Assembly (NCBI GenBank): GCA_977030845.1
Contig: OZ365111.1
Location: 48,980,001 to 49,044,000 of the forward strand
Source of the DNA: Fimbriosthenelais zetlandica
Lineage: Eukaryota
DNA length: 64,000 bases
Reading direction: 5' to 3'
Translations under genes and position numbers: made by a program
Notes under the pieces: model-generated
What the model saw: the letters and a program-made list of their open reading frames with translations, nothing else
Databases searched by the model: none
Told to the model about the DNA's origin: nothing
Shown here: positions 1-64,000 of the stretch, one piece after another
Layout of the letters: each line of letters begins with the position of its first letter
How positions within the stretch are numbered: the stretch's first letter is position 1

Positions 1-1336
1 CATTGTTATATACAAATCCTTCTAGCTGTTATAAATCTTAAATTTAAATTCCTTACCAACACTTGGAGCTATTGGAGCTATTGCCTGCGATACAGATAGG
101 CACCATTCACTTTGAGGGTGGCTTTTCTAAGTCTAAATCTAAAATCCGTTTCGCCATAATTTCATGCAATACAGATAGGCTGGCACCTATGTCTAAAATG
201 CTCCTTCAATAATTCATTATAATTATGTAGGTCTATTCTCTCAATAGCTAGGTAGGTAAAATTCTAATGGGCAATATCATAAACGATCAATCTCTATTTT
301 GATAGACGGAATGACAAAGTCTATTTATTTATGAACAGATTACCAAACATTGTCTGGAACATGAAATTGATTGTAGTGATAGACGGACGATCATTCAAAC
401 ACTGTCTACAAACAATTGAGGGTTCAATCATGCTCTCAGATAATTGCTCTCATGCCCTCATAATGATGTTATGCTCGAATTACGCATTTGAGGGGAAAAA
501 AGAGAATATATTCTGGTGAAATTCTACGCCGCATGGTCGTGACGATGTTCGTATTGTGAGGTAACACATGGGCGATAATAGGGGACTTCTGATATTTTCT
601 TAATTCACAGTCTTTCTTTTGGCACAATTTTATCTAATATACGTGCACGATTGCCTGTAAAATATTTTTACAATTTGCAATAATTATATTAGTTCGCCTC
701 CTACACATGTACGCCTACCTATGTAGGTGTTGACGTCATAGTATTCTAATTTCAAACATATTTGCGCCATGTTGACTATTCTCGGGTAATCGTTGTCAAT
801 TAAATTAGCACAATCAGAAACAATCACAATCAGTGTAGGCCATGCCTTAATTCATACTTTGAGAGATATTTGAGAGTACATGAAGAAGCACTGAAGGGTC
901 ATCTGAGATTAATGCATACCTGAGAACTTAGCCTCATAGTTAAAGGCACAAACAGGTAGCATTTGTGCAATGGAGGACAGGTTACATGTTTCTTTCTACG
1001 CATCTGTCTGACTTGGGGTGTCGATATAGGGCCTATATTATATAAAGTACCTTACCTGGTTCAGGTATTTTACCTGAAGGTAATATTTTCATGATTAAGT
1101 GTTAATTCCCTGATCGTCATGTGTAATGTATAGAATACTGGTCGCTCAAATAATTACTATTTGAGCGACCAAGATATCCAAAAGGAAGGGTACCTAACCC
1201 GCTAAACGCCCCTGCATTATTAAATTCAGCCCGGGAATATCAAAGCTTGATACAATAGGCTATATTTAAACTATGTTTGTCTGATCTTCTAATATATGCA
1301 TGCTCAATGATGAATAATTGGCAATGGACTTCTCAC

Positions 1337-4300
1337 CTGAGATCTTTGAAGTAAGGATGTTTGAGCGCTTGTTTGGCTGAGATCCGTTCATCGGGATCGT
1401 ACGTACACATCAGATTGATCAGCTCTATACAAGATTCAGAAGTATGGGCCAACAGCTTGTTTATCCCTGACCCACGTTTTGGTGGAAAGTTGAAATTCAT
1501 CCCTCGCGTCTTACTGGAAATGTAAAAAATAATCAGAGTTAATATTACGTACATTGTTCACAAAATAATGAAATAGGCAAGTCCCCACTTTCTTACAGAT
1601 CCTCACCCTTGATCAATACATAATACATGATTGTTTTCCATGTCGGTTCTCAGATTAGCTGTCATAAATGGCTCAATGTTAAGGAAAGTAGATGATAATA
1701 GTGCTAAATTAGAATCATAATGATAATGAAAGATTATGATACTTTTTCTTTCATATAATCCTTTATCGATTTGATACCCCTTGAAAACATAATTAGCAAA
1801 TCCAGAGGCATGAGTTATTGGTTACTGGGATGCTTGATGGAGTATAGTATTTGGTATAGTCGTTCAGGAATCTTTCAGGTCATGAAGTAGTCAAAGCAGT
1901 TTATATAGATCCTTTGGATCTAACCTTGCAATCTGACCCAAGCATTCCTATAGTTATATTGAATTGAAGGAAGATACTTATGAATATTATGTCAGAACTT
2001 GGGGTATTTGGAGAGGCAAAAGATTCCACACTACTAGGTGTTAAAAAACTACAGGAGTCGGTTTCAAAAGGCGGATTAGCAATGCTAAGTCTATCGGTAC
2101 TATTTGTTTTGAAACAGGCTCTAGCCAGAAGGCCATTTCAAAACAGAAATTGGCCATAGACTTAGTTAGCATTATTAATTTTTCTTTTGAAACGGGGGCA
2201 CCAGGATGCCAGGTAAATTAAGCCTTCTGTAACAATTGGAAATATATCCTTAACTGCAAGAACCTGTTAAGCATTTCTGGAGGGAAATTTAGATTTTATT
2301 CACGCCCACTTCTAAGAGAGAGTTCTTGAGAAAGTTTCCATTTGTTGGTACTGAACCTTTTGCTGGTGACGTTTAGAAAGGACCTGGCATTGGGTAACAC
2401 GTTCTCCCACGATAACATGTCCTCCTGTGCAAAATTCCGTCCTCTACTGCATTTGTAATGAACTGTATTAACACCAGTTTTCTAGCCAAAGGAACAAAGC
2501 TAGATATGGTACGTAGCTCCTGTGAGCATTGCAATGCACAAGAAATAGGAAATGCTTGATTGCATTACTACTGATCAAGCATAATGCACAGAACATAATT
2601 AGTTGCATTATCTTGTACCCACTTCGTCTCTAAAATGATACTTACTTTCTGAGCTTATTGATGACAGAGGGGTCTGGTGTGCCAATGATGTCATGAATCT
2701 TGGCGATTTGATCTACCTCATTGGATCCTGGGAACAGGGGATGTAAACTGTGAGAAAGAGAATTAAAAAAACTTCATTCAGCGTTGAAGAACAGTGACTG
2801 AGATAGAGTCAAAATCATCGAACATGCAAGGTAAAGCCAAGGTCTTCAATAGGCAGAAATGTGGACACAAGTATATATTGGACTAAAGGAAATCATTGGA
2901 GCGTGACTTGATTGAGGTAGACACAATCATAGTGCACTGTATTTGAGTTAGACTTGAGTGTTTGTTTTCTTTTTATACGGGGCTAGTATTGTTTGGGGTA
3001 TTCACGGGTCAATCACCTCAGGGTTTTAGATCTCCATTTGGATATTGTTATAGTTACTATTATTACCTCATGCTTCAATGCAGGTTACCCATATACCGAT
3101 GGTAAAGATTGAAATGAAAGTAATGGATTTACCTCAAAACTTCAAAGAAGACACATCCTACACTCCACATATCCATTTTGTATGTATAATAGCCGTCTGT
3201 TAAAAGGCATTCTGGAGCACGGTACCTGCAAAAATCATGAATACTTTGAATGTTGGGCAGGCGAGGGCTTACAATGAACAGAAAATTCAAAAGTCTTTTT
3301 CTGAACTTACCATCTGGTAGATATGTACTCTGTGTAGGGCTGTTTAGAGTAGACACTACGACAGGAACCAAAATCTGCCAACTTTAGGACATCGTCCTGA
3401 ACAAAACAAGACATAATTTGAGGTACAGTATAAGAGAATGTTCTACAAATAATGCTGAATTCTTTCAAAGTCAGATTGAAGTTTTCAATGTTGATAAAAG
3501 TTTACCTTTACTAGTATATTCTCTGGTTTCACATCTCGATGAAATATACCGTTCCTGATTGGCGAGGAAACAAAACAACAAAATGCAAAGATTAGCATTA
3601 AACTCATAATGCAAAGATATATTGATATGATATTTAGTAGAGTATAATTCCTAAGGATATGGTCTTAAAAATTAATAAATTATGAGACATATGAACTATA
3701 TGATTTCTATATTAATTAATATTTTTAAATAACATTTTATTTTAATTTTCTTATTTTTTTAAAAAGATTTCCTTCTGTTAACCTCACCTATGCATGTGCT
3801 CTATAGACTTACACAACTGGTACATGTAATTCTTTATTTTTCCCCCGTGGAGGTATTTGTGCCTGTCTGGAAACGTGGAGAAGAGGAAAACATTGAAAGC
3901 CATTAGTCATAAGCAAGCGAAAAGCACTAGGGGGAAGCACTGTCTAAGGAGAAAAGGCGGAACAAATGATCCAAACTGAAAGATTTGCAAGCAGAGTACA
4001 TGTATTGTCAACTGCATGTCTACGTCCTAAAGAGTTAGGAAAACCTAGGGTCTCTACCTCTAATTATCAGAAAGTCGTAAGCTAGGGGAACATCAGGACT
4101 TCTCAGAATAATTATCAGAAAGGCGTAGAAAGCAAAGACGTGTGATAGCTCCGTCCATGCAATAGCATATCAACTGCAACTAAACTTTAAGCTACTAAAT
4201 GCATTAAAGAGGAAGCCAGAAAACTATATGCCAACCACAAAATTGTGTATACATATAGACTCTCAAATAGGACTATATATGGCTGATGTTTATTTATTGA

Positions 4301-6061
4301 CTTCTTCAATTTGGTGATTGACATAAAGTGTGGATTAGTGGGGCATTGTACAACAATGCTTTAGTCTATGGTTGTACATGTACAATGGAAGACATTCAGC
4401 AAGATCATCAGCTGTATACCTATGCATATGATCCACAGACTTGAGTAACTGATGCATCAGGGATCTGACCTTTCTCTCTGGCAGATATCGACGCCTTCCT
4501 ATAGAAATAATAGTCACTATAGGTTGTTACAAGTTCATGCAGGAGAAGGGAATCCTCAAGCTCACCAAACTCTCATGAAGTTATGCTTTCCTTTGAGTTC
4601 CTTTGAGACATTGTTAGTAATAGGATAGTAAACTCTTTAATAATTAATTGTCCTATATATGAGGGCCAATTAGGGGGTCTCTTGTAATAATTTATCAATT
4701 GTAGGTCAAGAAATTATTATTAATTTTAGTCATTTTGCGTCTAATTCCAACCTGCTTGGTCTAAACATGTTATGAGTTCTGCTTTTGGTCACAAATCTGG
4801 CTTAATCCCTGCATGGTGCCTCTGGTCGGGATTAACAGATTAGTACCAGTGTCTAATCCACCGTATCAATGATGCATGACTTCTATATAATACAGCATAT
4901 ACCAGCAATAAACTTAATGAACAACATACCAGTTACCATTAAAATCCCCAGACTAGTCAGTCTTAGGTTTATATAAAAATTCTATAAAGTATTTACACCA
5001 TATCACATGGACGCACATATGTGTGTTTTCCGTCGGGCCGCGATTTTTTTTATGTATTTAAAAAAAATACATTTAAAAAAATTTTCATTGGCTTTTGTAT
5101 GAAAAAACGCTTTGGTGTCTGCATCATAGGATCAACATTTAAGGGTGTGCGGAGCGAAATACGAAGAAACACACTGAGGTATTCCTTCGTATTTACATAC
5201 ATATATACCTTTTCCAATATCAGAAATGAAATAAAATTGAAGAAACGACGTATTGAAGTAAGCACCCACCTCTGATCATCTCATAGATGTTCATGTCCAT
5301 CAGCTCACATATCAGAACCAGAGTCCCACTCTTCTTATCACTAAAAGAGGGCAGAAATAAAGTGATATATCAATAAATTCAGTTTGATTTATGATCTAGC
5401 GAAGTCATTGGATCATTTCTATTACGCAGTTACATCTGTCGCTAAAATGAAAGTTTAATAAAGGAATTTAAACAGTTATCTTTGGGCTCCATGCACCTAG
5501 AACCAAAGTGACGGGGTGAAACGTGTTTTCGTTTCGTTTTTCGTCATCTTTGATTAAGTGGGTAGGAATGGGCCATCATGGGATATATTCATTTTATTTG
5601 TTCATAACTTACAACATGACCTCGTGCAGCTCCAGGATATTGTCATGAGGACTGAGCCGTCGTAGAGCCTGTATTTCCCTGAGATGATTCACCTGTTCAA
5701 CACTGCAAAAATAAACATCGGTCAGAGTTGATCAGCAGAACCGAGATGACGTCACTTCCTGGCGCGCCATTTTTTTTTTTAAACATGGCGGCCATGAGGT
5801 CAAAGTTCATGACCGTAGTTTCAATGCTAAATATGTCCTATACTGACATCGCTGTCCCTGATATTAACTCTCTATCACCAATTGATACTCTGAGCCCCCT
5901 GCTATGAAGAATAATGAAGAATATAATGAAGAATGAAGAGTGTCACCTGTCATAGTGTTGTTTCATCTTTTTACAGGCCCAGAAGCTGCCATCTTTAAGG
6001 TTTTGACATTTGAGTACTTCCGAAAAAGTACCTTCACCCTTTTTGCCCAGCACCCGGTATT
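1337..6061 (-). CDS. MOK: MAPK/MAK/MRK overlapping kinase (MOK-like), partial. Exons: 5947-6061, 5613-5702, 5270-5340, 4420-4498, 3506-3554, 3311-3396, 3133-3225, 2646-2748, 1337-1513. The start exon and 3' exons are unresolved.
   Basis: Nine GT-AG exons splice in frame: [18 protein letters not shown]...ACKKMK...[13 protein letters not shown]...[11 protein letters not shown]...[32 protein letters not shown]...[11 protein letters not shown]...[10 protein letters not shown]...[18 protein letters not shown]. The TEY activation loop and [13 protein letters not shown] are characteristic of MOK. Confidence 0.93.
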
Positions 6062-6179
6062 CTGCCAAGAAAGAATGATAATCAATGTGAGAATTATAGT
6101 GGACACAGCAGGCATCTAAGACAAAAGTCTTTAAAAAATTTAATTAAACAGCAGAAAAATACATATTAACCAAATTGAT

Positions 6180-7940
6180 ATCATAGCTAGGCCTTTATTG
6201 GAATCTGCCTAATTTAGTTTATTCAGTCTGCTTCTGGGTATAGTTTTTTCCATTCGAAAGTGCAAACTGTTCAAAAGGTATTCAGGTTGTTAAGCAATAT
6301 TCGAAACCAAGTTTTTATTTTCAAACAGGGATTTTTTGTGACCCACAAACTGAATGTAATCATGGAGATGTAACAGTAGGAAGAGAGAGGGGCTTGATTC
6401 ATGGGAAATATTTACATTTTCCGTAGCGTATATGAAACAAGCCCCAGATGATTCATGGAAAGAGGAAGAAGAATGTTTAAAATGGTATTCAGGTATGTTA
6501 AAAAAGTAGGGTTGCTTCAACAAAAGTTATTAAGTGAAGTGCCATGATCACAAGATGACCGAAAACGGCATTCTAAACATTCTTTTGAATTGTATCACAC
6601 AAATTCACAGTATATATATAATTCACTGTTCACCTATTCAGTAAACGTGAGTTAGTGAAGGCCAAATAATTATAATAGGTTCTGATTTACTTAAAATAAT
6701 TTCAACTGGAAAGGGAAGTTAGAAAAGGGAAATAATATCTCAAGTATCCACACACATGAACTACACCTACTTCCCCTCAGCATTAAATAATCGTCCAAAT
6801 GCACCATGGTTACTGGTAATATGGAGCAGAAACTGAAAAAAGCCATCTCGATTTTACATAATATATCTACATTTCTGGACGATAATTGATATAGAATTCA
6901 ATGAACCCATGTTTTAATATCGTGATCTGTTCATAAAACTGGAAGATTTACTTCGATCAATGACTATAAAAGCTGAAGCAAGTGTAATTGGAGGTGTGAT
7001 TCTTTTTAATTTGGTTGAATAAGGTGAGAAGAAAAGTCCCCGGGCTTTATCGATGGGGAATCCCAACACAATTTCAATAGCTTTCTCACTTTAACCTGGG
7101 GAAGCTATCGCTGGAATAAGTTCCATGCACAATTGGATGCCAAGTTGAAATTTCACCCTAAATTGATGCGTGGAATATTTTCAGTCTTTTAAAGGCAAAT
7201 TATGATGTAAACATAATGAATGATCGTGAACTGTAGTGCAGGTGTGAACCAGCTATAATGTTGGCAGCCATCTGGATCCAATAATCCTGTTCGCCATACA
7301 TTGATACACTACATGAGTTGAAGAATTGAATGAGGAATGAGGATAACTCAGCATGGGGTCATATGATCTGGTATATTATGTAATCTCATTGTGGCTATCT
7401 CAGTATAATAGCAGGATACATACTTCGTGAACTGATTAATGAAGTTTCAAATTTAGTCAGTTTTCTTAACTCTACATTTTCTTAACTCTAAACATGTGAT
7501 AAATCGGTATCTTCGTGTTGAGTAGCAATATTAATAATATAAGATAATGAACAGATAAAAGAATTGATGAATCACGAATGAATGAGTGAACGATTCAATG
7601 CATGAATGAATGCTTTCAGGAATGAATGATATAAAAAATTAATCACATAGAATAGTTACTCACTATTCATTATGTACGTTGAACTGCCCGTGATAAAATT
7701 GGAGTTAATTGGTTCCGGCATTTTGAAATAAGTCCAAGTATAATTCCTAAAATGTTCCTAATGTAAAAGCACAATCAACTTCTCCCTGTGGTATCAACCT
7801 CACTTAAAACAGGTTTCTCCGCGGGTCAAAGACGAGTTCACAGGGATAAATACTGGATAAATATTCAGATATAACATCACAAACTCATTTTGTCCTTTGG
7901 TAACATTTGAGCATTAACATTATACCACACATATTCCAGC
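6180..7940 (-). mobile_element. Highly decayed non-LTR retrotransposon (CR1/L2/Jockey-like ORF2) remnant upstream of MOK exon 5947-6061
   Basis: Broken minus-strand frames give motifs in the order expected for ORF2: WNMCG (~7925-7938, APE start), LG*NFNL (GDFN-like, ~7140-7165), KTWV (PW-like), LNNF, KIPV*K (IPVFKKG-like, ~6315-6335) and MEKTIPRSRL (MEKIV..RL-like, ~6225-6255). There are many stops and frameshifts. Confidence 0.5.
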
Positions 7941-9067
7941 ACCATATTTTGGAGGACCATGTTGAATTGTCCCTATGAATTCTCCTTATCATAATCCATA
8001 TTGATTAATGTATAAGTCCGTATGTCTATCCTTTGTAAGCCAGTGATTAAACAAGTGTCCTCAAGACATCAAGAAAGGCATTTTTTTTTATAAAAGGTCC
8101 TCATGATTATAATCAAAACTAAAGGTTCTTCAACCGTTCTCAAGTTATTTCTCTCCTTGTTTTATATAGAGCGTTCAGGCGATAGTTGCTCTTTTATTTA
8201 TTATTTCCCTTTAAGTTTCCAGGCAGTTGAATGTGCTCTATTGAAGTGGTACAGTGGAGACCGGTGTGTGTAGGTGTGTAGGTGGGTGAGTGTGTATATG
8301 GAATTATGCCTGGTAGTCAGCTTTCCCGGTTAAGTCATGGATTTGGGCTCAATCCAAAGTCTACAAGCATGCTTGTTCCAACATGGACTTGTGACCATGC
8401 CCCGAACTGGCTTACCGTTAACATGTATACATATATGAAGTCAACCAGTGTTTGATTGGTGTGAATGCCGCACTCATGCTCACATGCCAATTAAGGTGTA
8501 ACGTTAGGAGGTGCAGAATCAGAATTATGTTAATTAAGTCATTTTCAAAACACATTTCGTCGCTCATGATTCGTCATTAAAACAGGTGCAGATCGAGGAA
8601 TTTGTTGTTGGTTGGGATCCACGGCTTAAGACCTCTGAAAGCATAGAACTGTTACGTAGAGTAGAGTGCTCTGTAAAGTTCTATGCTAAGGGTGGTAGGG
8701 CCCTAGCCTAGTAGGGGTTGGGGAGTGGCGGGGGGGGGGGGAGGTCCTGGCCTCCTTGATCCACCGATCAATGTAAAAATATAATTAATTTAATATGAGT
8801 TGATTAATATGAGTTGATTAATTTCATATTAATATCCAATACCATAGGAGTCGTGCAGTAAGATCGCATGTGTAAATATTCGCACACCTACTAAAAGTAT
8901 ACATCGTTTCCCATGCATACCCATTAATGGAAAACGTCCAAACTTTTCCCACCATCTAGGTGGATGGTCGAAATACATGCTGGGACGCTACCTGGTGAAT
9001 ATATTCTGACAATGGCACAGTAAGTTCCATTTCCGAGAGCCCAATGCAATATATCGCATAGACAAGA

Positions 9068-9168
9068 CATGGGCGGATACGGGGATTTGGAAAAGGAAGG
9101 CCCAGCCATGGGTCCAAACAAAATCATCTCCAAAAGGAAGGGGTTCTCACCCTCTTTGATCCGCCCTG
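9068..9168. repeat. Short MITE-like element with GGGCGGAT...ATCCGCCC termini
   Basis: The left end catgggcggatac and right end gatccgccctg are inverted. Degenerate relatives lie near 8590-8770 and 22033-22200. Confidence 0.5.
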
Positions 9169-10886
9169 CAAGACAAATACTCGCGATTTTAGTTTAGAAG
9201 TACTTAGTGCAGTAACTGTCACCTATACAAATATGAAATACATATAGATTCCCCACTATAGGTCCAAACTCGGACAATTTCCAAAAAATAATTAACTGAG
9301 ATTTAAGAAGAGAAAGCTTTTCTAACAAGAAGAGACAAACTTAAAATCGCAAGAATAAAAGGGAAAAACGACACCTGACACGACGGAAAGGTGCCTGTGA
9401 AATCGATTTCTGGACTTTTCACCGAAACTTGGGTCTCATAAAGCAAAGGACTCCTTCTTTAGTTTCGCCGCATCCTAACAATTATTGTGGTCGATGGATC
9501 TATACGCGCAGAACTAAAAAGTGTCAGCAAATGGCGATCCTTTGATTAGAGATAAAACTTGAGCAAGTTTCATAAAGAAGCAAAAGATGAATGAACTCTG
9601 GCTTCTTTGTTATATTTTGATTTCATACATTAGATTTGGATTTGAAAGGACCTTGTTTCATACTGGCATTCGGAACAATGACAAACTGAATCTGAGGTCC
9701 TAATGGAAAATAGGTGAACTTTTTATCGTATAAGAGAGGACCGTTTCATGGATGATGGTTTCGGGATGAAACGGGCCCAGGGGCCTGTCTCGGAAGATTG
9801 ATGCCTTTTCTTTGGTTATAGACTTCTAAAGCTCTAAATGCAAAGATATGGACAGGTTTGAGAGATTTGTACCTAGAAATCTATAGGCATATGGAAACGA
9901 AAGATGATGATATCGATTTCAGTTCCACTTTCTCAGCATCAGTAGCTTAACACTGAAAACAACTTTTATATTATTTTCAAGCAAGATAATCGAAAACATT
10001 ACTTATCATTATGATATAATGATTAATTTATATCGAGAAATTTAAAAATATGAAAAATAAAGGGTGTGGGCATCATCATCGTCTCCTTAATGGAAGCCAC
10101 CACCTCGCAAAATCAACAATGGAATCAAGGGATAAGGCTTCCGTTGTCATAGTAACGGAGGTACATCTCTCATGACCACTCCTGAGAAAGGACGTATTTC
10201 TCACGTTCCGTTGATCCTCATCCATATAATATGTTGTTCTGTATGCCCAGGTATACAAACCGACATACTGATATCATCAATTCTTGTGCTGCAATTCCTT
10301 TAATCACCAATAGCATCTGTACCATCTTCTATCTGGATGCCTCACTTTTGTATTATAATATGGAATGAAAACAGGGTCATTATATAACTCTTATAATTCT
10401 CCTATCACGCATCACTTTGTTTAAACGGCCACTTGACCGTCGATCCAAAGTGAGCTCAAGTAACAATTAAAAAGCTGGATTTTGAAAAAAAAGTCGATGT
10501 AAAAGACAGAATCCAGATCTCCAATATAACTTGTGCATTGGAATGAATTGCATTGTCACATCATTAGCATAATTTATGCAGGCCTCTCCTATTGGCTGTA
10601 CCTATATACATGCACAGAGCGACACCTAGCAGCTTTGATCACCAGCATTTATAAGACATCATGCTTGGTACACATGGTCTTTTCACCCACACATTCTGTA
10701 CACAATCAGGGGCATTTTTAGAGCCACCGATCTTAGAAAGCCAATCTGTCGAGATTCAACTGGGAAGCATTGTGAAAATCTCCAATATCATTGGCTAAAC
10801 AACCTTATAATTGAAGGGACCAATATTTTAAGCAATGTGGGTTGTAAGAACATGACCATTTCTTTTCCATTTGGAATTTGAAAGGG

Positions 10887-13800
10887 ATGGGTGTATTTTG
10901 TTGGAGGGTTTTGGTTATTTTGGCCTGGCCTCTTCTTGTTTTGGGTGCTGGGGACAAGAAGGAGATCCATATAATTGGTCTGTACCCTATGTCTGGAGGA
11001 TGGCCGGCAGGAGAGGTGGCTCTGGCTGCCACAGAGATGGCGCTGGAGCATGTCAATGCTAGAACAGACATTCTGATGGATTATCAACTGGTTGTTCACC
11101 CCAATGACACAGAGGTAAGTCTGGGACGTCCATTCACAATTGGAGTATTGAATTTACACTTTTTCTTATGGGATAGATCCGTTGGATTTTCTGAGCTAGG
11201 CAATTGCTGTAAGTGTAATTGCCCTTGGCCTATTGTATGGTGCTCTGTTTGCGAGTGATCTGGCAATCTGTTCATGTAATATGCTGATGCAGATTGAACT
11301 AACAATATCCACAACGAGGGATGCATTTGGGCATCCAGATTGCCAACAACAATGCATGTCAGATTTTACATAGGTTTTCTTTCCTTCAATGTATTTAATG
11401 TTATTTGTATTGCAATTTTAACTTGCAGTGTGAGACTGGGAAGGGAATAGATGCAGTCTACTCTCAGATATATCGACCTCCAGTCAAAACTATGATCTTG
11501 GGTGGAGGGTGCTCCATAGTGTGTGAACCTGTTGCTAAATCCAGTAAACTCTGGAACATATTGCAGGTACAACAATATATACATTTAAAAGGAGTTGCAA
11601 GGCAGAATATTATCCAAAACCTTTGAGTTTGCATTACTGTATCGGGACCAAGTATTTCCAAAATTTTAAAATAAATTTTGAACTAATTCATAATTTACTC
11701 TTTAAATTCTCAGCTGAGTTGGGGCTGTTCATCGCCAGCTCTCTCAGCTGTTGAGGAATACAACAGATTCTTTCGCACCATTTCTCCAGACCTCTTGTTG
11801 AATGGTGCCCGGATAGGGATGATGGAAGAGTTCAAGTGGCACAAAGTGGCAGCAATCACACAAGCATATGCCCTGTTTACAACAGTAAAAAACTTTAATT
11901 CACGTTTTAGTCTACATTCTTATTACTGAGATTACTATTATTTTAGTCATACCAATTGGTGTGTTTTAGCCTCAAGCCTGATTATGCTAACAATCATCTT
12001 TTTATATTCGAAATAATATAATACTAGGTTAAAAAATGCATTATATTGAAGACCGACTAACCTGAGCCGAATATGTGTAATAAAAATCTTCGAACTCAAA
12101 CTCAACATTTTAAGGTGTATATGGCATCATAAGATAAAAGCATCGTGAGGTATATCATCATAAGTAAACTTGTAATTAAGTAACTTCATTGATATCAATC
12201 CAGGTGATCGGGGATTTTGCAAAGAGAATGTCCAATCATGATATCGTCCTCATCACATCAGAGCTCTTTATTGAAGACCCTGCTCTGCAAGTACAAAATA
12301 TCAAGGTACGAATGAGTCTTACAAACCATTAATTCAAATAATTCAAACCAGTCATTATTTAACCATAGTCACTGTTGCATCTGTTTATTTTCTTTAGAAA
12401 CATGATGCCAGGATCATAATGCTGGGAAGCTATGAAAACATGGCAGCACAAGTGATGTGTCAGGTATTCATCCCTTAACAGATTACTTGCTCATTAAGCA
12501 TGAATATCGCCTAAAAAATTAATGTTCTTTCCAATTTAATGTACACAATGTAGACAGACTAATAGGTCTCAGAAGCAAAAGAATGCTCCATGCTGCTAAT
12601 GGAGGGATGTGGGCTTTGCCAGTCACAATCCAAACCGTAGGTCAAACCTAGATTCCTGCAGCTCACTGACTTCTTGATATTATATAATTTGTCTCTTTTA
12701 AACAGGCGTATAAGAATGGTCTGTATGGTGATAAGTACGTGTGGATCTATCTGGGATGGTATGGACTAGGATGGTATGATCAGTATGACACTGACTGCAC
12801 CAAGGAGGAAATCAGGATGGCAGTGGAGGGCATGTTTTACACAGGTTAGTGGTGGACACGTTCCCAATCTTTTGTCTCTCCAAATGTTTCTTGGGTACAA
12901 ATGAGAAATGACTTTTCTATAGCTTACCCTTTAGTCGTAAACTCACACACGAACTCCCTTATATATGGGGTTATACCAGTTAGTGTTCATTCTCATGCGA
13001 GTATTGACTTTTCTATGGCCTCAACTGCCATATATCTGCCACACCAACGATAGCAAAGAACGGATGTCTGCGTCCTCCGCCCCAATTCCTTTGCCTTGAT
13101 GACTTCTGTCTTCTGGTTAGGTTTTTATATTTGAACTCATGAATTCTACAGATCACATCTATGGGAACTTGATTGAAGAGAAAGGGATAGCAGGAGTGAC
13201 CAGGGCAGAATGTGAAGCACTCCTATACAAATTTATTGGAGACAGAAAGATGACGATGTTCCCAAACTGGCATTCTGCCTACGATGCTGTCTGGGCTATT
13301 GCCTTATCCTTGAATAGTTCTATAGCTAAACTGGATAAAATAGGTGAGTACTAAAATATAAACAGGTACCTAAGACGTAAATATACAGCATATCTGTATT
13401 AATGGGTGGACTGAAATAATATGATGCCATATCAGGGTATCATAGGTCAGGACTGTTTCATTACAGGTAAGACAATTGAGGACTTCTCCTATACAGATGC
13501 TCAGATGGCTGACATCTTTCAGGAATCTCTAAATCAGACGAGGTTTCTTGGTGTCGGAGGTCCCTTTATCTTTGATGCAAATGGCGACCCCATTATGAAG
13601 ACTGGAATCAGTCAGAACAAGGGTAAGTGACTCTGAGATGTCGGTTATAATTTCATACTTAAACCCCGTAAAGAAGCTGTGAAATAACTTGCAGTTCCTC
13701 AATTAAATGTTGCAGTTCGTCCTCTTTGTTTCTATTTTTGCAGGTGGTGTCAGAAAACTTGTGGGTATCTATGACAATATTGAACAGACTATGACATGGG

Positions 13801-16601
13801 TTGCGCCAATAGAGTGGAATGGTAGGTAATTGGGGTTTAGCCATGCACTTCAAGCAATATCAGTTTCATTCTGTGTAGTATATAGAGTGTTCCAGCACAT
13901 ATCAATATACAAGAGGAACTTTTAAGCTGGAGATTTGAAATAGGCCCTATTTAAACTGAGAAATGATTTTTTCCAGGAGAAACAGTACCTAAGGACTCCA
14001 CAATATATCGTGTGGAACTCCTATTTGTGTCTCAGCCTGTCTACATCATCATGTGCTGCTTCTCCTCTCTTGGAATCGTCATCGCTTTTCTCCTGTTAAT
14101 CTTCAACATCACTTACAGGAATTACAGGTTCGTGAGTATTTAGACCCAACTTTTAAGATTTTAAAGACCTGGAATTTGTAATTGGAAAATGTTTACATGG
14201 ATTTGTCACTTTTTTCAGATTGATCAAGATGTCTTCACCTGTCATGAACAACATCATATTGGTGGGCTGCATTGTCACTTACCTCACTGTCTACTCCCAG
14301 GAGCTTTTTGAAAGTGACACAGAATTATTCTGCAAAGTAAGGAACAACCCTATCTCACAGTTTGTTTCATAACAATGCTTTAACCTATATATGGTTATGA
14401 AACAGGCCCTGATCTATAGACGAAATACAGACAAAATATTTAAAATATTTTGAATGTTGAATACGTTTGGAACTGAAATATTATGTGTTATTATTCAAAC
14501 AGATAAGATCCTTGACTGTGATGATCGGATTCTCGCTTTCAGTCGGGGCTCTGTTCGCAAAAACCTGGAGGGTTTACGTGATATTCACAAACAAAACCAG
14601 AAGAGTGGTAGGTCAAAGAAATTATCAACTATTCCCGTTTCTTGCTAAAATCCACTTATGGCATACACAGCTCTATCTTTTGGAGGTGTTAGTACCTTTC
14701 TTTGTCTAATAATTTAATATTTTATCCCATTTAGATCCTAAAGGACTACAAACTTGTACTGATTGTGTTTGTCATAGTTATGCTGGATGTTATAATTTTT
14801 GTTACAAGGGAGCTCGTGTCTCCCCCGATTGTTACCAGAGAAGTGGCCTTAAAAGAGGTAGGTGACTGGGATACATGCATGCATTTACATACATACTGTC
14901 TAACGCAGTGACAGAAATTTGTGGAAGAAGATACTTGAATACAGCCTCTTCAAATAGCATTTCCTAATGCTCCCACTTCCGCTTCCTGTGCACATGCGCA
15001 CATTCTACTTCCTCTTCCCTTCCGGAACACATCCTCCACATTTTCAAATTTCTGAGATAGTGCTTCCCTTCTCAAGAACATCTCATACTACGAACTGTCC
15101 TGTTTATGCAGGCTACTTTATGTCACTCCTAAATCTAATTCTCTTACATGTATAAATGTTATTATATTACTTATATTAAAATTATTATTAACCCAAATAC
15201 CTCTCAGTATATTTTCCTTCCACAAATGTATGTAAGTATGGTACATTGTATATTCTTGTGATTGGAAAGTACTGCACTTCTTGCGGTGCAAATTCATGCT
15301 CTTAGGTCTACATATATATAATCTGAAGTATGCAGTATTGGTGACCTTCTATTTGCAGACTTACGAAGATGGTGACCTTGTTGTACAATGGGAGATCCTG
15401 GTTTGCAAAAGCGCTTATGATCTGTACTTTCAAGGTGTCATTTACTGCTACAAAGGATTGATTTTGATATTTGGAGCTTTTCTTGCCTGGCAAACGAGGA
15501 AGGTATGTATGAGGCTGACAATTTTACAACTTTAATTTTGAGGTTAATTTTTATACTGCATATGGCTTTATATTCCGTACGATATTCTATTAGTTCTCAG
15601 AGGATATCTACCCACTGTGATATGTTTTTGAATACAACCTGGCAGGTGAATATTCCGGCGTTGAATGACTCGCAGTATATCGGTATGTGCATCTATAATG
15701 TGGCTGTGCTCAGCATCCTCAGTGCTATACTCATTTTTGTGTTGGAGCACAAGCTGGAGCTGCAGTATGTACTCACCTCGGCCTTCCTTATATTTGGGAC
15801 CACCACCGTACAGCTCATCATTTTCATACCAAAGGTGAATTTATGGTAAATTAACTGTAGAGCAGATTAATGACAGATATTTAGACTTCAAGAGAGAATT
15901 TGATGCTCAAAATCAGAACACACTTTTGAGCAAAACTTAATTATGCTGCCTTGGTTACCATTTCCTAACAAGTAACATTGGTTTTCTACAAATAAACAGT
16001 TCCTCCTATGTAAAAATTATTTGCTAATGAGACCTTATTTGACATGACAAACAATTAGAATGAGCGTCCCACAGGGGCTGATGTTAGGCCCACTACTATA
16101 TCTAATTTACATGAATGACGTGCTGGCAGCAAAAGTAGGCAAATTATGTTATAAGACCCCATACTCCATCCTCGTTAACAATTGTCCTATCACTGCCCAT
16201 TTGCACAAGTAGACCAAGGCACTTTACTAGACACATATTAAGATAGATAACTGCACACAACCTTGTGCTCTGCTACTGCACACAAACGAAGCTTGGGTGC
16301 AGGTGTGCGGATCTGCTAATATTGTTCGCAGAACTCCCAGAGCACTCTAACAAATTCAGTGAATGACATGGTGACACTTTTAAGTATTTCAATTGTTATG
16401 TTTATGAAGGTGATGAAGCTGAGAGATATGAAGAACCAAGTAGAAGAGGAGTCAGAGACGGCAACCACAACGACTGATCTACCCAACAACACCTTAACAG
16501 CGGAGGAAGATGAAGAAATAAAAAAGCTAAAGAAGGAAAATGAGGAACTCAAAACAGAGCTAGCTAAACACAAGGCAGACGCTTCGAAGAATGCGGCATG
16601 A
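10887..16601 (+). CDS. GABA-B receptor-like class C GPCR, 16 exons: 10887-11114, 11429-11566, 11714-11884, 12204-12305, 12398-12463, 12706-12844, 13152-13343, 13467-13622, 13744-13821, 13977-14127, 14219-14336, 14503-14607, 14735-14857, 15359-15502, 15646-15834, 16410-16601
   Basis: Signal peptide MGVFCWRVLVILAWPLLVLG. Venus-flytrap motifs IIGLYPMSGGWP, GGGCS, LSWGCSSPALS, FFRT and AYDAVWAIAL. 7TM motifs LIKMSSPVMNNIILVG, GALFAKTWRVYVIF and TRKVNIPALNDSQYIGMCIYNV. The C-terminus is a coiled coil (IKKLKKENEELKTEL). All introns are GT-AG and in phase. Confidence 0.93.
15875..16300 (+). mobile_element. Decayed LINE reverse-transcriptase fragment (CR1/L2/Jockey-like) in the last intron of the GABA-B-like gene
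   Basis: Translates to YLDFKREFDAQNQNTLLSK (RT motif LDFSKAFD..H.ILL.KL) at 15878-15934 and SVPQGLMLGPLLYLIYMNDV (GVPQGSVLGPLLFLIYINDL) at 16063-16122, in the correct order. Confidence 0.8.
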
Positions 16602-17156
16602 GGGGAATTCTGTGAGCTGTGTCAATAAAACAAACAATGGATGATCTCTGATACAAACAGATGTGATATGTTGTTTGATAATCAAGCTGATAAGTTGAAA
16701 ACAGACATGCACATTTAAACGTCAATATATATATATACAGAAAGTTAGATGCATGCATGGTACACATTGACTTCAGTTGTTGCAAGCCTTTTCATATTAC
16801 AGGTCACTATACATTAATATTCTAACACAATCTACATCATATATGGAATAAAATGTAAAGAGAGATCATAGTTTGGTTTTTTATTCTGTATTGAAAAAAA
16901 CACTACACTAGAGTTTGAGGTATAATCTGACCATCCCTCCATGAATAGTGTCTTCTCAAACACACCGTGGGGGGTATTCATATAGTCACTGACCTGGATT
17001 CAATAAAAACTATCGGAATTCCCGTGCAGATCAGTATTCTCAGGCCCTGTATTTCTGGAACATAGTTCCAAGGCTTCAGTTCCAACCGATCGCGTTATAG
17101 GCTCTGAAAATCAGTATTCCAAGACTCCAAAGGCGAGGAAACGGATCGAGGGGAGG

Positions 17157-20100
17157 ATGGCAGGTAAAAGCTTATATAATATTTTATTCCTTAAATCTAC
17201 ATAGAAAAATAACATTATAAAACCATGTTAGTACTATAATTATAGAATAGGGGAAACTATAAAGAATATGAACCCTAATATTTGCAAGCGAGTGCTCACA
17301 AGCCATATTATACCGTGTACGTCAGCTAGTAAAACTGAGAGAAATGGAATGATAGAAGTGTATAATGTATTGTACCATGGAAGTTGAAATTGGATTTTCT
17401 TTCCTTTCTGATCGATAACAAATTTATATATCGAAAGGTTACAGTAAAATTCTAAGACTTAATTGTTTTATGGCCAGGTAAAATGTGAAGAAAATATTTA
17501 CCTATATTATAATAATATTATATTGCAGCAATATTATTGCAATAATGTTATGGTAAAATTGTATATTTAATTGTACTCTGCATGCAACATTTCTTTACCA
17601 TCAGAAATATAGTTTGCATCTGCTGTTGGCCCCGAGCCCAATATCACAAGACCAGTTATGCATCATTTGATATGAATCATCAATATCTAATCGATATCGT
17701 TCTATACTTCATTAATTATTAAAAAGACACATATTTTTTCACTATGTTTCTTTTACATGTTGTAGGTGGAAAATCCGTCATAACAATTTTCCTTGTAGTT
17801 GTTTTCTTAATTTCTGAACAAAGGACTACCGGGTGAGTGCCAGAAATGGATACGTTATTCTTCTTGTCGGCATTTTGCATTCTATATAGTTGTTATTCAT
17901 TTAAAAGATATTAGTTCCAATTAAGCCCACACCCTTACTTTCTATGAGCAGGATTTTTGTACATGCTCGATCTATTTGTTCATTGTTCATGCACTTTCAG
18001 GGTTCTTGCATGTGCTAGAAGCAATGGTGGTCTTGATGAGGAGTCGACAAAGAAGATCGATGGGTTGGTAAATTACTTTAAATACCAAATAGAAACACTC
18101 AAAGAAGCAATGGCAGAAATAGCAGCTACCCATCAGGTCTCAACTGAGGAAATCACCAAAGAAATGACAAAATGTAGGAAAGAAATAGATGATGATTTGA
18201 ACATTGTACTCACGACTTATAATACAAAGTTTCGGGGATTCCAGCAGAGAGTTGAAGGAATGTTTGCAAATCTACAAACACATCTGAAAGAAGAAGTTGC
18301 TCGGCAGGATGAAGAACATATGAAGAAAATAACAAACCTTATTTTGGATTTACGGGCTACATCGGTTGAACAAGACAATAGATCTTCAGAAACGAGTAGA
18401 CTGGTATCTGAGAACATCAAACGAATGGAAGACACTTTACAAGGGAATTAACCTCAATAATAATAACACAGAAGGAAAATCAGAATGCTTTAAAAGATTT
18501 CGCAGACCAAATTCATAGCAAGCTGAGGACCATGGAAAGAGGCCTAAATGAAGCGAAACTGATTAATGTTGTAAATGATGATGACGAAAATGATGAATCA
18601 CGACAATCTAACGGTAAATATAAATATGCCAGTTATATACTGTGGAAGAAACTGTTCTCATAAATTTGTAATCCTAACAGTGGTATATGATATTCAAAGA
18701 ACTTAATATATTTCAGAATCGTTTCTGTACTTCCTCCTACTCTTACTGATAACCATCGTGGTGATAGCTGCGGGATACATATTCCACATTAAAAGTACGG
18801 AAGACAGAAACATTCAACCAAATCCACATCTAAATGTAGGTATTAAACATTAGACAAAATGCAAAGTCCTTTTCAATTAGACAAAATGAAAGGCCCTTTC
18901 AACACATTACAATTCTCTAATTTATTTTTACATGGTTGCATGATGGAAGATAGATCGATCTATATAACATGCTCTAATGTGTTCTTTTAGACCCCAGCAC
19001 TGAAAGAGGTGGCTAAGGAAAAAATCACAGCTGACGAATTGACGAAGAGTATAGACATGGCTAAGTGCAGTGATGATGAAAAGTTGGATGACCTGCAGCT
19101 GGTTAATTTGATATCGGTGATCGCATTCTCAGACAGTGTCTTGGGTGAGGCCAGGACATACATGGAGAAATTAGCATAACAATGGGGACAGACCATGCAA
19201 TTCTATGTAAGACTATTCTTCCCTAAATACTACATCATTAGATAACTATTAATTGATTTATAATATTAGGTCATGTTTTTAGAAAGTCAATCTTTAATGA
19301 TCTTCTTAAACATTAGTCTAATTAATCTAACACGTGAAGGTATTGCGGGGCCCAGCTGAACTGGCAAGTGTTGCACGGAGCGTCTGCTATATAGTTTTCG
19401 TTGGGTATGACACACGGGACGCCATACTGGAAGACGAGGATGGCTTCCAAGGCAGCAGAAAAGCTGACACAATATCCAAGCTGCAGAATAAAGGAGGTAT
19501 ACATAAAATTATAATTAATAAATGTCTGACAATATTTTCAGTGAATTATTGAAAAAAATGTGTCATCGATGGTAAAGAACTATAGTTGTCTTCCTACAAT
19601 GTTTTCTGCACATTGGTATCAACGGCGGCGTTATCATCTCATGCTAGACTTTTAAGTTATAATTTTTATAGAGCCTGTTATCCCTTTAATGCCGGGGAAT
19701 GCATATTTGCATCACCGCAAACGTACGGATAATGCAAATTTGCATTAAAGCCGTATTGTAGCCATTTTTTCCAAGATAGAGAAAGGAATTTGCTACACAT
19801 TGGTGAAAAAATCTTTTTGAAATTCCCAGTAGAAGTGAAGATTCGGCCTTTGAAAGTGGGCAAGTCGGAAATTTTCAAGAACCTGTGATTTCGCTGAGCA
19901 TGGCAATTTCACGAGAAAAATTAGTCCAAATCCAGTTACCCCCTTATTTGAGAAATATGTATAAAGCAGTAATTCTTTGATTATTTTCTTAGTTTTCATC
20001 CGATTTTCACAAAGTAAATTTTATTTATAAGCTAGGATCACGCTCTATGAACTTCTATTCCTGAATTGTAGACTCCACAGAGAGCTGTTACCATGGAAAC

Positions 20101-20886
20101 AGTAAAATCGAGGAATATTTTATTTTTTCCAGAAAACTGGTTGCCATGGAAACCGAAAATGCATAATTAAAAGTTGAATTTTTTGCCAAAATCATAGTTT
20201 CATTGTATTAAGGGCAAAAAGATATGAAAAGTGTATTTTCAACATTTTTTAAATTTTCTAAATTATTTTTAGCATTTTTTTGCCAAAATATTGAAGTAAT
20301 AAGGTCCAAAATTTCATCAGATATTTGGAAATTCTTCCATATTCTAACCGTCATAACATTTTCTATATGTTAGGCACTACTATAATGCTTACATGGTTGG
20401 ATGCAGTGGAAAAAGTAGAAAACGGAGATACCCAAATTTGGAATAAAATATAAACTGTATTCTTCATCTGAGGTGTCAAATAATGATCAAAATGGCCATT
20501 TTAAGGGCTAGCTCAAGGCCCTCGTACTACTGGCACTGTCGCTTCCATAGGGCTCGGCATTAAAGGGTTATGGGGGAATACCAGCTCACACTCTTGAATA
20601 CTCAAGTTTCTCGTATGATTTACTTGATATACATAATTCACCATCCACATGCCCCTTCTGATTTCTATTCACAGCAAACATTTTTGTGGTCTATTTGGAT
20701 GCGGACCTTGCCTCGGACAAGCCCCTGGATGATTCTCTCTACCATCCAAGATTGCACCAAGCTTCTACTCATCCTCTTCTGGCTCCAATTGCTAACGATC
20801 AACGCTTTATTGCTATCCACAGAGGGCAGATGACAGAGCGGCAGGAAGAGTTGCTCGGCAGTTGGGTTAAGAAATCATTCGCCTGA
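17157..20886 (+). pseudogene. Orphan type I membrane protein (signal peptide, helical/coiled-coil ectodomain, TM, alpha/beta TIR/SEFIR-like tail) with a frameshift and a premature stop. Exons: 17157-17163, 17766-17832, 18001-18613, 18717-18835, 18991-19206, 19340-19496, 20675-20886
   Basis: Seven phase-compatible GT-AG exons give MAGGKSVITIFLVVVFLISE and the TM FLYFLLLLLITIVVIAAGYIF. The reading frame shifts at ~18441 (caagggaattaa) and continues as RELTSIIITQKENQ to a proper donor. An in-frame TAA at 19177-19179 is followed by open codons up to the donor. Confidence 0.75.
19682..20567. mobile_element. Non-autonomous piggyBac-like element (886 bp) in an intron
   Basis: Perfect 13-bp TIR CCCTTTAATGCCG / CGGCATTAAAGGG, flanked on both sides by TTAT (19678-19681 and 20568-20571). 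There is no transposase ORF. Confidence 0.85.
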
Positions 20887-21014
20887 GATTCATTCGCAAT
20901 AGGCTAAAGTAACCATGTACCATAGGCTCCAAATTAAGGTAGTTTGGTGAGAGGCCCAACTAGGTTGCAAGGCCCCCTGTGATGTAGAATATGCTGTAGG
21001 CATATGCTTCCAAG

Positions 21015-22024
21015 ATACAGTCACTAGACAGTGAATTAGTCCGATTTGCCAAACAGGCAGTGTATCCTATGAGAGCGGTGCCTATTCAAACACTTGCCGA
21101 ATTGTAACCATTATCAATAGAGGTACCAAAATTATGATGACCGTTTATAATTGAATAAAGTCCATATATTCAAAGTTTCAATTATATTCACTGTCGGAAT
21201 GGGATATAATCGAGCACTAATTAACAACTTCAGATTGATTCTTCAGTAGTGAAGTGGGTTTCAGTCCATGGTAACCAATATCACTCAGGGGGGTCACATG
21301 ACCATCAGGTTGGGTTTGCTAGTTTACCAACAGTATAAGGGCACTGACAATTGACAGGATAAAGAAAGCTAAATAGTATTGAGGAAACCATCAGGACATG
21401 AAGCAGGTCACAGCCTCATCATGTTATTTGGCTATTTAGGAGCTTTCTGTTACGGTACCAAATAATGATATTTATGTGCAATATATGTAATTATAAGGTT
21501 GCATTCCGAAAATGAAAAGCTATAGTTAATTATTTAAACACATTTTGCAGTTAGTAATATAGCTTTCAGACCCTATTTAGACACTTTTGATTATTTACAT
21601 TTAAAACCCCATCCTATGACTGGGCACCGACCTGCCTTCAAGTCGTGTGGTCTTCCTTAATCCCCCTGTTATCTCTTTTTTCTAACAATTGTCATTGCCC
21701 TTATAGTGTTGGTAAACAAGCAAAACAAACCTGATGGTCATTTGACCCCCCTGAGTGATATGGCTGATCTCTGACTGAAACCCACTCCACTACTGAAGAA
21801 TCTATCTGAGGTTGTTAATTAGTGCTCGATTATATCCCATTGCTATGGCCAATATAATTGAAACTTAGAATATAAGGACTTAATATGTTCATGACTATCC
21901 ACCATAATTTTGGTACCTCTATTGTTAATGGTTACAATTTGGCAAGTGTTTGAATAGGCACCGCTCTCATAGGATACACTGCCTGTTTGGCAAATCGGAC
22001 TAATTCACTGTCTAGTGACTGTAT
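21015..22024. mobile_element. Foldback / long-TIR non-autonomous DNA transposon (~1010 bp) with an 8-bp TSD
   Basis: ATACAGTCACTAGACAGTGAATTAGTCCGATTTGCCAAACAGGCAG... is mirrored at 21900-22024, and imperfect complementarity extends ~400 bp inward. The direct repeat CTTCCAAG lies at 21007-21014 and 22025-22032. Confidence 0.9.
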
Positions 22025-22880
22025 CTTCCAAGGGCAGATCCGGGTGCCCCCATAGTAGGCCCCTATACCTGTACTTGGACCCCAAATGCCCTTTTTAGAT
22101 CCCTAAACACCCCTTTTGCATTTTACTAAATTACTATATATTGCCCAGCTTTTCTTTCTGCAATTAACCTGCACCGCCTACCTTTGTGGATTTCTAAAAT
22201 CTGTATGATAGTGAGCAGTTAGGATAGCAACGAAAGAATGATTTACCAATGAACAACATTGAAAACAGTGATTTATTTAACGTAATAATAAGAATATGTT
22301 AACAGCAATATTCCTGACCAGTAGAGCAATAGCACATATATTCATAATAACATGTATGCAACAAACATACATTGCTCAAAAGTAAAAAATGGTAACATGA
22401 GGTTTAATTCATCGAACTGGGATATATAATAAAATACTCTAGTCATAAAAATATTGACATTAGATAGAGTATAAGCTAAAATAAATAACTTTTACAGATG
22501 TCTGCAATGCCAAGTTTTTACACTATAGTATGGAGACCAGCTCAATGAACATGAATAAATAAATTTCCTTATATATAATTTGTTGATTACTGTGTCCCAG
22601 AAAACTTCAAATTGAGTGAAAGACCCAAACTTTGTTGGCCCACTGTTGGCAGCCACCGGGCCACCGATAGTTGCACCATTGATGAGCTGCGAAATTCTTC
22701 GTCGCCACTAGGGCCCTTATAGTGTCGAAGCAGTAGGGGAGTATTAAGTTTAGCCTACTCCCCAAATTAAAATATTTTTGTTCGTAAGATGTATGAACGA
22801 GGTCTAATCGCAGACCCATCCTGATCACAATTCCATACAGATTATTATCACATATAACATGTTTTGTCCCTTTGTTGCGT

Positions 22881-25421
22881 TTAACTATGCTTGTACATGG
22901 CATCTGTCCTCACTGCGTACTTTCTCCCTGCTAGTAGGACTGAACCTTCGTGGAGTATGTTATGTTCAAATATCAGCACTGAACCTGGAACAATAGAAAT
23001 ACATCAACGGTGAAAATAAATTAAAAGTGAATGGCCATCAAGAACGAAAAACATGGGTGGGTGGGCACTTCAGCGATTTTTCTGTTGTGACAACATCACA
23101 TGGTTGCATTGTACAACAATGCTTTTAGCCTATGGTTGTACAATGGCCTGTACATAGGGAACTGGGACTGAGTGGAAGAGCATGCATGGGTGCCCCATTA
23201 TGAATTTTGAAATGATGGAGGACCTTGCGCTCGTAAAAATTACCAAATGTTCTGATGATAACTCATCCTCGTGCTGCTTCGTAAGGATGGTCAATTTAGG
23301 TGCAAAAAGGATTACATAATACTTGAATGTCCGATATGGATATGTTACCACACCTGTCTTGGGAACGCATGGAAAGTCTTCTTCAGGATTGGCCTCTCGT
23401 GAAGGATCAAGGAATGTTGTGCTGCCACCTCTGAATCCCTGAAAAAATTACAATGTAAGAAAATAACATTGTGAACGTACATTATAGCGTTTGTGGGTGG
23501 GTGGGTGGCTGCCACCACACTTGGGAACTAATGAAGATAAACATAAATTCAACGTTTAACATTGGATTTGAAAATTATATTGTAATTCGAGAGACACTTC
23601 CAATAGTCCAATAGTAGGCCTATAGGGTCTTGTATTGGCTCACTCACTTCATTCAAATATAACTGAACAGTGATGAAGCTCCTCTCTCCATTGTCTCTCC
23701 GGTACTGACCGTCAAAATGTGGTGCAAAATATTCTCCAGGGTCATAACGAAGGAACCGTAACCTGCATGAAAGGATGTTATTTTTTCAATAATTACTCTT
23801 AAATTTAGAATCTTAGTTGGCAAAATGGTGGAGGTGTAACATCCAACAGAAATGTTAAACCAACGTCTCTTAATTACTATACCCCTAATTTAAATAGGCA
23901 CCCAGTTTACTGGTATAGGCCTTAAAGCACAGTTTTGCCGATATTCTTCATGGAAATAGATCTACCGATGGATTTCAGTTTTGGCTAATTTGGGTGCTTT
24001 CTTAGATCCACAAACGTCAAGCGACGCCCCGGCCTGGCCATCATTGACCATTACGGCATTAGTTCCCAGTTTTCCCGATGGTGGGGGTAGCCGCATGGGA
24101 TTGAAAGTGACTAAATATTAGTTCCTTCGTTTGCTGTATAAGTCGTGAGGGCGCCACTGGACGGTCAACTCGTTCTGTCGGCCAAACCCCCTATTATCGC
24201 CCACAACAAAGCCAACATCTAGTATCTCGCCATTTACAGCTGTACAGACAGCGTAGCTCTGTCGTTTTGGCTGCGATACATTCTTCATGAAAAACTACCG
24301 ATAGATTTTAGTTTTGGCTAATTTGGGTGATTTCTTAGATCCACAAACACCGTCTGAACATTCCAAGCGACACCCCATTAGGCTAGTTCCCGTCAACCCG
24401 TCGGCCAAAACCCCTATTATCGCTCACAACAGTCTCTCGCTGTTTACAGTTTTTCAGACACGAATCTCAGACACAGTACTTCTAATCTTTTGCATGCAAT
24501 GAATTCTTCATAAAAATCTAATGACGGATTTCAATTTTGATTCATGTAGGTGCTTTCATAAATCTAAAACGCTGTCTGAAAATTCAGAGCGACGCTCCAT
24601 TGACTTGGCATTGACTGTTAGTTCCCAGATTTGCCGGTGGTGGGGTAGTGGCACTACAGCCGATACGGGACTCGACTGAATTTTTTAATATTAGTTTGAG
24701 ACATTAATGGTAAAAAATGTTACCTCTCGTTGAGGCCGACAGCTACAAAGTCATGCCACGTGTTGGGTATGTAGGGCTTGATTCTCTCCCACAACATACC
24801 AGCCTCCTCCTCACTATCCCAAATACAACGAGAACTTTTCCTCACGTCCGTCATTAACATCTGCCTGGAAATATTTTTATTTTCATATTCAGAATTTTGT
24901 GTAAATTTGTGATATACAATTTTGATATATAATTATACACACACTCCAAAAGTTAAACAGTTTGTGCAACGGATTTAAGCATGGAAAACTTTTGGTAGGT
25001 GTGTTTATATAAAAGTAGCTGTTAAGTGTGTGGTTAAGGGGTGGTGATGGGGGTGGGGGTGTGGTGATGGGGGTTTAGATGAACATACCTGCCTCCTCCT
25101 ACATTAACCAGGGCTTGAGAGTAACCCATCTCCTCTGTCTTTTCAATATATCGATCACATTCCTAGAAAGAAATCAGCACCTTAGATAATGTTGCTTAAC
25201 AAATGCTTACAAAAAGATTATAGCTATTATTTTGAAAGGGCAATTTTAGGCTATATGAGTTTAATTGATTGAATTAAATGCTGAATTAGTTCTTGCATAA
25301 TTACCTCTTTAGAGAGAACATTGTGTAGCATAAAAGCCAGTCTTCGCTGTTTCCTAGGCAACGTAATGTCTTCTTTAATAATCCCATTTTCCCCTAGGGT
25401 GGGTCCTGTGGTGTCACTCAT
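22881..25421 (-). CDS. Small P4Hc/2OG-FeII_Oxy_3-type dioxygenase (prolyl 4-hydroxylase-like, no signal peptide). Exons: 25305-25421, 25089-25162, 24724-24864, 23648-23762, 23354-23438, 22881-22984
   Basis: The spliced product contains AFMLHNVLSKEECDRYIE, VGLNERLRFLRYDPGEYFAPHFDG (HxD), FITVQLYLNEGFRGGSTTF and GSVLIFEHNILHEG...GRKYAVRTDAMY (distal His and 2OG-binding Lys). Confidence 0.9.
23940..24660. repeat. Three diverged direct copies of a ~250-340 bp unit in an intron of the P4Hc-like gene
   Basis: ttcttcat..aaa.ctaccgat.gattt.agttttggctaatttgggtg.tttcttagatccacaaac recurs at ~23943, ~24281 and, more diverged, ~24503. Confidence 0.7.
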
Positions 25422-25648
25422 ATTTGAAAAGTATATTTCCCGGGCCCTAACAAATAAATAGAAATATAGTTTTAAACATGAACCCACATCATTTTAGACC
25501 AGTATACAATGATGCCAGACCCAAAAACAGATCATTCGGGATAGCTGGTAGGTATGAGCCTATAGAGGGAACAACTTCAACCTATATGTATCCCAATAAA
25601 ATACACATATATAATATATATAACATATAGAGCTAGAAATACACTCAC

Positions 25649-25857
25649 CTCTTACAGCTATGATATTCCACTGTTCCTCGGATGCCTGTCAGTTTATAAT
25701 ATTACACCAAGAACAGATCTCAGTCTAACTATATCAATGACGAGCAAACTAGGGAGATCCCAGCCTTGTTGCTGTTTAGTGTATATAAATAGGCCCACCG
25801 GGTGACGTCATTGGAAAACCCAGGAGTGCTGCACTGCTTCGGTGCATGCCTGGCAAG
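25649..25857. promoter_or_regulatory. Probable bidirectional promoter between the P4Hc-like and BBOX1-like genes
   Basis: Outward-facing splice donors at 25648 (-, GTGAG) and 25858 (+, GTATG) enclose TATATAAA (25782-25789) and a CRE palindrome TGACGTCA (25803-25810). Matching acceptors lie just upstream of both ATGs. Confidence 0.55.
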
Positions 25858-26812
25858 GTATGAATCATACTACTATGGCTCAAAACGGTGAATTTAAGCT
25901 CACAATTACATGTACTTCTATCACCAATACCACGAGATTTTCTTTTTAATGTTCATTGAAATGCACACAGAGGAGGTCAATAAATGCAGGTTACTTCATA
26001 AGTGTGCAAAGCATGCATTATACTTCTGAATACGAATATGATGTCTTGCTTGACAAATAAATGGTGCTGGTAAGTAAAACACTTTTGGGGTCCCTTACTT
26101 TGTGCCAGCTAAGATCTGATGACGAAACTTGGGACTTCGTGGCATGAATTTCTCTTATTTGTGAATGTTAGTAGAATTTGAAGGTTGAATATTATTCTTA
26201 ATGATAACTATAAGTTTATTTGGCTATAATTTCCATGTCAGTATGTTCACATTTATTATTTTAAATGAACAGTTCAGCATCCATAAATGAATGGAAATCA
26301 ATCAATAGAACAATAAAACAGAAGTGTTATGATGAAACTCATGATCATATAGGCCTATCATTGTTAGACTATAAGATAGGGGGATAATACAGCATCGAAA
26401 TTGAGTAGTCTATATAGCAGGGAAGGATGATTCAAGCGACTTCTACACTACACCGATCTGGGGCCCGATGTCATGGTCTTAACGATCTCATCAGATCAAA
26501 CTCAAGTCAGCTTAAAAATCGGCATAATGTGTATGAAGATTAGATCATGATGGGGGACAATCCATATAATTATTTGAACCGTTCATGCATATATACACGT
26601 GTATATTTTCTCTCCATGCATGGAGTTCCATCAGGGACGCCTTGAAATCAACCCCAGGGGCCTTTTCAGGATCGAGTTATATTTGGACCGTGCAGGTTAC
26701 CATTGGCCCAGTTCAGTATCCAGATTTAAAAAATCACGTCTGTCTTAGCTGACTGAACTACTATTTAATTCCAAAAGGACAGATATTTTCAGGGAGACAG
26801 GTTCATTGCAAA

Positions 26813-29756
26813 ATGCTTCAATCGCTTGTCAGAACCATCCAGTTGGCCGGCCGGGGCCTTCGCCCTTCAAATTTGGTCAAATATTTTTCTGTATCCATAA
26901 AAGTGTTGTCGGATTCAATCATTAGAAAAGTATCTCGAGAAGAACCTGTTTGGATGCCAATGATGAAATCGGGCGTTCGAGTATGTTCGCAGGTAAGTGA
27001 AGTAATCAGCTATTCTGTACTTAACAAAATGTTCGGAAATTATGGCAGAAAATTGTTGCAGTTGTCTCATAATGGATAACCTCTATAGTGAAACAAGCCC
27101 CATATATACGTAGTTGTATATTAATTTTTTCCAGACCCTTGAAGAAAGGTTTTCTGGGAGTCGAAGAGTAAGTGAGGCTCGTGATGATAATGATCACATG
27201 CTAGTCTCCTGGTCAGATGGCTCTGAGAGTAAACTGCCCTACGTGTACCTCCGAGATAACTGTACCTGTGAGGACTGCTATTGTACTTCCTCCTCCTCAA
27301 GAATCGTAGCCATGCATAATCTGGATGTAGATATCAAACCAACTAACATAACGGTGAGTGTTGTGTGATTGTTTCCTTCATACATTGCATTAATTCAATG
27401 TAATCCATTCAGTCAGCCACTCGTTATTGATTCATCAACCAGTCTACAATCTGCATGGTGAAAATAGTTACAAAATAACAAAATATTTACAAGATTCCCA
27501 GCTAAGGGGAATTGTCTTTGTTTTTTTCAGGTAGCTGATGGTGCTGTGACTCTGATTTGGTCTGATGGCCACATAAGCCGATATTCATCCATGTGGCTCC
27601 ATGCTCGCGATTTTTCAGATGAAATTCGTCTAAAAAGATTGGCCCAACTCAGCCCCACTAAGCCAAAACACTGGGGAAATGAGCTCCAGGACAAAATTCC
27701 AACATTTAACTTTGAACAGGTGATGGCTTACAAAATAAACATGTATATTGAAGTGTACTCATGCAAACATGTACATTACTTTAGGAATTGAGAATTGCCT
27801 TGTATTAATTCTGTAATTAGATACCTTGATAAAATATTTTACAGCTGATATCTTGTGACAAAACTTTACTTGATTGGATTACAACCCTGGAATCTATTGG
27901 TCTTTCTATCGTAAAGAATACACCATGTAAAGTTGGACAAGTGGCAAAAATCGGAGAACGAGTACAATTCTTGAGAGAATCCCATTATGGGTAATAATTT
28001 CAATATTTACCAATGTTGCCAGTGTCATGAAGGGTGGAGTGTACATTTGGCACAAATTTATTTTTATGATATATGCCACAATATATGGCTTGTTTACTGC
28101 TATATTATTTAATAGCTAAATGGTTTTAAAATGTTTTAAATATCGTCATCCAAACAGGCATTGTTTCACGGTAAAGGCCAAACTCGACCCCAGTAATTTA
28201 GCCTTCACACCCTCGACACTGGGCCTACATGCTGATCTTCCCTATTATTATTACACCCCAGGTGTTAGTATATTTTTCTTATAAATAATGTTTTCTCTGA
28301 TACATTTGTTTAAAATGCCATGATCATTGGAAAATACGTACACATGACCAAAAGCTTTCGATTTCCGATTTTCAATTTATTTTTATTTTCTTTATATTTC
28401 TCATTGTTGTATGGAACTTTTCAGATGCAGATGTTACACTGCATCAAACAAACGTCAGCAGAAGGTGGTGACAACCAACTTGCTGACGGTTTCAATGCAG
28501 CTCATATATTGAAAGGTTGATTTATTACATCATTATTCTAAATTAGACATCCAAACTTAAAGAAGTCACATATAGGTCTTATTTATAACGGTTAGTCTCG
28601 TACTCACGTATGTACTGTGTTATGACTGTCATAAATGAATGTAATATCATATATGCATAATTAACACAGTCATGATGTCTAAGTTAACTACATTCTTCTT
28701 CACATACTTCAAACTCTGCAGAACACCACCCTGAACTATTTGAGTTGCTCTCGACCACACTTGTGGACTTCAGGGATATTGGCTACGATAAATCGAGCTT
28801 CTTTAAGCTTACAAGACAGCCAATCATACAGTAGGATAAACTCTATTCCGTTTCTTTGATAATATATATACCCATACTATTGTAATTAATAGATAACATG
28901 TTGATTTCTGATATCAGATCGATATAGTATTGAAAGATGCAATTAACAGGTCGATCACAGCAAATCCACACAATTTCAAATTATTTGCAATTAACCAATA
29001 ACTAATTTTTACACTATTCTCCTTAGATGTGACCAAGATGGAAATATATACAAGATCTGCTACAATAACATGATGCGAGATAGTATGATGCACGTGCCTT
29101 TGGACTTGGTTCCTGATCTATACAGGGCCCTGAAAACCTTCAATAGTATCATGTATGAACCTCAAAACCACGTCAACTACAAACTGGAACCAGGTGAATT
29201 TTAAAACGAAAAGGATTGTTTTAAGGGGATAAATGGGACATTTAAGATATCTCTAGAATAAAATGTAATATAGAATGCAGATGGACAAGGTTGTTGTAGA
29301 GGGCGTCAGCGTTTGTTGTTTTTTTAATTAATTAGGCCCGATATGCACTATACATGTATATTTATTCAGGTTGTTACTGGTTTTAAAATAATGACTCACT
29401 CTGTAGAGTGTTTTACAGTATCAATTTAAATGGAAGGTATATATAAGGCATTAGTCAATTATCACTACAGGAACTAGTGGTAGTGATACTTGTTTTTCGA
29501 TTGGGGGCAGGTTTTTACTTACAGAATATACTAATGATATAAGAGATTTAATTTATAACTCTTTATAATGTTTTTTTTTAATATTTAAGGTGAAATCGCT
29601 TGTTTCCACAATTACCGAGTCCTGCATGGAAGGAAAAGTTGGAAACTGTTAGAGGGTGAAGAAAGACATTTAGAAGGAGCTTACATTGACTGGGACGAGC
29701 TGAACTCACGCAGGAGGGTTCTTCTCATTGAACAAGGCCTCATTGAACCCCTGTGA
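26813..29756 (+). CDS. BBOX1: Gamma-butyrobetaine dioxygenase-like. Exons: 26813-26992, 27135-27353, 27531-27719, 27845-27990, 28158-28263, 28425-28515, 28722-28830, 29027-29193, 29590-29756
   Basis: Zn-binding LRDNCTCEDC, then WSDGHISRY, LGLHADLPYY (HxD), QMLHCIKQ...GGDNQLADGF, FHNYRVLHGR and EGAYIDWDE. The last motif is BBOX-type rather than TMLHE-type. Confidence 0.88.
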
Positions 29757-30119
29757 ATCCTAAATTAAGCTGACTAGTGTTTTTGGAAAACCGGTGTCTT
29801 CATAACCGCTATGATCTATAATTAGGATCATTTCTCTTTTTCGAACCTTGTGTGGAAAAAAAATAACCGGTGGGAGATTATAGAATAGGTATGAGGTACA
29901 CTGGACTTAGTAATCCCGGTAGAAACAATTGTATTCTACTATAGTTCCATTCCGAATCCAGTATGTATCATGCATCTATACCACCTTGGACGTTTGATTG
30001 TGGAATAAACAATTGATGGATTGACAGAAAAAGTTGGTGTCGCCTCTTAAGTCATCACTATAGGCGTACCCTTTACAATACACATCATCTTACATCATCA
30101 TGTAGCTATCTGCCTTAAC

Positions 30120-32706
30120 TTAAGAAACATCATCAGAAGAAACGTACAAATTATTCTCGACTAAAATATTTAAATCTCTATTCCTTTTAATAGGTTGGCT
30201 GTATGCAATATCTTCCCTTGGAGTAGCCCACTTATCAGACTGATCATTATTGCTATCAATGTAACCTCTGTCATCTGACATATACTTAGCATTGGACCCT
30301 TGAGTTGTCCTGGTTAGACTTATATCAGGAATGTTGTTTGCCCTGTCTATGGTTGCATATCTATTTGAAGTGCTGTCCGTCTCATCCTTGTCTTCCTTTT
30401 CTCCAGTGCTTCGACAAGATCCCTCAGTGCATGGCTTTTTGATGTAACCTCTGTTGGAAAAAAATGAAAAGGTTAATAGCCTAATGTCAATCTAAAGTAG
30501 GGGGAATTTCCAATTGCACATAAAGGTCAGGACATTTGAAATCCTTGTTAAACTGAATCTGTCACCTTCGCACGATTCCCTCCCCGACCCTCCACTCGCC
30601 ACCTGTCGCACTTTCATTCACCAAGCATGCATCGAACCTTCCTGGTTGCATTTTATCGTTGACCTTACCTTTTAACTAAGAAAAGGATGACTAAGGCTAC
30701 CACCAATGCCAAAATTCCAATGACAACGCTTGCAGCAATGATACCACCTGAAATTAGACATTGTTGTAATAACATCTGGGGCCTGTTTCAAAAGGATTTT
30801 GAAACAGGCTCCTGAGGCCCATTTCAAAAGGGAAATTAGCAATGCTAAGTCTATAGCTTTTGTTTTGAAACAGGCTCCTGATTTAACTGGTATAACTTGC
30901 AGAACATAATTAGTACAAAACCGTTTCTATATGAGATTTTTACCTATGGATTTCTGACTTGCAGTTTCGGTTTGTTGCACATCCGTTTCATTTCGATCAG
31001 GGATAGTTGTCAATGTTGGTAGTTTATCATCGGTGGTGATGGTATCTGTGGTGGTTGTGGTGGTTGTGGGTATAACCATATCTACACTTTGGGTTGAAGT
31101 TGAACTCTGTAAACAGTTGTAGGCAGCACCTCCAATGTCAGCTGTCAAGTTCTTCCTTCTCCAACAATCACGATGTTCCCACGTTGAAAAATCTGCCGGA
31201 TTCTGATTTTGCTGAAAGACTAAAAACATACTGTTATCTTCATATAATCATCTAATTATCCTTACAATCCAAAGGCTAATGCTTCAGAAACAACGCGTTA
31301 TATATTAGACTGCAAAAGGGGGTTCAAATTGATTGATTTTGTTCGGTGGATTAATAAAGATACGACCAATTCAAACTCACCTTCATATCCAATCAATAAC
31401 TGTGTTTCTTCGCTTCCACTGATTAATCTTAACTCAAACTTATCATGTTGACGGTAATTCGAATCCCCCTCTAGGGTAGTTCCATCTCTCGTTTGGAACA
31501 TGCCATTTGCCACCCAAAATACCTTTAGATAAATACTGCCTTGACCTCCGTCAATAGTAATTGAACAAGCCTGATTCCCACATGAAACTTCCATCTGGTT
31601 GAACAGGTGACATGATGTAATATAACCGCATGGTTTTTCTTTAACATCAATATATTTTTCCCATACTGGAGCAGCTAGTGGACAAATGCTTTGAACTTGA
31701 TGCCCTAGAAACATTGAAACCAACAAGATTTTGAATGGCTTATTTTTGCTCATTTTTGCTTTGAAAGCGACACAAGGATTCTCATAATCCTAGTTCAGTC
31801 GGGTAGGGTATCTTACCAGCATTCAATTTTACTTATTGATCCAAACAGAATAAATTATTTTCTTACTTTCTATGCAACGATGTGAGTTCAAGAAGTCTGC
31901 TTTCTGCCGACCCTCTAACTGTACATTGGACCAATGTAGAATTTGGCGGTTTTTTCCGACATAGTTGTATATCAGAGAGACGAAGGGAACCCCTGTACCT
32001 TCACCGGAAGTTGATGGAGCAAGAACTTGATCATCAGGACAAGCTAAGTTAAAGGCATCATCGGGATCATTTTGAAAGCCTGCATGCAAGGATTTAGGAA
32101 AACATATACCGATATATACCGATAACAAGAGGTATAGACTGTCGACTGAAACAGTGACATCGAAAACAATAGGAGCCTGGACCTTCTCTTGCTTTGAATG
32201 GAAAGATGGTGCCAAACGCTCTGGACCTATAATTTTGTCACAAAAGGTATAGTTCTTCCCATTTTGCGGATCACCCGTGGACTGTTAATACCATGATTTC
32301 AATATAGGTGGCCCTTCGATCATTACGTGTCGAAATTTCCGGATATATCTTAACAGTTTTGTCTGATAGGCATGCAATTCGTTTCTTTTAAAATTATTAA
32401 CATTTATCATATAACATACTTATGGTTGTTTATAATTTTAATCTCTATGAATAAATCGCATAAATTGCCTTGAATTTGAGTTGGTCCCATATGCTATATC
32501 AGAGAACGAACATAGTATGTAATTTAAAGTGTTGTCCTCTTTGTGCAGGGTCAACATTTTCGGAAAGTCAGTTTCAGGAATGAACAAAATGTAGTTCTAT
32601 ATAATATCAAATACTTACACACACTGCTGCAGTGTATCTCAGTCGAGAGAAGGAACAATGCTGCCAATGAGAGGAGAATGCATGTATTCCTTGTTGATCT
32701 GCTCAT
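30120..32706 (-). CDS. Orphan type I receptor, tandem paralog A. Exons: 32619-32706 (signal peptide), 31867-32079, 31381-31704 (CUB-like), 30944-31219 (Thr-rich stalk), 30669-30747 (TM), 30120-30450 (tail)
   Basis: MSRSTRNTCILLSLAALFLLSTE; CPDDQVLAP...RCI; CSITIDGGQG...LLIGYEG; TM GIIAASVVIGILALVVALVILFLV; tail with RYATI, IAYSQP and LVENNLY. All splice junctions are in phase. Confidence 0.85.
30778..30878. repeat. Small hairpin MITE family (TIR GGGGCCTGTTTCAAAA...TTTTGAAACAGGC(C/T)CC), two adjacent copies here
   Basis: Related copies occur at ~2057-2200, ~14360-14410, ~37765-37860, ~47548-47715, ~49953-50030 and ~52045-52093. Confidence 0.75.
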
Positions 32707-33621
32707 GACTATATCACTAATCCTTGCACTTCATTGAAAACATTAAATTATATTGAAATTATTCTTACTTTTGTCGTTTTTATTCCTTCGTTCACGCACT
32801 AAATCACAAGAATATCACAACTCCGACCGGGAAAACCCAGGACCTTACACCAAACTGAACGGTAGACCTATATTGTGTCATGAATGATGTACACGTTTAA
32901 GAATTTTCTACCTGGAACACCTTTAGTCGTGCACTGCCTCAAATTCCCTAAACTATCACTTGGCATGCAGGAAACAAAAGCAAGCTCTTAATTATTCTAT
33001 GAACAAAAAATCGATTATTTTAATGATCAATGCCAGCAAAGTCATTTTAAACAATTCAAAAAATATATAATGAATATAGTAGCAATCATTTACAATGATC
33101 TTCCCACTATATGGCCTATTTCCAAATCTTTTTTCACATGGTATTATCCAAGACTGATCTGTCCTGTCCATTTTCACATAAAACAGAAATAATTTATCAT
33201 AATATGTACAGCAAGAATTCACACAAATGAAATACCTTCAAGGACAATAGGAGATATTGAACAGGCATGACGTCATTATACATGTTAAATGAAGACCTTT
33301 TTGGAGACCGTTTATAAGGCCAGATCCTTTTGAGGATAAATAGACAAAATTTACCGAGGGTGTGGCAAAATATTCGGGCCTCTCCACCCCTGTGGTTCTT
33401 TTTATATTCGTTTCACCTCTAATAAATAATTTAAAATCACATTTACTAGACTGCAAAATATTGCTCGCAGGCAATATACACTATAGACCAAGGTCAATAT
33501 TTCTATCATATTTCTGCCTTGACATAGTCTAATGATGCATTCTACTCCAACAAAATGATTTCATCACGAAGGGCACATGTTACGTTACGGGACAGATTAT
33601 TCAAACTATTAATGGTCCTTG

Positions 33622-36600
33622 TTATACTTCCACCGAGCCTGGCCTTTCAATATGCTCTTTAAGTGAACCTTCTACAGAGTCCATTTCGTGATCGTCTGAC
33701 ACTTCGGAGTCTGACATTGAGTCTGACATTGAGTCTGACCCTGACAGTTCCATATCATCCATTAAAGAGTCTGGCAATTCCATATCATCTTCAAAAGTAC
33801 CTGACATTTCCTTATCTTCATCTACAGTGTCCAGTCTTCCGACGCTCCCGTTACTGTATGCTCCATTAATATGTTTATTGTATTTGAAACCTGTAGGTTT
33901 AATGATGTGTTTTAAGTCATCCATTTTGATTGCAGTAACTCCTTCCTGAGTGGCAGGCTCACTTGATATATCTGACTCTGCATCAGTTTCTTTACCCTTA
34001 CACTCACAACATCTCTCAACGCAACAGTTTTCGATGTAGCCTCTGAAGAAAGAAATTCATCCGAAATTATAAGCAAATATTTATGAAACGGCTCTTTGAA
34101 CATCAAAAAGATCTTTAGGAAAGGGAAATATATTATTAATATTCGTTTTGAAAGAGGCTCATTGAATTATATAAAAAATAACTAGGCATTGCTGGCCTTT
34201 ATATATTCAATATTTGACGCAATATTAATTGGAAATTTACCTTTTAACGAGGAATATTACTATCAACAGGATTGATAGAATTCCAATGGTGAGAGCTGCA
34301 GCTAGGATGCTCGTTGCTGAAATGGGAATCAACAATCATTATGTTGCCTCTTAATTTACTTCCCTTATTACTTACCTCCTAATTTACTTCCCTATAATAC
34401 TAATGTATCGCTTTGTGATATTCATATTAGTTATATTAGCATTATGGGTAAACTTATAATGTGAGTAACTACAGCATTCTGTACTTCAACACAAATTACT
34501 AGGATTATGGATTACGTGGATCCAGGATATTTCAGGGGACGTTGCTACAGAAAAGGGCACAGTTGTATTTAAATACTGAATAAAATTATCCAAAATTAAT
34601 CATTTACTTCCTGCTCCTTTGCTTGAGGATTCCGGACTGGCTGTTGTCTTGCGTTCTCTGGGAGTACCTGAAGACCTGCCGTCTCCATCATTTGCTAGGC
34701 TTGTCTGTTTAGCTGGAGTTGTGCTTGATGAACACTGATAAGCAGCACTTCCCAGGTCACTATATTTTCTTTTTCTTTCCCAACAGTATCTGTAGTCCCA
34801 CTCCTCGATTTTAATTGCACCTGTGCCTATTTGAAAAACTGAAGAAATAGCAAATATAATTATGTATTGGGTAAGAAATTATGTAACTAGTACGGTACAG
34901 GGTATTGTACAAGTGTTGACAGCCCCAAAACGGGAGTGTTGGCAGCATTCTGATTTCACTGCATGACCAAATATATGCTCACCTTCATATCCTAACAACA
35001 AATGGGCCTTCCCGTGGTCTGAAGCGAAATATATTGTCATTTCTTCGTGGGCACTGAAATCATCAGTTATATTGAGTGTTTTGTTTGAATGATGACCGTC
35101 ATTAACTATCAAATTGCCATCTTTAGCCCAAATGACATGGATGTAAACTGCCATCCCAAAACCTGCGTCAAGAGTTACAGAGCAGGCTGATCCAGCACAA
35201 CTGAAATCTTGTGATTCTAGTTGACATGCTCCGATATAACCACATGGTTGGCGATCTACACGAAGGCGTCCAAATGTAGGATGATCTCCAGGGCAAAGCA
35301 TATGTACTTGTTTTTCTGGAAGGTTATCAATAAAACAAAATTTAGTATAAAGGTCATGTTACCTTTGCTTCAAAGGATCCCACGTTTCAAATTCGAAGGA
35401 ATTTACATATGAATGGAAATCCATGGAATTTCATGTCGAAAAAACTAATTAACCTACATGGCCCTTGACCATGACCGAGGCCATTGTATTTTGATTCTAA
35501 AACCTGAGGCCCTCGGCCAATAATGTATATCGTCCTTTGTATTGTTGCTCTAGTACTATGTATACAGTTGTGAATTTTTATAGTTTGGTGTTCTCGTATA
35601 TACTTTACCTAATCAATGTTCGTGTCATATGTAATGTATTTCACTTACTTTTAATGCAACGATATAAGCTGGCGAAGTCATCTGTTGTTATATCATCATA
35701 TATTTTGTTCTTATGGATAACATTATCTTGCAGTCCTAAATGATCATATATCAATTCAGGGGGAAGTTTAATCTGGGATTCTATCTCAGTTGGTGCGAGA
35801 ACTTCGTCGCTTGGACATTTCAACATCAGCTGTTCTCCATCTAAATCCCCTGCAGGTTGATCTATCCTCTCCCAGCCTGTAGTAAAGTCAGAAGTTGGAA
35901 GTGATTCTTAGCTATAAAGATTAACTATAAACGCTTATAAATTAGCTATAAATTTCCAACAATTCCAATTGAACTCAATTATAGAACTGGCAGAATTACT
36001 TTATTTTCTTTGTTCTTACTATTCAGCACCTTTGTATTAATAGAACATTAAAAAGAAAACAGATCCTGAAAATAACACGACTCTTTGGCTGGCAGAAATA
36101 TCATGGTACTCCTACCTTTGAGCAGGCACATTGGTATAATTAATTGTAAGACCTGCAATTCAACATTTTTAGCTGAATTGTCAAAGAGATGACACCTTAT
36201 TATGGTTTACCATGCAGGGCATGCCCTTTCAAACTCCACCCTTGTTGCACCATAAATTATTATATTATACATGTGTACACCTAAAGTAAGCGTTTACACC
36301 GGTATCCTGAATATAGTCACCAAAGCCCTCACGATTATATAGTGCTCGTGTCATTGTTCAAGTGGGATATGCACATGGTACTTGCATATATTTTGGAAAG
36401 TAAAGGATAGATTATAAATGGATACAGGTTTATCTTCAATCTGGTAGATGTATACCAATTAAATAGACACATAAATATCATGTAATCGCCATGTAATTGA
36501 CTCAATTTTTAAACGAATTTTAGGAAGGAATTCAGATAATACTACACATGTATAATGTTTTAAGTGAATATTTGTTTATACTTACATGCAGGGGTGGCAT

Positions 36601-36667
36601 CCACAACTGTTGCCATGATAAAAATCATAATGATTATCACCTCCATAATGATGCTGGTACGTACCAT
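33622..36667 (-). CDS. Orphan type I receptor, tandem paralog B. Exons: 36586-36667, 35649-35876, 34983-35315, 34608-34838, 34241-34316, 33622-34042
   Basis: MVRTSIIMEVIIIMIFIMATVVDA; CPSDEVLAP...RCI; CSVTLDAGFG...IYFASD...LLLGYEG; YCWERK...LGSAAYQC; TM SILAAALTIGILSILLIVIFLV; juxtamembrane CCVERCCEC; acidic Ser/Asp/Met-rich tail. Confidence 0.85.
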
Positions 36668-36753
36668 CTCCAAAGTCCTAATTTTCTATTTTCAGCCGAG
36701 TGGTTTTGTCAATATATAATGAGAGAGTGGGGAACGTTTGGGGTGTCTATCCA

Positions 36754-36763
36754 CTTTATATAG
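36754..36763 (-). promoter_or_regulatory. Candidate TATA box of receptor paralog B
   Basis: CTATATAAAG on the minus strand lies ~90 bp upstream of the ATG at 36667. A TGACGTCA lies further upstream at ~36971. Confidence 0.45.
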
Positions 36764-38503
36764 GGACTTCATGGGACCAAGTCCTTTAGTCGGCACGGTC
36801 TAAAGCCCATATGGGTCATTTGTATGGATGATAGGAATATAAGAAATGTTCATATCCAGCATGAATATCTTTTACATACTTACATGTTATTTTTGAGTCG
36901 TGGGGTAAATGTCAAATGATTGGTATCCTCTGTAATAAAGCCATTGAATTTAAATGTGAAAAGTTGAAAATGACGTCATTGCTCATGATCAGCTTAAAAA
37001 GTTGAGGTCAAATGGCTTGTCCGTGAAATTGCTGGGGAGCATACAAAAAGCACGATTTTCGGGGGACTGTTTACTTGTATATTATACAATGAGATTCTGT
37101 TTTTACATGACTGCAAGTCTGATTCAGTGGGTTGGCTCTAATTGTTATTGTAGCTCTCTGAGGGCCTTTATTCCCATTACACTATTATACTGTGGTGACA
37201 TATTTTCATCAGGCTGTTCATTCATCCCACACAGAAGTAAAGGAGTACATGTATGGGTGACTTTATATATACTGACTACATCGAGCACTGGCCAGGTCAA
37301 AATGCCGTCACGCTGAATCATTATCGTTAAACCAAACCTGTCATTACTTCCTGTTTGGCACGATTTTCTATCCCGGAACACCAATAATGTTTTAAAATTT
37401 ACTGACGTTGTTCTTCCTCTTTAAATAAAGGAATTTTAAGTGATTAAGATTTAAAGAATTTAGTTCAGAACAGAAATTTCTTTTGTGTTGGGACATCAAG
37501 CATTTAGCTTTCCCCGCTGTCACAGTTGACAGGGCCGCAATTAAGCAATTGACAAAAGGACAGCTTTTCAAATCAATTAAAATCTTTATTGGCATAAGGT
37601 AAATAAATCATTTCTGAAATATAATTATTACGCGGTACCATATATTTGTCCTAACTAAATTATAAATACTTCCTTTTATAACTATATAATGACTAATGAG
37701 ATTCTAATATCCTCTTTGACCTTCTTCCTGTAGGACCCACCTATATAACGTGCTAGCTTTGACTTCGGGGCTATTTCTATTCATATAGGGTACTGTTTCA
37801 AATGTATTTCTAGGAATGCTAAACATATATGGCTATATTTTCGTTTTGAAACAGGCCCCGGGAGTTGTGAAGGCAAGTTGAACACAATGTAACGTTAGTA
37901 ATTATCATCTCCTCCTAGAACAAGTCCTAACTTATTTAGGTCACCTTCTAGGCCCTAACACCTCATTGTAAGGCAATTGTAAGATCTGCCAGATCCAAAA
38001 TCGTATGCGACACCAAGAAAAAAATGTTTGCACAACACCTGTCATGAGGCGGTGTCCGTGTTGTCCTTTTTTAAAATAACTGGGGGTCAGGAGGGTGCAG
38101 AAGAAAAAAGAAACAAAAAATGTTCAGCTAGATAATAACAATGCAGCCACCTGCAGGCGAATTGGAACTACTTAATGACCTAGATATACAAATTGTTGTC
38201 GAGTTACTTTTTGAGTTACTTTTTGAAGATTGTTGTACAACGGTGCCACCCTTTTATACTGACTGAACGGTATGTTTGTAATTTTATATATTCCTAGACA
38301 CGGAAAACCCATTCATTTTAACATTGACTACAAACTGGCTACACATAAAGCGTATAATTATATATAAATACTGCTTCACTACTTAAATACTGCCCACTTC
38401 ATATTAAGAAACCAAAAAAAATGGAGCTGGGCCCCTTTCCAGAGGAATCAGGATGTGTTGCACAATGACTATAGGAACTTTATGAAAAGTTTAGCTAACT
38501 TTG

Positions 38504-41500
38504 TCATGTCCTTGGAGGTGGTGGGGGTACCTCTTCATATTCCCCATACAATTCATTATCAACTAATGACAGCTCATTATCAAGAACCTTATGTGACGTT
38601 TTCCTTGTTTTATCAACCATGGCGTATTCCACGTCAGCGTTGTCCTCCTGCCCTTCACTTCTCATGCTGTCACGCCATGAAGGGATGTGATTGTCTTTAC
38701 TGATGACACTGTGTCTAATGCCGTCATCAATTGTGACAGGATGATCTCCATTGGCTTCACTTGACAATGGATTGTTATAGTAAATGTTAGATGGTTGTTG
38801 ATGATTGTAATATGTTGCAGTGTTTTTGGATGATCCGCTGTTATAGTAAGTATTCTCTTCTGCTTTTGATTTGACTGAAGAAGGTAAGTGATAAGAGTAA
38901 GGTACATCTCTTCTCAGATCAGCATCATTCTCACTCGCAGCATTAGAGTAATGGTCCTCGTCTTCTATCGATCTCCCATATTTCTTGGTTTTGCCCTTAT
39001 CTCTCCGAGATTTCCTTTAAAATAAAATTTAAAAAATCAGAATCTCTCTCCTATGTTGTTTTACATAATATGCTAAATAAATGTCAACTCGAGTGGAAAA
39101 CAAAAAAAGAAGAAGGTTCATCCTATCTATGAAGACTGGTCAGATTACCTTGAGAAATGGATGCAGGCTCCTATGAGGAATATTGCAGCAATGATGAACA
39201 GGCCACCTAGGACACCACCAATGATGTAAAACCGATCTGCAATGATTTATGGCACGTTGGTTTGCGTTATATAAGAACTATGCAATTAACACATAATGGA
39301 CAAGACAGCATCTTCAATCCACGCCCTTCTATTAATACGTAAGTGATCTGGAGCTTGCTTCAAAACAACGATTAAGTCTATGGCATTTTTGTCCGCTGAA
39401 ACAGGCCCCGGAAATCCTATAATAATAAAAAAATCTGGAGAACTGGAATTTTGGTAATATCTCGAGTAAGGAGGTAAGATGTTGAAACATATACTAATCA
39501 GTCTACTAATAACTGACCAATTAAGTAATGTGGGTACTATCCTAAATACCCTACAAATATGTCCCACCATTATTCCCCAAACCAATTATATATCAGCTTA
39601 TAGGCTGTATACCTCACAGGCCTACATCAAGCAGGTCATCTATCTACATTTAGTAGGCCTATCTATAAATTATCTTCTGAATTAGCCGGCTGGGGCCTGT
39701 TTCAGAATGATTACTAGTTAAGTCTAACAAATTACATAGTTTCATTGTGTAAGCTTTGCTCCAAAAGCCCAAATTCATCTCTTTTATGAAAATTAATTTA
39801 ATTTAAAATGTAATTTAAAACAGACTCTGATCGTAGCGATTTTTCCTGAAAATTGGTGCAGTATGGATCGATATACAGGAGGCTAGGGTATACGATTATA
39901 TTTTAATCAAATTGGTCAAAGGATTCCATAAGTAATTACCATTTAAACCAAGCTTAACTTCTGAAGCAGTAGTTGAAGGCGACATCTCAGTGGAGCCTGT
40001 TGATTCAGGAAATGTTGCTGCAGGAATTACAGTGCTGGTAGATGAACCAGAAGGTACTAGTACTGTGGTTGTTGATACAGATGTGGTTGACGACTGTTGA
40101 GTTGTGCGCGGATGACCTGTCATACTTGTCCGTCTTATTGTACTACCAGCAGGCGGTTGTGTAGCAAATGGATTTGTAGTTGTTATAGATAGACCCCTTG
40201 TACTTTGGGATTGTCTCTTCCTACGGGAATGTTTTCTATTGACTGCATTTGACCGAGTACCGAGATTCATTGCGTTCCTTGATTGGCATTCTTTATCCAG
40301 CCAATTTTCAATTATGGGCAGAACAGCAGTTGATGAATAAACTGGAAAAGTAAAATATGCCACAAAACTTTTTGAAGATCATATTTTAATGTCAACCGAA
40401 TTGCTATGATGAATTTCAAGAGGCATTCAGCTAGGCTTCTGTTTTTAGGGCTGCGATGACTTTTGGGGATTGGCATGCATTTTTAGTAGTAATTATATTA
40501 TTAATTATAATTATTGTTAATTAATTATATCTTCTTACTTTCATATCGAATGATAAACTGGAGTTCCCGGCTCACGGGAGGATACATAATGGTGACATTT
40601 TGATGAAACTTCTGAGGAAAACTTGAGATGATTTGATGTTCATCGTCTCTTCCCTCTTTAGAGTTGGCATGGAAAATAAGCATTTGGGTGTAAATGATGC
40701 TGGCTGGTCCCCCATCTATCGTCATTCTACAGGGTCCAGAGGGACAAGGTGCACTTGCCAAGGACTTATTATTACAGGGGAGTATATAACCAGACGTTGG
40801 TTTACTAAAATAAAGATGACTTGTTGGTGTTTCTGTGCTAGGGCAATACCGGAAGAGCTGATGTTCTAAGAGAGAAAGAGATGTATAGCATATTAATAAG
40901 ATAGGTACAAAGAAAGCAATGAACCCTATAACCTACACATAGGATGAGCCGAAAAGATATTTGAATATCATATTATAAAAGAGTATTCAGGTGTGTATGG
41001 ACAACAATACATTCCCTATAGTAGACGAGTCTGATAGCCCAATACATTCCCTATAGTAGACGAGTCCGATAGCCCAATACATTAATTCCCTATAGTAGAC
41101 GTGTCTGATAGCCCAATACTTCCCCTATAATAGACGAGTCTGGTATAACAATAAATTCCCAATACATTCCCTATAATATAGTAGACGAGTCTGATATATC
41201 AATAATTTCTCAGATGGCCGATGAAAGATCTTGGTGCATGTAAGGCAACCAATGTCAAAAAGCATGATGCATGTAATGAATTAAAAAATAGCCATGAGCT
41301 GAAGCTCTGTCATCTTGCTGTCAACACATATGATCTGAGAATTTGAACTCACTTTGAATACATTGATGAACGTTGATGAAGGTCTGCAGGGTGATATTGC
41401 CAGGAATGTTATCTTGGTAGATTATCACCTTGTTCTTGCCAATATAGTCCTGGAGTAAATAAGGACGTGTGCCAGAGCTAGATCTACATATTAAAGGTGC

Positions 41501-42448
41501 CAAAACCCAGGACGGCGGACAAAATACTGTATAAACTCCTCTCTCCAACTCCTGCAAATCTGAAAATAAGATACGTAATGTTAATACATCTACTGAATGT
41601 TGTGTCCATCAGAGATATATATGCCCATAATATTAGTCACATCAAGAAGGGCGTTGTCAAATTGAAGGCCATACATGCAGTAGTTAAACAAAATAATTGC
41701 CATTCATGCATTCTTGTTATTTATCTATATTATAGTTAGACTCTGTATGATTATTAGACGCTGTATGATTAATAGACTGTATGATTAATAGATTCTGTAT
41801 GATTAATAGACTGGCTATAATTAATTAAACTCAAGTGCAAAGGTAGGCTTTGATTGCAGATCTTATTGGCTATTATATGACAGACAAAAATACTTTATCC
41901 CAATCCACAGGCAGAAAGCATGACGGGCCCATTTCAGAAGAAAGATGCCGTATACATTTATTAAAATATACAGACTTATACCACTGATCAATGTAGCGCT
42001 TCTATATTATGAAACAACCCCTATTGGGGAACGTTTATAATCATTCCGAGGACACTGTACTATGCCCTATATTTACCCACTGAAATGTTGAATATTGTTC
42101 TATATATGGGACAATTATAAATGTGGTATTTCAAGGGGGATAAAAAACAAATAGGCAAGTAGGTGTGAAGTGAGGGAGGGTAAATCCCTGTAAAAAAAAA
42201 ACACAGTAAGAAGGAAAGAAAAAGGTGCAAAACAATGAATGGAATGACCACAGGTGTGTATATATTATAGGGGAGGTTTTGTGTGTTATATCCTCCTTGA
42301 AAGAAGATCGAATAAAGGTAAGGTACTTACATACGGATCCGGTGTTGGATCCAGGTAGGAGCATAATCATGACTATGGATACGAATAACGCATAATTATT
42401 GTGAAATGTTCTTATTGTTTTCACAGTATGCACGAGAAGTGTATCCAT
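38504..42448 (-). CDS. Orphan type I receptor, tandem paralog C (more divergent). Exons: 42331-42448, 41353-41559, 40539-40865, 39940-40341, 39149-39236, 38504-39014
   Basis: Hydrophobic leader ALFVSIVMIMLLPG; CPPSWVLAP...QCI; CRMTIDGG...FIIRYE; RRKR plus a long S/T stalk; TM FYIIGGVLGGLFIIAAIFLIGAC; Tyr-rich tail ending VEYAMV...VDNELYGEYEEVPPPPPRT. Confidence 0.83.
41006..41195. repeat. Minisatellite, ~35-bp unit x ~5, intronic
   Basis: AATACATTCCCTATAGTAGACGAGTCTGATAGCCC is repeated head-to-tail with indels. Confidence 0.9.
41738..41822. repeat. Short tandem repeat, ~16-18-bp unit x ~5, intronic
   Basis: (T)AGACTCTGTATGATTA(A)T variants occur in tandem. Confidence 0.8.
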
Positions 42449-43878
42449 GCTGATTCAGTTTTATAGTATGTGTATGGCCCTCATGGTGTCAAAAAGGCTA
42501 GAGGGGTGACGAAGGTAGGTCTACGGTCTGATTGGGAACTGGGTCAGCACAACCGACCGTAACAAAAGAAACAAAAAGACGGAATTGACACAGAATTAAA
42601 GACGAATCGTGACCTGACTGAGTTAAAAATAAACTGAATATCTCCGTCTGTAAGATCATGAGAAATATGCCATTAGACACAATTACAACCATACTTAATC
42701 ACTAATTAATCTTTAATTGATATCTTAATCAATTTATCCGAGAGAAATTGAGGAAAATTATAGGTACTATCTGACAAAAGGAATGTATATACTTCTAATC
42801 AACACCTTTGGGACTTTTGATATTCATGCCTCAACATAACGTTAGCAATGCACTAGTACTAAAGTACGTATTGGGGCGTCTATGGATAATATTCGTTTTG
42901 AAACTGGCTCCAGACCAACGTGGCACCTGGTGACTTGAACCTGAGAAGGGGGTGGATTTTATTCACATGTACACATACTACTATAACTGCCATGATTGTG
43001 GTGTCTTGTTGATGGTTTATTGTCAGCAATGAAATGCACCACTCCAATATGCTAATTATGCCCGTTTTTAAAATCAAGACGGTCATTGAACCTTACAAGC
43101 AATGATACACATTGTGGCCTTTGACACTAATGAAGTATTCATTAATAGCTTACATTACTGCCCTGTCGTACTAACACTATGTACATGTTTAATGACTCTA
43201 CTCTGCCTTATTAATGATTTCTGACTCATCACTAGGCATCACTAGGCATCACTAGGAGGTAATTATCAATAATGATTTTCCCCCTTTTGTTTATTAAAGA
43301 AAAAAATGTCTAAACCAACACAAAACCAAAAATTTATTAAACATTTATCGCTTCTATAGTTTAAAGATGCATCTTTAATAAATTTTGCTGCTTAACAATT
43401 ATGTAAATCTGTTACGCATGTTAAGCATCATCCTTGACTATAAATCATACATGTACATGACGTCATATCAGAAACATCCACTATCCAACATCAACCTTTT
43501 TTTCTAACTTTTGTCTGTATCTATATCGACTGCCCAACTTTTTCTGTCTATCGGTCGTCTCAGCATACCTTCTCAACCTATCAATTAAGCGCTCCCCCCG
43601 CATCCACCCCCCACCCCCATTATAGTCTTCTTGGGTAATTATTTTTTTCATAATTATGCCCCAATTGAAAACAATGACTTCCATTTGGAGGAAGTATCAA
43701 AACTTTCATGTTACGATATGCGAACTTCAGCCACCGATAAAGTTCATTGTTAACAAGCATCACCGTTGTTGCAACAATTGCAAAAGGGTGGTAGTGTCGC
43801 AAGCAAAATCTCAGCAGCGGAGCCCCTGCTTTTTGAAGTCCAACTTATGTCAAACCCGCCAACAAACAAATTAAAAGT

Positions 43879-44080
43879 ATAAAGCCCGATCTTTGAGGGC
43901 AACGATCAAAATAAAATCGTTACTGATCATTTCTCTATTGATTTACCATTGAAAAATAGGCGCCGATCCCAAGGTTTTGGCATCCACCAGCCCGATCATC
44001 GGAATGGATGGTTTTTTGGGTCCCGATCGCTGGTGATCGCTTAAGATCGCAAAATCGGGCTGGTGGATGTCGGACTTTAT
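43879..44080. repeat. MITE-like element with ATAAAG(C/T)CCGA termini
   Basis: ATAAAGCCCGA on the left matches TCGGACTTTAT on the right. An internal perfect inverted repeat is CATCCACCAGCCCGAT (43981) / ATCGGGCTGGTGGATG (44054). Confidence 0.65.
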
Positions 44081-46582
44081 TCAGGCAAGGTAGGCATGGA
44101 GAACAAACTCTGACAAGGAGTTAAAGTTGTAAACTTTTTTTGTTTTACTCCAGAGTGGGTGGGTGTGCTGGGGGTGGTGGCCTAGCTTCTAACCCACCAC
44201 CCACTAGCAACAGGCTTGAAGTCGACAGAGATAAGTTTACATGGATACTATCTCGTATCATAACTTTGAGAATAAATTATATATAAACGTCCCATATAAT
44301 AAACCCACCTCAATATACAGGCCATCATTCCCATGCAGTGCGCATGACCTGCTCGCTAGACTCTTCCATTCATGAAAGACGATTCAAATGTATTAACTGT
44401 AAATATTATCTGCACATTGAAGAAATCTGAATAGAGAAGATTTTCTCATTTTTAAAAATCCATTTATACTAAGATTTAACCACGAAATACAGGTAGGTTT
44501 CATATATTTTATTATAAATAATGTAATATATGATTAAAATTATATTACTTTACTTCCTTTTTATCTGCCTCTTTATTCGCTCTTCTTTCAAAAAGTATAT
44601 AAAACCTCCCCCATATTATATACGCGTACGCGACTCCCATCTCATCTCTTTGCTTCGTTATAAAAGGAACTTAAAGATTAATATAATGATTTATATATAT
44701 TTTTCACGATTGTTAGTTTTGTACAGCAAATTAATAAAGACCCGACACAAGCTTTTTTCGTTTTCACACACGCATTTCGCCCTCGTTAGCTTTCTCCCTC
44801 ACCACTCTCTTTATCTTTAATCTTGCACTAGATACAGCCTTATAGGCAGAATATCATGAACGGTAGAAATCTTGTAACTGCCCCGTGAGCCTAAACTAGT
44901 TTTTTTGTGTTGTGCTGTATAAGCATCTTTAATTTTAAAGAAAGAAGAAAAAAAAGAAGCTATATTTCTACCCCTCCTTGCACATCCTATATGCTCTTCC
45001 TGATTCACCTCTATCCCTTCATACTGTCCAAGCTCCTCCCCTTCCTGCTTTTGCTCTTCCTCATATATCTGGTCCTATTATTTCCCATCCTCTCCTCCTT
45101 TCCTTTTCTCATCTATACTCGTTTAGTTCTTCTTCATTTTTGACTATTGACTGTTTGAGTTTTGACGGCCTTCAATCGTCGTCTTTGCCTGATGCCATCA
45201 ATTTTTCAACATCAAACAGTTCAAAGAGTCCATAAAGTGTGGTTTTTATTTGGGACTCCAACTGTTTGTTAGACTGTGACATGTCCTTTGAATTGTCTCT
45301 GACGCCGAATATATTTTACAGTGTTTTATGTGAAAAGAAACTCATTTATATTTAAAGGGATCTATATAAAAGCTAGGGTAATATAATTGATTTTCAATTA
45401 TTAATTCATGAATTGCTTTCTTAACACTAATAACACTCTGCATGTGATAATGTTTTGTAAAAGAAAAACTGTTGAAAAAAAGACTATGGGGATTTGAAAG
45501 TGGGGAAGAAGAGTTTGGATTTGTTTCGAGTTGACATGACAACAGGTGCTAAGAAGCAGAGGTGCTAAACAGTCCATAAAAACACTATAGATCTAGACTA
45601 AAATCAATTTCACATCACTGCCTTTATCGAAGTCTGGCAATTTGAAATTTTTCTCTGGCACTTTCTTAGAACGAAGTCTTTCCTCCTTCCTTGAAGGCGC
45701 CTACATACATATCCCCATCAGTCAGGCTTAAAATTAGATTAAAATTATACTTTTGCTGGCCAAGGTGACAAGGTAAGTGAAAATACTGGCTTATGATGTA
45801 GGTGAGCTGTGGTTAAACATTAATACAATAAGAGTATTAAATGTTCTAACATTATACTAACACTTGCGACGAAAGTGTGCATTAAGTTAGAAACTATAGG
45901 AGCCATGCATGGAAATATCGCAGAGGTTTAATGCTCCGAACCATTTTTGTGAAACATTTGCAAGGAATAGAAATAAAAAACCCTGGAAATCATAGAACAG
46001 AACTTCCTATTGGTCTATACTGGATTGTTTGATTGAATGGGGTTTAACGTCACTTTTGAACAATTTTTCAGTTATATCATGACGGGTCTATACTGGAAGT
46101 GCAAGGATATCTATATTACTTCCTGGTGTTTCAAAATAATACAGGATTGTTTATAACCGGGCAAGCCTTTAAATGGAATAGTGGTCAACACTGCCTCTTC
46201 CATATGCAACAAATACGGTACATTATGTAGTATCCAAATGAGGAGGAAGAATTATTAATGAAAGGCGATCATTAAGGAAAGGGAAGAATCCATTACAAAG
46301 TCAATAGTTGAGCTTATCAGTTAGAATAAGATACAACCCTGAATGACCTATGTGCCTAATGGAACTCAATCATCCATGTCGCCATGTAATTCCATGAAAC
46401 GAACGAACAGCCACTCGATCAGTCCGGAGTAAGCCTGAGGTTGAGGTAACAGGAAAAGGCATAATGACCTGGCATAATAATGTGTCCATGCACTTTTGTT
46501 CGGAGGGCCTCCACCCAATTATACCCACCCTTGGGGAAATTGATTTGACGTGAAGAAGTTTTTTCTGTTTTTTCACCACAGT

Positions 46583-49500
46583 ATGGGTAATGGAGCATCC
46601 TACATCACGCCGCCAACCAAAGGTGGAAAACCTCTCAAAATAACAGTGAAAGTGGCTGAATCAACCAGTGACTACAGCGGCAATTCAAGCCAGGGTATAT
46701 GGCCACCAAACAAAATGTCACCGGAGAATGACACCAATCGATCCTTGGTAGGCTATTTTTTCATATTATATCATATATCATATCATATTACATTTTAATA
46801 TAACTAATCTTTATGGTTACCAACTATCAATACCAATCTGAAAATAGGTACATGGAGATTTTACATCGATATGGATAATACATCACTGTCCTTCTAACAA
46901 CGTGATTGGGATTTAAATTATGCATTGGTTTAACTGCATAAACACGACTGCGAACGTGAGCAACCAATAGACCAGATCAAGTCATTCGAATTAAGAATTC
47001 ATTCAATATGATTTCATTAAACTCGACATAACAACATAAAAATAAAAAGTGATTTCTGGTTATGGCAACTTCACAGTATTAAATGTAATCCTCTCTTCTT
47101 TTATCAAGGTTATTTAAATTAAAATCTAATAGCATTAATGATGATCTGCATACAAGGGTTGACCCCTCGCCCGACCCATCTGCTCTCACAGATCAACGTC
47201 TCGTTGAGTTCCATATAATTATCTATTTTGACAAACATGATTGTAAAGCTCATGGTCACGTTCACAATGACTCTTTGTAGAAGGATCAGAGCATAACACA
47301 ATAAACTTTGGTGTAGGTGTAAACCGACCTTGAACGTCAATTGATCTTAAATTATGAAATGTATTATTAATAGGACACAGTGTTTCTTTGAATGATTAAT
47401 ACAGCTAACGATAATTTTAAGGAAAACAATTATAAGATATCAGTAACAGTATGGAAATTGGAATGTATATGGACACAAACAATTTAGTATCTCAAAAAAA
47501 GTAAACTAGAGTTGGCTTTGGTAAACATATCGCAAGAACAGCCCAAGGAGCATATTTCAAAACGAATATTAGAATTGCTACCATATTCCTTTTGAAACAG
47601 GCCCATATATTGATCCGTTTAATGACAAAGGCCTAATGCCTGGAGCCCATTTCAAAACAAATATTAGCCATGATAGATTTAGCATTGCTAATTTTTCTTT
47701 TGAATTAGGCCCCAGAACTTGAAGACAATAATAAAAATGTGTATCTTTTGTTGTAAAGTAACAATAAACATTTCAACATATATATAGTTTAAATATTGTC
47801 TACAGAAAGAGGATATGAACAAGAGCATCTATGGGTCACTGGTGGACGATTCTGAAGATGATATCATTGCATCAGTAAGGAAGAATATTATTGGCCGTGA
47901 AGCTACCTTCAATGGTCCATTCGGCAGTAGATACAGTGAGTCAATCATTAAAAGATTAGCTTTAAGATTATGTATTGGGCCTAATGTGATCTGTATTACT
48001 ATATTTGAGCTATTTATCAGCCATAAGTTATCATTGCAGAAGTTTATAATGAGTTTTATTCGCAATTAGAATGAATTATTGAAGAATTTTAAGAAATGAT
48101 CCCTTGCTCAGAAGTTGTTTTGTTTTTTACAGTTGTCTATTGCGATTTTGTGGCATCAGGAAAGTAAGTTTTTTTAAAGTTTGTAGACCTTTTAAGTTAC
48201 TTTTTAGAGTAATCTAAAGTAAAGTATTTAAGATATATCTTAGGAGGTCTACTGTTGTTTTGCCTGACCTAAGGGTTGTACCAACTAGCTCTTGGTACCT
48301 TTGTGGAACCATGACTGACCAATTCATTGGAATTTGGTGATTCTTGGTGATTCAGGGCAATACGTTATATAGAAGATTTCATCGGCAGGGAAGTGCTGCC
48401 TTATTATGGTAATACACACACAACCACCTCCTATTCTGCCATCCATACAGCAAGTCTCCGAGAAGAGGCAAGGTAAGACGCCAAAATATCTCATATTTCC
48501 AAAGGTGTACGTACTCTAAACTATGAAATGTATCATAAGCAAGCAGTAGGCAGCTTGGAAATGACAAGACTATTTGTCAAGTCATTCAAACAATGGAGGA
48601 CTCAGTATATTTCCCTGTGGTACTCCAAATAGTTTCTGGGCGACCTCATTAAGTTAAACTTCGGATTAATAACACTACCGACAAATAGTCTATAGCTGAG
48701 AACTAAGCTGGTATACACTACCTTTCCTAATATCGTACTGGTAGTTGTTTATGGGCTCTTAAATATATACAAGTACCTCGATATTCAGTCTAGCCTATGT
48801 GTACGACTTGCATGACTTGCACAAATTGGGAGTAATCAAAGTTAATTTGATTGAATTGATATATTTAGATCGATTATCCTACACTCTGTAAATGGTGGTG
48901 ACCAAGACGTGGTCATTTTCACGGGCTCTGGAACTACAGCAGCCATTCACAAACTGATTACTGTGCTCAACATAAAAAACACAAAAACAGTAAGTGAAGC
49001 TTCTCCTCTTAGTCCCTTTTGAGCATCTAAAAGGTTCCTGTTTTCAAAGATTAATAAGACAATGAAAAATAGTGTTAAAACTATTTCAATACCGTATACG
49101 GCTTGCAAGTAATTGCCTCTGTGTTGATTCCCCAGGCTGTATTCATTACACCCTTTGAACATCATTCAAATATACTACCTTGGCGAACCTTAGGAGTAGA
49201 GGTGAGTTAAATTGTAATTATAAGCAGAAAGTTATTTTTTTCCCAGGATAAGGTAGTTCTCCCTTCGTCATTGGACCGGTATTTTCTTTATCCTGAAATC
49301 CCATACAGTGGTAGAGCGAGTTTATAAGTTTTTAGCATTAAATAATAAATCATATTTTTCATATCAATGTTTGTGACGATTTATCGTTGTGATGTAGGTG
49401 GTTAGAATCGGTGAGACACTTGAAGGAGAGGTGGATGTCGCCGATCTCACCTTCCAACTCAAGGTCAGTTACCAAAACAAAGTCAACAATTTAGTCGAAA

Positions 49501-52500
49501 AACATGAGTAGCACATGAGAATTATATGGAACACGAATGCAACTATAGTGTTTCAACACTTATGGCTGTAACAGACTGCAAACGCAGGCCTCTGGTTGCT
49601 TGTGTTTCGGTTGTTAATGTCATGCAACTTGCCAACTATGCTTTGGACTATGGTTGTACAATGGCCTGTATAAAATGTCGTATGTGTCAAGAGCACGAGT
49701 GAAAAACGCTTTGGTCTGTTCAAGCCATTATATTGTAGCTTATATTATAAAAACCGACTTTATTCAGCGCTACAAGTCTCGGGGTTATAAGTTGATATCA
49801 TCGATGTCTGCAGCATCCAATGTGACAGGAATTCTAGTCAAGACTGACCGAATTACAGAGGCTGTCCACAAGATGGGTGGTCTGGCCTTCTGGGATTATG
49901 CCTGTGCAGGTCAGTTTCCATATAATATTGTATGATACTTGATAGATACCAGGGGCCTATTTCAATAGAAATATTAGCCATATGTAGACTTGCTAATTAA
50001 TTAATATTCCTTTTGAAACAGGCTCCAGGGTGTCATTGTACAAATGCTTGATACATCTATACATATGGTACTTGATACATATAGATCGTACGTTGAAATT
50101 TGAATTCCAGAAATCATTAATCCAAATGTCAAAACTATTTCAAAATGAATTCATGTTGTTTCTAGGACCTTACATCCCTATAGATATGAACCCAAACCCG
50201 AAAGCGTGAGTGGATGAGTTGATATGATATGAACTGCACAATCATTTAACAATTCTTATGAATGCTGAATGCTCTTTTTATTGATTTCCATGGGGAATGA
50301 CCTACTTAAACCTGTTTATAGAAGAATATTAGCCATATATATACTTACCATTGGCTTTGCTTTCATTCGTTTAAAAATGGTTAAATGCAGCATTATAGGC
50401 TTTTCAGTGTATCACAATGCTAACTGCCTGTGTGATGACACCTGTTGAGTTATTCTAAATACACTTATCATCGACATAGCCACCAACGTTTGATTGACTT
50501 TAGTTTCAGGACAAATTGCACATAATCTTTGCCTTATTCGTGGAAATTCAGATACCTAACTGACTGAGAACTCTGTGTGCAGTCCAGGGGCTCCAGATAT
50601 ATCATGCCTAACTCACATTTGTATTGTTGGTTTGGAGTTGTGCTGAGCTATTTCTGATCGTTTTTTTAATAAAATTACAAATAAACACGAATATAGATCT
50701 TAATTTCGGTCCGGCATATTTAGTCTCTCGTTATATGTTGAGTGAAACTTAAAAGGAGGGAAGTGTACTCCTACTTCCGGTTCAATTGACCTAGTTTCAG
50801 TCTCATTGTTTTAGGCGCCTATTATGGAGCAACCGGCAAAATCATAGTGTCTTTTTGTTTTAGTTCCACTGCAATATTTGCAATCCGAAATGTCCGTCTT
50901 TATATGTTTTCATATGAACAATGAAAAGAACAATTCACAACTGCAAATCACTTTCAGAGGTGTTGTTGATTCATTTGTTATAAAAAAAATTTTTCTTATA
51001 GAGCCAAGGATGCTATATTTTTATCCACACATAAGTTCCTGGGAGGCGTAGGGACCCCTGGTAGGTAGTCTTGAAACTAATGTCATGTCTATATGATTAG
51101 ATAATATATTTAAACAAAAATAAAGTAAACTGGATGAGTTTATCAATGAATGTGTGCTAGATTCCTGGTTAACTTGCTTGATAATCTTTTTAAGGACTAC
51201 TTATTGCAAAACGAGAATTGTTTCAAAATGAGGTGCCAGGAGCTGTAGGCGGAGGAACGGTTGCTTTTGTAAGTAATTCGTTTTAATCTAAAGGAATTTT
51301 AATCTAAAAGAGTCTTGCCCTTTCATTGCCATAGCTTGTAAAAAGTAGGCCCAAGATATGTTATCTCATACCTCATTTTCCCTGTTTAGGTTACGAAGAA
51401 GACTGAGAGTTACCTGCATAAGACTGAAGAGCGAGAAGAGGGTGGAACCCCGGCAATTGTCGAATCGATAAGAGCTGGACTAACTTTCCAATTGAAGGAG
51501 GTATATGTTGTATCTTATTGATGCACTCTGGCCAGTGTTTGCCTGTATTATCGCTCATTTTTTACACCATAACAACTGCACTGCGAAGGCCGCAGTCCAG
51601 TTTGAATGTGATAAAACTCCTTATGTCATGACCTCCCGAGTTGATAGGATAAAATGCGTTGGGCCCGGCCTGGAAGGTATGCTATTCCTAGCCTCAGGAC
51701 TCTTGGCACAGGTAGGCTGAGCCACGAGTTTGGAAGGAAATCATTGAAGCGCGACTGACTTTGATTGGGGTGATTGGATGTCGAGGCAATCATAGTGGAT
51801 TAGACTCGGACTTGAGTGTTTCCCTACTGTTTTTAGAGCGGAAGGTGGATAGTGTCGTGTATCATAGGGGGTCAACACACTCGAGCTTTTCTCTTAGTTC
51901 TCATGTGTTAACCCCTAATTGAACCATAAACAGGCAATTAGGGACGTCTGGCGCATGCGCTATATCACAAGATGGCCGCTATTCCTATGGCTCAGCTTTA
52001 TGTCTCTCTTAGCCTATTGCATATATTTAAGCGCCATATTTGAACAGGTTTCATAACCATAGGCTAATAAAGCATTGTTATGAAACAAGCCCCTGGTGTC
52101 AGTCTACAAGTAGCATTGTATTGTATTAAGCCATGTCGGACAATTGCATGTAGAAATGTATCGGACTCTGTGTCTAATCCTCAATACCAATTATCCCAAT
52201 ACCATTTGTTCATTAATCTAATAAATCTACTTCTACTAATGTACTTACCGGCCTTTTCAGACAATAGGTGCTGAATGGATAGAAGAACAAGAACAGAAAC
52301 TTACACAGTAAGACATTATCATTGTTCAGACTGAGAATGAAATTACCATTTTCGTCAACTCTATACTGGTTGCCATGTTATTAAAACCCTGCAGACAATA
52401 TTTCTTATCGAGCGATTCTTCTTCTCTAAAAACATATTCTGTTTTAGGAAAGCCTTTGAACGTTGGAAACATTGCAACAACTTGTTCATTCTGGGAGGCC

Positions 52501-54701
52501 ATACTGCCAAACGCCTTCCCATATTTTCCTTTCTTATCGGACATCCACCCTCGGGGAAATTTCTCCACCATAATTTTGTTTCCATTCTGCTCAACGACCT
52601 TTACGGCATCCAAGCTCGGGGCGGATGTGCATGTGCTGGACCATACGCGCAGGTGAGGCTCTCAAGGAACTTTAAATTAGTTACTCAAATTGGCGAGCCT
52701 TCGTGAAAGCCCTCGCAACATAATCGTTGATTGCATAAGAGGCATCTTATACACAATGTATGTAGCCTAATGCATTACAGAAGCCTCACCATAAGAACTG
52801 TTTTGATTTTACAAACTGTCTCAACCATATAAAGGGCGCTGATTATATTTTGTAGGATCTTTTATGCATGACAGAACAGCAGACAGCGTTATTTACTCCT
52901 TACCTTGAAGAGGTACCAGAGTAAGTACAGATATAAATTACATACAAGTACTGTAATGATATTGAAAAAAACCTTTGCCATTCAAGAATTTTGTTTTCTT
53001 GTTATTGCATGTTATCTACTGTTATTTCGATTCTTTTACCGAATTCTCCATTTCAGCAAAAATGGAAAGATGCCTAATAAAGCGGAGGTCCTAAAGTAAG
53101 ATCATTTCACTCATGTCACCCTTTATATAAAGGGATACCAAACGCTTGATATAAAGTTAGTTGCCTGGGTAGTTCTGACCTTAGTAAGTTGATTTAACTA
53201 CAAATTATCGCTGGCTGATGTCTCAGTAGAGTGAAATCAATGCCTAACAATGATGATTCCTAAGAGATTCATGAGAGTCAGCCATCTTATTTCTGCATCT
53301 ATGATGACACAGGATGTCACGTGGTGTTGGTTAGCCAATCCAAATGAGGAAGGTCTGGTACTGCTTTAGACTACAGTTTTACAACACCCTGAGTGTAACA
53401 AGTATGATCGAGGCCCTTTTACAATCATAGATACGCAGTATATGTATATTATTGTTGTATAAGGCTTATAGCTACACATATATAAATTTGTTCTGGAGAT
53501 TGGCCTGTATAAGACACATTGTCCTCTCTCTTCCCCAGGCCAGGATTTACCCGACTAAACCTGCCCTATTTCATGGAGGAGGACACAGTGGATTATGTTC
53601 TACATGCAGTCACCAGGGTCGCTTCTGAAGGATGGAAACTTTTACCATTTGTAAGAACAAAACAATATTTTCTATATGCATGCATGTATTTCCACACATT
53701 CCTATCACACAGTAGGGGTTGTAACGTTAATTATTTTGTATGTACACATGTATTTTTAATAAACTAATTAAGCTGTTGATGTGTGACAGTACCAGTATGA
53801 CGCAGTGTCAGGAGCATGGACACACCGTGAGGACCTTGATAGGGAACTCCCGAGTCTCATGGATGCTCAACTGAAGGACATTCACAGAACTCACAGACCC
53901 AAACCAGAAAAACAGGATGTAGCCCCTCCACTCCAGGTCCGTTTAATCTCTTCAAAAACGATTTTTTATGTGTATTTATAAAAAGAACAAAGGTAGTAAG
54001 TCAACTGAATGGTGTCTTTTGATTTTCTAGGATGTGGCAGCAATTGCTGAGAAAATGTTTGCTAACGCTGAAGCAAAGGTAAAGGTAAGTGCAAGTGCAT
54101 GTAGATTAATCACAGTTCAATTAAGTGTCCACCGTGGTCTGTTATATTTTCAATATAGTGATGTAAATTTCATGATCAGTGAAGATATAATTATTTTCTT
54201 CTAGAAGCTGGGACTCAACCTCCGCCATGAGAAGATTAAATTTGCTAAAGGACAGGAGAAAATAATTTGGTTCCTTGAACCTAAAGTGGCTCTTCTCTAC
54301 TTGCGTTCACGCGGTGGGAACTATATTCCTGAGACTCCGCGTCATGATTTACCCTTCATGGTGCGTAGTAATACACTACTACACACACAGGAGGAATTCA
54401 AGAACAACATGCTGGAAATGGGATACAAAATAAGTAAGTAATGCCTTTTAAGAATGTTAGAGAATGTTAGCTAATAAATTGTTTAAGTTTATGTTTATAT
54501 AGTCGCGGAACAACTAAGTTTATAATCCACATGGTCTGTTATAAAAGCATGAACATTGTATTTTCTCTGCCTATTTTATGTTATATCCTTCATCTTATGT
54601 CCTTTTATCATTCTATGTTCTCTCCAGAAGATGGTGTTGGCCTGAAGCCAATGTTCATGTCCACATTCAAAGGAGAAGAAATGACTAAGGACAAAGTCTA
54701 G
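46583..54701 (+). CDS. Class-V aminotransferase / SufS-type cysteine-desulfurase-like PLP enzyme. Exons: 46583-46747, 47806-47935, 48133-48163, 48356-48472, 48869-48989, 49136-49201, 49398-49463, 49768-49909, 50166-50205, 51002-51060, 51195-51268, 51390-51500, 52261-52307, 52448-52652, 52856-52920, 53057-53095, 53539-53650, 53790-53936, 54031-54084, 54205-54433, 54628-54701
   Basis: GPFGSRYIVYCDFVASG, EVLPYYGNTHT, VIFTGSGTTAAIHKL, PFEHHSNILPWR, SAASNVTG, FWDYACAGPY, DAIFLSTHKFLGG (PLP lysine), REEGGTP, LLNDLYGIQARGGCACAGPY and KPGFTRLNLPYF. All introns are GT-AG and in phase. Confidence 0.9.
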
Positions 54702-55293
54702 AAGATTCGAGAAAAAAGTTATAATCAATTTTGAGTCATTTTACTTAATTCACAGAATTGACAAGACACATCTCAATCACACTTGAGAGATGATTTAAAC
54801 ACTTCAAAAAACGAATATTTTTGTTGTGTAGATAATTCAAGTAATAGAGGAGAAATGTGTATATGAGTTGTTTATATCCATGCATGATACCAGTACTGTG
54901 TTCAAAATGAAAATAATTTCACGGAATGAAAGAGTAACTTTACTGTTTCAGTAAACATGTATTCACAGGTCAATGCATGAATTGAAAGGTTAATTTATTG
55001 TGTTTCAAAATACCTGTTTCAGAGGAACATGTGAAATTATCCATCTGCAATAAAAATATTTTCAGAAATTCTGTCGTGCCAGTTTATGCTTAGTCTTTTA
55101 CATTAAGTCTTTACCTTGTGTCAGGTCAATATATAGGCGAATGGGTCTTGAGATCTGTTAAGACTTGATTCGTCGTATGTTGACTTAATCCTATACATGT
55201 ACAAGCTATATGGCCCTTTACTAGAGGTAATACACTGTACCAGACATGAATATGTACTATAGATAGTTTTCGATATCAACATAGTATTCAATG

Positions 55294-57694
55294 CTAGATA
55301 AATTCAAGCGTGACTTCATCGGGAATGTTGTGTTTAGCCTTATGATCATTGAAGAGATCAGACAGCTCCTTGACGTACAGGCTGTGGTAGTAATCTATTT
55401 GTTCCTGAGTCGGTTCCTTCTCTTGAATGATATCAATGGGTCTGCCAACTGAAAGATACAAAGAAAACTTAGCTGTAGCCACCGACAATTACTAAAATCT
55501 CTAATTACTAAAAGGAATATTTACTGATATTCTGTTGCACGCAAATCGTGCAGAATTCAGTCAGAATAGTGGATATTCTTTCTCAATATTATACACTTGC
55601 AGATCCCTCCCTATATTTCTCCATTGCCAGGCGGTCTCTATCTATTGAAGAGTCTGGGGAGAAAGGTTTTGGAGGACTCTTGACCGAGCATGGCCAAACT
55701 TGGCGACGCTTGACCAAGCTTGTCGCGCCCGGTGTGTCTGGGCCTTAAGGCTGTAGGCTTAATGCCTCCAAGTATACAGGAAAGACATTGGAAAGGACTC
55801 GCCGTTCTCGAATAATGATATTGATGTAACACTTACCAACTGTATGAATTGGCTTGCGATGAGGAACAAGGCCAAATGAATAGTTAAATACACCTCGTCC
55901 ATAGAAGAGGGGAAGAGTGAAGCCGCTGATGGACTTGAGCTTCTGTTGGAAAAGGCGAACAAATGAACCCTGGGGATTATCTGCCTGCTCGAAGATGTCA
56001 TTCTCTCCAAAACTGAAACATGGCACCAGACCCGCTCTGTGTGAAAAAAACAATGAACAAGAAAGAATGCATAAAGAAGACTATGGAAAAAAGATAAAGA
56101 TAATGGAGACACTTTTGTTTGTCATTTTAAAGCACAAATATAGCTTACGCCAATATGATAATAAGTAGGCCTACACGTTATCTATTTTATCTAATGCATA
56201 GTACTCTCGAGATAGAGTCTATCTCACTATGTGATAATGATAACCTACTCATTCTGATAGAGCAAAAACAAAGTTGACACTTTGGAACTGTTTACCGATG
56301 AATTTGCGGAGGGAACTACATAATGATGTTATAAATAAATTTTTAGCAATATTAAGTCTATGACTAGCATCAATTTTGAAATTGATGTATGATCGGTCTC
56401 CAATATGGACAGATGGGAATCGGTATATATTCCACGATGGAGCTAAAAGCCATTATTGGAGGAATACCAGTTTCTACATCATGTTTTCTATTTAAACAGG
56501 CTCTAAATGTGTGGATATACTATATATGGAACATATAATGATATACCCTGTGCGGATTGCCAGCTTGACGAAGCCTTTCCTATTCTTTAATGTAAGTTGA
56601 TAATTTCCAGGTCGCGCATTGAGCGCCTCCTGAGCTCCTCCTATGACAATAATGGCGGCGTTTCCGGTCCCTTGTTTTGTCATCAAGTGTTCAATGCTAG
56701 GGCGACTTACATCACAACATCCTGAAGAAATGTAGCATATCATTTAGAATCCCTTGTTTTTTTCTATAATTGGGTCTGCATAAGATATATATTATATTGA
56801 CAAAATGAGTAAAGGGGCAGGTCCCCACTAAGTAATAATGTTTCATGGGGAATAGGAGCCCCTTTAATTGACAATACTGCCGCATATGCAATAGGAGAAT
56901 GGCTTTTGTCCATATGAGTTAACTGATATATTCAGACTAAAATGAGAATTTCCTGAGAAATAGCATGGGGAATTAGAATGCGAGGGACAAAATAGCTCCA
57001 TGAAGCAAGAAAGGAAGCCACTATAATTATACCAGCTGAGCCGAGATACACCAAGGGCTGATTTCAAAAACAAAATTTACAACATTTACAAAGTTAGAGT
57101 GGATTAATATCCATAATTCTTCCAGATTCAATAAACTCATATATCGAGAATAATTTCTATTTAAAAAATAATTAATGCAACTATGATAAAATACTTACCC
57201 ATCCACAGAACATAACCACGAATAATTGGCCACATAAAATTAACACTCAATGTTAATACATAAGGTGTGATTCCTGGAAACTTGGAGCTAAATCCAGTGG
57301 CCTCGGAGCCAAAGTTACCAAACAGACTACAACTCAACACTCCATGTGGGTGAGTCCCGATAATGTAGTTCTTCCCAGGGTCAAGATCGTTGGTTTTCTC
57401 AAGACTTAAAGGGAAATAATCAGCGAAGTATTTCATGTGGATGCCCTTCCTCAACCATTTGGACCTCCGACCACCTTTGGAGGATGTTTTCAAGACGTAG
57501 ACATCATAATAAAACCATATCAAGTATCCAACAACCATCCACCAGTAACTGGTGAAGAACAGGACAATGGCAGTGATGGAAAATAAGAAGGGGAAGACGA
57601 GGAAAGAGTTGACATAGTAGAGAACGCTCAACATCTGCAGCCTTCTTTCTAATGGCATAGAAAGCGGCACAAACTGTATCCCCATGAACTCCAT
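55294..57694 (-). CDS. DGAT2/MOGAT family acyltransferase. Exons: 57199-57694, 56547-56721, 55837-56036, 55294-55448
   Basis: PLERRLQ, YFADYFP, GTHPHG (HPHG catalytic motif), [29 protein letters not shown] and GRPI...[13 protein letters not shown]. Confidence 0.93.
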
Positions 57695-59263
57695 TTTGTT
57701 TCTGATTTTATTTTAAGTCTTTGGTTTGGTAAATTCTGGTTCACTTATCCACAAAAGGTATCCAATAAACGTCGTTTGTAGTTTCTAAATTGGTCAGTAG
57801 GAATATATATATGTAATGGCCCGGAGATTCAATAAGACTTCCAAATGCATGCTCTTTCGTGAAATCACTTTAGATCCATTTCTTGAAGATATTCCTTTCA
57901 AAATTGACGCTTAATTTATGTCTGGTTTCTCTGGATCTGGTTAAAGTAATAGGCCCTATATGTCTGAAATAGATCACATGTGTCCTTGAAGGCCCTAGTT
58001 TTACTCGAGAGTTCAACTTTGGACGTTACATGATATACAGAGCAATGAAGTGTCTGGAGCAGTTTGATAATATGGGAGACTTATCACAATCTCTTCCTTG
58101 GATGATATTGATCTTCGATCCGAGATTACATGACATTAAAGGCCTATATATGGCACAAATACAGACATGCAGTCATACGATGACTTAATATACTCTCACG
58201 ATACGGCCCGATGCTTATACGATCCGTTATCGTGAGTCATCGGCACAGTGTGACTCAAGGATTTTGCACCAAAAGAGATGGCTAATACATGACCTAAGGA
58301 GATGTGACATTCTATATGATCCTCCTTTAGGGAATATGAACCACGTTGTTCACATTTTTACCTGTGCCAATGTTTATAAGCTGATATTCAAAATGCTCTT
58401 ACCTATAAAGAGTATCACATTAACAAATTATAATTACAATGCCTTTGGGAAGGGGGTCTATTGCCTAAATGCAATTTTCTTTTTAATTGGTCCGAACTAT
58501 ATTTCTTCCATTGGCGTCAGACAGATTTTTTGTTTAGATAACATTCTATGGAAGTAAGGAACCAAGAGAAGAGGAGGTAGAAAGAGAAGCAAGGAAGGAC
58601 AATTTTCGCAAGGAAAATGACAATGAAGATGTGCCCCCACACCTGGATATGACCTGGTCATATGACAGGACGCTCCAGGTCCTAATACAGCAGCAATCAC
58701 TCCTCCATTTCACTTTCAGGACTCCAGGACTGCTCCAAGCACCTTTCCACAACCTGAGAAAGCACAACTGTAAGGTAAGGCGAAAAGATAAGATTCATAT
58801 ATGACGATTTATCACTGACTTTCCATGATTTGTGAATACAGAGAGCTTTTTCAGAAGAAAGTGCGACCTTCTTTCTATTTGATCATGCGATCATGAATTT
58901 CTATTAAAGGCTAGGCGGGAGGGTCCAGAAAAAGGACCATATATATTCAGTCAAAATGTGTATTTCCAACTTGGTCTCCTTACCTTGTTCTAAATAGGCG
59001 TATTAGTCCTTTTGATTGTATGCAACGCAATTATATTGTAAAAAAAAATCTTAAGCAGAGAAAAAAGTTCACTTTAGAGGCCTTTGTTGGGTAGCTCCAC
59101 TGGGGGTTTCCCTTGCAATTGTTGTGATTTTGTTGGCCGACTTTACTATGGCCTCAACTGCCATATCTACCAGATCTCCGCGTTTCTCATAGAAATATCC
59201 CAGCCTAAATTAAACAAGTTTATGTCTTGTTTCATTGCAGAATTCAAAAGTTCCTGATGAAGT

Positions 59264-60400
59264 ATGGCCGGTAAAGTGACGAGAGTCTATTTATGGTTGT
59301 ACTTAATCCTCTCCTTACCATCTCATTCATCTCCATCTAACTACACCACAGTAACCTATGACTGTATGACAGTTAAAAACGAAACCAGTGGCGACGAAAC
59401 TTCAATTCCCTGTAGTATTCCCATTAATAGCACCGAACACTCACCGTCAAATTCAAGAAGTGCATCTGGTGGGGAACTCCTAGCCATTGTCTGGATCGCC
59501 GAAAATGTATTCAACCCTCCCATAATCTTGATCGGAATAGGGGGCAACATTGCCAATATTATCATAATGACTCGGAAACCTTTTCAGCATCTCGCTATAA
59601 GTGTTTTACTCATATTCCTGGCCTTGTCCGACACTGGAACCCTGCTGATGTATCCATTCAACAAGAAGAATTTCCGTTTGTTCCTCGGTGGCGATCCACG
59701 GGCTTTAAGCTGGTTTGGTTGCCATCTTTTCTTTACTTGTTTCCGCACCACCAAACTCTTCTCATCATGGGTCCTGGTGCTCATTGCCATTGAGAGGTTC
59801 ATGGCCATTTGGTTTTTCAGCCATGCCGCCAAATTCAACACTCGAAAGAATGCATTGATAGCGTTGTTAGTGGTACTTCTCTGCATTTTCCTCTACACTT
59901 CCGTTTGGTCTGCCTACACAGATATCATTATGAATGGTGTGTGTATCCCCAACAGTCGCCAACCTGGCCATGAACAGAGGACCAGGGTGCTACTCATCAT
60001 TGGTGTTTGCCTGCTCTGCTTCCTGCCTGCTATGCTCATGCTGGTTGTTAACGGACTCATCCTCTACCGACTCTGCGTGCCAGTACATGGTCAACAAGGT
60101 TATGTCAATGACAAGGTCCGCGCCCGATTCATGCTCCTAGCCGTCACCCTGTCTTTTTTCATCCTCCTGACACCCATCGCCGTAGCCCATCTGACTTTCC
60201 ACGCTCTGGACAAGAACATCTTCGAGGAGACCGATCCGGTCATGATCACGGTAAGGGAAATGGCCCAGGTGCTCGAGTTGCTCAATTCAAGTATTAACTT
60301 CTTCCTCTACACAATCAGCAGCAAGAGTTTTCGGCGTGAGATATTTAGGTACTCGAACTTCAAATGTGGCAGTTCAGTACAGCCATATCCAGTTACATGA
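59264..60400 (+). CDS. Class A (rhodopsin-like) orphan peptide GPCR of the FMRFamide/sex-peptide-receptor-like type, single coding exon, 378 aa
   Basis: Seven hydrophobic segments with GNIANIII, FLALSD, IERFMAI (DRY-like), CIP in ECL2, FFILLTP and LNSSINFFLYTISSKSFRRE. A splice acceptor sits at 59240 just upstream. Confidence 0.92.
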   Translation: MAGKVTRVYLWLYLILSLPSHSSPSNYTTVTYDCMTVKNETSGDETSIPCSIPINSTEHSPSNSRSASGGELLAIVWIAENVFNPPIILIGIGGNIANIIIMTRKPFQHLAISVLLIFLALSDTGTLLMYPFNKKNFRLFLGGDPRALSWFGCHLFFTCFRTTKLFSSWVLVLIAIERFMAIWFFSHAAKFNTRKNALIALLVVLLCIFLYTSVWSAYTDIIMNGVCIPNSRQPGHEQRTRVLLIIGVCLLCFLPAMLMLVVNGLILYRLCVPVHGQQGYVNDKVRARFMLLAVTLSFFILLTPIAVAHLTFHALDKNIFEETDPVMITVREMAQVLELLNSSINFFLYTISSKSFRREIFRYSNFKCGSSVQPYPVT

Positions 60401-62107
60401 AGAAGAATGGACAGTATTATATCCTCCAGATGTGAATTGCTGATGACCCGATCAATAGACCTACAAGATGAGCTATATGAAAACTTAATGATATGTCAAT
60501 GAAAGCACAAAGTAGAAAGGCATCTAGTAAGTAAGGCACATCCATATATATTTTGTGTATGGGTTATGGAATGAATAAAATGTATTATCATGCAAGACAG
60601 TTGAATTTATTACAGTAAAACCCGTATAAAGCCACCACCCTTCGGACCCAATGAAAATGGTCGCTTTACAGAGGTGGTCTCCTAGCAGAGGAAGAAAACC
60701 AATACACTGTATATACATAATGGGTCAACTCCAGCAAATTGGTGCATGCTTATATTGTCCTCTCCAACGACCTCAGGAGTGCACTAAACCAAAATCAGTA
60801 TGCTCCTAATTGGGCAACAATGTGAAACAAAGCCCATGGATCAGTAAATTATGATCCAAAGAATTTAAGAGCGAAATTAAACGAACTCGAGAAACGTTTT
60901 TATTTATATCAACATAATGTATGTTCTTGGTGCAAACAATGGTATATATTCATGTTCTTGTCTGACAATCATAATTAAATGATACAAACACATTTATAAC
61001 ATTATACATTTAATTGTGTTATTAACAAGAATACTTCCTTGACAACACGTCAAATTTACAGTGAAGTTTCTAACAATTAACTAACATGATGAGGACTTCA
61101 ACGGAAAGTGACATATTATGAGGTTTCTGACAAGCTAACATGGAGGCATGCCTCACAGACAAAAATAAACACTACCCATTTACGGTTCTAAAGAGTCACT
61201 CCATATATAATTTTTCGCGCCAGGTCTACAAGACTGGACTAGCGGTATAGAGCAGATACATCGCTGCCATCTGCAGGCCAAATCTATAGGCTAGATCTAT
61301 ACTTCAGAGTATGCTGCCAGATCCAGGAGTGTGCATGCACATTCTCCAAGAACTGGTTCAAAATGGCGGCCCCTTTATTTTGGCCCGTGAGGCATGTCTA
61401 AGGTTTTTATAAGGGGATGACTTCTACAGTAAGTACAGTAAGTATTTATTGCATGAAACTATCATGAAGTGATAGTATCCATATCACTGTATGCTTGATA
61501 GATCATGTTATATTTCACCATATTTTTCCTTTAAATTAAGACCATGCATTATGCCCCTATCTCTATTTTAACCTGCTTAATGATGACGTCTACAAAGTTC
61601 TATGACAATTAAGACTAGAGTGAGAGTTGGCATCAGTTGGACGATCTGATAATGGTGCTTAAGCGCCAATGTGAACACAAATTATCTGCAGTTACATCAG
61701 CTCAGTTTTCCTAAATGTTTACAATTTGAATTTAATAAGTTCATAGATGAAATTACATCTATTACGTCTACGGCTACGCTATTCCTTTCCCTAAGTTCCT
61801 CTCTTGAAAAAGAAATAAACAAAAGAGAGTTTTCGATCACGTCCTCCGATGAATATCTATTATTGGATTAGTGAAGTTGTGGGATCTTATTTTTCCTGTA
61901 CGCAAAGTAATCGATTTTGTCGATCTTTTTTATAGGTCAAAATCCAAATTATCAATCGTAATTACTCACCGATTTTAGTCAGAGGTAATTAAGTATACAT
62001 ATAATTTATAGTCCAATGAGGCACATTTTTAAAACCACTCCTAAAACTATCTATATTGCATTGAGGTGCATAGAACTACACTGTAAATGTACAAATCCAC
62101 AAATCGT

Positions 62108-62385
62108 TAAAGCGCGGGCCTCCACCTACCACGACACATTCCCGACAAGGTCCCGACACAAATATATTGTGTCGGGACCTTGCCGACACAAAATTGCATC
62201 GTGGGGAATATTCAGTATGTTTTCTATGGACCCCGATACAAATCTGTGTCGGGAGCGTGTCGGAAACGTGTCGGGGTTACATTTCCACTTGCCGACATAT
62301 TTCGAACACTTTTTTGGTGTCGGCAATGCTATCGTGAGGTGTCAAAACCGGGGTTGGTGTCGTGGTAGGTGGAGGACCCGCTTTA
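62108..62385. repeat. MITE (~280 bp) with ~30-bp TIRs and internal CGACAC/GTGTCG repeats
   Basis: TAAAGCGCGGGCCTCCACCTACCACGACAC pairs with GTGTCGTGGTAGGTGGAGGACCCGCTTTA. There are several internal hairpins (TCCCGACACAA/TTGTGTCGGGA). Confidence 0.8.
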
Positions 62386-62928
62386 CAGTGTGGAGTTGTG
62401 TCGATGAGTAAATTAAATATACACTATGTTAGATGTTCGCAAATATTGCTCGCATTGTATTGGTATGATACATCAGTGCCTCTATGTGAATAAGGGCATA
62501 AGGTTATATACTTTGTATGTAGGCACAATAAGGTGAACCAGTGGCAAGGAAAGTTCCTAATGTGAAGAGATTTTCCCAGGTAAAAATGACAAGGGGATTT
62601 TTATGTATAAAAGTATGCACACCACATCTAGATATCCACGACAGTTCTGTACCAATTCTCTTTATACAATAGACTCCATCCCTATATTTGGAAACAATAA
62701 CTTTGCTTCCCACAACTCAAATGAGGTTTTCCTAAGTTAGTAACAAAGCTAGAGTCACCCATTACATTGCTTTTCAGTAGTTTGATATCAAACAAAAAAC
62801 CAAGCAGGATATGAAATGGTAGGGAAGTGAAAACATTGTTTGTGAAACCAAATCATGTTGTTCCCTGAAAATGTTTCATCTGTGATCCAGAATGTTTCAT
62901 ACCTCATATCCAAATGGTAAAGTCACTT

Positions 62929-63000
62929 CCCAGCAGGCACAAGACGTCTTCACAACGTCTGTAGACGTTGTGAGGACGTTGTAGACGTGGTTGGGTGCGT
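62929..63000. repeat. Truncated CCCAGCAGGCAC...GACGT-rich MITE fragment abutting the globin stop codon
   Basis: CCCAGCAGGCACAAGACGTCTTCACAACGTCTGTAGACGTTGTGAGGACGT is an internally palindromic ACGT-rich motif typical of non-autonomous DNA transposons. Confidence 0.5.
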
Positions 63001-63673
63001 CTATACGCGGTTAGGCGCTGCAGCATTTAGTTTAGCCACTGCTGCATTATAACCATTAATGATATGTTCAACGGAGAAGGTGTACAGTAACCTGAAATTG
63101 CGTTCTGTTGGTTCTGTAAAGCGATCTCCCAAGTATTCTTTTATTGACTCTATAAACGATTCCTCCATATCCTGAAAAAAATAATGTAAGTCATAATTTA
63201 GCCACATAACTCCACATAAATCACTTAAGAGTTATAGTGTTCATTTATACAATATTGAATGAAGGCATGTGTTGCACTCTCGAATACATGTAATGTGCAT
63301 AATTAATAAAAAAAAAAAAAAAAAAAATAATAAAAAAAAAATGTGCACTGCTTCATCAAAACGGCACAAGAAGGACAGAAATGATTGGTAAACCACCGAA
63401 GACATCATGATAAAATTAGGATAATTAGGGAAACCGACCTTGAAATATTCAGGTTTGAAGTCCTTGATCTTGGAGTGCATGCGGCCAGCACGTTCTAACT
63501 GTGAGATGGCTTCATCCACATGTCCATCTGACTTCTCCATCACAGCATCTAACACATTGAAGACACTCATGGCCGAATCCTCAAAAGCTTGGCTATCTAA
63601 CATCTTCTCTTCATCAGTCATCTTCGCTAACTGTTTATGGAGGGCCTTGTGTTCTGGATGGAGCTTGAAAAAC
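63001..63673 (-). CDS. Globin (neuroglobin-like), 3' two exons 63439-63673 and 63001-63171. The first exon is not in the window.
   Basis: FFKLHPEHKAL...FEDSAMSVFNVLD...LERAGRMHSKIKDFKPEYFK|DMEESFIESIKEYLGDRFTEPTERNF. Introns fall at the canonical B12.2 and G7.0 positions and the proximal F8 His is present. Confidence 0.88.
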
Positions 63674-64000
63674 CTGAAGCATGGAATTTAATTGAATTTA
63701 TTCTGTACAATTATATAGGTGCATTTGTTTTATTTTGATCCACAAATGATTGGTAAACCACCAAAGCCTGGTTCTTGGTAAAGGGCAACCATTTGCCTTA
63801 ATAAATCATAGAGATGAGCACATGAAGAAAAAGTACATCTCCACTGTTGCTACTCTAAAGATCTAATTCTAACAGGGGGACTTAAAAACTGCTGCAATTT
63901 CCTTCTAAACAAATGTATCAAATGTCAAGGCGGTGCTTGCATTTTAAAGGTAATCATAGACACGCCATAACACGATTCCCGTATACTCTCCTATCATTTT

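What the first reader, a model, noticed from the sequence alone, without database searches (positions are those of the whole stretch)
30120..42448. Tandem cluster of three orphan single-pass receptors with a shared six-exon architecture (candidate undescribed receptor family)
Seen: three minus-strand genes share the same exon order and intron phases (1,1,1,1,2): signal peptide, Cys-containing N-domain, CUB-like domain, conserved motif plus S/T stalk, TM, and cytoplasmic tail. They share the motifs CP.(D/S).VLAP, RCI/QCI, PC(G/N), C(S/R)(I/V/M)T(I/L)D(G/A)G and (L/I)(G/R)YE, but overall identity looks low. I cannot assign them to a named family. Inference: this is an old, rapidly diverging lineage-specific cell-surface recognition family, for example immune, allorecognition or gamete recognition.
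Basis: partly seen in the sequence, partly recalled or inferred. Interest (0 to 1): 0.85.

Follow-up and report, generated by a model that had tools for sequence, protein, structure and literature searches.

The report
Three tandem orphan lectin-like surface receptors
Three neighbouring genes in this animal genome encode related cell-surface proteins with no detectable sequence relatives, whose first outer domain is predicted to fold like a sea-urchin-type sugar-binding lectin, so they look like a very diverged branch of a lectin-type receptor group rather than a wholly new kind of protein; their function and expression remain untested.

Summary
Three intact minus-strand genes (A 30120-32706, B 33622-36667, C 38504-42448) each have six GT-AG exons with intron phases 1,1,1,1,2. 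Their first three introns fall in identical alignment columns. They encode type I membrane proteins of 436, 456 and 550 aa: signal peptide, two Cys-containing ectodomain exons, a small Cys motif plus S/T-rich stalk, one TM helix and an unrelated tail. They are true but old paralogues (23-32% identity, blastp E 8e-50 to 2e-18, no DNA similarity).

By sequence they are orphans. Pfam, PDB sequences, an exhaustive HMMER scan of 1.84 billion representatives, two word-index searches and a metagenome scan gave no real hit. However, a moderate AlphaFold model of the exon-2 domain (pLDDT 67.6) is matched first by SUEL/rhamnose-binding lectin domains in five structure libraries, each match weak alone. 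Scan notes report many SUEL-CUB-TM-Tyr-tail receptors elsewhere in this genome.

My best reading is a strongly diverged, disulfide-depleted offshoot of SUEL-type single-pass receptors. The "CUB-like" label for exon 3 is unproven. No RNA data could be obtained. Immune, allorecognition or gamete roles are pure speculation. Gene A's last exon probably starts at 30450.

The parts
32619..32706 (-). Gene A exon 1: start codon and signal peptide, phase-1 donor GTAAGT
31867..32079 (-). Gene A exon 2: N-domain (CPDDQVLAP ... RCI), predicted SUEL-lectin-like fold
31381..31704 (-). Gene A exon 3: five-Cys domain ending LLIGYE (claimed CUB-like, unproven)
30944..31219 (-). Gene A exon 4: W..R.CW.RK...G.AAY.C motif, then Thr-rich stalk
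30669..30747 (-). Gene A exon 5: TM helix, phase-2 donor after LVK(R)
30120..30450 (-). Gene A exon 6: cytoplasmic tail of 110 aa with 6 Tyr. A second in-frame candidate acceptor at 30267 shares the same 13-nt context ACAGAGGTTACAT
36586..36667 (-). Gene B exon 1: signal peptide
35649..35876 (-). Gene B exon 2: N-domain (CPSDEVLAP ... RCI)
34983..35315 (-). Gene B exon 3: five-Cys domain ending LLLGYE
34608..34838 (-). Gene B exon 4: Cys motif plus short S/T stalk
34241..34316 (-). Gene B exon 5: TM helix
33622..34042 (-). Gene B exon 6: 140-aa acidic, Ser-rich tail with a juxtamembrane CC..CC.C cluster, ending VEV
42331..42448 (-). Gene C exon 1: signal peptide with a long n-region
41353..41559 (-). 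Gene C exon 2: N-domain (CPPSWVLAP ... QCI)
40539..40865 (-). Gene C exon 3: four-Cys domain ending FIIRYE
39940..40341 (-). Gene C exon 4: degenerate Cys motif, RRKR dibasic site, 88-aa S/T/P stalk
39149..39236 (-). Gene C exon 5: TM helix
38504..39014 (-). Gene C exon 6: 170-aa tail with 13 Tyr (three YYN, VEYAMV, YEEV) and C-terminal PPPPPR

Best explanation
The locus holds three old tandem paralogues. Each encodes a type I membrane glycoprotein made of a cleavable signal peptide, a disulfide-poor domain with a SUEL/rhamnose-binding-lectin-like fold (exon 2), a second Cys-stabilised and probably beta-rich domain (exon 3 plus the start of exon 4), an O-glycosylated mucin-like stalk, one TM helix, and a tail that differs completely between copies.

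I read them as a strongly diverged offshoot of the single-pass SUEL-type (SUEL-CUB) receptor group that is reported to be expanded in this genome.

Inferred mechanism: the membrane-distal two-domain head, held out on the stalk, binds an extracellular protein or glycan ligand. Each paralogue then couples that binding to a different intracellular output:
- C through phosphotyrosine docking: YxN, YEEV and ITIM-like VEYAMV motifs plus a PxxPxR SH3 site.
- B through a palmitoylatable Cys cluster, acidic Ser clusters and a C-terminal hydrophobic-x-hydrophobic PDZ-type end.
- A through YxxPhi-type motifs.

Shown here: gene structure, paralogy, topology features, lack of sequence relatives, and the fold prediction for exon 2. 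Inferred: ligand binding, glycosylation, signalling, and kinship with the SUEL-CUB receptors.
For: Gene models and phases.

Paralogy.

Topology: an N-terminal hydrophobic segment and a single strong TM segment in each protein, stalks with 39-53% S/T/P, and sequons in the ectodomain.

Cysteines: the ectodomains hold even Cys counts (10, 10, 8). Gene C has lost both the Cys at the exon 1/2 junction and the PCGY Cys, which suggests those two form a pair linking exons 2 and 3.

Fold of exon 2: the model has pLDDT 67.6 and pTM 0.54. SUEL-type lectin domains lead in every library:
- Foldseek PDB: ranks 1-3 are SUL-I and latrophilin Lec.
- Independent VIA wide search of 48,161 chains: 7 of the top 9 are SUEL/RBL-type domains, counting P113 and the rice beta-galactosidase C-terminal domain, which I class as SUEL-like from my own knowledge rather than from the tool output.
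- AFDB clusters: 8 of 30 rows are named SUEL-type lectin and one rhamnose-binding lectin.
- ESM Atlas: a SUEL_Lectin cluster at TM 0.56.
- Swiss-Prot models: SUEL itself at rank 1, then LAT-2, EVA1C, SML and eva-1.

Context: scan notes describe many SUEL-CUB-(sushi-like)-TM-Tyr-tail genes in this genome, one cluster followed up.

Tail motifs were read directly from the translations.
Against: - Pfam finds neither SUEL_Lectin nor CUB, even at E<=10.
- The canonical 8-Cys pattern and the YGR/DPC/KYL motifs of SUEL domains are absent by direct reading.
- The exon-3 model is unusable (pLDDT 40.7). The language-model hint of CUB for gene A (0.86, below the 0.9 lead threshold) was not reproduced with gene C.
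- No sequence link to any SUEL-CUB protein was shown. The exon-3 profile hit none in 1.84e9 representatives.
- No expression data could be obtained.
Confidence: 0.5

Rival explanations
1. This is a genuinely new, lineage-restricted receptor family unrelated to SUEL or CUB receptors. On this view the SUEL-like prediction is a convergent small alpha/beta fold or an AlphaFold artefact from a three-sequence alignment.
For: There are no sequence relatives anywhere. All fold matches are weak. SUEL signature residues and most SUEL cysteines are missing.
Against: The same lectin family tops five differently built structure libraries, which chance does not explain. The domain order and one-domain-per-phase-1-exon layout match the SUEL-CUB-TM receptors noted elsewhere in this genome.
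Confidence: 0.27
2. The proteins are mucin-like adhesion or protective surface glycoproteins without a signalling role, and the tail motifs are chance matches in disordered sequence.
For: The stalks are S/T-rich. The tails are unconserved between paralogues, at 17-24% identity in forced alignment. Short linear motifs arise easily by chance.
Against: Gene C's tail has 13 Tyr in 170 aa, with a thrice-repeated YYN, and YEEV directly followed by PPPPPR. B carries a five-Cys juxtamembrane cluster. The stalks are short (31-88 aa) compared with true mucins.
Confidence: 0.15
3. One or more of the three are unexpressed relics or mis-modelled ORF chains rather than working genes.
For: No RNA evidence could be obtained. 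The genes are absent from the protein collection. Only 915 bp separate B's stop from A's start.
Against: All 18 exons are open with canonical splice sites and conserved phases. Cysteines and motifs are conserved despite saturated DNA divergence, which requires long-term purifying selection.
Confidence: 0.06

Closest known systems
SUEL-type / rhamnose-binding lectin domain (Pfam PF02140; e.g. sea-urchin SUEL and SUL-I, fish CSL3, latrophilin Lec domain)
   Same: The predicted beta-beta-beta-alpha-beta-alpha-beta fold of the exon-2 domain aligns over the whole Lec domain. This family ranks first in five libraries. It starts with an L.CP..V(L/I) strand and ends with a Cys.
   Different: There is no Pfam match. 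The domain is about 70 aa rather than about 95 aa, has two internal Cys instead of eight, and lacks the YGR/DPC/KYL sugar-binding signatures. Carbohydrate binding is therefore doubtful.
EVA-1 / EVA1C (single-pass receptors with SUEL-type lectin domains)
   Same: Both are type I membrane proteins with a SUEL-type domain at the N-terminus, one TM helix and a cytoplasmic tail. They appear among the fold matches.
   Different: EVA-1 proteins have two canonical SUEL domains and no second beta-rich domain or mucin stalk. No sequence similarity was detected.
SUEL-CUB-(sushi-like)-TM-Tyr-tail receptors reported elsewhere in this genome and in a brachiopod and an annelid (scan notes s1-214044, s1-183025, s1-204010 and others)
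   Same: The module order is the same: signal peptide, lectin-like domain, about 110-aa second domain, small Cys module, TM, Tyr-containing tail. Both have compact six- or seven-exon genes and tandem clustering.
   Different: Those genes are said to have recognisable SUEL and CUB domains. The trio has neither by Pfam, and its exon-3 profile does not reach any such protein. I could not compare sequences directly.
CDCP1 and other CUB-domain single-pass receptors that dock Src-family kinases
   Same: This is an analogy of logic only: a diverged beta-sandwich ectodomain plus a tail with Src-SH2-type Tyr motifs (gene C has YEEV followed by PPPPPR).
   Different: No homology was shown, and the CUB nature of exon 3 is unproven.

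Membership tests
SUEL-type lectin domain (PF02140) | Match to the Pfam profile above the gathering score | tested here: not met
   hmmscan of the exon-2 ORFs of A, B and C at E<=10 gave no SUEL_Lectin hit. The PDB sequence profile search was also negative.
SUEL-type lectin domain (PF02140) | Alpha/beta SUEL (RBL) fold | tested here: inconclusive
SUEL-type lectin domain (PF02140) | Eight conserved Cys (four disulfides) and YGR / DPC / KYL motifs | tested here: not met
   Alignment A2 shows only two invariant Cys (CP..., (R/Q)CI) and none of the motifs. This is by direct reading; the motif definitions come from my own knowledge.
CUB domain (PF00431) | Match to a Pfam CUB profile | tested here: not met
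   There was no CUB hit for the exon-3 ORFs at E<=10. No CUB chain appeared in PDB sequence searches.
CUB domain (PF00431) | Ten-stranded beta-sandwich fold with C1-C2 / C3-C4 disulfide spacing | tested here: inconclusive
   The exon-3 model is unusable at pLDDT 40.7. In its Foldseek list, CUB domains sit among generic jelly rolls at TM about 0.2. The Atlas feature hint was 0.86 for A and absent for C. The five Cys crowd into the first 40 residues, unlike CUB spacing.
SUEL-CUB single-pass receptor group of this genome | Detectable sequence homology to canonical members | not testable with these tools
The exon-3 profile found no such protein in 1.84e9 representatives.
SUEL-CUB single-pass receptor group of this genome | Module order: signal peptide, lectin-like domain, second domain, small Cys module, TM, Tyr tail, with one module per phase-1 exon | tested here: met
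   The description of the group comes from scan notes only.
Paired activating/inhibitory immune receptors | An inhibitory member with an ITIM tail plus an activating member with a short tail and a charged TM residue | tested here: not met
   Only C has one ITIM-like VEYAMV. No TM helix carries a charged residue, and all tails are long at 110-170 aa.

The most novel reading that the evidence does not exclude
The trio represents a previously undescribed receptor family. In it, an ancestral SUEL lectin domain has shed its disulfides and sugar-binding residues to become a protein-recognition module. The three paralogues feed one kind of extracellular recognition into three different intracellular pathways, serving self/non-self or gamete recognition in a poorly sampled animal lineage.
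Probability: 0.1. Interest if true: 0.7.

Novelty: new variant of a known kind. Interest (0 to 1): 0.35.

Why it matters
If the reading holds, these genes show how far a SUEL-lectin/CUB-type receptor module can drift: out of reach of every sequence method while probably keeping its fold. They would add three unannotated surface receptors with clearly different signalling tails to an animal whose receptor repertoire is largely uncharted. That is useful for annotation and for studying receptor-family evolution. Without expression, ligand or orthologue data, it does not open a major question.

Tried and rejected
- Pfam on all large exons at E<=10 gave nothing relevant.
- The exhaustive HMMER profile search with exon 3 gave one hit, P0001. 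It is a flavin monooxygenase with a 13-fold assembly-artefact repeat, so spurious.
- Word-index searches with the exon-3 and exon-2 alignments at E<=10 found nothing.
- PDB sequence searches gave only chance hits.
- The metagenome contig scan found none.
- AlphaFold on exon 3 alone failed with pLDDT 40.7. Fold searches on that model gave generic beta-sandwiches only.
- Atlas feature searches gave a weak CUB lead for A exon 3, nothing for A exon 2 and nothing for C exon 3.
- Two sequencing-run look-ups (kinds rna and any) listed none, so read laying was never used.
- Two literature searches for SUEL plus CUB transmembrane proteins found no description of such a receptor family.
- As a calibrator I used the neighbouring GPCR. 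It is not on record. Its only relative is 39% identical and lies on ENA contig L001, which holds no homologue of the trio.
- I rejected the paired-receptor reading because there is no charged TM residue and no short tail.
- I rejected recent duplication or gene conversion because the loci share no DNA similarity.
- The spliced proteins could not be submitted to the search and folding tools. They have no reference, and I did not type them.
Full report
**Anatomy**

The region lies in AT-rich animal DNA of about 37% GC. Reading the minus strand and joining exons at canonical GT-AG sites gives three complete coding sequences:
- Gene A: 32706-32619, 32079-31867, 31704-31381, 31219-30944, 30747-30669, 30450-30120.
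- Gene B: 36667-36586, 35876-35649, 35315-34983, 34838-34608, 34316-34241, 34042-33622.
- Gene C: 42448-42331, 41559-41353, 40865-40539, 40341-39940, 39236-39149, 39014-38504.

Intron phases are 1,1,1,1,2 in each gene. In a protein alignment, introns 1-3 fall in identical columns, and introns 4 and 5 bracket the TM helix.

For gene A, the last exon is better started at 30450 than at the weaker in-frame acceptor at 30267. The upstream site has a long pyrimidine tract and encodes RGYIKKPC, matching B's RGYIENCC. tblastn with B also detects this stretch. Both sites share the 13-nt context ACAGAGGTTACAT, so alternative use is conceivable but untested.

**Paralogy**

blastp gives A-B 32% identity over 297 aa (E 8e-50), A-C 27% (E 4e-20) and B-C 24% (E 2e-18). 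One exception is PC(G/N), which in gene C is not the homologous position.

The three loci share no nucleotide similarity, even in exons, so the duplications are old and there has been no recent gene conversion. tblastn finds no further copy in the 64-kb window.

**Protein features**

- Each protein has an N-terminal hydrophobic signal-type segment and one strong TM segment.
- The ectodomains hold 10, 10 and 8 cysteines.
- Gene C lacks both the Cys created at the exon 1/2 junction and the Cys of PCGY. I read this co-loss as evidence that these two form a disulfide tying the exon-2 and exon-3 parts together (inference).
- Exon 4 starts with a shared W..R.CW.RK...G.AAY.C motif, degenerate in C. 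It continues as a stalk with 39-53% S/T/P. In C the stalk is preceded by an RRKR dibasic site.
- The tails are unrelated to each other:
  - A is 110 aa with six Tyr, including YATI.
  - B is 140 aa with a juxtamembrane CC..CC.C cluster, acidic DSMS repeats and a C-terminal VEV.
  - C is 170 aa with 13 Tyr. It has three YYN repeats, YSN, an ITIM-like VEYAMV, and YEEV followed directly by PPPPPR.
- The motif assignments (Grb2-type YxN, Src-type YEEI/V, PxxPxR, ITIM, class II PDZ ligand, palmitoylation cluster) rest on established consensus definitions and are inference, not tests.

**Sequence searches**

- Pfam finds no domain in any large exon, even at E<=10.
- A three-sequence profile of exon 3 was scanned by HMMER against 1.84 billion representative proteins. 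It returned one hit, a monooxygenase with an artefactual 13-fold repeat, which is spurious.
- Word-index searches with the exon-3 and exon-2 alignments, PDB sequence searches and a metagenome scan were all empty.

This absence must be read with care. The collection does not contain this genome. The only relative of a neighbouring rhodopsin-type GPCR is 39% identical and sits on an ENA contig with no homologue of the trio. A 107-aa profile would also miss relatives as distant as A is from C.

**Structure**

Only contiguous window sequence could be folded.
- Exon 3 alone gave an unusable model with pLDDT 40.7.
- Exon 2 alone gave a moderate model with pLDDT 67.6, pTM 0.54 and a beta-beta-beta-alpha-beta-alpha-beta layout.

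Searches with the exon-2 model pointed to the same family each time:
- Foldseek against PDB put sea-urchin SUL-I and latrophilin Lec domains at ranks 1-3, with more further down.
- The independent VIA wide search of 48,161 chains placed SUEL/RBL-type domains at 7 of the top 9 places. This counts P. falciparum P113 and the rice beta-galactosidase C-terminal domain, which I know as SUEL-like.
- Among 30 AFDB cluster rows, eight are named SUEL-type lectin and one rhamnose-binding lectin. One further row is a CUB-domain protein fragment aligned through residues 29-122 of its 176 aa.
- The ESM Atlas gave a SUEL_Lectin cluster at TM 0.56.
- Swiss-Prot models gave SUEL itself first, then LAT-2, EVA1C, SML and eva-1.

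For exon 3, the CUB idea rests on three weak points:
- A sub-threshold language-model lead for gene A (0.86), which was not reproduced for gene C.
- CUB domains scattered among generic jelly rolls in a search with a bad model.
- The end motif GYE and the ITIDGG stretch, which loosely recall CUB (my reading).

It remains open.

**Context from the scan**

Notes on other pieces of this genome describe many SUEL-CUB-(sushi-like)-TM-Tyr-tail genes. One followed-up cluster is said to be conserved in a brachiopod and an annelid. I could not see those sequences. This was a lead that I tested only through the fold of exon 2. The module order and the one-module-per-phase-1-exon design of the trio match that description.

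**Verdict**

These are old, diverged, sequence-orphan cell-surface proteins. They are more likely a drifted branch of SUEL-type single-pass receptors than a categorically new family.
- Nothing bears on immune, allorecognition or gamete roles.
- No expression data could be obtained, because no runs were listed.

**Neighbours (for orientation)**

- A class C GPCR fragment at about 15.5 kb.
- A DGAT2-type acyltransferase at 55.7-57.7 kb.
- A rhodopsin-type GPCR at 59.3-60.4 kb.

Noticed in passing
window 30775-30815, 30865-30881, 39347-39412, 39689-39705, 42898-42914, 49949-50029 and others: A short dispersed repeat with core TTGAAACAGGCCCCAGA occurs 14 times in the window (0.11 expected). Copies often sit as close inverted pairs, which is MITE- or SINE-like. 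Several copies lie in introns of the three genes, one directly upstream of gene A exon 5.
   Followed up: partly
window 30267 and 30450 (minus strand): Gene A has two in-frame candidate 3' splice sites for its last exon, both in the identical 13-nt context ACAGAGGTTACAT and both followed by RGYI. Using the downstream one would delete 61 aa of the tail, including the YATI motif.
   Followed up: partly
window 40180-40200 (gene C exon 4, approximate): An RRKR dibasic, furin-type site lies between the globular ectodomain and the mucin stalk of gene C only. It suggests possible shedding of the head.
   Followed up: no
window 32707-33621: Only 915 bp separate the stop codon of gene B from the start codon of gene A. 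This leaves little room for B's 3' UTR plus A's promoter. The first AATAAA after B's stop is 838 nt downstream.
   Followed up: no
window 55745-57694 (-), 59264-60400 (+), 15505-15849 (+): Neighbouring genes by Pfam are a DGAT2-type diacylglycerol acyltransferase (two exons seen), an intronless rhodopsin-family GPCR of 378 aa, and a class C (7tm_3) GPCR exon.
   Followed up: partly
P0001 (database protein, not in the window): This is a 1559-aa flavin monooxygenase entry containing 13 identical copies of a 46-aa segment, evidently an assembly or annotation artefact. It produced the only, spurious hit of the exhaustive search.
   Followed up: yes

What the first reader, a model, noticed from the sequence alone, without database searches (positions are those of the whole stretch)
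30120..39014. Paired-receptor logic: homologous ectodomains carry three very different signalling tails
Seen: the paralog C tail (38504-39014) has an ITIM-consensus VEYAMV, several YxN sites (HYSN, TYYN twice, IYYNN), YEEV, VDNELY and a terminal PPPPPR. The paralog A tail (30120-30450) has YATI, IAYSQP and VENNLY. The paralog B tail (33622-34042) has no YxxL/I/V motif, but has a juxtamembrane CCVERCCEC and an acidic Ser/Asp/Met repeat. Established: (I/V/L/S)xYxx(L/V) recruits SHP phosphatases, YxN binds the Grb2 SH2 domain, PxxPxR binds SH3 domains, and juxtamembrane Cys clusters are often palmitoylated. Inference: these are inhibitory, adaptor and decoy members of one paired-receptor system.
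Basis: partly seen in the sequence, partly recalled or inferred. Interest (0 to 1): 0.72.

Follow-up and report, generated by a model that had tools for sequence, protein, structure and literature searches.

The report
Three receptor paralogs, one ancestral tail
Three neighbouring genes of an invertebrate (probably worm) genome encode related cell-surface proteins whose tails descend from one ancestral tyrosine-motif tail that two genes keep and one has lost, so they are an orphan receptor family, not a "paired receptor" system as immunologists define it.

Summary
A (30120-32706), B (33622-36667) and C (38504-42448) are intact six-exon minus-strand genes for type I membrane proteins.

The tails are not three unrelated designs. 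The genome holds at least 14 loci of this family. Nine of 12 readable tails carry the same two-part module: Y-A-x-[V/I]-D (ITIM/EPIYA-like) followed by a C-terminal hydrophobic-x-N-x-x-Y (NxxY, PTB type). A profile built only from out-of-window paralogs ranks the C tail (E 7.5e-5) and the A tail (E 1.3e-3) first among 2155 window ORFs. B is not hit.

B is A's closest relative and its tail aligns with A's over 56 residues. Where A has RYATID, B has EPATQE. B has also gained extra juxtamembrane Cys and an acidic Ser repeat that is partly a young 12-bp tandem repeat.

Counted in single tails, only the YxN array of C exceeds chance.

The paired-receptor criteria fail. Ectodomains are 22-36% identical, no transmembrane core has a charged residue, and no tail is short.

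The second ectodomain exon models as a CUB-like sandwich. No homolog outside this genome and no RNA run could be found.

I read this as a new variant of tyrosine-motif receptors. The docking function is inferred, not shown. This scan also noted the same stretch separately; that follow-up is withheld.

The parts
30120..32706 (-). Gene A, 437 aa. Exons: 32706-32619 (signal peptide), 32079-31867 (N-domain, d1), 31704-31381 (CUB-like domain, d2), 31219-30944 (Cys pair plus Thr-rich stalk), 30747-30669 (TM), 30450-30120 (tail).
   Evidence: all introns GT-AG, ectodomain exons phase 1-1, TM exon ends in phase 2; paralogy.
30345..30362 (-). A tail RYATID, a Y-A-x-[I/V]-D site. Asn at -2, so it does not match strict ITIM.
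30141..30164 (-). A tail LVENNLYV, the C-terminal hydrophobic-x-N-x-x-Y site.
   Evidence: domain E 0.031 against a profile built from out-of-window paralogs..
30189..30209 (-). A tail IAYSQPI (YxxP), placed opposite C's IYYNNPL in a low-confidence MAFFT alignment of the tails.
   Evidence: BLASTP of the A and C tails did not pair these stretches.
33622..36667 (-). Gene B, 457 aa. Exons: 36667-36586, 35876-35649, 35315-34983, 34838-34608, 34316-34241, 34042-33622.
34000..34026 (-). B juxtamembrane CCVERCCEC. A has PCTEGSC at the homologous place.
   Evidence: A-B tails E 0.002 over 56 aa..
33943..33960 (-). B EPATQE, the position that aligns with A's RYATID. The tyrosine has been replaced.
33691..33789 (-). 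B acidic Ser/Asp/Met stretch. It includes a perfect 12-bp x 2.8 tandem repeat at 33707-33739.
38504..42448 (-). Gene C, 551 aa. Exons: 42448-42331, 41559-41353, 40865-40539, 40341-39940, 39236-39149, 39014-38504.
38543..38632 (-). C two-part module: VEYAMVDK (38609-38632, matches the ITIM consensus), a basic spacer, then LVDNELYG (38543-38566).
   Evidence: alignment with D, G and I. E 7.5e-5; genome-wide, only family tails hit.
38765..38953 (-). C YxN array: HYSN, TYYNS, TYYNH, IYYNNPL.
   Evidence: 5 observed, 1.06 expected, P=0.001; not a recent DNA tandem repeat.
38507..38542 (-). C terminus EYEEV-PPPPPRT (one YxxV and one PxxPxR). Unique to C within the family.

Best explanation
A, B and C are old tandem paralogs of a lineage-restricted family of type I membrane proteins, with at least 14 loci in this genome. 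Each protein has a signal peptide, a small Cys-containing N-domain, a CUB-like beta-sandwich, a Cys pair plus a Thr/Ser-rich stalk, a TM span and a disordered tail. The three tails descend from one ancestral tail with a two-part tyrosine module. The first part is Y-A-x-[V/I]-D, of the ITIM / SHP2-Csk 'EPIYA' type, which SH2 domains read. The second part, at the C-terminus, is hydrophobic-V-[E/D]-N-x-x-Y, an NxxY site whose conserved residues lie N-terminal of the Tyr, as in PTB-domain ligands.

C keeps the compact module. It has added three YYN units (Grb2-type YxN) and a PPPPPR end. A keeps both halves, about 65 residues apart. B is sister to A. It keeps the juxtamembrane GYI..C..C segment, has replaced both tyrosines, and has gained extra Cys and an acidic Ser-rich repeat.

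Inferred mechanism: ligand-driven clustering lets a Src-type kinase phosphorylate the module. SH2 proteins (an SHP-type phosphatase is encoded in the genome) and PTB proteins (a Shc-like gene is present) then dock. C can additionally recruit a Grb2/Drk-like adaptor. B cannot be read this way, so it is either silent or routed differently.

Shown: gene structure, paralogy, module conservation, and loss in B. Inferred: phosphorylation, the binding partners, and any sign (inhibitory or activating).
For: Gene models are. There are 13 genome-wide hits to the second ectodomain exon, plus one further member, L.

Module alignment of C, D, G and I has 8 invariant positions (Y, A, V, D, K, V, N, Y) inside tails that otherwise do not align. 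A genome-wide six-frame search with that profile hits only family tails, and it found a new member at E 0.004. An HMM built from D, G, I and L alone ranks the C tail (7.5e-5) and the A tail (1.3e-3) first and second of 2155 window ORFs; B is absent.

In the motif table, hydrophobic-x-N-x-x-Y is present in 9 of 12 tails, always near the C-terminus and always downstream of a Y-x-x-[L/I/V] site. The tails of H, J and K1 (HHYMTL...DPYENDHYF) align at DNA level with the ends of the G tail, so they are diverged copies of the module.

In the tree, A, A', B and C form one clade (85/87), and module bearers sit on every main branch, which places the module in the ancestor. The A and B tails give E 0.002, with YATID aligned to PATQE.

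Readers are encoded in the genome. There are at least 50 SH2 and at least 13 PID exon hits. One locus has tandem SH2 followed by PTP on one strand at C25:35.050-35.054 Mb. Another has PID followed by SH2 at C1:27.19 Mb.

For the second ectodomain exon the AF2 model has pLDDT 74.7. CUB domains fill the top ranks in Foldseek against PDB and AFDB and in VIA-align (Z 8.7, 8.2, 8.0).
Against: No RNA or DNA run could be listed, so neither expression nor the splice models are confirmed. No ortholog was found in any collection, so conservation rests on within-genome paralogs only. The pairwise A-C tail similarity is not significant (E 0.16 and 0.23). A's YATID lies N-terminal of the other shared sites, whereas in C, D, G, I and L it lies just before the NxxY, so A's copy may descend from a different repeat unit. 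Strict ITIM (a hydrophobic residue or Ser at -2) holds in C, G and I but not in A, D or L. The NxxY site lacks the Pro of classical NPxY. The CUB assignment rests on one good model out of five and on borderline scores; Pfam CUB does not hit.
Confidence: 0.55

Rival explanations
1. C (ITIM) is inhibitory, A is an adaptor-type or activating member, and B is a decoy. All three belong to one paired-receptor system that senses a common ligand.
For: The three genes sit in tandem within 12.3 kb. C matches the ITIM consensus. B lacks tyrosine motifs. Elsewhere in the family, ectodomain cassettes do recombine with different tails: J has I-like d1-d2 exons and an H-like tail.
Against: Ectodomains are only 22-36% identical, against the 'very similar' ectodomains that define paired receptors (PMC3533184). 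No member has a short tail or an Arg/Lys in the TM core. A carries the homolog of C's 'inhibitory' site together with the same NxxY site, so A and C do not differ in kind. B has a TM span and a 140-aa tail, so it is not a soluble or tail-less decoy.
Confidence: 0.07
2. The conserved Tyr sites are trafficking signals, not phosphotyrosine docking sites. YxxV/I would be an AP-2 mu2 signal, and hydrophobic-x-N-x-x-Y an NPxY-like endocytic signal read by Dab2, ARH or Numb-type PTB domains. On this view the family are endocytic or scavenger receptors, and B, with its acidic Ser clusters and Cys, is sorted differently.
For: Both halves of the module fit the endocytic consensus as well as they fit the signalling one. 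PMC8007030 notes that NPxY motifs are mostly known for trafficking. CUB-like ectodomains and mucin stalks occur in endocytic receptors such as cubilin, which appears among the fold hits.
Against: The invariant Ala at +1 and Asp at +4 (YAxVD), and the frequent Val or Ile at -2, are not needed for AP-2 binding. They do recall SH2 ligands of SHP2 and Csk (my own knowledge; PMC6952403, for the SHP2 consensus match of EPIYA sites). Tyr-rich arrays such as YYN x3 in C, YLNSN x3 in F and the four ITIM matches in I point to multivalent pTyr docking. The two roles do not exclude each other.
Confidence: 0.25
3. The motif matches are chance features of disordered, fast-evolving tails. The genes may be unexpressed or decaying, and the tails have no specific function.
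For: Single-tail shuffles put the ITIM and YxxL/I/V counts at chance. No RNA run was listed. A' carries a frameshifting 32-bp insertion in its tail exon. Part of B's acidic stretch is a perfect 12-bp repeat of the slippage type.
Against: A, B and C have intact ORFs with canonical splice sites and conserved phases. Eight module positions are invariant in paralogs whose ectodomains are only 20-35% identical. The profile E-values are significant. dN/dS is below 1 in the recent G/K pairs (0.29-0.56); for the I/J pair it is 0.74-0.76 on 4-8 substitutions, which does not separate it from neutrality.
Confidence: 0.08

Closest known systems
Vertebrate paired immune receptors (KIR, LILR, PILR, SIRP, CD300A/C; review PMC3533184)
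   Same: Small tandem gene cluster. One member (C) has an ITIM-consensus site. The family shows copy-number change and exchange of ectodomain and tail cassettes (I/J/H).
   Different: Ectodomains of A, B and C are 22-36% identical, not near-identical. There is no short-tailed member with a charged TM residue. The ectodomain is CUB-like, not Ig or C-type lectin. A and C share the same tail module instead of opposing ones.
CD200R1 tail motif EEDExxPYxxYxxKxNxxY (PMC8007030)
   Same: Upstream tyrosines, a basic residue, then a C-terminal NxxY whose Pro is dispensable. That paper shows the extended motif is needed for inhibition. From my own knowledge, CD200R has no ITIM and signals through a PTB adaptor.
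   Different: No sequence homology. Here the upstream site is YAxVD, the spacer is longer (about 10-18 residues), and the ectodomain is unrelated (Ig in CD200R). No function has been tested.
ITIM / EPIYA-type SH2 sites (for example the PD-1, LAIR-1 and PZR ITIMs; the bacterial CagA EPIYA-C/D site read by SHP2 and Csk; PMC6952403)
   Same: A Y-A-x-[I/V/L]-D core, with Val or Ile at -2 in C, G and I. A's Y-A-T-I-D is, by my recollection, the same five residues as the CagA site.
   Different: The -2 position is not conserved in A, D or L. No binding data exist. The resemblance to individual vertebrate sequences is recalled from memory, not tested here.
CUB-domain single-pass scaffold receptors with tyrosine tails (CDCP1, DCBLD1/2, neuropilins; own knowledge)
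   Same: A CUB-like extracellular sandwich, one TM span and a disordered tail with several docking tyrosines. A and C each have a YxxP site, the motif type used by DCBLD2.
   Different: Pfam CUB and the CDCP1 CUB models do not hit. The Cys pattern differs. There is an extra N-domain and a mucin stalk. The tails have no sequence relation.
NPxY plus YxxL receptors (CED-1/Draper/MEGF10) and the APP YENPTY site (own knowledge)
   Same: One SH2-type site combined with one PTB-type site in a single short tail. The Y-E-N-D-H-Y of paralogs H, J and K1 resembles Y-E-N-P-T-Y.
   Different: The order of the sites is reversed relative to CED-1. There is no Pro. The ectodomain has no EGF repeats.

Membership tests
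Paired activating/inhibitory receptors (definition in PMC3533184) | Very similar extracellular regions between the members | tested here: not met
   Second ectodomain exon: A-B 36%, A-C 28%, B-C about 22%. First: 28-29%.
Paired activating/inhibitory receptors | Inhibitory member carries an ITIM in its tail | tested here: met
   C has VEYAMV. The same site is VEYATV in G and VEYAVV in I. This is a sequence match only.
Paired activating/inhibitory receptors | Activating member has a short tail and an Arg/Lys in the TM span to bind an ITAM adaptor | tested here: not met
   Tails are 110, 140 and 170 aa. The TM cores of A, B and C have no charged residue.
Paired activating/inhibitory receptors | Genes lie in a small cluster | tested here: met
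   Three genes on one strand within 30120-42448.
Paired activating/inhibitory receptors | Shared ligand and overlapping expression | not testable with these tools
   No RNA run was listed. There are no ligand data.
ITIM-bearing inhibitory receptors | [S/I/V/L]xYxx[I/V/L] in the cytoplasmic tail | tested here: inconclusive
   Met in C, not in A (NRYATI), none in B. Within C alone the match is at chance (P=0.36). The site is conserved in paralogs.
ITIM-bearing inhibitory receptors | Tyr phosphorylation and recruitment of SHP-1, SHP-2 or SHIP | not testable with these tools
   Only shown: an SHP-type locus (tandem SH2 then PTP) exists at C25:35.050-35.054 Mb.
PTB-ligand tails (NPxY / NxxY) | Hydrophobic residue at -5, Asn at -3, Tyr at 0 | tested here: met
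   A VENNLY and C VDNELY. Present in 9 of 12 family tails. NXXY is treated as the PTB core motif in PMC4985636.
PTB-ligand tails (NPxY / NxxY) | Pro at -2 (classical NPxY) | tested here: not met
   The -2 residue is N, E or D in all members.
CUB domain (Pfam PF00431) | Sequence match to the family model | tested here: not met
   No Pfam hit to CUB at E<=1. The profile against PDB sequences was blank at E<=10.
CUB domain (Pfam PF00431) | CUB beta-sandwich fold | tested here: inconclusive
   AF2 pLDDT 74.7 and pTM 0.65 in one of five models. CUB domains dominate the top hits: Foldseek TM 0.55-0.62 at E about 1e-3, VIA-align Z 8.7-7.5. The language-model look-up also leans to CUB, at 0.81-0.86.
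Grb2-binding adaptor tails (YxN arrays; Pfam GAPT) | Multiple YxN sites; match to the GAPT model | tested here: inconclusive
   C has 5 YxN (P=0.001), A has 0, B has 1. GAPT gives E 0.064 and 13.5 bits, below the 21.1-bit cut-off.

The most novel reading that the evidence does not exclude
The family is a non-Ig, CUB-based invertebrate counterpart of the vertebrate multigene immune-receptor clusters. Its ectodomains would diversify quickly, and cassettes would be exchanged between genes with different tails. All members would signal through a previously undescribed two-part inhibitory module, YAxVD...VENxxY, read jointly by an SHP/Csk-type SH2 protein and a Dok/Shc-type PTB protein. Tyrosine-dead members such as B would act as modulators. 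Pointers: H versus I in the second ectodomain exon gives dN/dS of about 2, and J combines an I-like ectodomain with an H-like tail.
Probability: 0.15. Interest if true: 0.7.

Novelty: new variant of a known kind. Interest (0 to 1): 0.4.

Why it matters
Tyrosine-motif receptors outside vertebrates are poorly charted. Single ITIM or YxN matches in disordered tails are usually uninterpretable, because they occur by chance. Here a family of at least 14 members supplies an internal conservation test. That test separates real sites (YAxVD and hydrophobic-VENxxY) from incidental ones. It also shows a natural tyrosine-loss variant, B, next to its motif-bearing sister, A. This gives a concrete peptide pair to test against the animal's own SH2 and PTB domains. 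It also gives a worked example of why 'paired receptor' should not be inferred from different tails alone. If the module proves to be an inhibitory or docking unit, it would extend the known forms of ITIM/NPxY-type signalling to a CUB-like orphan family.

Tried and rejected
- **Pfam on every exon piece:** nothing above threshold.
- **Homologs outside this genome:** an exhaustive HMMER search of 1.84 billion representatives with a profile of the second ectodomain exon (d2) gave 0 hits at E<=1e-3. Paralogs in this genome scoring only 30-36 bits would also fail that threshold. Three word-seeded searches gave nothing at E<=1: the A' d2 ORF, the 11-sequence d2 alignment, and the I tail ORF. Each sees only proteins 0.55-1.75 times the query length, so full-length proteins above about 395 aa were out of reach.
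- **Sequencing runs:** none was listed for C or A, RNA or any kind (two further tries were unanswered). Read laying was therefore not used, and expression and splicing are unverified.
- **First d2 fold, with 5 sequences:** pLDDT 42, unusable.
- **Tail classes:** I first thought G/K1 and I/J were near-identical ectodomains with unrelated tails. blastn showed that the H, J and K1 tail type is a diverged form of the same module, so I dropped the claim of two unrelated tail classes.
- **Alternative tail exons:** the module HMM hits only the two annotated tail exons in the window, and the TM-to-tail introns are only 134-218 bp. No alternative tail exons were found.


Full report
**1. What is there**

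The window is AT-rich animal DNA (GC about 0.37). Between 30120 and 42448 the minus strand carries three genes, which I spliced by hand and checked by script. They are A (437 aa), B (457 aa) and C (551 aa).

Each gene has six exons:
- a signal peptide exon;
- a roughly 70-aa Cys-containing N-domain, called d1 below;
- a roughly 108-aa Cys-rich domain, called d2 below;
- a stalk with W..C...C followed by a Thr/Ser-rich stretch;
- a TM exon;
- one tail exon.

All introns are GT-AG. The ectodomain exons are phase 1-1 and the TM exon ends in phase 2 in all three genes. tblastn inside the window confirms that the ectodomains are paralogous. For d2, A-B is 35% identical (E 1e-19), A-C 28% (1e-5) and B-C 22% (2e-4). 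The tails give no BLAST match to each other. Pfam finds nothing.

**2. The observation**

Composition-preserving shuffles of each tail show that most single matches are what chance gives. The ITIM pattern in C has P=0.36 and YxxL/I/V has P about 0.5. Only the five YxN sites of C (1.06 expected, P=0.001) and the PxxPxR end (P=0.04) are enriched. C is also Tyr-rich, with 13 Tyr in its 170-aa tail (7.6%).

Motif counting alone therefore cannot carry the interpretation. I looked for conservation instead.

**3. The family**

A d2 profile searched over the window's own 447-Mb genome found 13 exon matches:
- the trio A, B, C;
- a recent partial copy, A' with a B' fragment, 1.8 Mb away;
- a pair, D and E, at C11:12.31 Mb;
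- F at 5.29 Mb;
- G, H and I at 27.40-27.42 Mb;
- J at 50.81 Mb;
- K1 and K2 on contig C10.

A tail-module profile then revealed one more member, L, next to F. All members have the same exon plan.

No relative outside this genome was found. The exhaustive profile search gave 0 hits at E<=1e-3, and three word-seeded searches were blank. These blanks are limited by database content and by the length window of the word-seeded tool. No sequencing run could be listed, so expression is untested. Earlier notes of this scan call the organism 'probably a marine worm'. I did not test that.

**4. The tails are homologous**

Reading the paralog tails showed a recurring C-terminal module:
- C: DVEYAMVDKTRKTSHKVLDNELSLVDNELYGEY
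- D: DAYATVDKTKKKHRGSELYIVENNYYVSANNI*
- G: QVEYATVDLNKKRRQSGLFIVENDQYVNN
- I: QVEYAVVDPAKKRKNQPGIFIVENDQYGT
- L: DVYAVVDKRLRQSGAGVTLVENEQYD

Aligned, eight positions are invariant (Y, A, V, D, K, V, N, Y), although the rest of the tails cannot be aligned. A six-frame search of the whole genome with this 36-position profile hits only tails of this family.

As an independent test, I built an HMM from D, G, I and L only, with none from the window. I searched it against all 2155 stop-to-stop ORFs of the window. The two best hits were the C tail (E 7.5e-5, full module) and the A tail (E 1.3e-3; LVENNLYVSSDDV plus a weak RYATIDRA). B was not hit.

In the motif table, hydrophobic-x-N-x-x-Y occurs near the C-terminus of 9 of 12 tails: A, C, D, G, H, I, J, K1 and L. 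In each it lies downstream of a Y-x-x-[L/I/V] site. It is absent from B, E and F. The shorter tails of H, J and K1 (HHYMTL...DPYENDHYF) at first looked like a second class. However, the ends of the K1 tail exon align at DNA level with the ends of the G tail exon. That places YENDHY opposite VENDQY, so these are diverged copies of the same module.

On a d1+d2 tree, A, A', B and C form one clade (85/87), and module bearers sit on every major branch. The simplest reading is that the module is ancestral. The long branches make the deep order unsure.

**5. What happened in A, B and C**

C keeps the compact module at 38543-38632. It adds three YYN units and a terminal EYEEVPPPPPRT. Neither addition is found in any paralog.

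A keeps both halves, RYATID at 30345-30362 and LVENNLYV at 30141-30164, but about 65 residues apart. Paralog I carries four extra copies of the YA-type unit (IQYATLDLD, TQYATIEID, VLYANVDV), so this unit duplicates easily. A's copy may descend from such a repeat. In a low-confidence MAFFT alignment of the tails, A and C also line up at K/Y-Y-[M/N]-S and at I-x-Y-x-x-P-[I/L]. Their pairwise BLASTP similarity is not significant (E 0.16 and 0.23) and does not reproduce those two pairings.

B's tail is significantly similar to A's over the first 56 residues (E 0.002). GYIENCCVERCCECKGKETDAESDISSEPATQEG in B aligns with GYIKKPCTEGSCRSTGEKEDKDETDSTSNRYATIDR in A. The Cys cluster is therefore an amplified family trait; A has two of these Cys and E has CGC. 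The tyrosine of YATID is replaced in B, which reads PATQE. At the C-terminus the multiple alignment places SVEGSLK opposite LVENNLY (low confidence).

Part of B's acidic Ser/Asp/Met stretch is a perfect 12-bp x 2.8 tandem repeat (33707-33739). That is a young slippage product and not necessarily a selected motif.

**6. Paired-receptor test**

PMC3533184 defines paired receptors by three features: very similar ectodomains; an ITIM in the inhibitory member; and a short tail plus a TM Arg/Lys in the activating member. Here the ectodomains are 22-36% identical, all tails are 110-170 aa, and no TM core has a charge. Only the clustering and the ITIM match in C are met.

A and C share the same two sites, so 'inhibitory versus adaptor' is not a distinction the sequences support.

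**7. Likely mechanism (inferred)**

In the first site the conserved residues lie C-terminal of the Tyr (A at +1, V/I at +3, D at +4). SH2 domains read ligands in this way. From my own knowledge, it fits the SHP2 N-SH2 and Csk preference seen in many ITIMs and in the EPIYA sites. PMC6952403 states that the EPIYA-D flank matches the SHP2 consensus.

In the second site the conserved residues lie N-terminal of the Tyr (hydrophobic at -5, N at -3), and the +1 to +3 positions vary. PTB domains read NPxY and NxxY ligands in this way (PMC4985636).

A functional analogue is the CD200R motif EEDExxPYxxYxxKxNxxY, in which the Pro is dispensable (PMC8007030).

The genome encodes the readers:
- at least 50 SH2 exon hits and at least 13 PID hits;
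- an SHP-type arrangement, with two SH2 domains then PTP on one strand, at C25:35.050-35.054 Mb;
- a Shc-like arrangement, PID then SH2, at C1:27.19 Mb.

The main rival is that both sites serve endocytosis, through AP-2 and Dab2/Numb-type PTB domains. The sequence cannot separate these two readings.

**8. The ectodomain**

With an 11-sequence alignment, d2 gave one confident AF2 model (pLDDT 74.7, pTM 0.65). The other four models were poor. CUB domains take most of the top ranks in three searches:
- Foldseek against PDB: neuropilin, PCPE-1, C1r, MASP and spermadhesin, TM 0.55-0.58, E about 2e-3;
- the AFDB clusters search;
- the Foldseek-independent VIA-align scan: Z 8.7, 8.2 and 8.0.

A language-model look-up leans the same way, weakly. 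Pfam CUB and a profile search of PDB sequences do not hit. I call d2 CUB-like and tentative. The fold of d1 is unknown.

**9. Verdict**

The thing itself is an orphan, lineage-restricted family of CUB-like single-pass receptors with a conserved two-part Tyr module. It is a new variant of a known kind, of moderate interest.

This scan also noted the same stretch as a 'tandem cluster of three orphan single-pass receptors' (s1-228812).

Noticed in passing
L007 (G000:C11:50844000-50853999), about 3440-9450, minus strand: A recent partial segmental copy of the 3' part of B (TM and tail, 88-100% aa identity, ending at the duplication edge) plus the whole of A (second ectodomain exon 97% aa identity). 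The tail exon of A' has a 32-bp insertion after ...NTIPD. This shifts the frame and stops translation just after the YATID site, so A' is either truncated or a pseudogene.
   Followed up: partly
L014 (C11:27.42 Mb, gene I), L015 (C11:50.809 Mb, gene J), L013/L014 (gene H): Mosaic paralogs. J's first-exon, intron and second-exon ectodomain block is 96% identical at DNA level to I's. J's tail exon is 96% identical to H's. The stalk of I is closest to H (88%). This suggests gene conversion or recombination that swaps ectodomain and tail cassettes. I carries a 200-aa tail with four ITIM matches and one ITSM match, plus the family module.
   Followed up: partly
L013:8828-9133 versus L014:2924-3226: The second ectodomain exons of H and I differ by 36.2 nonsynonymous and 4.8 synonymous changes (Nei-Gojobori dN/dS about 2.0 over 101 codons). 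This hints at diversifying selection on the CUB-like domain. The sample is small and no formal test was run.
   Followed up: no
window 40214-40225, minus strand: The stalk of C contains RRKR (HSRRKR|QS), a furin-type dibasic site. A and B lack it. C might be shed or processed.
   Followed up: no
window 33707-33739: A perfect 12-bp x 2.8 tandem repeat encodes the SDSM units of B's acidic tail. The B' copy differs there (SDPM).
   Followed up: partly
window 32619/32079 (A), 36586/35876 (B), 42331/41559 (C), and the PCGY sites in exon 3: Two Cys residues are both present in A and B and both absent in C (C has Tyr and PTSGY instead). One is created at the junction of the signal-peptide exon and the next exon. 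The other is the Cys of PCGY. They may form a disulfide linking the two ectodomain exons.
   Followed up: no
L011:5537-6043 (gene F tail): Three tandem units, D[N/D]Y[L/M]NSN, form a second YxN array that arose independently of the YYN units in C.
   Followed up: no
window about 30780-30900 and 39400-39720: Short inverted-repeat elements of MITE type (…GGAGCCTGTTTCAAAA…TTTGAAACAGGCCCC…) recur in introns of A and C.
   Followed up: no
L009, about 639-1763 (C11:12.3126-12.3138 Mb), plus strand: An intronless 375-aa ORF with the look of a rhodopsin-class GPCR (DRY-like IDRY, NPxxY-like NPFIY) lies just downstream of family member E.
   Followed up: no
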